Positions 1 to 32,000 are shown, counted from the stretch's first letter. The stretch: 32,000 bases of DNA from an uncultured Erysipelotrichaceae bacterium (GCA_942492995.1 OW818653.1:1440001-1472000); one strand, 5' to 3'. Notes: generated from the sequence alone by a model not told the origin. Program-made: numbers and translations.

Positions 1-262
1 CATACCCTAGCTCAAATTCATAATTATCTTCTTGATTAAGATATAAGTTCCCAATTAGTTTGTTATTTTCTTTCAAACAGACCGCATAAAAAGATTCACT
101 AGTCGAACGCTTTATCGCCTCTTCTAGTGCTTGTTCCTTAGTGTAGACCTCATAAGGTTCGAATTTTACAACTGATTCATCTGACAAGTATTCATATAAA
201 TCGTGTGCATCATCTCTTGTAAATCTTCGAATAATCAATCTTTCTGTAATTATATTTTGCAT
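1..262 (-). CDS. GNAT family N-acetyltransferase (RimJ/RimL-like), 5' part only; gene runs off the window start
   Basis: Own translation of the minus strand from ATG at 262-260, with GAGG a few nt upstream. It reads MQNIITERLIIRRFTRDDAHDLYEYLSDESVVKFEPYEVYTKEQALEEAIKRSTSESFYAVCLKENNKLIGNLYLNQEDNYEFELGY and stays open to position 1. The N-terminal ERLxxRxFxxxD pattern is typical of this GNAT subgroup. It is absent from the ORF track because it is truncated. Confidence 0.7.
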   Translation of the reverse strand, partial: MQNIITERLIIRRFTRDDAHDLYEYLSDESVVKFEPYEVYTKEQALEEAIKRSTSESFYAVCLKENNKLIGNLYLNQEDNYEFELGY

Positions 263-309
263 TATTAACCTCATACTTTAAATGAATTTTATTAAATTAA
301 TTGTAATTT

Positions 310-603
310 TTATTTATCAGTTATTACTTTACTTTGTTTTAATACAATGAGATTTACTAAGATTGTAACAAATAATAGTGCAAAAGAAATTCCAATTGAT
401 ACTTCAATAGTATCTAAGACTGCTATCCAATCTGAAACAATAGCTCTCGATTCTACCCATACTAATTGAAACACAATCGCTAGAGAAACCATGCTTAGAC
501 TTATGACTGATATAATGTTTTTATCGAATCTGGATCGAAAAGTAATAATTGGTAGAAAAATAGCGATTAAACCAAATAATAAACTAAATAAATTAGAATA
601 CAT
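310..603 (-). CDS. small hydrophobic membrane protein, unknown function
   Basis: 97-aa ORF that is almost entirely hydrophobic (about 3 TM segments). A strong SD (AGGGGGA) precedes the ATG at 603. It is the last gene of the DUF2089 operon. Confidence 0.5.
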   Translation of the reverse strand: MYSNLFSLLFGLIAIFLPIITFRSRFDKNIISVISLSMVSLAIVFQLVWVESRAIVSDWIAVLDTIEVSIGISFALLFVTILVNLIVLKQSKVITDK

Positions 604-632
604 TATAGTTCCCCCTTTATTAGTTAAATTTA

Positions 633-950
633 TTACAAATCTTGAATTTTCATTTTGTCGAGTTCTCTATTCATACTACTTCTTTCGCGAATTACATAAT
701 AGATAGATAAAAGAATAAGTGTTGGTATATTAGATAATACGAATATCATTAGAATTCTACCTACCATATCAATCCAAGTAAAATGATCATTAAAACCAAT
801 ATTCGCTACAGATATCAATGAAAACATTACAAATAATATTGGAATAATCAATCCTGGAATCTTACTTTTTGATTTAGATAAAAACACCTGTAATAAAATA
901 ACTAATCCAATCATAATCAACATTATTAATGTATTTAGTCCATTAATCAT
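633..950 (-). CDS. small membrane protein, unknown function
   Basis: 105-aa ORF with about 3 TM segments and a charged C-terminal tail. Its ATG overlaps the stop of the upstream DUF2089 gene (ATGA), and an AGGGGGAG SD lies inside that gene's end. This indicates translational coupling. Confidence 0.55.
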   Translation of the reverse strand: MINGLNTLIMLIMIGLVILLQVFLSKSKSKIPGLIIPILFVMFSLISVANIGFNDHFTWIDMVGRILMIFVLSNIPTLILLSIYYVIRERSSMNRELDKMKIQDL

Positions 951-1246
951 TTTGACTCCCCCTTAAATTTCTTGTACTCATTAATTAATAATTTTGCGGA
1001 ATTGTATTCCAGTTTATCATTGACTACTAAACTTTTTATTAATGATACATACGCATCATTCGCATTATCTTCACTGATTTCTATTTTCTTAATTAGTTTG
1101 TCTAAGCGTAATCTCACTGTCGGATATGTTACTCCATATTGGTGTGCAATATCCTTCAACGATCCTGAAGACACAATAAATTTTTTTATAAAAGAAACAT
1201 CTTCATCATCAAGATTTGCCATCCACTCAGGAACAATTTCAATCAT
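947..1246 (-). CDS. DUF2089-like DNA-binding protein (HTH portion, no zinc ribbon)
   Basis: The segment LDDEDVSFIKKFIVSSGSLKDIAHQYGVTYPTVRLRLDKLIKKI matches the conserved C-terminal HTH block of DUF2089 proteins as I recall the family. An AAGGTG SD lies upstream. Confidence 0.7.
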   Translation of the reverse strand: MIEIVPEWMANLDDEDVSFIKKFIVSSGSLKDIAHQYGVTYPTVRLRLDKLIKKIEISEDNANDAYVSLIKSLVVNDKLEYNSAKLLINEYKKFKGESK

Positions 1247-1259
1247 TTACTGTCACCTT

Positions 1260-1302
1260 CTTTAATATTATTAAGTATATCCTTTAATATTATTAAAGTA
1301 AA
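1260..1302 (-). promoter_or_regulatory. promoter of the DUF2089 operon with two tandem palindromic operator copies
   Basis: On the minus strand: -35 TTTACT (1302-1297), a 17-nt spacer, then -10 TATACT (1279-1274). The palindrome CTTTAATA-T-TATTAAAG lies at 1282-1298, inside the spacer. A near copy, CTTTAATATTATTAAG, lies at 1260-1275 over the expected TSS. The two starts are 22 nt apart. Confidence 0.45.
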
Positions 1303-1320
1303 CAGTCAATTACACTCAAC

Positions 1321-1346
1321 CAAACAAAAACCGCATTTTAGCGGTT
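1321..1346 (-). terminator. intrinsic terminator after the cupin gene; copy D of the ssrA-terminator hairpin family
   Basis: The minus strand reads AACCGC-taaaat-GCGGTT followed by TTTTTGTTTG. 13 of 14 nt (caaacaaaaaccgc) match the ssrA terminator flank at 12511-12524. Confidence 0.6.
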
Positions 1347-1389
1347 AATGAATCATAGCGAATACTATTTAACTCTACGCATGATATAT

Positions 1390-1791
1390 TCACTCAATAT
1401 TAGAATAGTCCTCATCACTGATTTGTTCTAACCATTCAGTCTCATAATTATCCGCAGGTACTTCAACCGCAAGATGCGTAAACATACTATTACGAGAAGC
1501 TCCATGCCAATGTTTTACACCAACTGGTATTTGAACGATATCTCCAGGATTTAAAATTTGAACTTCTTTCCCAAGTTCTTGATAATATCCTCTTCCACTT
1601 ATAGCCATCAATATTTGACCACCACCATGATGAATATGCCAATTATTTCTACAGCTTGGTTCAAATGTTACATTCATAACTTTTACACCATCGGTTGTTA
1701 ACATATTTAAATACGCTTGGCCTTTGAAGTATTGACTAAACTTTTCAGGCATTGGATCACCTATTGGGAACAATGTTTTATATTCTTGCAT
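1390..1791 (-). CDS. cupin domain protein
   Basis: 133 aa. The motifs NNWHIHHGGGQIL and GDIVQIPVGVKHWHGA are the two classic cupin His-containing motifs. The gene directly follows the CMD gene, with stop and start 1 nt apart. Confidence 0.8.
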   Translation of the reverse strand: MQEYKTLFPIGDPMPEKFSQYFKGQAYLNMLTTDGVKVMNVTFEPSCRNNWHIHHGGGQILMAISGRGYYQELGKEVQILNPGDIVQIPVGVKHWHGASRNSMFTHLAVEVPADNYETEWLEQISDEDYSNIE

Positions 1792-1792
1792 A

Positions 1793-2545
1793 TTATTTTG
1801 TACTCATTTCCGCATCATTGATGCATTTTAGGGCATTAAGCGCTCTAGGATAACCGATATAAGGAATACATTGGGAAACTACATTAATAAGAAATTGTTT
1901 ATTATTTCCAATTCTCATATTTGCGGTAGAATGATAAATTAACTGAGATTCACATCCACCTTGTGCCATTAATAGACAAAACGTTATAATTTCTCTCTGA
2001 CGATAATCTAATCCATTTCTAGTGTAATAATCCCCGAAACAATTCTTTGTTAACCATTGATTAATGTGCAGAGTTTCTTCAGGTGCTTTTTGATGAAATT
2101 CGCGCATGTTCTCACCTGAGATACTTACCATCGCATCTATCCCTTTTTCTAATCGATTTTCAGGACTGGTTGTCGATTGGTTTTCTAATGGTAGTTTTAT
2201 ACCCATTTGAATGAAAACATCATTCGTTAATGTTAAGAATGGTCTTACTCTTCCTATGCCAAGATAAGCAACTGATTGATAAACTATTTCTTTTATTTCA
2301 ATTGGTGATAATCTTGATTTCAACGCTTCATTTAACATTATTTTATATTCATCAATGCCCTGACATCCGATTAAGGACGCGAGTAATACAATGTATTTAG
2401 TTTTTTCATCTAAGTTAGTCTGTGTATTTACTTCGTTCGACACAAAATTATAGAAAAATTCACTAAATTCAGGATCCGTTTCACGTAATTTTATCTCGTC
2501 TTCAGTAAGAAATCTTTTATGCATATCATTCGCTAAATTCGTCAT
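1793..2545 (-). CDS. carboxymuconolactone decarboxylase (CMD/AhpD-like) family protein, two-domain type
   Basis: 250 aa. Its length and sequence pattern are typical of duplicated-CMD proteins that commonly pair with a cupin gene in Firmicutes. This is a family-level call only. Confidence 0.75.
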   Translation of the reverse strand: MTNLANDMHKRFLTEDEIKLRETDPEFSEFFYNFVSNEVNTQTNLDEKTKYIVLLASLIGCQGIDEYKIMLNEALKSRLSPIEIKEIVYQSVAYLGIGRVRPFLTLTNDVFIQMGIKLPLENQSTTSPENRLEKGIDAMVSISGENMREFHQKAPEETLHINQWLTKNCFGDYYTRNGLDYRQREIITFCLLMAQGGCESQLIYHSTANMRIGNNKQFLINVVSQCIPYIGYPRALNALKCINDAEMSTK

Positions 2546-2665
2546 TTTTACTCCTTTGTATCTAACTGATTTATTCTAATTAGTTGATGGTACTGTTATA
2601 AAACTATCGTAGTCTTTTATAAATTGAAAATCAAACTCATGTTTCTTAAAATTAATTAGTAATAC

Positions 2666-4048
2666 TTAGATAACTTGATGACTTAACCATTTTCCATTCT
2701 GATATCTTCTCATACTCAAGAAAGCACGAATACACCAATCAAGTCCCATTGCCAAGGCAATCCCAATAACACCAAGATTGAATACAATCCCAAACAAGTA
2801 AGATAAGATAACTCGCATAATAACTGTCGCAAAGATTGATGTATACATTGCGTATTTAACATCACCAGCAGCTCTTAATCCGTTTGTGAATGGGGAAGAG
2901 ATTGGGAACGCTAGCGCATTAAACAAATTATGGATAAACACTAATACAATAACTAACTGCTTAGTTTCAGGTGTTAGATCATATGCCATTAATGCGAATG
3001 GTACAATTGCTAACATAAATACATTCCATAAAACTGAGCTAAATAGCGCTATCTTCAATAATTTAATCATGTAATATTTCGCAGCTTCTATATCCTTAGA
3101 CCCGAGTGATTGACCGATAATTGTTATAAAAGCAGGGCCAAATGAAACACCAATTAGTGCAGACATAGACCAAAATCCTTGTGCAACGCCATTTGCCGCA
3201 ATTTGACTTGTCCCAAATAACGCTGTAATCGAGCTTAATACGACTTTAGAGATTTGAAATAAACCTTGTTCGATTGAGTTAGGAATCGCTATTCTAAGAA
3301 TTCGTTTCATCATATCGATATGCCAACTCATTATTTGTTTTAACCGTAATGTTAGTTCTTGGTTTTCTCTAAAACACCAAACAACAATAACAACTGCCGC
3401 AAAAACCCTTGATACAAATGTTGGCCACGCAACACCCGCAACACCTGCTTTTAAGATAAATACACCAATATAGTTACCCACAATATTAATGCCATTCATC
3501 CATAATGATAGATGCATGGTACTTTTTGTACGTCCCATACTTCTAAACAATGCGGCACCTGCACTATATAATGCGATTGCTGGAAACGTATACGTCATAA
3601 TCGTAAGATACGTAACACTCGCTTCCATAACAGCTGGTTCAACACTTCCAAATAACCAGTTCAAGATATATTGACGAGAAACTAGTGTCACAATCATTGA
3701 GAAAATTGAGATTACACCAGACAAAGCCATAAGTTGACTTGCGGCTAAATCAGTTAATGAACGATCTTTACGTCCAATCGCTTGACTGACAACGACAGCA
3801 CCACCAGAAGCTAAAGCTGTGAATATATAGATAAATATCGTAATAAACATATTTACGAGTGAAACGCCTGATACAGCTGCTTCGCCTGCATAACTAACCA
3901 TTAACGTATCTGCTATTCCTACAAGCATGACTAAAAATTGTTCGACGAACAATGGTAATATTAATTGTTTTAAATATGAATTCTTAAAGATCTTACGATC
4001 TTCAGAAATTTGATTCTTTGGTTCAATCCATTTTAATATCCACATCAT
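2666..4048 (-). CDS. MATE family efflux transporter
   Basis: 460 aa with about 12 TM segments. The N-terminal block LILPLFVEQFLVMLVGIADTLMVS is typical of MatE/NorM-type proteins. Confidence 0.9.
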   Translation of the reverse strand: MMWILKWIEPKNQISEDRKIFKNSYLKQLILPLFVEQFLVMLVGIADTLMVSYAGEAAVSGVSLVNMFITIFIYIFTALASGGAVVVSQAIGRKDRSLTDLAASQLMALSGVISIFSMIVTLVSRQYILNWLFGSVEPAVMEASVTYLTIMTYTFPAIALYSAGAALFRSMGRTKSTMHLSLWMNGINIVGNYIGVFILKAGVAGVAWPTFVSRVFAAVVIVVWCFRENQELTLRLKQIMSWHIDMMKRILRIAIPNSIEQGLFQISKVVLSSITALFGTSQIAANGVAQGFWSMSALIGVSFGPAFITIIGQSLGSKDIEAAKYYMIKLLKIALFSSVLWNVFMLAIVPFALMAYDLTPETKQLVIVLVFIHNLFNALAFPISSPFTNGLRAAGDVKYAMYTSIFATVIMRVILSYLFGIVFNLGVIGIALAMGLDWCIRAFLSMRRYQNGKWLSHQVI

Positions 4049-4121
4049 GATAATTACCTCACTCTATGGATAGTTTAATATTACATCTAATATATATCAA
4101 ATACTTATAATGAATAATCCA

Positions 4122-5009
4122 CTATGCCTTTAAAGCATCATTAATAAACCTTAGAAATAACCGTGTTGCAGGATTCATTTGTTGATTTTTCTTCCAAGCT
4201 AATACATGACCTGTGGATTGTTCTGGATTAAGAGGAATAAAGCGAATATGCTCATCATTACGAATGAGAAGAGCTCCTTCTATACTTATCGGATAAGCAA
4301 CATCTTGTTTTAAGAGAAGTAATGTATTCGTTATTAAATTTTGTGTAGCCACAATATTGAGTTCTTCTTTTTTAATCCCTAACCATTGTTCTAACTCATC
4401 TTGAACAATAGATCGGCTTGAAAAGATTAAAGGCAACGATTTTAGTTGTTCTACATTTATTTGTTCTAAATTAGATAATGGGTGAGTCTTTGGTAATAGT
4501 ACGCCCCATCTTTCCTTAACATCTAGATGAACTGAATCATATCGTGCGGTCTCAATAGGTTCTAAAAGTATCGCTAAATCAATTAAACTACGATCAAGCT
4601 TTTCTCTTAAATCATCTCCAGCTCCACTAACAATATCAAATACTACACAGGGCTGAACTTCCTTAAATGCTTTAATCCATTGGACTAACAATAATGAAGC
4701 TTTACTCTCTACACAACCAATTGATATTGTCCCAATTAACTCAATCCGAGATTCATGTAGATCACGTTCAGTTTTAACCACAAGATTCAACAATTCTTGA
4801 GCTCTCTGAACTAAAAGTTGTCCACTCTCAGTTAAAATAATTGATCGTTTACCTCGTACAAATAATTGCGTGTTAAGCTCTTTTTCTAACTCACTAAGTT
4901 GTCGACTTAATGTAGGTTGAGTAATGTGCAAACGGTTCGCAGCACGTGTTATATTGCCTTCTTTTGCTAACATGACAAAATACTCCAATACTCTTATTTC
5001 CATGTCCAA
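4122..5009 (-). CDS. LysR family transcriptional regulator
   Basis: 295 aa. It has the N-terminal wHTH LEYFVMLAKEGNITRAANRLHITQPTLSRQLSELEKEL and a LysR substrate-binding domain. It is divergent from the AKR gene. Confidence 0.9.
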   Translation of the reverse strand: MDMEIRVLEYFVMLAKEGNITRAANRLHITQPTLSRQLSELEKELNTQLFVRGKRSIILTESGQLLVQRAQELLNLVVKTERDLHESRIELIGTISIGCVESKASLLLVQWIKAFKEVQPCVVFDIVSGAGDDLREKLDRSLIDLAILLEPIETARYDSVHLDVKERWGVLLPKTHPLSNLEQINVEQLKSLPLIFSSRSIVQDELEQWLGIKKEELNIVATQNLITNTLLLLKQDVAYPISIEGALLIRNDEHIRFIPLNPEQSTGHVLAWKKNQQMNPATRLFLRFINDALKA

Positions 5010-5174
5010 ACCTCTTTTCTAAATTTTCTCATAATTTCAACCTTGATACAAACCGAACATATTTAGATATTGAAAATCAATCCAATAATAAATTCATAAA
5101 AAAGTATAATTTCCGCTTGCATATAAAGTTGGCTTTAGGTTTATGATGTGAATATCCTGAGAGGAGTACAACGT

Positions 5175-6152
5175 ATGGAATATATAAAACTAGGAAATAC
5201 CGGATTAGATGTATCTAGAATTTGTTTAGGATGTATGAGTTTTGGGATCCCAACCCAAGGATATCCTGAATGGTCACTACCAGAAGAAGAAAGTCGAAAG
5301 ATTATTAAACATGCTTTAGATATAGGTATAAACTTTTTTGATACAGCAAATATTTATAGTGGAGGCTCTAGTGAAGAAATTCTAGGGCAAGCATTAAAAG
5401 ATTTCGCTAAAAGAGAAGATGTTGTAATTGCGTCTAAGGTTTATAACACGAATAAGAAAGGTCCAAATTCTAGAGGACTTTCAAGAAAGATTATTATGAG
5501 TGAGATTGAATTAACGCTCAAAAGATTACAAACAGATTATTTAGATTTATACATCATTCATAGATGGGATGAATTTACTCCAATCGAAGAAACCATGGAA
5601 GCATTACATGATCTAGTTAAAGCTGGTAAAGTGAGATACATTGGCGCATCTAGTATGTATGCTTGGCAGTTTGCGAAAGCACAACAAGTTGCGAAAGAAA
5701 GAGGTTGGACTCAATTTGTTTCGATGCAAAACAAGTACAACTTATTCTATCGTGAAGAAGAACGCGAAATGATTCCGTTATTGCAAGATCAAAAAGTTGC
5801 TATGACACCTTATCAACCTCTTGCAGGTGGAAGATTAGCACGATTTAGAGATGAACAAACTGTAAGAGCTGAATCACAAGCAGCGAATAAGAGTTCAACA
5901 ACTCTATACAGTGACGAATGTGAAAATGAAATAAACAATAGAGTTGAAGAATTAGCAAAGAAACACAATGTTGGTAAGAGTATTATTTCCATGTCTTGGA
6001 TATTTAGTAAGAGTTTTATAACATCCGCTTTGATTGGTAGTTCTAAGACCCAACAACTTGATGATGCAGTACTAGCTCTTGATTTTAAATTAAGTAATGA
6101 AGAAATTAAATATTTAGAAGATGCGTATATACCTCATTTCCTAAGATTCTAG
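5175..6152 (+). CDS. aldo/keto reductase
   Basis: The N-terminus MEYIKLGNTGLDVSRICLGCMSFG and the motifs FFDTANIYSGG and LYIIHRWD are AKR hallmarks. I moved the start from the track's GTG at 5148 to the ATG at 5175, which sits behind GAGAGGAG. Confidence 0.9.
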   Translation: MEYIKLGNTGLDVSRICLGCMSFGIPTQGYPEWSLPEEESRKIIKHALDIGINFFDTANIYSGGSSEEILGQALKDFAKREDVVIASKVYNTNKKGPNSRGLSRKIIMSEIELTLKRLQTDYLDLYIIHRWDEFTPIEETMEALHDLVKAGKVRYIGASSMYAWQFAKAQQVAKERGWTQFVSMQNKYNLFYREEEREMIPLLQDQKVAMTPYQPLAGGRLARFRDEQTVRAESQAANKSSTTLYSDECENEINNRVEELAKKHNVGKSIISMSWIFSKSFITSALIGSSKTQQLDDAVLALDFKLSNEEIKYLEDAYIPHFLRF

Positions 6153-6222
6153 ATCGTATATTTATTACATTAAAATTACAAGGTAGATATAAACTGGATA
6201 ATATAAAGACAAAGTTCGAAAA

Positions 6223-6501
6223 CTAGATATGTAAAAATAATGTAACTGTAACCAAGTCTCCTCCAGTTTTACCTATAGAATCTCTTATTTTCTTATTAAT
6301 CGAAATCATTCGATCTTCATCTTTCCTTGGTGCGAGATTAATATTTCTTACTTCATAACCATCGATTGTCCCAGAAACTTTTAGTAATCCCCACTTACCT
6401 TCCAATTGAGATGTACCTGGTATTACTATGTGATAGGTCCAAGCACCAAACCCAAATTTATATTTTAGTTCTAATTGTTGATTACTGATAATTTCCTTCA
6501 T
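6223..6501 (-). CDS. DUF1905 domain protein
   Basis: 92 aa. The pattern GAWTYHIVIPG...LKVSGTIDGYEV...GGDLVTVTL fits the DUF1905 small beta-barrel family as I recall it. Confidence 0.6.
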   Translation of the reverse strand: MKEIISNQQLELKYKFGFGAWTYHIVIPGTSQLEGKWGLLKVSGTIDGYEVRNINLAPRKDEDRMISINKKIRDSIGKTGGDLVTVTLFLHI

Positions 6502-6593
6502 TTTACCTACCTCTTTGTAATTAATATTATTATACCTCTTATGTTAATGTAGTTATAAAATCAAAATATAAAACTAAGTATTGATTCAACTAA

Positions 6594-6619
6594 AAGAGAT
6601 GAAACGTGTTCCATCTCTT
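6594..6619 (-). terminator. intrinsic terminator downstream of the XRE-DUF805 gene
   Basis: An 8-bp stem is formed by aagagatg (6594-6601) and catctctt (6612-6619). On the minus strand it is followed by TTTTAG. Confidence 0.5.
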
Positions 6620-6657
6620 TCTTTATATTTTTATAAACACTTTACATTATCAACTCA

Positions 6658-7188
6658 TTAATTATTCACTTGCCCATCATCTAAGTTCTTTGATTTTTCA
6701 GCCATAAAGTATAATACAATAATCTGACCAAATGGTACAAACAAGAACAATTGCCACCATACACTTTGCCCAGCATCATTCAATCTTCGCGCCCCTACCG
6801 CAAGAAATGGAACTAAGAATATAACAGTGATGATTTGATTAAGTCTTTCATGGATAAGGTATGCGACGGACATAACCAATACCATAAATAGTAGAAACCA
6901 CCAATATTCATAACGTGTCGCGGTCCCAGAAAAGTTTGAATATTCCAAAAATACCTTTTTAATCGCTTCTATTGGAGTGGTTGGTTGTTGTTTTTCCTGG
7001 ATAATCAATTCATTGTGATCAACATCTAGTGCCTTTGCTAGTACATTTAATGATTCAATAGATATAGTAATACCATTTTCAATTCGTTGTATTGTACGTA
7101 GACTTAAACCACTTACTTCACTAAGTTGTTCCTGTGACCAACCTTTATTTAGCCTTAGATTTTTTACTTTATTTGAATCAATTTTCAT
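6658..7188 (-). CDS. XRE-family HTH fused to a DUF805 membrane domain
   Basis: The N-terminus LRLNKGWSQEQLSEVSGLSLRTIQRIENG is a Cro/C1-type HTH. The C-terminus YEYWWFLLF...RRLNDAGQSVWW matches DUF805 signature blocks. I prefer the start at ATG 7188, which has GAGGA 8 nt upstream, over the track start at 7203, which lacks an SD. Confidence 0.8.
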   Translation of the reverse strand: MKIDSNKVKNLRLNKGWSQEQLSEVSGLSLRTIQRIENGITISIESLNVLAKALDVDHNELIIQEKQQPTTPIEAIKKVFLEYSNFSGTATRYEYWWFLLFMVLVMSVAYLIHERLNQIITVIFLVPFLAVGARRLNDAGQSVWWQLFLFVPFGQIIVLYFMAEKSKNLDDGQVNN

Positions 7189-7220
7189 ATCATTTATCCT
7201 CATTTACTTGATTTTCACTT

Positions 7221-7249
7221 ATTATAGTTAATTAACATTTATGTGTCTA
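7221..7249 (-). promoter_or_regulatory. candidate promoter of the XRE-DUF805 gene with a palindrome in the spacer
   Basis: On the minus strand: -35 TAGACA (7249-7244), a 17-nt spacer, then -10 TATAAT (7226-7221). The perfect 10-bp palindrome GTTAATTAAC (7227-7236) abuts the -10. Confidence 0.4.
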
Positions 7250-7291
7250 CGACAGTTATACGCCAATTACCCGCAAGTAGTATTATAATTT

Positions 7292-7885
7292 TTACAACAA
7301 TGACTCCTGTGACACTTCAATTCTTTTAATCAATTTAGCTGGAACTCCACCTACAACAGTTAGTGGTGCAACATCCTTTGTTACTACTGCTCCTGCCGCA
7401 ACAACTGCTCCTTGACCGATTCTAATTCCTGGCAATACAGTTACGTTAGATCCAATCCAAACATCATTCTCAATAATAATCGGTGCATAGTGATTTTTCC
7501 GTTTCTTTTCAAGCTCAAGCGCATGATTAACTGTCGCAAGAACCACATTATGTCCAATCAATACTCTATCTCCGATTGTTATTCCACCTTGATCTTGGAA
7601 TTTACATCCAGAGTTTATAAAAACATTCTTTCCAAATGTTATATTTTTCGCAAAGTCCGCATTAAATGGAGGAAATAGTTTAAAACTTTCATCTACTTTT
7701 TTTCCAATAAGTTTGGTGATTAGTTCAATAATCTCATTTTGAGTATGGTACTCAGAATTTATTTTCATGCATATTTGAATTGATTCTTGAATTAAAGACT
7801 CTACTAATTTTGATCTTTCTTCTTTAATAGATGGATCTATGATTTCATTTCTGAATCCAGCAAGTACATCATTGAGCGTTACCAT
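7292..7885 (-). CDS. sugar O-acetyltransferase (maltose/galactoside acetyltransferase family, left-handed beta-helix)
   Basis: 197 aa. It has the Mac-type N-terminal region and hexapeptide repeats ([40 protein letters not shown]). Confidence 0.85.
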
Positions 7886-7966
7886 TAATGTTCTCCTATT
7901 TGTTAAATCTGATTTAATTATAAACTATAACTATGAGCAAGATAGAAATACGCTTTTAAACTCCTA

Positions 7967-8002
7967 AACAAAACCGCTTTCCAGCGGTTCGTTCATCAAA
8001 TT
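7967..8002 (-). repeat. copy C of the ssrA terminator plus spacer (no tmRNA sequence)
   Basis: aaaaccgctttccagcggttcgttcatcaaatt (7970-8002) matches 12517-12548 plus flank at 30 of 33 positions by hand alignment. Similarity stops exactly where the tmRNA 3' end would begin. No gene ends within 300 nt upstream of it on the minus strand. Confidence 0.6.
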
Positions 8003-8301
8003 ATAATAATTAATAAGGCAGCTCATTTACTAAACAAAATTCTGCGTTAAGTAATAAATTCATTTAGCTATTATTATCTAGTGAATTAATCTTAAAAATA
8101 ATATATAAGGATCTAGATCTTTAAGACATCCAAGTATATTGAAATTATATATAGCAACATAGCCTAATCCTTTAGCAAATGAATTTGGGACTGGATTTAA
8201 CTTTATATCTTACTCCTCACTATAGCTAATCATAAACACATTTTGTTTTACTTTTATTAGGAAACCAAAATCAATATATTTTAATCATAATAAAAAAGCA
8301 A

Positions 8302-9090
8302 TTAATTATCAGACGCTAAAATACTGACCAATATTGAAAAGCGTTTCTTACCTCTTAGATTAAAGTAATCTACAATTTTATCTCCATAAATAATAACAAT
8401 CATAATAAGTTGAAGTGCTAGTAAAATATAGGCAAATACACCTATGTAATGGAATGCTGTAGGTATTTTTTGAGTCCATGGATTTAAATTAGCAAAGTAA
8501 TTAATCTGATTTTGTATCATTAATAGCGAAGCTACAAAGGTATATACTTGTAACATAAACATTATGATGTATATACTTTTATTCTTTAAACTGGCTTTAA
8601 GTTTCCCTCGTAAAAGTAATATTAGATTTGATAAAGTAAAAATTACGAAAAGTAGCATTGCAATCCCGAAACCATTATCATCTAATACTCCATATTGAAA
8701 AAGATTCTTAATAGATAAATATCCACTTATATGATATGCATATTCGTTATCAACGAATATGTTCAGTGAATCATTATAGTTAATGCTCAATGGTGTATAC
8801 TTCGCAAACATTAAACTAAGAGAAATAATTGATAAAATAATTAAATTCAGTGATTTACTATTATAAATATTTGAGTTGTCTTGTTTTTGATCTGAAATTA
8901 GAAAATCAACAGAAGTATTAAATATCTGAGCTATTCGCTTTAAGTTCTGAATATCAGGAATTCCTTCATCATTTTCCCACTTGCTTATAGCTTTACTACT
9001 AACCCCAATTAATGAAGCTAATTGTTGTTGCGTTAGTTGATTTTTACTTCTATATTCTTTTATCTTATATCCTATAGATGTTTTTTCCAT
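8302..9090 (-). CDS. XRE-family HTH fused to a polytopic membrane domain
   Basis: 262 aa. The N-terminus IKEYRSKNQLTQQQLASLIGVSSKAISKWENDEGIPDIQNLKRIAQIF is a Cro/C1 HTH. About 5 hydrophobic segments follow. A GGGGGA SD lies upstream. Confidence 0.75.
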   Translation of the reverse strand: MEKTSIGYKIKEYRSKNQLTQQQLASLIGVSSKAISKWENDEGIPDIQNLKRIAQIFNTSVDFLISDQKQDNSNIYNSKSLNLIILSIISLSLMFAKYTPLSINYNDSLNIFVDNEYAYHISGYLSIKNLFQYGVLDDNGFGIAMLLFVIFTLSNLILLLRGKLKASLKNKSIYIIMFMLQVYTFVASLLMIQNQINYFANLNPWTQKIPTAFHYIGVFAYILLALQLIMIVIIYGDKIVDYFNLRGKKRFSILVSILASDN

Positions 9091-9183
9091 TTAGAATTTC
9101 CCCCAAACTCTACTGTAAATTATGCCATTGTTTTTATCAATTCATTTCTATCTACGAATCGTATACATACCAATATTGATAAT

Positions 9184-9543
9184 TTAGTACTTTCTAGAAA
9201 GATATATATACATTGTAGTAAACGACATAAATCCTATTCCGAACAATACTTCAAAAATTAATGCAGAACTAACATTTTTGATTAAATCAAACGAATCACT
9301 TCCAAAATAACTTAATAAGATTACTGCCATCATTACAATAAAAGCTTTAGATTGAGCTCGTTCATTGATAAATTTTTCTCGCTCATCTTGAGACTTCTTT
9401 GAATCGCTATATTGAATTGTCCCTGAACTGAAAACTGCTAATGCGGTAGAAAGTTTAGGTATAGTGTCATTTTGATAAATTAAACCTAATACTAATAGTA
9501 ATATGTATGTAATCATAATAAGAATTATGTATTTTATATTCAT
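9184..9543 (-). CDS. small membrane protein (DUF2178-like pattern, tentative)
   Basis: 119 aa with 4 hydrophobic segments and a central DEREKFINERAQSKAF block resembling the DER motif of DUF2178-type proteins. An AAAGGAGG SD lies upstream. Confidence 0.5.
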   Translation of the reverse strand: MNIKYIILIMITYILLLVLGLIYQNDTIPKLSTALAVFSSGTIQYSDSKKSQDEREKFINERAQSKAFIVMMAVILLSYFGSDSFDLIKNVSSALIFEVLFGIGFMSFTTMYIYLSRKY

Positions 9544-9629
9544 AATTTCCTCCTTTAAAAATTGATCTATATGGAACTACATCCTTTTGTCAAAAGCTTT
9601 ATTTACAATCCAGTTTGTAATATTTATTA

Positions 9630-9989
9630 CTAAGAATACTCCAGCACCGTATAACGAATCCATGAGTTATCTAGAAACATTCCTATAATCATAATAATTA
9701 CTAAAAACACATATATTACATTTAACGTTAGTACTGCGGATTTCCCTTTGACTTGAATAGTTCTTTCGTCATTAACTAGTTCTTTAGCTTTTCGATTAAG
9801 CCCTGGGAATCTTGTTTGATAATAAACATTATATGTGATTGCTATAATTGATGCGCCTAACAAACCTGAAATAGAATTTTGTAGACTGTTTTGTCCACCT
9901 AATAATACAAATATTGTCGTCCCAATGAAATAACCAAGAAATGAATATATGCCCAGCATGATATAATATCGATTAACTTTCTTTTCCAT
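9630..9989 (-). CDS. small membrane protein partner of the YozG-like regulator (DUF2178-like, tentative)
   Basis: I moved the start to ATG 9989 (protein begins MEKKVNRYY...). It sits 1 nt after the regulator's stop codon (9993-9991) and has GAGGA upstream. It has 4 hydrophobic segments and an NDERTIQVKGKSA block. Confidence 0.55.
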   Translation of the reverse strand: MEKKVNRYYIMLGIYSFLGYFIGTTIFVLLGGQNSLQNSISGLLGASIIAITYNVYYQTRFPGLNRKAKELVNDERTIQVKGKSAVLTLNVIYVFLVIIMIIGMFLDNSWIRYTVLEYS

Positions 9990-9990
9990 T

Positions 9991-10188
9991 CTAATCATCC
10001 TCAAATATGAATAATGACTCAATTGACATATCAAAGAATTTTGCAAGTCTAAATGCTAATTGTATTGATGGATTATACTTACCATTCTCCAATGAATTTA
10101 TCGTTTGACGAGAAACTCCTAGTTTGTCCGCTATTTCTTCTTGAGTGTAATTAAATTTTTTCCTAATTTCTTCTAACTTATTTTTCAT
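9991..10188 (-). CDS. small XRE-family transcriptional regulator (YozG-like)
   Basis: MKNKLEEIRKKFNYTQEEIADKLGVSRQTINSLENGKYNPSIQLAFRLAKFFDMSIESLF is the classic roughly 65-aa HTH_3 regulator. I moved the start from 10236 to ATG 10188. Confidence 0.85.
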   Translation of the reverse strand: MKNKLEEIRKKFNYTQEEIADKLGVSRQTINSLENGKYNPSIQLAFRLAKFFDMSIESLFIFEDD

Positions 10189-10204
10189 TTTAACTTCCAT
10201 ATTG

Positions 10205-10254
10205 TGTAAAGCAAGCTTTACATATATATTAAACAACAGAATTTTCTATGTCAA
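10205..10254 (-). promoter_or_regulatory. promoter of the YozG-like regulator operon plus an 18-bp perfect palindrome
   Basis: On the minus strand: -35 TTGACA (10254-10249), a 17-nt spacer, then -10 TAATAT (10231-10226). The palindrome TGTAAAGC-AA-GCTTTACA (10205-10222) begins just downstream of the expected TSS. This is a likely auto-operator. Confidence 0.5.
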
Positions 10255-10320
10255 GCATACTTTACTTTATAGCTATTATTATACCAATATTAACATTGCA
10301 TGATAAAGTCTAACATCAAG

Positions 10321-10368
10321 CAAAAACCGCTTTTCGGCGGTCAGTTCACCAATTTGGTGGAAGTGAGG
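10321..10368 (-). repeat. copy B: displaced ssrA 3' end (last 14 nt) plus terminator; att-like direct repeat
   Basis: caaaaaccgcttttcggcggtcagttcaccaatttggtggaagtgagg matches 12515-12562 at 43 of 48 positions (ungapped hand alignment). The match includes TGGTGGAAGTGAGG, which is the reverse complement of CCTCACTTCCACCA. Confidence 0.75.
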
Positions 10369-10443
10369 CGTGGCACTTTTATCACTTGGTTGTATAGTTA
10401 AGAATTCCGACTTTTTTAAATGGTTCCGCGTTTTAAACATGCG

Positions 10444-10725
10444 TTATCCTGCGGGAAAATTATTATATACCTTAAACACATAAAGGATATAGATATCCTC
10501 AATCTCGATGTGATCTTCAAATTTAAAATACCTCACCATATACCCCAGACCGATAGCAGTGGGTCTATAATACTTACCACCATCGCTATTAGTAAATGTT
10601 TCAATGAATTTATATGCAAAAACCGGTTCTTTCTTTCGATACATTCGATCATAATCAAATGTAATAATCGATATTAGAATTACAGCAAATACTATTAATG
10701 TCTTTTTAAAGTTATGATCTCGCAA
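10444..10725 (-). CDS. small N-terminally anchored membrane protein, unknown function (start uncertain)
   Basis: The ORF sits directly after the amidase gene. I favour the TTG start at 10725, which has GAAGG about 10 nt upstream and overlaps the amidase stop by 14 nt. The track ATG at 10779 would overlap the amidase gene by 68 nt. It has one TM (TLIVFAVILISIITF) followed by a roughly 60-aa soluble part. Confidence 0.4.
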   Translation of the reverse strand: MRDHNFKKTLIVFAVILISIITFDYDRMYRKKEPVFAYKFIETFTNSDGGKYYRPTAIGLGYMVRYFKFEDHIEIEDIYILYVFKVYNNFPAG

Positions 10726-11827
10726 GTATTGCAAACCTTCCTGTTCCTGAACTTTTTTCCCAATCATTATTGTTATCATTTACTTGTAAATGATAATTAT
10801 TAGAATGTTGAGCTACTTTAAAATTATAGTAACTTCTTGATTTTCCATCCTCATCAGTATATGTGCCAAGAGTAGTTGAAATAGCGGTCACAAATCCTAC
10901 ATGGTCCCATGAGTTGTCATTATTTGAATCTAAAATTATTATATCTCCAACTTTTACATTCTGACTAAATATTTTAAAATCAGTATATGATGCATATAAC
11001 CCAAACTTCAAAATAAACGATGACACCCTTATAAATGATGCAGAATGTGTATGTGTGTACTCATTTTGGTACGTATACGGATTTAAATATGTTTTAACTT
11101 TATGCCACCAGCTTACATTAACGTCATCGGTTGGAGAAGTCACTTGGACAACACCCATAGCCTCAAGAATTTGTGATGTAAAATTCGTGCAATCAGTACC
11201 GCCGAAATTATAGTACTTATTAATACTATTGTTATAAATAGCATAAGTTTGTGCATAAGAAACACCTGCACTAATGTTTCTTACAGCAAGAATACTTCTA
11301 CTTGTCTTAAAGAGAATTGAATTATTAATTTGAAGTCTTACAGCTTCAGTATAAGGCAAATTAATAATAATAGTGTTTATATTTTCATTTATAGAACCAT
11401 TGTTAATATACTCTCTAATTTCATTGTTATAAATCGTATTTTCCGCAATATCTATAAATTCAACAATAGTTTGAATTTCATTTTGTATACCATTTGAAAA
11501 ATTGTAGTTTAGTAATGCATCTCTAAAATTACCAATATTTGCTAAATTAAATGGAATATTGATATCGTTTTTGAGCAATTCAAAAACGGAATAATGGTCA
11601 ATAACAAATCTCTGAATTGCGTCATTAGGATTAATGAATTCCTTAAGCATTTCATACACTTCATTGTTAAATACAAAATTCTCAATATGAGTTTGATACG
11701 CGTTATTAACTTCAGTATTTTCAACCTTTTTAACAATATTAGCAGCCATTCCATTAATGGGTATATATTGAGTAAAAACAATAAATAGAATTATTGTAAG
11801 CTTAAGTAAATTAGATACTCTTTTCAT
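10712..11827 (-). CDS. secreted putative cell-wall amidase (Amidase_6 / papain-like Cys-His fold)
   Basis: 371 aa with an N-terminal signal-like segment (LLKLTIILFIVFTQYIPINGMAA). The C-terminal block YAQTYAIYNN...YYNFGGTDCTNFTSQILEAMG...WWH...VGDIIILD...WDHVGFV...AQHS matches the Amidase_6 pattern as I recall it: catalytic Cys in DCTNF, then His. A GGGAG SD lies upstream. Confidence 0.7.
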   Translation of the reverse strand: MKRVSNLLKLTIILFIVFTQYIPINGMAANIVKKVENTEVNNAYQTHIENFVFNNEVYEMLKEFINPNDAIQRFVIDHYSVFELLKNDINIPFNLANIGNFRDALLNYNFSNGIQNEIQTIVEFIDIAENTIYNNEIREYINNGSINENINTIIINLPYTEAVRLQINNSILFKTSRSILAVRNISAGVSYAQTYAIYNNSINKYYNFGGTDCTNFTSQILEAMGVVQVTSPTDDVNVSWWHKVKTYLNPYTYQNEYTHTHSASFIRVSSFILKFGLYASYTDFKIFSQNVKVGDIIILDSNNDNSWDHVGFVTAISTTLGTYTDEDGKSRSYYNFKVAQHSNNYHLQVNDNNNDWEKSSGTGRFAILARS

Positions 11828-12510
11828 ATAATCTCCCTTTCATTTACTACATAACTAATTCCAAAATTTCAAGAATAATTATCTGCTTTATTTCTAAACA
11901 AAATATAGAGATATAAACAGTACTCAATAAAAAATAAATTCGATATTAATTATCACTCTTCGACCTCGCAAATCATTATTTTGTCATTTATAGAAGACTT
12001 CTTATTGAGTTCTCAAATATATGATAAACAACCTAAATCTTATTGAACTTATTGTCTAACAATGAAATCAATCAATATATAAAGTGCATACCTTCCATGT
12101 TGTACTAGCCTCCCCCTATTTATATTGTAAATTGTATTTTGGCCATTCTTGTCTACTCTTTTTAACGATTTTTGACATTTAATGTAATAAAATTGACAAC
12201 TATGGGCGACAAATCAAACAATTCTTTTTTTCGTGTTAAAAAACTTATGATCCATCAAAGAAAAGGTTTCATTTTAAACTTGAGGAATCTATCCATTCAG
12301 ACCAACTACAGTTTTCAAACCCTCTCGATTTTCATATAAGCGAAGAACGAAGTTATGAAAAGCAATATATAAATTCTCTTTGAATATTTAAACAACAGCA
12401 TACGAATGTTGACATTTATGCAGTCAAACGACTCATTAATATAGCAGAACTTTACATCAACTTTATAAGTATATCTACCAAATGTTGTAACTAGTCAAGC
12501 TATTATCACA

Positions 12511-12536
12511 AAAACAAAAACCGCCTTTCAGCGGTT
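12511..12536 (-). terminator. ssrA intrinsic terminator (copy A)
   Basis: The minus strand reads AACCGC-tgaaag-GCGGTT followed by TTTTGTTTTT, starting 12 nt after the tmRNA CCA end. Confidence 0.75.
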
Positions 12537-12548
12537 CGTTCACCAAAT

Positions 12549-12892
12549 TGGTGGAAGTGAGGGGAGTCGAACCCCTGTCCAAATTGTGTCCACATTCAAA
12601 CATCTACAGTTTAGTCTGAATTGATAATCAAGCAAGTTGCCTCAGACAAGCCTTACTTGATGTGTCTAACTGGATTTAACTTAACTTTGAATAGACATCT
12701 GGTTAAGCTGTTCCTTGTTTATGGTGCCTAGTACAACCCCAAGGACAGGGTCGAGTAGACAGCTACGAGCCTTTAGCGGCTAACTATGCAGCGAAACTTA
12801 ATTTGTTTCCGGTTAATTTTTTTTGGCAATTAGGTCGCCACTCCACTGCAGTCTGAATCCAACTGACAATCTGTCGAAACCATGACACCCCC
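12549..12892 (-). ncRNA. ssrA: tmRNA (transfer-messenger RNA, SsrA), about 344 nt with encoded CCA
   Basis: The 5' end GGGGGUGUCAUGGUUUCGACAG and the 3' end GGACAGGGGUUCGACUCCCCUCACUUCCACCA show the tRNA-Ala-like acceptor stem with a G3-U pair and the T-arm GGUUCGACUCC. An internal reading frame ends ...GGA AAC AAA UUA AGU UUC GCU GCA UAG (...GNKLSFAA-stop), which is typical of a tag template. Confidence 0.92.
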
Positions 12893-12913
12893 ATGTGGGA
12901 TGGATGCATTGAA

Positions 12914-12942
12914 AGTATATTACTAACCATAATAAAAGTCAA
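12914..12942 (-). promoter_or_regulatory. ssrA promoter
   Basis: On the minus strand: -35 TTGACT (12942-12937), a 17-nt spacer, then -10 TATACT (12919-12914). This predicts a short 5' leader ahead of the mature 5' end at 12892. Confidence 0.6.
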
Positions 12943-12981
12943 TCATGTGGCTCAAAATTGGGACACCTGATCGACTATAAA

Positions 12982-13797
12982 TTAAGCTAATTTCTTTCTG
13001 AGATACGTAGAGATTGCTTCAACGATTAATACGAATATAATCAACCCAACAAGTAATGCCCCAGCATCCTTCCAACGATACGCATTAATCGCAAAAATCA
13101 AAGGTGCACCAATACCACCCGCCCCAACCATACCGAGAATTGTCGCATATTTGACATTAATCTCGAAACGATAAATCGCAGTAGATAGGAAATTACTCAT
13201 AAGTTGAGGTATAATTCCGTAACGTACTTTTTGTATACCATCACAACCAGACGCATCAAGTGCTTCGATAATACCTGGATCAAGTTCTTCAATTGTTTCA
13301 ATAAACAACTTAGAAACCATTCCTACACTCGCAATCGCAAGTGTTAATACACCTGTAAACGCTCCAGGACCGGTAACACGGATAAACATCAAACCATATA
13401 CTACTGCAGGGAATGTACGAATAACCGTAATTGCCGCAACTCCAAAATGTGTAAACCATGAAGGTACGATATTTCTTGAAGATAAGAATGCGAGAGGAAT
13501 CGATATAATCGTCCCAATAATTGTCCCTAAGAACGCAATCGCAGCTGTTTCTAACAATAAATATGGAACACCTGTTTTAGTTGTAAAGTCTAATAAGAAC
13601 GGAAGATTTGGTGTAAATACACTTTGAATAATATTCATCGCGATTTCTAATCCAGTATCTGTTATTCCTTTATAGTTTATATAATCCAATGAGAATAGAA
13701 TAATGATTGCACTAATCCCAATAACTAACGCATTACGCCAGAATACTTTAGGCTGTTTAGCCAATTGGTCTTGAACTCTTTTATTTTGCGTACTCAT
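12982..13797 (-). CDS. phnE: phosphonate/phosphite-type ABC transporter permease
   Basis: 271 aa, a polytopic PhnE-type permease. It is paralogous to the upstream permease, shown by the shared blocks RTFP..V..L.F and GYVGAGGIG / GMVGAGGIG. There is a 4-nt start/stop overlap. Confidence 0.85.
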   Translation of the reverse strand: MSTQNKRVQDQLAKQPKVFWRNALVIGISAIIILFSLDYINYKGITDTGLEIAMNIIQSVFTPNLPFLLDFTTKTGVPYLLLETAAIAFLGTIIGTIISIPLAFLSSRNIVPSWFTHFGVAAITVIRTFPAVVYGLMFIRVTGPGAFTGVLTLAIASVGMVSKLFIETIEELDPGIIEALDASGCDGIQKVRYGIIPQLMSNFLSTAIYRFEINVKYATILGMVGAGGIGAPLIFAINAYRWKDAGALLVGLIIFVLIVEAISTYLRKKLA

Positions 13798-14615
13798 AAT
13801 AGATTCTTCCTTAATGTACGACTCAATGTTTCAATTAAGTACACCGTAACCATCATTACTAATAAGATTAATCCAACATCAGGATACATTCTCCATCCAA
13901 GTCTTTCATTCAATATAATCCCAATACCCCCTGCCCCAACATAACCAAGGACAGCCGCATTACGGATATTCATCTCAAAGTTATAGAGAATGAGAGAATA
14001 ATATTGACCCCATAACTGAGGCATAATCGCTGACCAGAATGCTTGAATTCGGCTCGCACCACTTGACGTAATCGCTTCAAATGGTCCCATATCAGCAGTA
14101 TCAATTAATTCATAGAACATCTTAGTCATAATCGTAAATGTAAATACCCCAATCGCCATCGTACCCGCAAAAGCACCTATTCCAAATATAATTCTGAATA
14201 ATAGAGCTAATACAAGAATTGGAAATGTACGTACTACACTAAAAAACGCCTTGGTAATAAACTTCACAAATTTACTCTTCATCATATTTTCTGATGAAAG
14301 ATAAGCCGCTGGTAATGCAAGTAATGATCCAACTAACGTCCCAATAACTGACATCATAATTGTCGCAACTAATGGTGCCCATACTTTATCAAAATACGCT
14401 AAATTAGGAGGAATCATCCCATCTAATATTACGAAGAATTGATATCCTCTTTTAAACAAAGTCGCTATTTTAAACTTCGTTAAACTGACACTATACAACG
14501 TAATAAATGTTAGTATCGGAATGATATAAACAGCAGGACTCATCTTAGGTTGAACTACTTTACCATTGGTTAATGTGATAGATTTTGGTTTAAAGATTTG
14601 TTTAATCTTATCCAT
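13794..14615 (-). CDS. phnE: phosphonate/phosphite-type ABC transporter permease
   Basis: 273 aa, with PhnE-type permease motifs as in the downstream paralogue. Confidence 0.85.
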   Translation of the reverse strand: MDKIKQIFKPKSITLTNGKVVQPKMSPAVYIIPILTFITLYSVSLTKFKIATLFKRGYQFFVILDGMIPPNLAYFDKVWAPLVATIMMSVIGTLVGSLLALPAAYLSSENMMKSKFVKFITKAFFSVVRTFPILVLALLFRIIFGIGAFAGTMAIGVFTFTIMTKMFYELIDTADMGPFEAITSSGASRIQAFWSAIMPQLWGQYYSLILYNFEMNIRNAAVLGYVGAGGIGIILNERLGWRMYPDVGLILLVMMVTVYLIETLSRTLRKNLL

Positions 14616-14616
14616 A

Positions 14617-15381
14617 TTAACGCTCCATCAATTCATCATCACTTAATTCACGTCCATAGATTTCTTTTAATATTTGATTATTAACTTGAGTAGACGGTCC
14701 GTCAAAGACAATCAATCCCTCTTTTATTCCAATAACACGTTGTGCAAACTTAAGTGCTATATCCACATGATGCATATTCGCAATAACGGTTATATTCAGC
14801 TCTTTATTAATCTTCACAAAGTCATTCATAACTTGATTCGAAGTTACAGGATCCAACGATGCGACCGGTTCATCCGCTAAGATAATTTTAGGTTGTTGAG
14901 CAACACATCGCGCTAACGCAACACGTTGTTGTTGACCACCAGAAAGTTGATCCGCACGTGTATAGGCCTTTTCAAGTATTCCAACTTGATCTAACGCTTC
15001 TAACGCAATAATCTTATCCTTCTTAGTGTATAAACCTAAAAGACTCATCCATAATGGCATATCCGCAACACGTGCAGCTAATACATTCTTAATAACCGAA
15101 GTACGTTTAACTAAGTTAAAGGATTGGAAAACCATTCCAATATCTCTTCTAAAACGTCTGAGTGATTTTCCACTTAAACTCGATACATCAATCCCATTTA
15201 CTAATAATTTCCCATCAGTAATGGTATGCATTTGATTAATCGAACGTAAAAGTGTTGATTTACCTGCTCCAGATAAACCAATAATCGCAACAAACTCACC
15301 TTGTTTAATCTCTAAGCTAACACCCTTAAGTGCCATTACACCATTTGGATATGTCTTAATCACATTTTGAAACTGAATCAT
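14617..15381 (-). CDS. phnC: phosphonate ABC transporter ATP-binding protein
   Basis: The Walker A GLSGAGKSTLLR, signature LSGGQQQRV and Walker B ILADEP motifs are present. The N-terminus and length (254 aa) are typical of PhnC. Confidence 0.9.
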   Translation of the reverse strand: MIQFQNVIKTYPNGVMALKGVSLEIKQGEFVAIIGLSGAGKSTLLRSINQMHTITDGKLLVNGIDVSSLSGKSLRRFRRDIGMVFQSFNLVKRTSVIKNVLAARVADMPLWMSLLGLYTKKDKIIALEALDQVGILEKAYTRADQLSGGQQQRVALARCVAQQPKIILADEPVASLDPVTSNQVMNDFVKINKELNITVIANMHHVDIALKFAQRVIGIKEGLIVFDGPSTQVNNQILKEIYGRELSDDELMER

Positions 15382-15401
15382 TGTTTTGAACTCCTTTTAG
15401 A

Positions 15402-15433
15402 ATAAAAAAAGGAGCGAGGGTTTAGCCTCGCTC
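15402..15433 (-). terminator. intra-operon intrinsic terminator/attenuator between phnD and phnC
   Basis: The minus strand reads GAGCGAGG-ctaaac-CCTCGCTC followed by CTTTTTTTATT, 10 nt after the phnD stop codon. Confidence 0.6.
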
Positions 15434-15442
15434 TTAAGCTAA

Positions 15443-16474
15443 TTATCCTTTAGCAACTTCTGCAGCTCTACGAGCACCGTCGTAATCCGCATCCGTCACA
15501 ACTTCGTAACCTTCATGATTGTAAATCTTGATTGCTTCAGCTCCAGCTTCAGTTTGAGCAATTTCAATAAATGCTTCTTGAACTGCCTTCTTGAATCCTT
15601 CACTCATTTCAGGATTATTTAAACTTACTGAAATAGTATCATTGAAGATCGCTTCAGTAACACCAATAACATCAGTTTCAGCCCAGATAGACTCTGTACG
15701 TTTCCATTCAGTTGTCCATTGTGCTTCATAGTCTCTACGAATATCAGCATAACCAACACCAACATCACATGTTCCTTGAGCAAGGTTCAACGCGATATCA
15801 CCATAACCACCAGGTAATGGAGCTTTTTCTAAGTCAGTTAATTTCTTATCAAAGTTTTCTAATAACCACATTGTAGGATATACATAACCAGCAGATGAAG
15901 TAGCACTAGATGAAACACACCATTGTGCACCATTAACATCATCCCAAGTTAATGCTGTTCCAGCTTTAACTTTTTCAGCTAAAGTACGACCATATTCGCT
16001 TGGTCCAGCATAAATTAATGAACGGTAATATGTAACTTGGTTTGCGGAATCACCTAAAGTAGGTAAACCATCATTCCAGTCAGCAGCAGTAACACTGTCT
16101 TTATTTAAACCAGCACGTGTAGCAGCTAATACAACTTCTACTCCATCTTCAGCGTATGCAACATAGGTTCCACCAGGTAAGAATCCGATGTGAGCAGTTC
16201 CAGCCGCAAGAGCTTCACCAGCCGCATTATAATCGGTTGATACTTCGATGGTAACATTTTCAACTGTATAACCTTTTTCGCCAAGGGTATCAATTAAAAG
16301 TTGTTTTAGAGGTTCTGTCGCTTCAAGGATTAATCCTGCATCACGACTAGGCACGAATAATACGACTAAATCTTCAATGACTGTGTCTTCAGTTACTTCT
16401 GGTTCTGCAGTACATGCGACCAAACCACCAAAGAACAATACAGAAATCAATAAAATGCTTAAAAGCTTTTTCAT
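15443..16474 (-). CDS. phnD: phosphate/phosphite/phosphonate ABC transporter substrate-binding lipoprotein
   Basis: 343 aa. It has the lipoprotein signal MKKLLSILLISVLFFGGLVAC (lipobox LVAC) and PhnD-family body blocks (FVPS, GYVYP, DVGVGYADIR). A GGAGG SD lies upstream. Confidence 0.85.
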   Translation of the reverse strand: MKKLLSILLISVLFFGGLVACTAEPEVTEDTVIEDLVVLFVPSRDAGLILEATEPLKQLLIDTLGEKGYTVENVTIEVSTDYNAAGEALAAGTAHIGFLPGGTYVAYAEDGVEVVLAATRAGLNKDSVTAADWNDGLPTLGDSANQVTYYRSLIYAGPSEYGRTLAEKVKAGTALTWDDVNGAQWCVSSSATSSAGYVYPTMWLLENFDKKLTDLEKAPLPGGYGDIALNLAQGTCDVGVGYADIRRDYEAQWTTEWKRTESIWAETDVIGVTEAIFNDTISVSLNNPEMSEGFKKAVQEAFIEIAQTEAGAEAIKIYNHEGYEVVTDADYDGARRAAEVAKG

Positions 16475-16514
16475 TCATTGTCCTCCTGTAATATGAAATT
16501 ACACTTAAATTTTA

Positions 16515-16549
16515 ACATAGTATTATACTATGTCTCAATTAATATTCAA
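16515..16549 (-). promoter_or_regulatory. phn operon promoter with a 19-bp perfect palindrome over the -10
   Basis: On the minus strand: -35 TTGAAT (16549-16544), a 16-nt spacer, then -10 TATAAT (16527-16522). ACATAGTAT-T-ATACTATGT (16515-16533) has perfect 9-bp arms centred on the -10. Confidence 0.5.
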
Positions 16550-16578
16550 TGTACACGTAAAGTTTTTTTTACAATATT

Positions 16579-16587
16579 TGCTATAAT
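16579..16587 (+). promoter_or_regulatory. extended -10 (TGcTATAAT) for the nucleotidase gene; implies a leaderless transcript
   Basis: TG lies at 16579-16580 and TATAAT at 16582-16587. The ATG at 16594 is the 7th nt after the -10. No SD lies between them. Confidence 0.4.
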
Positions 16588-16593
16588 TAACGC

Positions 16594-18105
16594 ATGAGAA
16601 AAATAAAGCTATTATCTACTACAGATATTCATGGAACATTATCAACTTATTCGTATATCGACCAAACAATTAAACCACAAGGTCTATCTCGATACGCTAC
16701 TGCAGTAAATCAATTTAGATTAGATAATGAATGTATTGTGGTTGATAATGGTGATAGTCTACAAGGAAGTCCACTTTTAACCTATGCACATCGCATTCAT
16801 GCGAAACCTAATCCACTTGCGCTCGTTTTTAATGAAATTGGGTTAGATTATTACAATTTAGGGAATCATGATTTTAATTATGGAGAATCAATTCTGTTGG
16901 ATTATATGAATGATCTAAACGCATTATGTTTAACATCAAACATCTTATACAAGGATAAACCAATTGGTCAAACTAGAATACATATTACTAACGATAATAC
17001 TAAAATCGCATTGATTGGTTTATGTACAGACTATATCCCAAATTGGGAAAAACCTGAACACATAAAGAACTTTACATTCTTAGATCCAATTCAAACACTA
17101 CGAACTGAACTTTCAAAATTAGAACAAGTGAATTATCGAATCGTTTATTATCACGGAGGATTTGAACGTGATCTCGTTACTGGATTACCGACAGAAGTAC
17201 TTACTGGAGAAAATGTTGGATATGCATTAAGTCAAATTCCTGGAATTGATTTATTAATAACAGGCCACCAACATCGCTCAATCTCTGCAGTAATAAATAC
17301 ATTACCAGTTATGCAATGTTCACTCAATGCGACAGAATTTATGTTTGCGGACATTAACCTAGATACACATAAAATTGATCATAAACTCATTTCAATGTCT
17401 GACTATTCATTTAATCCACAGATTGAATTATTGATTAAACCATTTGATGATGAAACCCAGATTTGGTTAGATCAAAAACTAGGCCATATCTATGGGTATA
17501 ATTTCCTTGTCAAAGATCCATTTGATGCACGTGTACATAAACATCCATACGTAAGTTTTATCAATCATGTTCAGATGGAAGTTACACACGCTGATATCAG
17601 CGCAACCGCTTTATTTAATCAAGTCTTGGGACTTGGTCCAGATATTAGTTATCGTGATTTAGTAAACAATTATGTATATCCAAATAGCTTAATTGTTAAA
17701 GAAATGAATGGGAAAACATTAAAAGCATATCTTGAACAATGTGCGGATTATTTCGTTGTGAATGATGGACAACTTTCTGTTAATCCTTTATTTGATGAAC
17801 CAAAACCACAACACTTTAATTATGATATGTTAGATGGGATTGATTACACACTAAAGATATCGAATCTTTTGGGAGAACGAGTTGTTGAACTACGATTTAA
17901 CGATAAAGATGTACTCGATACCGATCTCTTTACTGTCGCAATGAACAACTATCGTGCAAGTGGTGGTGGTAACTTCCATATGATACCTTCCTGCAAAACA
18001 ATCCTAGAAATTCAACGAGATATGACAGATATCTTAGCTGAATACATACAGAATAAAAAAATCGTGACAATTGAACATCACGATAATATAAAGGTTATTA
18101 TTTAG
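16594..18105 (+). CDS. bifunctional metallophosphatase/5'-nucleotidase family protein (UshA/CpdB-like), no signal peptide
   Basis: 503 aa. The metallophosphatase motifs TDIHG, DNGDSLQG, GNHDFNYG and GHQH are present, followed by a C-terminal 5'-nucleotidase substrate-binding domain. The N-terminus is not hydrophobic. Confidence 0.85.
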   Translation: MRKIKLLSTTDIHGTLSTYSYIDQTIKPQGLSRYATAVNQFRLDNECIVVDNGDSLQGSPLLTYAHRIHAKPNPLALVFNEIGLDYYNLGNHDFNYGESILLDYMNDLNALCLTSNILYKDKPIGQTRIHITNDNTKIALIGLCTDYIPNWEKPEHIKNFTFLDPIQTLRTELSKLEQVNYRIVYYHGGFERDLVTGLPTEVLTGENVGYALSQIPGIDLLITGHQHRSISAVINTLPVMQCSLNATEFMFADINLDTHKIDHKLISMSDYSFNPQIELLIKPFDDETQIWLDQKLGHIYGYNFLVKDPFDARVHKHPYVSFINHVQMEVTHADISATALFNQVLGLGPDISYRDLVNNYVYPNSLIVKEMNGKTLKAYLEQCADYFVVNDGQLSVNPLFDEPKPQHFNYDMLDGIDYTLKISNLLGERVVELRFNDKDVLDTDLFTVAMNNYRASGGGNFHMIPSCKTILEIQRDMTDILAEYIQNKKIVTIEHHDNIKVII

Positions 18106-19130
18106 TTAAAGATACTAGTAATATAATTATACGCTGGTAAGAATGACTCATATGCTTCACTCGTAGCTTCTACTAATCCATTTACTTTCATCGCATCGAG
18201 TAATGGATTTTTTATTTCAGCTTGACTCATATTTATCAAACTTGTTTGAATTGCTTTAACAAGATTTTCATCAATTACTTCATTGATTGTCGAATAAACA
18301 ACTGGATCATGTAAGATTGGATCCGAAAGTCCAACTAATTTAACTTCATCATAGATCGATGCTGGTCGTGCAAATCCTTCTGCTCTTTCACTTGCTTGCC
18401 AAATAGACGCATATTCTTCACGAAGTGTATCTGGCCCTACCACAACATCACATTCTTGTTTAGCCAATCGTTCCATTAACTCTGGATAACCCTTCACAAC
18501 AAGTTCATGATCAAACAATTCCGCAATTCGTCTTGAATAGTTATTAATTAACCATAAACTTGGATAAATATACCCTTCTTGTGATGTGACAAGGATATGG
18601 CACCATTTAGCACTATTCAAATCAATCCATGTTAATGCTTGATTCTGTTTAACCTTATTATATAGTTCAATTCCTTTTACAGATGAACCTAAATAAATTC
18701 CAGAAAAGTGATAATCAAGAAATGCACTGTTTTCTTCTAATTGAACTTCATCATTCCAAAGTGATAAATCATCCGTCGCAAGATTATAGGTTTTTTCAGT
18801 CTGTGTTAATATCACTTCTAGATTATCTTCACGATTTTCAAAGTAACTTAATTTAGTAAGAAATCCAATATCAGCTAATTGTGTCTCAATCATTTCAGTT
18901 GCTTGGATATTGGTAGAGGCACGAAATACACTTAAATCCGCCACATCATATCCATTCTTTAAAAGTTCTTTCTTAAATGATTCCACAAACTCATCTTTAG
19001 TCTGTAAAAAGACTTCATCACTTATGTTTGGTGATAATACAACTTGAAGAGATTCTACTTTAGTCGGTAGAATAACTTGGCATGCCTGTAGAGGCAATAA
19101 TAAAATAAGTACGAATAATATTTTTTTCAT
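18102..19130 (-). CDS. second PhnD-like substrate-binding lipoprotein (orphan paralogue)
   Basis: I moved the start to ATG 19130 (MKKILFVLILLLPLQAC, lipobox LQAC). Blocks align with PhnD at 15443-16474: AKWCHILVTSQEGYIYPSLWL against AQWCVSSSATSSAGYVYPTMWL, and CDVVVGPDTLREEYASIW against CDVGVGYADIRRDYEAQW. Confidence 0.75.
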   Translation of the reverse strand: MKKILFVLILLLPLQACQVILPTKVESLQVVLSPNISDEVFLQTKDEFVESFKKELLKNGYDVADLSVFRASTNIQATEMIETQLADIGFLTKLSYFENREDNLEVILTQTEKTYNLATDDLSLWNDEVQLEENSAFLDYHFSGIYLGSSVKGIELYNKVKQNQALTWIDLNSAKWCHILVTSQEGYIYPSLWLINNYSRRIAELFDHELVVKGYPELMERLAKQECDVVVGPDTLREEYASIWQASERAEGFARPASIYDEVKLVGLSDPILHDPVVYSTINEVIDENLVKAIQTSLINMSQAEIKNPLLDAMKVNGLVEATSEAYESFLPAYNYITSIFN

Positions 19131-19179
19131 CGTATAGATTTTAACACACATCAAATAAAAAATCGTTGTGTAACGATTT

Positions 19180-19479
19180 TTATTCATCCTTCATTATTTT
19201 TCGAGCTTGTGCTAAAACCATAACCCCATTCATCGATCCATACGCTTTATCATCGATAACCGCAACAGGGCAAGGCAATTCTTTTTGTAAATCTTTTAAA
19301 TGGAATCGAATTTGTGGACCGATCAGTACGATATCCGCATCTTTAGCATAGTTAGCGCTTGTAGAAGAAAATGCTTCAACCTTGCATTCATAACCAATTT
19401 CTTTAGCGGCATCTCTTATCTTTAATACGAGTAAACTACTGGACATTCCTGCACCACAAAATAAGACAATTTTTTTCAT
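19180..19479 (-). CDS. PTS lactose/cellobiose-family EIIB component
   Basis: 99 aa. MKKIVLFCGAGMSSSLLV contains the phospho-Cys motif (C-x-x-G-x-S-S). Size and pattern match EIIB(Cel/Lac). Confidence 0.85.
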   Translation of the reverse strand: MKKIVLFCGAGMSSSLLVLKIRDAAKEIGYECKVEAFSSTSANYAKDADIVLIGPQIRFHLKDLQKELPCPVAVIDDKAYGSMNGVMVLAQARKIMKDE

Positions 19480-19611
19480 ATTTACCTCATTTCGAATACT
19501 ATTATGGCATAAGTATTTGACACTTTCAATTGTATGGCTGGTTTCTATACATATGCAATGAAAACGCTTATAATATGGTTAAGCTTGTCATAAGTAAAAG
19601 GAGAATTAAAA

Positions 19612-20169
19612 ATGGAATATATCGGTTATATTTTACTCGGACTGGTAGTCGTTGTCGTATTCTACGCTGTTGGTGGATACAATACGCTTGTCTCGCTACG
19701 TAACCAAGTTGAAGAAGCTTTCTCTACTATGGATGTCTATTTGACTAAACGTTATGATCTAATTCCTAATCTTGTGGAAACCATCAAAGGTTATGCCAAA
19801 CATGAAAAAGAAACATTAGAAGCGGTAATATCTGCTCGTAATAAAGCAGTTAGCGCAACTTCAATGGAAGGTAAGATTGAAGCTGAAAATGCGATGTCTG
19901 GAGTTATCGGACGTTTATTCGCTTTAGCTGAAGCTTATCCAGATCTAAAGGCAAACACAAACTTCTTAGACTTACAAACTCAATTAAAAGCAATCGAAGA
20001 TGATATTGCGAATGCACGTAAGTATTTCAATGGTGTTACTCGTCAATACAATACAAAGATTGAAGTATTCCCAATGAACCTATTAGCAGGTATCTTTGGA
20101 TTCACGAAGAAACCACTCTTTGTGGTTGCGGATGAACAACAACGTCAAAACGTTAAAGTATCATTCTAA
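19612..20169 (+). CDS. lemA: LemA family protein
   Basis: 185 aa with an N-terminal TM. The blocks YNTLV.LRNQVEEAFS..DV.L.RY.LIPNLVETIKGYAKHEKETL are typical of LemA. An AAAGGAG SD lies upstream. Confidence 0.9.
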   Translation: MEYIGYILLGLVVVVVFYAVGGYNTLVSLRNQVEEAFSTMDVYLTKRYDLIPNLVETIKGYAKHEKETLEAVISARNKAVSATSMEGKIEAENAMSGVIGRLFALAEAYPDLKANTNFLDLQTQLKAIEDDIANARKYFNGVTRQYNTKIEVFPMNLLAGIFGFTKKPLFVVADEQQRQNVKVSF

Positions 20170-20170
20170 A

Positions 20171-20191
20171 AGGGGATCTACCCCTTTTTTT
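20171..20191 (+). terminator. weak hairpin plus T-run between lemA and the DUF2207 gene (possible partial terminator)
   Basis: AGGGG-atcta-CCCCT is followed by TTTTTT. The stem is only 5 bp, so this is likely leaky. Confidence 0.35.
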
Positions 20192-20200
20192 GGAGTAAAA

Positions 20201-22078
20201 ATGAAAAAATTTATCTTAATGAGTTTCGCTTTACTCTTATTGAGCTTCACAACTGTATCTGCCTATGATCCAGTCGTCATCAACACCTTTGATATAAAAA
20301 TGGTAGTGGATGAAAATGGGCTTATTAAAGTAGATCAAACACTTGATGTCCAGTTTAATGAAGATCGTCATGGAATATATGCTTATATTCCTCAATCCTA
20401 TAATATGGTTTGGACGATTGATAACCAAGAGATAGAAAAGAGCTATTACTTTCCTGTTCGTAATGTCCAAGTGTTTGGGGATGATTATGAATCAGAGACC
20501 GATGGTTATGATAATGTAGTGCTTAAAATTGGGGATGAAGATCGTACAATTTACGGTCAAAAAACCTATCATTATTCTTATACCCTCCAACTTAGAGATC
20601 TTGATTTAGAAGGAAGACAGATTTTCTATCAAAATCTAGTTGGGGATGGATGGCAGATTCCGATTAATAATGTGACATTTAGTATTACTCTTCCTAAATC
20701 ATGGCCGAGTGATATTCAATTCTATTCTGGTTTATATGGTAGTAATGATGTCGCAAATGTAAACTATGATGTTGTTGGTAATGTATTAACGGGTAGTTAT
20801 ACTGAACCATTATTAACGTATCAAGCCTTAACAATTTACGCTCCTCTTCCAAATGATTACTTTACATTTATTCCTCCAACAGATTACAGTGTCATTATTC
20901 TTGGGTTTAGTATTGCCTTATTACTCCTTGCGTTTGTATTATTCTTACGCTTTGGTAAAGATGATATTGTGGTAGAAACAGTAGAATTCAATCCTATTCC
21001 AGGATTGAGTAGTGCTCAAGTTGGATTTGTGTATGATGGAATGGTTGATTCAAAGGATATTATCTCTCTAATTATTGAATGGGGATATAAAGGTTACTTG
21101 AGTATTACCGAAACTGAAGGTACCAAGGATTTTACATTAACTAAGTTAAAAGAAATTGACTTAAGTGAAATCAAAGCTGAACAAACACTCTTCCATCAAT
21201 TATTTAAAACAGGCGAGATTGTATCAAGTGATACATTAAAGAATACGTTCTATATCGCTATGCAAAATGCGAAGAATGATGTGTACCGTTATTTCCAAGG
21301 AAATCCTAAACGTAATATTTATTCCAATACCGCAACTTTCTTAAAAGTACTATTTGGAAGTATCGGTTTGATTCCACTTGCGCTCTTGTTTGCGAATTAT
21401 TATTACATGTTAAGTTATCGTGGTATCGTATCGTTTATCATTGCGGGCGTAATCTTCTTATTTGGTTCTTCACTTGGGGCATGGTTAATCTATTCGGTTA
21501 AACGTTGGCCTTCACAAAAATCTTATCTAAGAATGATAAACGCTGTGTTCTTATTCATCCTATTCGCATTATTTACCTTTGGTTCATTCATTGTGTCTTA
21601 CTTTATCTTAATTCCTGTATGGCAATATGCCCTTGTTCTATTATTGACACTCATCCTACTAGGACTCGTCTCAGTGATGGATAAACGTACTGAGTTAGGC
21701 ATTACCTACCTTGGTAAAATACTTGGTCTGAAACGCTTTATAGAGGTTGCGGAGAAAGATCGATTAGAGATGATGGTAAAAGATGATCCAACATATTTCT
21801 ATAAAATATTACCGTATGCCTATGTGCTAAATGTATCCGATGTATGGAGTAAGAAATTTGAATCAATAGCGATTGAACAACCTTCATGGTATTCAGGACC
21901 TAATACACACTTCAATACATTCATCTTTATGAATTCATTCAATCATACTTTATCAAATATGAATCAAGTCATGACATCAATTCCTCAACGTTCTGGAACA
22001 GGCGGTGGTGGATTTGGCGGTGGTGGCGGTGGATTCAGTGGTGGTGGATTTGGTGGCGGTGGCGGCGGAAGCTGGTAA
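20201..22078 (+). CDS. DUF2207 domain-containing membrane protein with Gly-rich C-terminal tail
   Basis: I moved the start to ATG 20201 (GGAG SD; signal MKKFILMSFALLLLSFTTVSA). It has a large N-terminal exported domain, several TMs and the tail GTGGGGFGGGGGGFSGGGFGGGGGGSW. This architecture and the pairing with lemA are typical of DUF2207. Confidence 0.85.
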   Translation: MKKFILMSFALLLLSFTTVSAYDPVVINTFDIKMVVDENGLIKVDQTLDVQFNEDRHGIYAYIPQSYNMVWTIDNQEIEKSYYFPVRNVQVFGDDYESETDGYDNVVLKIGDEDRTIYGQKTYHYSYTLQLRDLDLEGRQIFYQNLVGDGWQIPINNVTFSITLPKSWPSDIQFYSGLYGSNDVANVNYDVVGNVLTGSYTEPLLTYQALTIYAPLPNDYFTFIPPTDYSVIILGFSIALLLLAFVLFLRFGKDDIVVETVEFNPIPGLSSAQVGFVYDGMVDSKDIISLIIEWGYKGYLSITETEGTKDFTLTKLKEIDLSEIKAEQTLFHQLFKTGEIVSSDTLKNTFYIAMQNAKNDVYRYFQGNPKRNIYSNTATFLKVLFGSIGLIPLALLFANYYYMLSYRGIVSFIIAGVIFLFGSSLGAWLIYSVKRWPSQKSYLRMINAVFLFILFALFTFGSFIVSYFILIPVWQYALVLLLTLILLGLVSVMDKRTELGITYLGKILGLKRFIEVAEKDRLEMMVKDDPTYFYKILPYAYVLNVSDVWSKKFESIAIEQPSWYSGPNTHFNTFIFMNSFNHTLSNMNQVMTSIPQRSGTGGGGFGGGGGGFSGGGFGGGGGGSW

Positions 22079-22084
22079 ACATTT

Positions 22085-22116
22085 AACGTGAACATCTAAA
22101 GTGTTCGCGTTTTTTT
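22085..22116 (+). terminator. intrinsic terminator after the DUF2207 gene
   Basis: aacgtgaaca (22085-22094) pairs with tgttcgcgtt (22102-22111). This gives a 10-bp stem with one G-U pair, followed by TTTTTT. Confidence 0.65.
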
Positions 22117-22155
22117 ATGTAGAATTTGGTACGATAGAGATAGAGAGGTACATAT

Positions 22156-22788
22156 ATGAAAGTTAACTTCTTAACCAGTGGATTCCCAAATGGATTAACC
22201 ACTGAGTTCACACTAGAACTCAATAAATATTTACCTGTTAATCCTTCATTCGTATTCATCGCATCTGATTTCTCGCAACCTGAACGAACGCAGTATTTTT
22301 TAGATGTACTCATTCAATCATTTAGAGATAAAGGTCTTGTGTTTAAATCAGTTCATACCATCGATTTTCATATTACAGCTGAGGTAGCGCGTGAATTAAT
22401 CTACGAAGCCGATGTTATATGGATCGCGGGAGGACCTACTCTAAAACAAATGAACTATATTAAACAGTATGAGTTAATTCCTAATTTATTGAATCGTAAT
22501 GGTATTACGATTGGGATGAGTGCTGGATCAATCAATATGGCTAAACGTGCTGTTTTGATTGAAGATACAGATGATAATGTAAAGACAGAAATCTATGAAG
22601 GTATTGGTTTAGTCGATTTAAATATCGAACCGCATCTTAATTATGCGAGTATTGATCACATTAAAAATATAGAGAGTTTAAATAATGAAACAATTATTGG
22701 ATTATACGATAACTCGTTTATTGTTTTAACAGATGATAAACAAGAGTATTTTGGTAAATATAGAGTATTCGAAAAAAAAGAATCATAA
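22156..22788 (+). CDS. peptidase S51 (dipeptidase E-like) / type 1 glutamine amidotransferase-like protein
   Basis: 210 aa. The blocks VIWIAGGPT and GMSAGSINM (nucleophile-elbow Ser) match the S51 family pattern. Confidence 0.75.
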   Translation: MKVNFLTSGFPNGLTTEFTLELNKYLPVNPSFVFIASDFSQPERTQYFLDVLIQSFRDKGLVFKSVHTIDFHITAEVARELIYEADVIWIAGGPTLKQMNYIKQYELIPNLLNRNGITIGMSAGSINMAKRAVLIEDTDDNVKTEIYEGIGLVDLNIEPHLNYASIDHIKNIESLNNETIIGLYDNSFIVLTDDKQEYFGKYRVFEKKES

Positions 22789-22799
22789 TTATGATTCTT
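22770..22799 (-). terminator. smpB intrinsic terminator (overlaps the 3' end of the convergent peptidase gene)
   Basis: The inverted repeat is aagaatcata (22778-22787) and tatgattctt (22790-22799). On the minus strand it is followed by TTTTTTTTCG. Confidence 0.55.
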
Positions 22800-23250
22800 A
22801 ACGATTAACCTTTAATACTTTCGCAATTTCACGTTTCGCATCGCGTTCTTTTTCACTTTGACGTTTATCGTGTAATTCTTTACCTTGTGCCAATGCGATT
22901 TCAAGCTTAGCACGACCATCAACCAAATTAAGTGATAATGGAATTACCGTATATCCTTTTAAGATTGATTTACGTTGTAACTTACGTATTTCCTCTTTAT
23001 GTAAGAGTAATTTACGTTCACGCGTCTCTTCATGATTGAATTGATTCCCCTGAACATATTGCGCAATATACATATCACGAATAAAAGCTTCACCTTGCAC
23101 AAAGTGAATATACGCGTCTTTAAACTGAACAGTTCCCTTACGGATAGATTTAATCTCAGTTCCCATAAGTACCATACCAGCTTCAAATTTTTCAATAATA
23201 AAGTAATCGTGAAATGCTTTACGATTGACCGATACAACTTTTACTGCCAT
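22798..23250 (-). CDS. smpB: SsrA-binding protein SmpB
   Basis: NRKAFHDYFIIEKFEAGMVLMGTEIKSIR and the C-terminal basic tail are canonical SmpB. I prefer the start at ATG 23250, which has GAGGTG 3 nt upstream, over the track's GTG at 23256. Confidence 0.92.
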   Translation of the reverse strand: MAVKVVSVNRKAFHDYFIIEKFEAGMVLMGTEIKSIRKGTVQFKDAYIHFVQGEAFIRDMYIAQYVQGNQFNHEETRERKLLLHKEEIRKLQRKSILKGYTVIPLSLNLVDGRAKLEIALAQGKELHDKRQSEKERDAKREIAKVLKVNR

Positions 23251-23267
23251 AAACACCTCAACCTTTT

Positions 23268-25325
23268 TTAGTCTATCACAAAATCAATGGTTTGCTTAAT
23301 CTTATCCGCTGATTTTAATCTAACTTTTACTTTCTGACCTAATTTATACTTTAAATTACTTCCACGTTTTACAAGTGTATAACGATCCGCATCAAATTCG
23401 AAATATCCTGGAAGATTTGATACATGGACTAATCCTTCAACTGTATTCGGTAGTCGCACAAAGAATCCAAACTTCATAACAGAAGAGATGATACCATCGA
23501 ACTTTTCACCAACATGGTTCATCATATACTCAGCTTTTTTCATAGCCTCAACATCACGTTCAGATTCAACCGCTCGTTGTTCAGAATTTGAACATTCAAA
23601 CCCTAATTGATCAACTAGTATTTCATCCTTAACTAAATCTTGAGGATGATGTGTAAATACATGTTTGCGTAACATACGATGAACAATAAGATCTGGATAA
23701 CGACGAATTGGTGATGTAAAGTGACAATAATCTTCCAATGCCAATCCAAAATGACCACTACATTCTTTATCGTATTTTGCCTTACTCATACTTCTTAACA
23801 ACAAGTCATTTACGATTAAGAACTCATCTTTACCTTCAAATTGACTAATTAATTTTTGAACTGATTTTGGCGTTAAATGTTCATGTTTAATCTTAACTCC
23901 CCAGAACCACGCAATACGAGAAAATTCCGCAAAACGTTTTTTATCTGGTGCTTCATGCACACGATATAATGCGGGTATTTCCAACCAACGTAAATGTGCC
24001 GCAACTGCTTGATTCGCACAAATCATGAAGTCTTCGATTAACATCTCAGCTTCGCCTTGCGTACGACCTTCTATTTTAGTGATTTCACCTTTCGCGTTTA
24101 ATGTGAACTTCGATTCAAACGACACAAAGTCAATTGAACCATCATTCTTTCTGCGTTGACGGATAATACGAGCACATGCTTTCATATCCGCAACCATATC
24201 GATTAAATCACTGAAACGATTGAGTGCTGTTTTATCTTGTTTAAGCATACGGTTCACATTCGTATACGTCATACGTTTATGCGAACGAATAATCGAAGGA
24301 TGAATATCATAGGTTTCAATCTCACCCATTTTATTAATCTTCATGCTACATGTAAGGGTAAAACGATCTTCACCTTCTACGAGTGAACACAAACCATTGG
24401 ATATTGCGTGTGGCAACATTGGCACAACTCTGTCTATAACATAAACAGACGTACCACGCTTACGCGCTTCTTTATCCAATTCTGTATTTTCACGAACATA
24501 ATAACTTACATCCGCAATATGAACATCGAGTTGAAATCCATCATCTAACTTTAAAATACTAATCGCATCATCAAAATCTTTCGCATCTTCGCCATCAATC
24601 GTAATAACTTTACGATCACGATAATCAATACGTTTTTCACTAGGAACAACTATTGCGGTGGTTGGTAAATTATCAACCTCATGCATTAATTCATCACTAA
24701 ATGTCATAGGAACTTGATGATTGTGTAAAAGTGTAAGAATGTCCATACCTGGATCATTCACATGTCCTAACACTTTATTTAACTTAACTTTTATTGGGTC
24801 TCCATATGAAACGATATCTAAAAGTAGTTGAGAACCAAACACAAAATGTCGTGTATCTGTATCTACTAATTCTATCTTTTGATAGATACGTACATCATTG
24901 ATAAACACTTCATTCTTTTTCCATGTCCCAACGAGTTGTTTGGTATTATGTTTAATAACTTTTACAATCACGCCTTCTGCACTTAAATCCGCATAAACTT
25001 TAGGTTTAACTAAAACTTCATCATCATGCATTGCCCCATTGAATTGATGATTCGCAATATATAAAGAACCAGTTGAATGATCCACAAAGCCAAACCCTTT
25101 TGGGTTAATGCTTAAGATACCCTTAACGAATTCACTTTGATCAACTAGTACCAATTTATTCTTTTTGGTATAGGTTAATTCAAACTCTTTTTCCAACTGT
25201 AATACAACGCGATTAAAATCCTCAATTTCATGAGTTGTTTGTAAATTCAGTTTGTTCATCCACTCTTCCACAGTATAAGGTTTATCTTGTGTTGCGAGTA
25301 GGTCTAAAAGTTTTGTTTTTTCCAT
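23268..25325 (-). CDS. rnr: ribonuclease R
   Basis: 685 aa. It has cold-shock-like N-terminal domains, RNB motifs (DGEDAKDFDDA, HFGL...YCHFTSPIRRYPDLIVHR) and a C-terminal S1 domain. Confidence 0.92.
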   Translation of the reverse strand: MEKTKLLDLLATQDKPYTVEEWMNKLNLQTTHEIEDFNRVVLQLEKEFELTYTKKNKLVLVDQSEFVKGILSINPKGFGFVDHSTGSLYIANHQFNGAMHDDEVLVKPKVYADLSAEGVIVKVIKHNTKQLVGTWKKNEVFINDVRIYQKIELVDTDTRHFVFGSQLLLDIVSYGDPIKVKLNKVLGHVNDPGMDILTLLHNHQVPMTFSDELMHEVDNLPTTAIVVPSEKRIDYRDRKVITIDGEDAKDFDDAISILKLDDGFQLDVHIADVSYYVRENTELDKEARKRGTSVYVIDRVVPMLPHAISNGLCSLVEGEDRFTLTCSMKINKMGEIETYDIHPSIIRSHKRMTYTNVNRMLKQDKTALNRFSDLIDMVADMKACARIIRQRRKNDGSIDFVSFESKFTLNAKGEITKIEGRTQGEAEMLIEDFMICANQAVAAHLRWLEIPALYRVHEAPDKKRFAEFSRIAWFWGVKIKHEHLTPKSVQKLISQFEGKDEFLIVNDLLLRSMSKAKYDKECSGHFGLALEDYCHFTSPIRRYPDLIVHRMLRKHVFTHHPQDLVKDEILVDQLGFECSNSEQRAVESERDVEAMKKAEYMMNHVGEKFDGIISSVMKFGFFVRLPNTVEGLVHVSNLPGYFEFDADRYTLVKRGSNLKYKLGQKVKVRLKSADKIKQTIDFVID

Positions 25326-25352
25326 AAATAATAAAAAAGGCCCTTAGGCCGA

Positions 25353-25574
25353 TTAAAGTATGTTGACTAATATAACAAGTACGAAGAATGAAATCCCAAG
25401 AACTAAAGTAATTCTTGAAATCGTTTTTTCAGAACCACGTTCCTTCACATTCTCAAATAGGTTTAAGCCACCACTTCCAGAGAAAGCGCTGCTGATACCT
25501 TCTGATTTCCCACTTTGTAATAAAGACAACAAGATTAATAAAGCCGATACGATCATGAGGATGATATCTAACAT
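25353..25574 (-). CDS. secG: preprotein translocase subunit SecG
   Basis: 73 aa with two TMs and a central Gly-rich loop (LLQSGKSEGISSAFSGSGG). It sits upstream of rnr-smpB, as in Bacillus. Confidence 0.85.
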   Translation of the reverse strand: MLDIILMIVSALLILLSLLQSGKSEGISSAFSGSGGLNLFENVKERGSEKTISRITLVLGISFFVLVILVNIL

Positions 25575-25601
25575 AGGATTCTCCTTTCGAGTTGCTTAGT
25601 T

Positions 25602-25630
25602 ATTATAGCACCGACAAAATTAAAGTACAA
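25602..25630 (-). promoter_or_regulatory. secG(-rnr-smpB) promoter
   Basis: On the minus strand: -35 TTGTAC (25630-25625), a 17-nt spacer, then the extended -10 TGcTATAAT (TATAAT at 25607-25602). Confidence 0.55.
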
Positions 25631-25650
25631 GTCGAATACGAGGTCATAGA

Positions 25651-26082
25651 ATGATTAAAATCAAGGTTCTATTTACTTTGTTAGATAATTTAACTATAGT
25701 GTGTTTAGATATGTTAAGCAAGACAATCAAACGAAGAATAATACTATTTCTTACCTATTTCATTTTTAGTATTGCCCTAATCATATTGTTTATTACAATG
25801 TATCTCAGCAAACCCATGAATCCGAATGAAGTACTGATTCAAAATCTAGAAGTTACAGATACTCATGTTACATTTATACTCTATGGAACGATTAATTCCT
25901 CATATAAATTAGAAAAATATGATCATAATTATATCAATAACATTTTAACCCTCAACTTTTATGAAAGCATTCTTAATGGACAATCCTATCCAATCGAAAT
26001 AACTATTGAGGATGATTTTAGTAAACTAGAATTCATTAAGATTGTGTCTAGTGATGAAGTACGTACAATATACGAAAAATAA
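25651..26082 (+). CDS. hypothetical single-pass membrane protein
   Basis: 143 aa. It has one TM (ILFLTYFIFSIALIILFITMYL) and a small C-terminal domain. GAGG lies 7 nt before the ATG. I recognise no family. Confidence 0.5.
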   Translation: MIKIKVLFTLLDNLTIVCLDMLSKTIKRRIILFLTYFIFSIALIILFITMYLSKPMNPNEVLIQNLEVTDTHVTFILYGTINSSYKLEKYDHNYINNILTLNFYESILNGQSYPIEITIEDDFSKLEFIKIVSSDEVRTIYEK

Positions 26083-26110
26083 AAGGAATTCCGGTAAAAG
26101 AATTCCTTTT
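26082..26110. terminator. bidirectional intrinsic terminator (hypothetical gene on +, probably pgk-tpiA-eno on -)
   Basis: A 10-bp stem is formed by aaaggaattc (26082-26091) and gaattccttt (26100-26109). T-runs lie on both strands, and the longer one (TTTTATTTTTC) is on the minus strand. Confidence 0.7.
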
Positions 26111-26127
26111 CAATATTAACTTCCTCG

Positions 26128-26168
26128 AGACTACAAATTTTTTAATCCCCTGTAGTCAGGGTAATTCT
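26128..26168. repeat. intergenic repeat unit 1 (hairpin-forming)
   Basis: The unit reads gagactacaaattttttaatcccctgtagtcagggtaattct. It shares the identical 23-nt core tcccctgtagtcagggtaattct (26146-26168) with unit 2, exactly 90 nt away. Confidence 0.6.
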
Positions 26169-26216
26169 AGCATTACTATATATTAATATCCTCATATAGT
26201 TAAGGTTTTTCTAGCG

Positions 26217-26258
26217 CGACTACAAACTTTTAAGATCCCCTGTAGTCAGGGTAATTCT
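26217..26258. repeat. intergenic repeat unit 2 (hairpin-forming)
   Basis: The unit reads gcgactacaaacttttaagatcccctgtagtcagggtaattct. The core lies at 26236-26258. Confidence 0.6.
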
Positions 26259-26326
26259 TCCTATTTCTAGGTATTCATATTATAATCCAAAACTGTTTTT
26301 AGTCAATATTGGATTATAGTTTAGAA

Positions 26327-27640
<1,314 letters not shown>

Positions 27641-28387
27641 TTAGGCCTTTACGGCATCAATAATCGCTTTAAACGAGTCTACTTTTAATGAAGCACCACC
27701 AATGAGTGCACCATCAATATCCTTCTCAGAAAGATACGCTTTGATGTTCTCAGGTTTAACTGATCCACCATATTGAACGCGAACTTTTTCAGCCGCATCG
27801 ACTCCGAAATTAACTTCAACTTCATTACGAACTAATGCACATGTATTTTGTGCAATCTCTTGAGTTGCACTCTTACCTGTACCAATCGCCCATACTGGTT
27901 CATACGCAATAACGATATTTGAAACTTGTTCAGCCGTTAAACCTGCTAAAGCAGCTTTCGTTTGACGACGAACAACTTCTTCAGTTTTACCCGCTTCAAA
28001 TTCTTCTAGCAATTCCCCAACACATACGATTGGAGTTAATCCATTTGCGATAGCCTTCAATGTTTTCGCATTGACAGACGCATCTGTTTCTCCATAATAT
28101 TGACGACGTTCTGAGTGACCTAAGATAACCCATTTAACGCCAACTTCTTTTAACATACCAACACTGACTTCACCAGTGAAAGCACCACTATCATTTTCAT
28201 TTACGTTTTGAGCCGCAACAATTAAATTCTTAGCACTCGCAACAGACGCTTGAAGCGCTAAATAAGATGCCGCAATCCCAAAATCCGCATCAGTATGTAA
28301 TAGAGGTTCAACTGCAGTTACGAATTCAACTGCTTCCGCAATTGTCTTATTTAACTTCCAGTTCCCTACAATAATTGGTTTTCTCAT
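27641..28387 (-). CDS. tpiA: triose-phosphate isomerase
   Basis: 248 aa with the blocks PIIVGNWKLN, ILGHSERR, AYEPVWAIGTG and GGASL. Confidence 0.95.
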   Translation of the reverse strand: MRKPIIVGNWKLNKTIAEAVEFVTAVEPLLHTDADFGIAASYLALQASVASAKNLIVAAQNVNENDSGAFTGEVSVGMLKEVGVKWVILGHSERRQYYGETDASVNAKTLKAIANGLTPIVCVGELLEEFEAGKTEEVVRRQTKAALAGLTAEQVSNIVIAYEPVWAIGTGKSATQEIAQNTCALVRNEVEVNFGVDAAEKVRVQYGGSVKPENIKAYLSEKDIDGALIGGASLKVDSFKAIIDAVKA

Positions 28388-29583
28388 TACTTTTCTTGAA
28401 TTACCGCAATACCAGGTAATTCTTTCCCTTCCATAAATTCAAGTGAAGCTCCGCCACCTGTTGAAATATGACTAAAATCATTTTGGAAGCCATTTTCAAT
28501 CGCAGCACGAGCAGAATCACCACCACCGATTACAGTATATGCACCAGGTAATGAGGAAATTGCTTTACAAACTTCGATTGTCCCAACAGCGTACGTCTTC
28601 ATTTCGAATACACCCATCGGTCCATTCCAAACTACAGTCTTCGCGCCTTGAAGTGCATCTTTAAATATTTCAATGGATTTAGGTCCAATATCCAATCCCA
28701 TGTAATCACTTGGGATATTGTTTTCATCCGCAATAAAATTATCACATTCTTCAGAGAATTCTTTCGCAACTCTGAAATCGACTGGTAACACCAATTTATC
28801 AGATGCTTTAGCTAAGAATTCTTTAGCCATATCAATCTTATCTACTTCGCAAAGGGATGTTCCAATCTCTTTACCTTGAGCTTTTAAGAATGTATAAGCC
28901 ATACCACCACCGATAATTACTTTATCTGCAGTTGTTAATAAATTTTCAATGACATTGATCTTATCGGAAACTTTCGCTCCCCCTAAGATTGCCACAAATG
29001 GACGTTCAGGATTATGTACTGCTTTTGACAACATCGTAACTTCTTTTTCCACCAAGAAGCCTAATGCGCTAGGCAATATTTCCGCAATACCAACTGTACT
29101 TGAATGTGCTCTATGAACAGATCCAAACGCATCAGTAACGAATAAATCACCTAAGCTTGCCCAATATTTAGACAATTCAGGATCATTCTTACTTTCGCCT
29201 TTTTCATAACGTGTATTTTGTAATACTACAATTTCGGAATCCTTCATGTCACTAACAGCTTTTTCAAGTTCAGCTCCACGCGTTTCATCCACAAATCTAA
29301 CAGGGACATTAACAAGTTCAGCTAAACGAGCCGCAACTGGAGCCATGTTGTTTTTCTTTTTATCGGATGCTGTTTTCTCAGGATCCTTATGATCAACCTT
29401 CCCTAAATGGGACAATAAGATCACTTTCGCACCTTGTTCTACCAAATAGTTGATGGTTGGAAGTGCTTGAACAATACGATTGTCATCTTTAATAACGCCG
29501 TCTTTAATCGGTACGTTAAAGTCTACTCTTACAATGACTCTTTTACCACTGACATTCAAATCTTTGACTGTCTTTTTTGCCAT
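28387..29583 (-). CDS. pgk: phosphoglycerate kinase
   Basis: 398 aa with the blocks RVDFNVP, DDNRI and LLSHLG, and the C-terminal [18 protein letters not shown] lies upstream. Confidence 0.95.
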
Positions 29584-29609
29584 ACGTGTTCCTCCTTGAA
29601 TACCTTAGT

Positions 29610-29638
29610 ATTATAGCACTCTGACCCATTTCTATCAA
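29610..29638 (-). promoter_or_regulatory. pgk-tpiA-eno promoter
   Basis: On the minus strand: -35 TTGATA (29638-29633), a 17-nt spacer, then the extended -10 TGcTATAAT (TATAAT at 29615-29610). Confidence 0.55.
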
Positions 29639-29654
29639 CGCTAAAGCGTTTAAA

Positions 29655-29670
29655 TGTGAGCAGATTCACA
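29655..29670. promoter_or_regulatory. perfect TGTGA-N6-TCACA palindrome upstream of the pgk promoter (candidate Crp/Fnr-family site)
   Basis: tgtgagcagattcaca is centred about 60 nt upstream of the TSS predicted from the -10. Confidence 0.35.
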
Positions 29671-29695
29671 AAACGAAAAGAGGATTTCTCCTCTT
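29668..29695 (-). terminator. glgA intrinsic terminator
   Basis: A 7-bp stem is formed by aagagga (29678-29684) and tcctctt (29689-29695), starting at the glgA stop codon. On the minus strand it is followed by TTTTCGTTTTG. Confidence 0.65.
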
Positions 29696-31128
29696 TATTT
29701 TAAACGATTATTAATAAGCTCCGCATATTCTTTCGCAGACTTCTGCCAAGACACATCTTTTGTCATCGCATTCTTACGTAACGCCTTAAAATCATCCATT
29801 CGATACGTAAATGTTTCCAGCGCTAACCATAGTACATGTTTAAAATCATTAACATTCGATGGATAGAATGTAAACCCTGTCCCATCCTTTGTGAACTGAT
29901 TGTAAGGTACTACCGTATCCTTTAAACCACCTGTTTCGCGTACTAATGGTAATGTACCATAACGCATCGAAATAAGTTGTGAAATACCACATGGTTCAAA
30001 TGCACTCGGCATTAATAAGATATCAGAACCAGCATAAATTCGATGAGCTAATGCTTCATGATATCCGCAATAGAACACAGCACGACGAGGATATCTAAAC
30101 TCAATCGCTTTAAGTTCGCTTTCAATATGCGTATCACCAGTGCCTAATACTACAAGTTGGATTTCCCAACCCATAATATCCCCTAATGCTTGGAGTAATA
30201 AATTAACTCCTTTTTGATCAGTTAATCGTGACACCATCGCTACTAACATAACATCCGGATCTTCACGCAAACCTAACTCTTTTTGAATCGCTAGTTTATT
30301 TGCCTTTTTACCTTTTGTTACTGTCTTAAGATCATAATTAGAACTTAAATATTTATCTGTATTAGGATCCCATGATTCGACATCAATTCCATTCACAATT
30401 CCATATAAATCATCACGTCTTAGTGATAAAACATACTCCATTTTTTCGCCAAATTCTGGCGTTAATATTTCTTGTGCGTATGTCTTAGAAACGGTCGTTA
30501 CGATATCAGAATATAAGATACCAGCTTTCATAAAGCTAATACCATCTTTGAAACGTAAATTTCCATCATGATAATACGACATCGGTAACCCAACACAACT
30601 ATCCAAAATAGATGCAGGGAAATTTCCTTGGAATAATAAATTATGAATCGTAAAGATTGTTAGAGGTGTTTTAATCCGTTTTGTATAAACTGTTTTAGCT
30701 AATAACGAGATTAATCCAGCATGCCAATCATGACTATGAATAACATCTGGCACTACAATCTTCTCTTCAATCATTCGAAGTACTGCATGTTGGAAAAACG
30801 CAAAACGCTCTCCATCATCTCCATATCCGTAATAACCATCACGTTCAAAATATGGCGCATGTTCTACGAGATAATAGGTAATTCCATCCTCATCCTTTGA
30901 ATAGATGGTCGCAATGGTTCGAATGATACCTACTTCAACTTTAAATGTTTTTTCTTTATTAAGTGTATGATGAATTGATTTCGCTGTCTTTAAATACAAA
31001 GGCATGACAACAGAAACTTCAAACCCTTCATCCTTTAAAGCTTTTGGAAGTGAACCGATAACATCAGCCAATCCTCCAGTTTTAACAAATGGCAATCCTT
31101 CTGATGCGACAAACAGAATTTTTTTCAT
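29695..31128 (-). CDS. glgA: glycogen synthase (ADP-glucose type)
   Basis: 477 aa. MKKILFVASEGLPFVKTGGLADV is the canonical KTGGL motif. The GT5/GT1 domains are present. Confidence 0.93.
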   Translation of the reverse strand: MKKILFVASEGLPFVKTGGLADVIGSLPKALKDEGFEVSVVMPLYLKTAKSIHHTLNKEKTFKVEVGIIRTIATIYSKDEDGITYYLVEHAPYFERDGYYGYGDDGERFAFFQHAVLRMIEEKIVVPDVIHSHDWHAGLISLLAKTVYTKRIKTPLTIFTIHNLLFQGNFPASILDSCVGLPMSYYHDGNLRFKDGISFMKAGILYSDIVTTVSKTYAQEILTPEFGEKMEYVLSLRRDDLYGIVNGIDVESWDPNTDKYLSSNYDLKTVTKGKKANKLAIQKELGLREDPDVMLVAMVSRLTDQKGVNLLLQALGDIMGWEIQLVVLGTGDTHIESELKAIEFRYPRRAVFYCGYHEALAHRIYAGSDILLMPSAFEPCGISQLISMRYGTLPLVRETGGLKDTVVPYNQFTKDGTGFTFYPSNVNDFKHVLWLALETFTYRMDDFKALRKNAMTKDVSWQKSAKEYAELINNRLK

Positions 31129-31133
31129 ATTAA

Positions 31134-32000
31134 TTACACCCTATCTTGTCGTTTAACATAGAGAATCTTAGATTCATCTGAGACAAGTTCTTTCACTTTG
31201 GACACAACAGCTGATTTATCAACCACCACATTCTTCAAATGAACATTCTCTCCAATCACAGACCCTTCTAATATAATCGAATTCTCAACTAAAGCACCTT
31301 TCTTAATCACAACACCACGACCGATAACTGAATGAACTACCGTTCCTTCAATGTAACAACCATTCGCCACGATCGAACAATTAACTTTAGCACTAGGTGT
31401 ATATTGTGCAGGACATGAATCACTTGTACGTGTATGAATCGGCCAATCTTCACAGAACAATTCTTTCGCGACATCGTAATCTGTTAATTCAAGATTTACT
31501 CTAAAGTATTCTTTTAATGAATTGATACAAGCGACATACCCTTTGATCTGATATCCCATCATATTTAAGAGTGGAGCTTGTTCCTGTAATACATCACGTA
31601 ATGTATATAAAGAAGATAGATTATCCGCTAAGTGAATTAGATGAATAAACAACTCTCGACTCATCATATATGCTGCTAAAGAGATATGACGATTCTTATA
31701 TTTACCACGATTCTTTTCAATTTCTAATACATGTTTCTTATCATCTAATTTTAATGTATCAACACCCATAAACGATTCATGCGCATTATTAACTGTTTTA
31801 TACAACACAGTCACATCCGCCTTAGTCTCTAAATGTTGTTTATAGACTTCATTAAAATCAACCGTATAAATCATATGACTCGGTACAATCATCACATACT
31901 CTTGAGTCGCATCTTCAATAAAACGCATATTTTGAATAAACGCAGTCACATCATGGTTATACGCCTCAGATTGAATTGAATCTTCACCCGTTAAAATACG
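31134..32000 (-). CDS. glgD: glucose-1-phosphate adenylyltransferase GlgD-type subunit, C-terminal part (gene continues past window end)
   Basis: The frame stays open beyond the track's GTG at 31949 up to position 32000 (...RILTGEDSIQSEAYNHDVTAFIQNM...). The protein has a nucleotidyltransferase domain plus a C-terminal left-handed beta-helix. It sits immediately upstream of glgA. It lacks the GlgC-type WRDVGT motif, reading GYVACINSLKEYF instead, which favours GlgD over GlgC. Confidence 0.75.
   Translation of the reverse strand, partial: RILTGEDSIQSEAYNHDVTAFIQNMRFIEDATQEYVMIVPSHMIYTVDFNEVYKQHLETKADVTVLYKTVNNAHESFMGVDTLKLDDKKHVLEIEKNRGKYKNRHISLAAYMMSRELFIHLIHLADNLSSLYTLRDVLQEQAPLLNMMGYQIKGYVACINSLKEYFRVNLELTDYDVAKELFCEDWPIHTRTSDSCPAQYTPSAKVNCSIVANGCYIEGTVVHSVIGRGVVIKKGALVENSIILEGSVIGENVHLKNVVVDKSAVVSKVKELVSDESKILYVKRQDRV

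Follow-up and report, generated by a model that had tools for sequence, protein, structure and literature searches.

Positions 1-12548 of the window (the whole 32,000-nucleotide stretch of DNA analysed, from an uncultured Erysipelotrichaceae bacterium) probably represent the end nearest to ssrA of a recombinase-less cassette array, built up by serial, site-specific insertion at the tmRNA 3' end, with the candidate recombinase acting in trans. A sequence-only reading of this DNA had proposed that serial insertions into the 3' end of ssrA produced tandem islets without an integrase, and this was borne out by a matching separate contig (L003), by polymorphic content beside a common flank in relatives and by the ssrA-specific nature of the repeated hairpin and flank.

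The tmRNA gene (ssrA) is full length and was located at 12549-12892 on the minus strand using ARAGORN and Rfam (RF00023, 140.6 bits); its flanking genes are phnE/phnC-type transporter genes, and the palindrome CACCAA-T-TTGGTG sits at the CCA end of the tmRNA. The repeated core was found to be the final 14 nt of the tmRNA (CCTCACTTCCACCA, 12549-12562), and a terminator scan placed the intrinsic-terminator hairpin of ssrA at 12518-12537. Displaced copies of the tmRNA end and/or the terminator lie at 10321-10368 (copy B), 7970-8002 (copy C) and 1321-1346 (copy D), and both the coordinates and the hand-counted identities of the earlier reading were confirmed (43/48 for B and 30/33 for C, each against the authentic terminator, A). 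The motif AAAACCGC-N6-GCGGT has four matches in the 32-kb window, all within 1-12548 and in a single orientation, and had 0 matches in 100 dinucleotide-preserving shuffles; the repeats are real, non-random and far above chance.

The window was compared with a set of related Erysipelotrichaceae metagenome contigs, which included no complete genome of the lineage. In these relatives the boundary is a conserved unit of approximately 78 nt, consisting of a 26-nt arm (TTTTACCAAGTGATAAAAGTGCCACG), the tmRNA core and the ssrA terminator. Fifty-one displaced units (45 distinct) were identified across approximately 30 loci, on one strand per locus and downstream of the tmRNA wherever the contig includes ssrA; in one 47-kb contig, a first stretch holds the tmRNA with 5 units and a second stretch holds 3 more. 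The units are 85-97% identical across approximately 75 nt and are spaced 0.85-9.2 kb apart, many cassettes measuring just 0.85-1.6 kb. A profile built from the 45 distinct displaced units in other contigs was then run over the window, where it matched B at full length (10315-10394, E=9e-25), A (12509-12564, E=8e-16), C (7967-8002, E=2e-6, profile positions 46-81) and D (1319-1352, E=7e-4), with no other match at E<1. The hairpin ACCGC-N6-GCGGTTTT was found 55 times in unit-linked form in approximately 425 kb of related DNA, with 4 other matches (D itself and 3 at two core-gene terminator sites in contig L123), and had no match in the window's 19.5 kb of core genes; together with the shuffles, these counts upheld the view that hairpin and flank are ssrA-specific rather than a generic terminator family.

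The 26-nt arm, which is not ssrA sequence, is intact at unit B of the window and is conserved in the 45 distinct units. It had been missed in the sequence-only reading and marks a lineage-wide cassette family, so that the islets are not merely decayed islands. The arm is retained even in a more distant metagenome-assembled genome (L099), whose core and terminator differ, and such strong conservation of a non-tmRNA segment suggests functional constraint, for example protein binding. Sequence discontinuities cluster at a single point, directly after CCACCA; variants of the terminator go with the cassette that lies downstream, those of the arm with the one that lies upstream. Of 48 genes lying just upstream of a unit, approximately 42 have the orientation of that unit. 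Cassette order is variable, with identical cassettes recurring beside different neighbours in different arrays: an ArsR-CadA cassette was found behind the tmRNA or behind four different cassettes, and a RhuM-Fic cassette was present in 12 loci. Identical cassettes stand intact at different array positions, so the recombinase-less form would itself be the mobile unit. The most decayed unit is the one adjoining the backbone flank (L123, L133). The boundaries are polymorphic, as serial insertion had led the earlier reading to expect: relatives with a common phnE-ssrA flank differ in content directly after ssrA.

Within the window, the cassette nearest to ssrA was the best preserved. The present ssrA terminator (A, 12509-12548, minus strand; terminator scan and unit profile) is of the variant ATTTGGTGAACGAACCGCTGAAAGGCGGTTTTTG, which goes along with the same amidase cassette in L003, and it appears to double as the 5' end of cassette 1. 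The cargo (10369-12508, minus strand; assigned from Pfam, L003 and the arm match) comprises a 687-nt AT-rich leader, a secreted Amidase_6/CHAP-like protein (10712-11827, minus strand, Pfam) and a small protein of 111 amino acids (10444-10779, minus strand), and ends in the 26-nt arm (10369-10394, minus strand, 0 mismatches). This arm belongs to unit B (10315-10394, minus strand), which is intact, with the displaced core at 10355-10368 and the terminator at 10321-10354, and which gave blastn matches to approximately 50 units at other loci. The intact tmRNA gene thus stands at one end of the element and a displaced core, in the 43/48 repeat, at the other. The element predicted at 10369-12548 was recovered as the separate 2207-bp contig L003 (99.9% identical to window 10361-12562), which comes from another sample, breaks at the repeats and has an upstream junction different from that of the window: its cassette is preceded by GCACG, which is neither tmRNA sequence (CTCCC) nor the cassette's own arm (CCACG) and which agrees with an arm variant whose end is GGCACG. 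Cassette 1 looks intact and recently mobile, contrary to the earlier description of the islets as fixed or decayed.

Cassette 2 (8003-10320, minus strand) encodes an XRE HTH protein (9991-10236), two DUF2178-like membrane proteins (9630-10046 and 9184-9543) and an HTH-membrane protein (8302-9090), all on the minus strand and assigned with Pfam. A small-protein gene survives next as a truncated remnant (8036-8275, minus strand), 81% identical to a stretch in L143, L150 and L136 that there adjoins an intact unit. Alignment with the intact orthologous unit showed that the arm and core of cassette 2 (8003-8035, minus strand) have decayed, chiefly by C>T and G>A changes, and that unit C (7967-8002, minus strand) retains the terminator half only. 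The distal end of cassette 2 is reduced to copy C by the loss of arm and core. The similarity of copy C does stop near the CCA position, as had been stated, but it does so because arm and core have decayed.

The third islet is composite: 1347-7966 (mostly minus strand) holds, by Pfam, a hexapeptide acetyltransferase (7292-7885), HTH-DUF805 (6658-7203), DUF1905 (6223-6501), an aldo/keto reductase (5148-6152, the one gene here on the plus strand), LysR (4122-5009), MatE (2666-4048), CMD (1793-2545) and a cupin (1390-1791), with a lost boundary at approximately 7277-7291. Several of these lie directly behind a unit elsewhere: HTH-DUF805 in L142 and L148, LysR-MatE in L144 and L146, and the cupin behind an intact unit in L139 and a degenerate one in L135. 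On this comparison the tract is read as several older cassettes, three or more, that have fused here and stand separate in other arrays. Unit D (1319-1352, minus strand), the weakest of the four, is a remnant of hairpin and T-tract only, 84% identical over 51 nt to a unit in L148. It is kept in a conspecific strain (L166), which has window positions 1-6129 at 97% identity; given this sharing, the array's distal part is taken to be fixed and not mobile. Beyond it, 1-1318 (GC 0.275), with a DUF2089 HTH protein (947-1246, Pfam) and two small membrane proteins, all on the minus strand, matches the gene order of L166 and may be either a further cassette or chromosomal backbone. The AT-richness ascribed to the islets held in part: GC was 0.288 (10369-12514) and 0.270 (8003-10320), and in the composite tract a less distinct 0.330 (1347-7969), against 0.353 for 12893-32000.

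These features can be accommodated in a simple scheme, although the contigs showed neither an excised circle nor an empty site of this exact strain, and no recombinase-dependent event. An integrated cassette would have an ssrA terminator copy at its start, carry cargo mostly co-oriented with ssrA and end with its arm set against the final 14 nt of the tmRNA, while its circular form would bear a single arm-core-terminator site. Exchange with the tmRNA end would take place within 25 nt that extend from the core to the end of ATTTGGTGAAC; a cassette-borne 3' end and/or terminator would pass to the tmRNA, and the displaced older end would move downstream, where its hairpin would terminate the genes of the newcomer. 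As the previous end would be displaced at each insertion, the newest cassette should adjoin ssrA. Recombination of the tmRNA site with any downstream unit would excise the intervening cassettes. A circle site differing from attB in its left half only is not the textbook attP x attB pairing of a large serine recombinase.

The absence of integrase, excisionase and transposase genes from 1-12548, as first read, held for all ORFs of at least 75 amino acids (Pfam). Pfam likewise found no recombinase among the window ORFs scanned (to the right of ssrA, 12 of the 17 larger ones) or among 50 ORFs from array loci, BLASTP with the serine recombinase described below gave no match to any of 333 ORFs, and no integrase or fragment of one is kept in the cassettes examined at approximately 30 loci. 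With none in the window, a recombinase must act in trans. The tyrosine recombinase first supposed to act at ssrA was not the type encountered, the recombinases at this site in relatives being only CcrB-like large serine recombinases. In sister species, elements with such a gene adjoin the same tmRNA CCA end; in all of the approximately 20 contexts looked up the gene adjoins the CCA, in three junction types, and its ORF extends 76 nt antisense into ssrA. The best NCBIfam match of the protein is NF047343 CcrB (E=1.5e-48), at 166 bits against a cut-off of 900 bits, and the elements were followed at their tmRNA-side end. In 456 kb, the arm 12-mer CAAGTGATAAAA was found 36 times in units and otherwise only inverted at type-1 recombinase junctions, where it sits directly after the CCA (7 loci). 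At the type-2 junctions of the closest relatives (L004/L014) the 12-mer was matched at just 8/12 positions, in a region that also codes for the recombinase C-terminus, so part of the conservation may be coding. From these junctions we infer that a CcrB/DsiB-like large serine recombinase acting in trans is the best candidate mover.

Another type of recombinase might supply the activity in trans, namely a chromosomal or prophage tyrosine enzyme (a classical tDNA integrase or Xer-like), the serine elements then being independent users of the same hotspot. The repeat of 14 nt of tmRNA plus approximately 36 nt downstream does resemble the identity block of a classical tyrosine integrase (PMC4383910), the palindrome at the CCA end could serve as a simple core site, and the link to the serine recombinase depends on a single 12-mer. 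We nevertheless consider this unlikely: no tyrosine recombinase was detected by Pfam in the window or the 50 array-locus ORFs, the recombinases at the site are all serine, and the 12-mer is confined to units and serine-recombinase junctions. Less likely still is that the units are passive repeats, shuffled by RecA-dependent homologous exchange with ssrA and one another (for example after DNA uptake) and with no site-specific recombinase active today. Unit identity of 85-97% would suffice for occasional exchange of this kind, the arrays contain no recombinase in the searches made, and the distal array is fixed between strains; against this, the non-tmRNA arm is highly conserved even where core and terminator differ (L099), the discontinuities gather at one point, the 12-mer reappears at serine-recombinase junctions, and the first making of arm-core-terminator junctions would still need site-specific integration. 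The model implicit in the sequence-only reading, of ordinary ssrA islands or prophages whose own tyrosine integrase was later deleted, would fit a classical pattern at tmRNA genes (PMC4383910) and the decay of copies C and D, but appears very improbable in view of cassettes examined at approximately 30 loci without an integrase or detectable fragment, many of them only 0.85-1.6 kb long, and identical cassettes intact at different positions. A generic terminator family with no mobile-element history, suggested by the two L123 sites and by copy D, which keeps only the hairpin part, is scarcely credible and is effectively rejected for A, B and C, given the tmRNA sequence (14 nt) and 26-nt arm carried by B, the unit-linked hairpins, their absence from the core genes of the window and the polymorphic content between units.

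Cassettes inserted serially at ssrA, the preferred reading, have counterparts in several known systems. In integrons, the tyrosine recombinase IntI is encoded beside the array head, the attC sites are imperfect palindromes and promoterless cassettes share a common promoter. The present cassettes are likewise small, mostly co-oriented, of variable order, with accessory, defence and resistance cargo and one conserved site each, and insertion would also occur at one fixed site at the array head. Here, however, the head is an RNA gene with a regenerated 3' end, flanked by phnE/phnC-type genes and no intI, and in place of an attC-type site there is an arm, a tmRNA core and an intrinsic terminator; as every unit contains a terminator, the cassettes, unlike those of integrons, cannot share one promoter. 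CIMEs of streptococcal ICEs (accretion-mobilization) are att-flanked, lack recombination and transfer genes and lie in tandem at one site, and are described as derivatives of ICEs with tyrosine integrases. The present arrays share the att-type flanks, the lack of recombination genes and the tandem arrangement with related elements, but neither conjugation genes nor a tyrosine integrase was found. SCCmec and pseudo-SCC elements of staphylococci (CcrAB/CcrC) insert at the 3' end of the essential single-copy gene rlmH/orfX with short direct repeats; they use a large serine recombinase, and their composite tandem arrays also contain elements that lack one and can be moved in trans. Insertion at a 3' end, direct repeats and tandem arrays with recombinase-less elements are common to both, and the recombinase of the relatives scored best against the CcrB model. 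In contrast to SCC, the target is ssrA, the CcrB score of 166 lies far below the 900-bit equivalog cut-off with no CcrA-like partner identified, and the arrays are longer, nearly all of their units lacking a recombinase.

Islands in tDNA and tmRNA genes (Islander/TIGER, PMC4383910) and the tycheposons of Prochlorococcus (bioRxiv 10.1101/2020.12.28.424599) insert in the 3' part of the gene and leave a displaced boundary fragment. As there, later integrations push older ones inward and degenerate remnants remain; an element there is defined by the integrase that it encodes, in most cases a tyrosine recombinase, whereas the recurrent unit here has none. The closest known system is that of the ssrA-specific genomic islands (ssrA-GIs) of Dehalococcoides, tandem islands downstream of a single-copy tmRNA gene (McMurdie et al. 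2011, PMC3146451). [quoted passage not shown] The tandem array behind ssrA, the 3'-end repeats and the adjoining conserved non-ssrA motif are all shared, as is, in relatives, the antisense overlap with ssrA (here 76 nt). The host phylum differs (Bacillota here, Chloroflexota there), as does the repeat (14 nt of tmRNA and a ~36-nt terminator, against 20 bp); the recombinase is absent from all cassettes examined, recombinase-bearing elements being seen in sister species only, where they were followed at their tmRNA-side end, and the cassettes, at 0.85-9 kb, are much smaller and reappear in different orders. Cassette arrays at ssrA are already known in kind, and occur here in an unusually pure, cassette-like form in an uncultivated Erysipelotrichaceae lineage.

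A single tmRNA gene (ssrA, 12549-12892, minus strand) was identified in the window by both ARAGORN and Rfam (RF00023, 140.6 bits), and tmRNA was the sole Rfam family matched across the whole window. Read in the direction of the tmRNA, the 3' end of the gene is ...GGTTCGACTCC-CCTCACTTCCACCA, followed by ATTTGGTGAACG and then by the intrinsic-terminator hairpin AACCGC-TGAAAG-GCGGTTTTTG. The sequence-only reading had described three displaced copies (B, C and D) of this segment in addition to the authentic one (A), and all three were recovered in place, with 43 of 48 positions identical between A and B and 30 of 33 between A and C. The motif AAAACCGC-N6-GCGGT was present four times in the 32 kb, each time downstream of ssrA and in ssrA orientation, and was found in none of 100 shuffles. 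The window was re-scored with a profile built from 45 distinct boundary units of related loci (each a ~78-nt unit made up of a 26-nt arm, a 14-nt tmRNA core and the ssrA terminator). Copy B was matched over the full length (10315-10394, E=9e-25), copy A over core and terminator (12509-12564, E=8e-16), copy C over the terminator half only (7967-8002, E=2e-6) and copy D over the hairpin and T-tract (1319-1352, E=7e-4), with nothing else in the window below E=1. In approximately 425 kb of related DNA, ACCGC-N6-GCGGTTTT had 55 unit-linked occurrences, and the sole others were at D and two core-gene terminator sites of one related locus (L123), indicating that the hairpin is specific to the ssrA array and is not a generic terminator.

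The flank to the right of ssrA encodes a phosphonate-type ABC transporter, a 5'-nucleotidase, LemA/DUF2207 proteins, smpB, rnr, eno, tpi and pgk. The smpB and ssrA genes are neighbours in many Bacillota; in the window smpB (22798-23256) is 10 kb from ssrA, with the transporter, nucleotidase and LemA/DUF2207 genes lying between them (region 12893-23256), and this order is kept in two relatives (L155, L159). A PTS_IIB-like ORF of ~100 amino acids, located between phnE and ssrA in relatives (L004:7625-7921), is absent from the window, where the phnE-ssrA gap is just 89 nt (12893-12981). The closest relatives of the ssrA-adjacent permease (84-92% amino acid identity) were on metagenome contigs, and contigs bearing the same repeat were binned as Erysipelotrichaceae MAGs. 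Exact-protein look-ups with phnE, enolase, amidase and DUF2089 returned short metagenome contigs only, among them L003 and L166.

Scans of public collections with the unit signature gave at least about 30 relevant loci. The pattern used for genome contigs, AWTTGRTGAACNNNCCGCNNNNNNGCGG, was too degenerate, and the matches listed were mostly from Nonomuraea and Streptosporangium, with at least nine relevant Erysipelotrichaceae-type contigs among them. Contigs L004-L014 have the phnE-tmRNA flank in common with the window and a tmRNA 92-95% identical to that of the window, and their content diverges immediately after the tmRNA. In some of them the terminator is the same and unrelated cargo comes next (an ABC/radical-SAM/PqqD cluster, an ArsR-CadA operon, or hydrolases), while in others CCACCA is followed by GTTTTATCCC..., leading into the 3' end of a gene for a 522-amino-acid large serine recombinase. 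Identical gene order in all relatives would have counted against insertion at ssrA, and the loci proved polymorphic at precisely this point. One of them (L005) has a second copy of the core 6.4 kb downstream, and the 21 nt in front of it, CCAAGTGATAAAAGTGCCACG, are those found in front of copy B.

Across about 30 loci, 51 displaced units were found, and the 45 that are distinct have the consensus TTTTACCAAGTGATAAAaGTGcCACG, CCTCACTTCCACCA, ATTTGGTGAACTAACCGCTGAAAaGCGGTTTTTGTtT. All units of any one locus are on a single strand and, on contigs that include the tmRNA, lie downstream of it in tmRNA orientation; successive units are separated by 0.85-9.2 kb (median ~1.6 kb). On one 47-kb contig (samples Ga0209207), a first stretch holds the tmRNA and five units (L151) and a second stretch a further three (L142). 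The junction between array and backbone was reached in two loci (L123, L133), beside a tnaA-like gene in both, and the last unit before the backbone is the most degenerate (CCTCACTTCGACCA and CATCACTTCAACTA), as the oldest displaced end should be. In a more distant Erysipelotrichaceae MAG (L099; 4770-4860 and ~6560-6641), which has no full tmRNA gene, at least 53 nt of the tmRNA 3' end are present together with the terminator; a unit ~1.8 kb upstream of this fragment has the conserved arm but differs in its core (CTTCTCCTCCACCA) and terminator. This locus suggests that other att variants or other target sublocations exist; no Rfam family was matched in it or in L143. Scans of viral contigs for arm plus core found nothing, and BLAST of the unit against plasmids and phages was equally negative, which leaves carriage of the cassettes by known phages or plasmids unsupported.

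The 333 ORFs of these loci were clustered and the genes on either side of every unit were tabulated. It was observed that the same cassettes (gene blocks inserted at the ssrA 3' end and closed by a unit) recur with different neighbours. A cassette encoding ArsR, CadA, PedC and a thioredoxin-like membrane protein is located directly after the tmRNA in L010 and L013 and after four other cassettes in L145, L146, L152 and L154, while a RhuM-Fic cassette, present in 12 loci, has at least six different predecessors and five different successors. Terminator variants go with the downstream cassette (...GAACTGACCGCTGAAAAGCGGTTTTTTAATAG always precedes ArsR, whether behind tmRNA or arm) and arm variants with the upstream cassette (ATAAAC(G/A)TG(G/A)CACG follows RhuM-Fic with one exception, L152). 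Exchange therefore takes place between the arm and the first variable base of the terminator, an interval of 25 nt from the core through ATTTGGTGAAC; the last 53 nt of the tmRNA are invariant among relatives, so SNPs there are uninformative as to the crossover position. In aberrant units the discontinuity is always directly after CCACCA (L152 at 6381, L140 at 641, L136/L143/L150, and L123/L124 with a 10-nt insertion). Arm and core are intact in these units (L152:6381-6470; L123:2605-2690; L140:~560-641; L143:~5770-5841), and CCACCA is followed by unrelated sequence, by an insertion of 10 nt or by 11 divergent nt. This change may indicate where cleavage occurs, or recombination at a secondary site. 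Cassette cargo (L021, L137, L139, L140, L142, L145, L146) is rich in defence, toxin and resistance functions, including Shedu SduA_C, AbiEii, Schlafen AlbA_2-HATPase, DUF4143 ATPases, Fic/RhuM, a MerA-like reductase and P-type metal ATPases.

Such an array accounts for the 12.5 kb of low-GC accessory genes and repeated terminators in the window. The proposal of serial insertion, giving tandem integrase-less islets, is supported, with corrections. A Pfam search of every ORF of at least 75 amino acids agreed that 1-12548 encodes no integrase, excisionase or transposase. The expected AT-richness held for the two islets nearest ssrA (GC 0.288 for 10369-12514 and 0.270 for 8003-10320) and barely for the third (0.330 for 1347-7969, against 0.353 for 12893-32000). 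Cassette 1 (10369-12548), which closes in the intact unit B, encodes a secreted Amidase_6/CHAP-like protein and a 111-amino-acid small protein. Between terminator A and the amidase-like gene is a 687-nt AT-rich stretch with no convincing ORF (11828-12514), which is 99.9% conserved in L003 and could hold the promoter of the cassette or a small RNA. Cassette 2 (8003-10320) encodes an XRE regulator, two DUF2178-like membrane proteins and an HTH-membrane protein. The small-protein family of 10444-10779 lies directly before the arm in cassettes 1 and 2 and in those of L143 and L150, and had no Pfam or NCBIfam match.

L003, a 2207-bp contig from a different sample, matches window 10361-12562 at 99.9% identity and breaks off inside the repeats at both ends. 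Its first five bases, GCACG, differ from those of the tmRNA (CTCCC) and from the end of cassette 1's own arm (CCACG) and fit an arm variant ending ...GGCACG. In the window, cassette 1 is first after ssrA; on the simplest reading of these bases, in the L003 sample it would sit, with the same terminator variant (GAACGAACC), behind another cassette. A self-circle or a tandem repeat of cassette 1 was rejected, as the contig would then start with its own arm end.

The end of cassette 2 at copy C can be read in two ways. The 241 nt at 8036-8275 are a truncated remnant of the same small-protein gene family as 10444-10779, 81% identical to cassette ends in L143, L150 and L136 that adjoin an intact arm and core, while the 33 nt where arm and core are expected (8003-8035) are unrecognisable, differing largely by C>T and G>A, and the terminator after them is kept. 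Copy C is thus best regarded as a decayed unit, which also explains why similarity stops near the CCA position. The other reading, an attR left by a serine recombinase crossing over at the CCA end, is made less likely than decay by the orthologous cassette end and the predominance of transitions. Beyond copy C, the 6.6 kb to copy D hold genes that form separate cassettes elsewhere, each directly behind a unit: HTH-DUF805 (L142, L148), where homology to the window extends to 7276 and the acetyltransferase gene ahead of it has its stop codon 15 nt away; LysR-MatE (L144, L146); and a cupin, behind an intact unit in L139 and, in L135, between a degenerate unit and a core-less terminator resembling D. 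The islet between C and D therefore consists of three or more fused cassettes that no longer have their internal units. L166, a contig of the same species, is 97.2% identical to window 1-6129, D included, so the distal array is common to both and fixed; 1-1318 may be a further cassette or backbone. Of 48 genes directly upstream of a unit, approximately 42 share its orientation, which places the displaced ssrA terminator to terminate the transcript of the preceding cassette, and we infer that this is why the hairpin was kept in C and D while the recombination half decayed.

No recombinase domain was detected by Pfam in 50 ORFs of array loci, and BLASTP of the serine recombinase against all 333 ORFs matched only at serine-recombinase loci. 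The relatives' enzyme (CcrB-like; L014:3778-5346, minus strand; also L004, L155-L163 and L167-L171) has Resolvase, Recombinase and Zn_ribbon_recom domains, and a protein of 421 amino acids is its conserved neighbour; its nearest solved structures are large serine recombinases of the SPbeta type, and its best NCBIfam model is CcrB (E=1.5e-48; at 166 bits against a cut-off of 900, not an equivalog). In every one of ~20 contexts (three junction types, sister species) the gene lies directly against the tmRNA CCA, and 76 nt of its ORF overlap ssrA in antisense, so that the last ~25 codons depend on integration state. At the type-1 junction, the element side reads CCA, then T-TTTTATCACTTG-CTGGTGGCAC, and its reverse complement contains CAAGTGATAAAA and GTGCCAC, both sub-motifs of the cassette arm. 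The 12-mer CAAGTGATAAAA was present in 456 kb only in units (36 times) and type-1 junctions (7 loci). These motifs would be compatible with a single serine-recombinase attP, its two inverted half-sites being the arm and the recombinase-proximal end; the recombinase type of the closest relatives has 8 of the 12 positions, in a region that is also coding. The cargo of the serine-recombinase elements includes type I R-M, WYL and PLD/NgoFVII-like nuclease genes, and every contig from five cluster look-ups ended inside the element. The closest relative of an element's HsdM (94% identity) was located at an unrelated chromosomal site that has no units, and viral-contig scans for relatives of the recombinase and for the predicted palindromic attP found nothing.

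Taken together, it is tentatively proposed, as a reading that we consider possible rather than probable, that this lineage keeps an integron-like platform on its tmRNA gene. Dozens of minimal cassettes, with one arm-core-terminator site each and defence, toxin, metal-resistance, efflux and redox genes as cargo, would be inserted and excised at the ssrA 3' end by a CcrB/DsiB-like large serine recombinase encoded elsewhere and acting in trans. Each insertion would replace the tmRNA 3' end and terminator, placing all cassettes under selection for a functional tmRNA end. A circle of cassette 1 is predicted to have the junction ...AAAAGTGCCACG-CCTCACTTCCACCA-ATTTGGTGAACGAACC, and its loss to leave the empty site tmRNA...GACTCC-CCTCACTTCCACCA-AATTGGTGAACTGACC. 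If true, this would represent a second, independent way of building a chromosomal cassette reservoir and a source of a compact att site (<80 bp) with a partner recombinase for a universally conserved RNA gene, and would explain the circulation of defence and resistance genes in an uncultivated gut and environmental Bacillota lineage.

Among known systems, the window array lacks the own integrase that defines classical tDNA islands (PMC4383910) and tycheposons. It also departs from integrons, as it has neither an adjacent intI nor attC sites and each of its boundaries contains a terminator. In mechanism it is analogous to SCCmec and pseudo-SCC composites and to streptococcal CIMEs. It most closely resembles the ssrA-GI family of Dehalococcoides, which has in common the target gene, tandem arrays, a conserved motif upstream of the repeat, a CcrB-like recombinase overlapping ssrA (here in sister species; dsiB is described as overlapping in the same way) and islands that lack an integrase and are interpreted as cis-mobilizable elements (PMC3146451). 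Tandem islands at ssrA and recombinase-less 'cis-mobilizable' islands are already known; the system here differs in that the repeat takes in the whole terminator, the cassettes are very small, no examined cassette carries a recombinase and reshuffling is integron-like. An array almost wholly of tiny recombinase-less cassettes that share one compact conserved site and are freely reshuffled between strains is functionally close to an integron, although its site is a different one and its recombinase is probably of the serine type.
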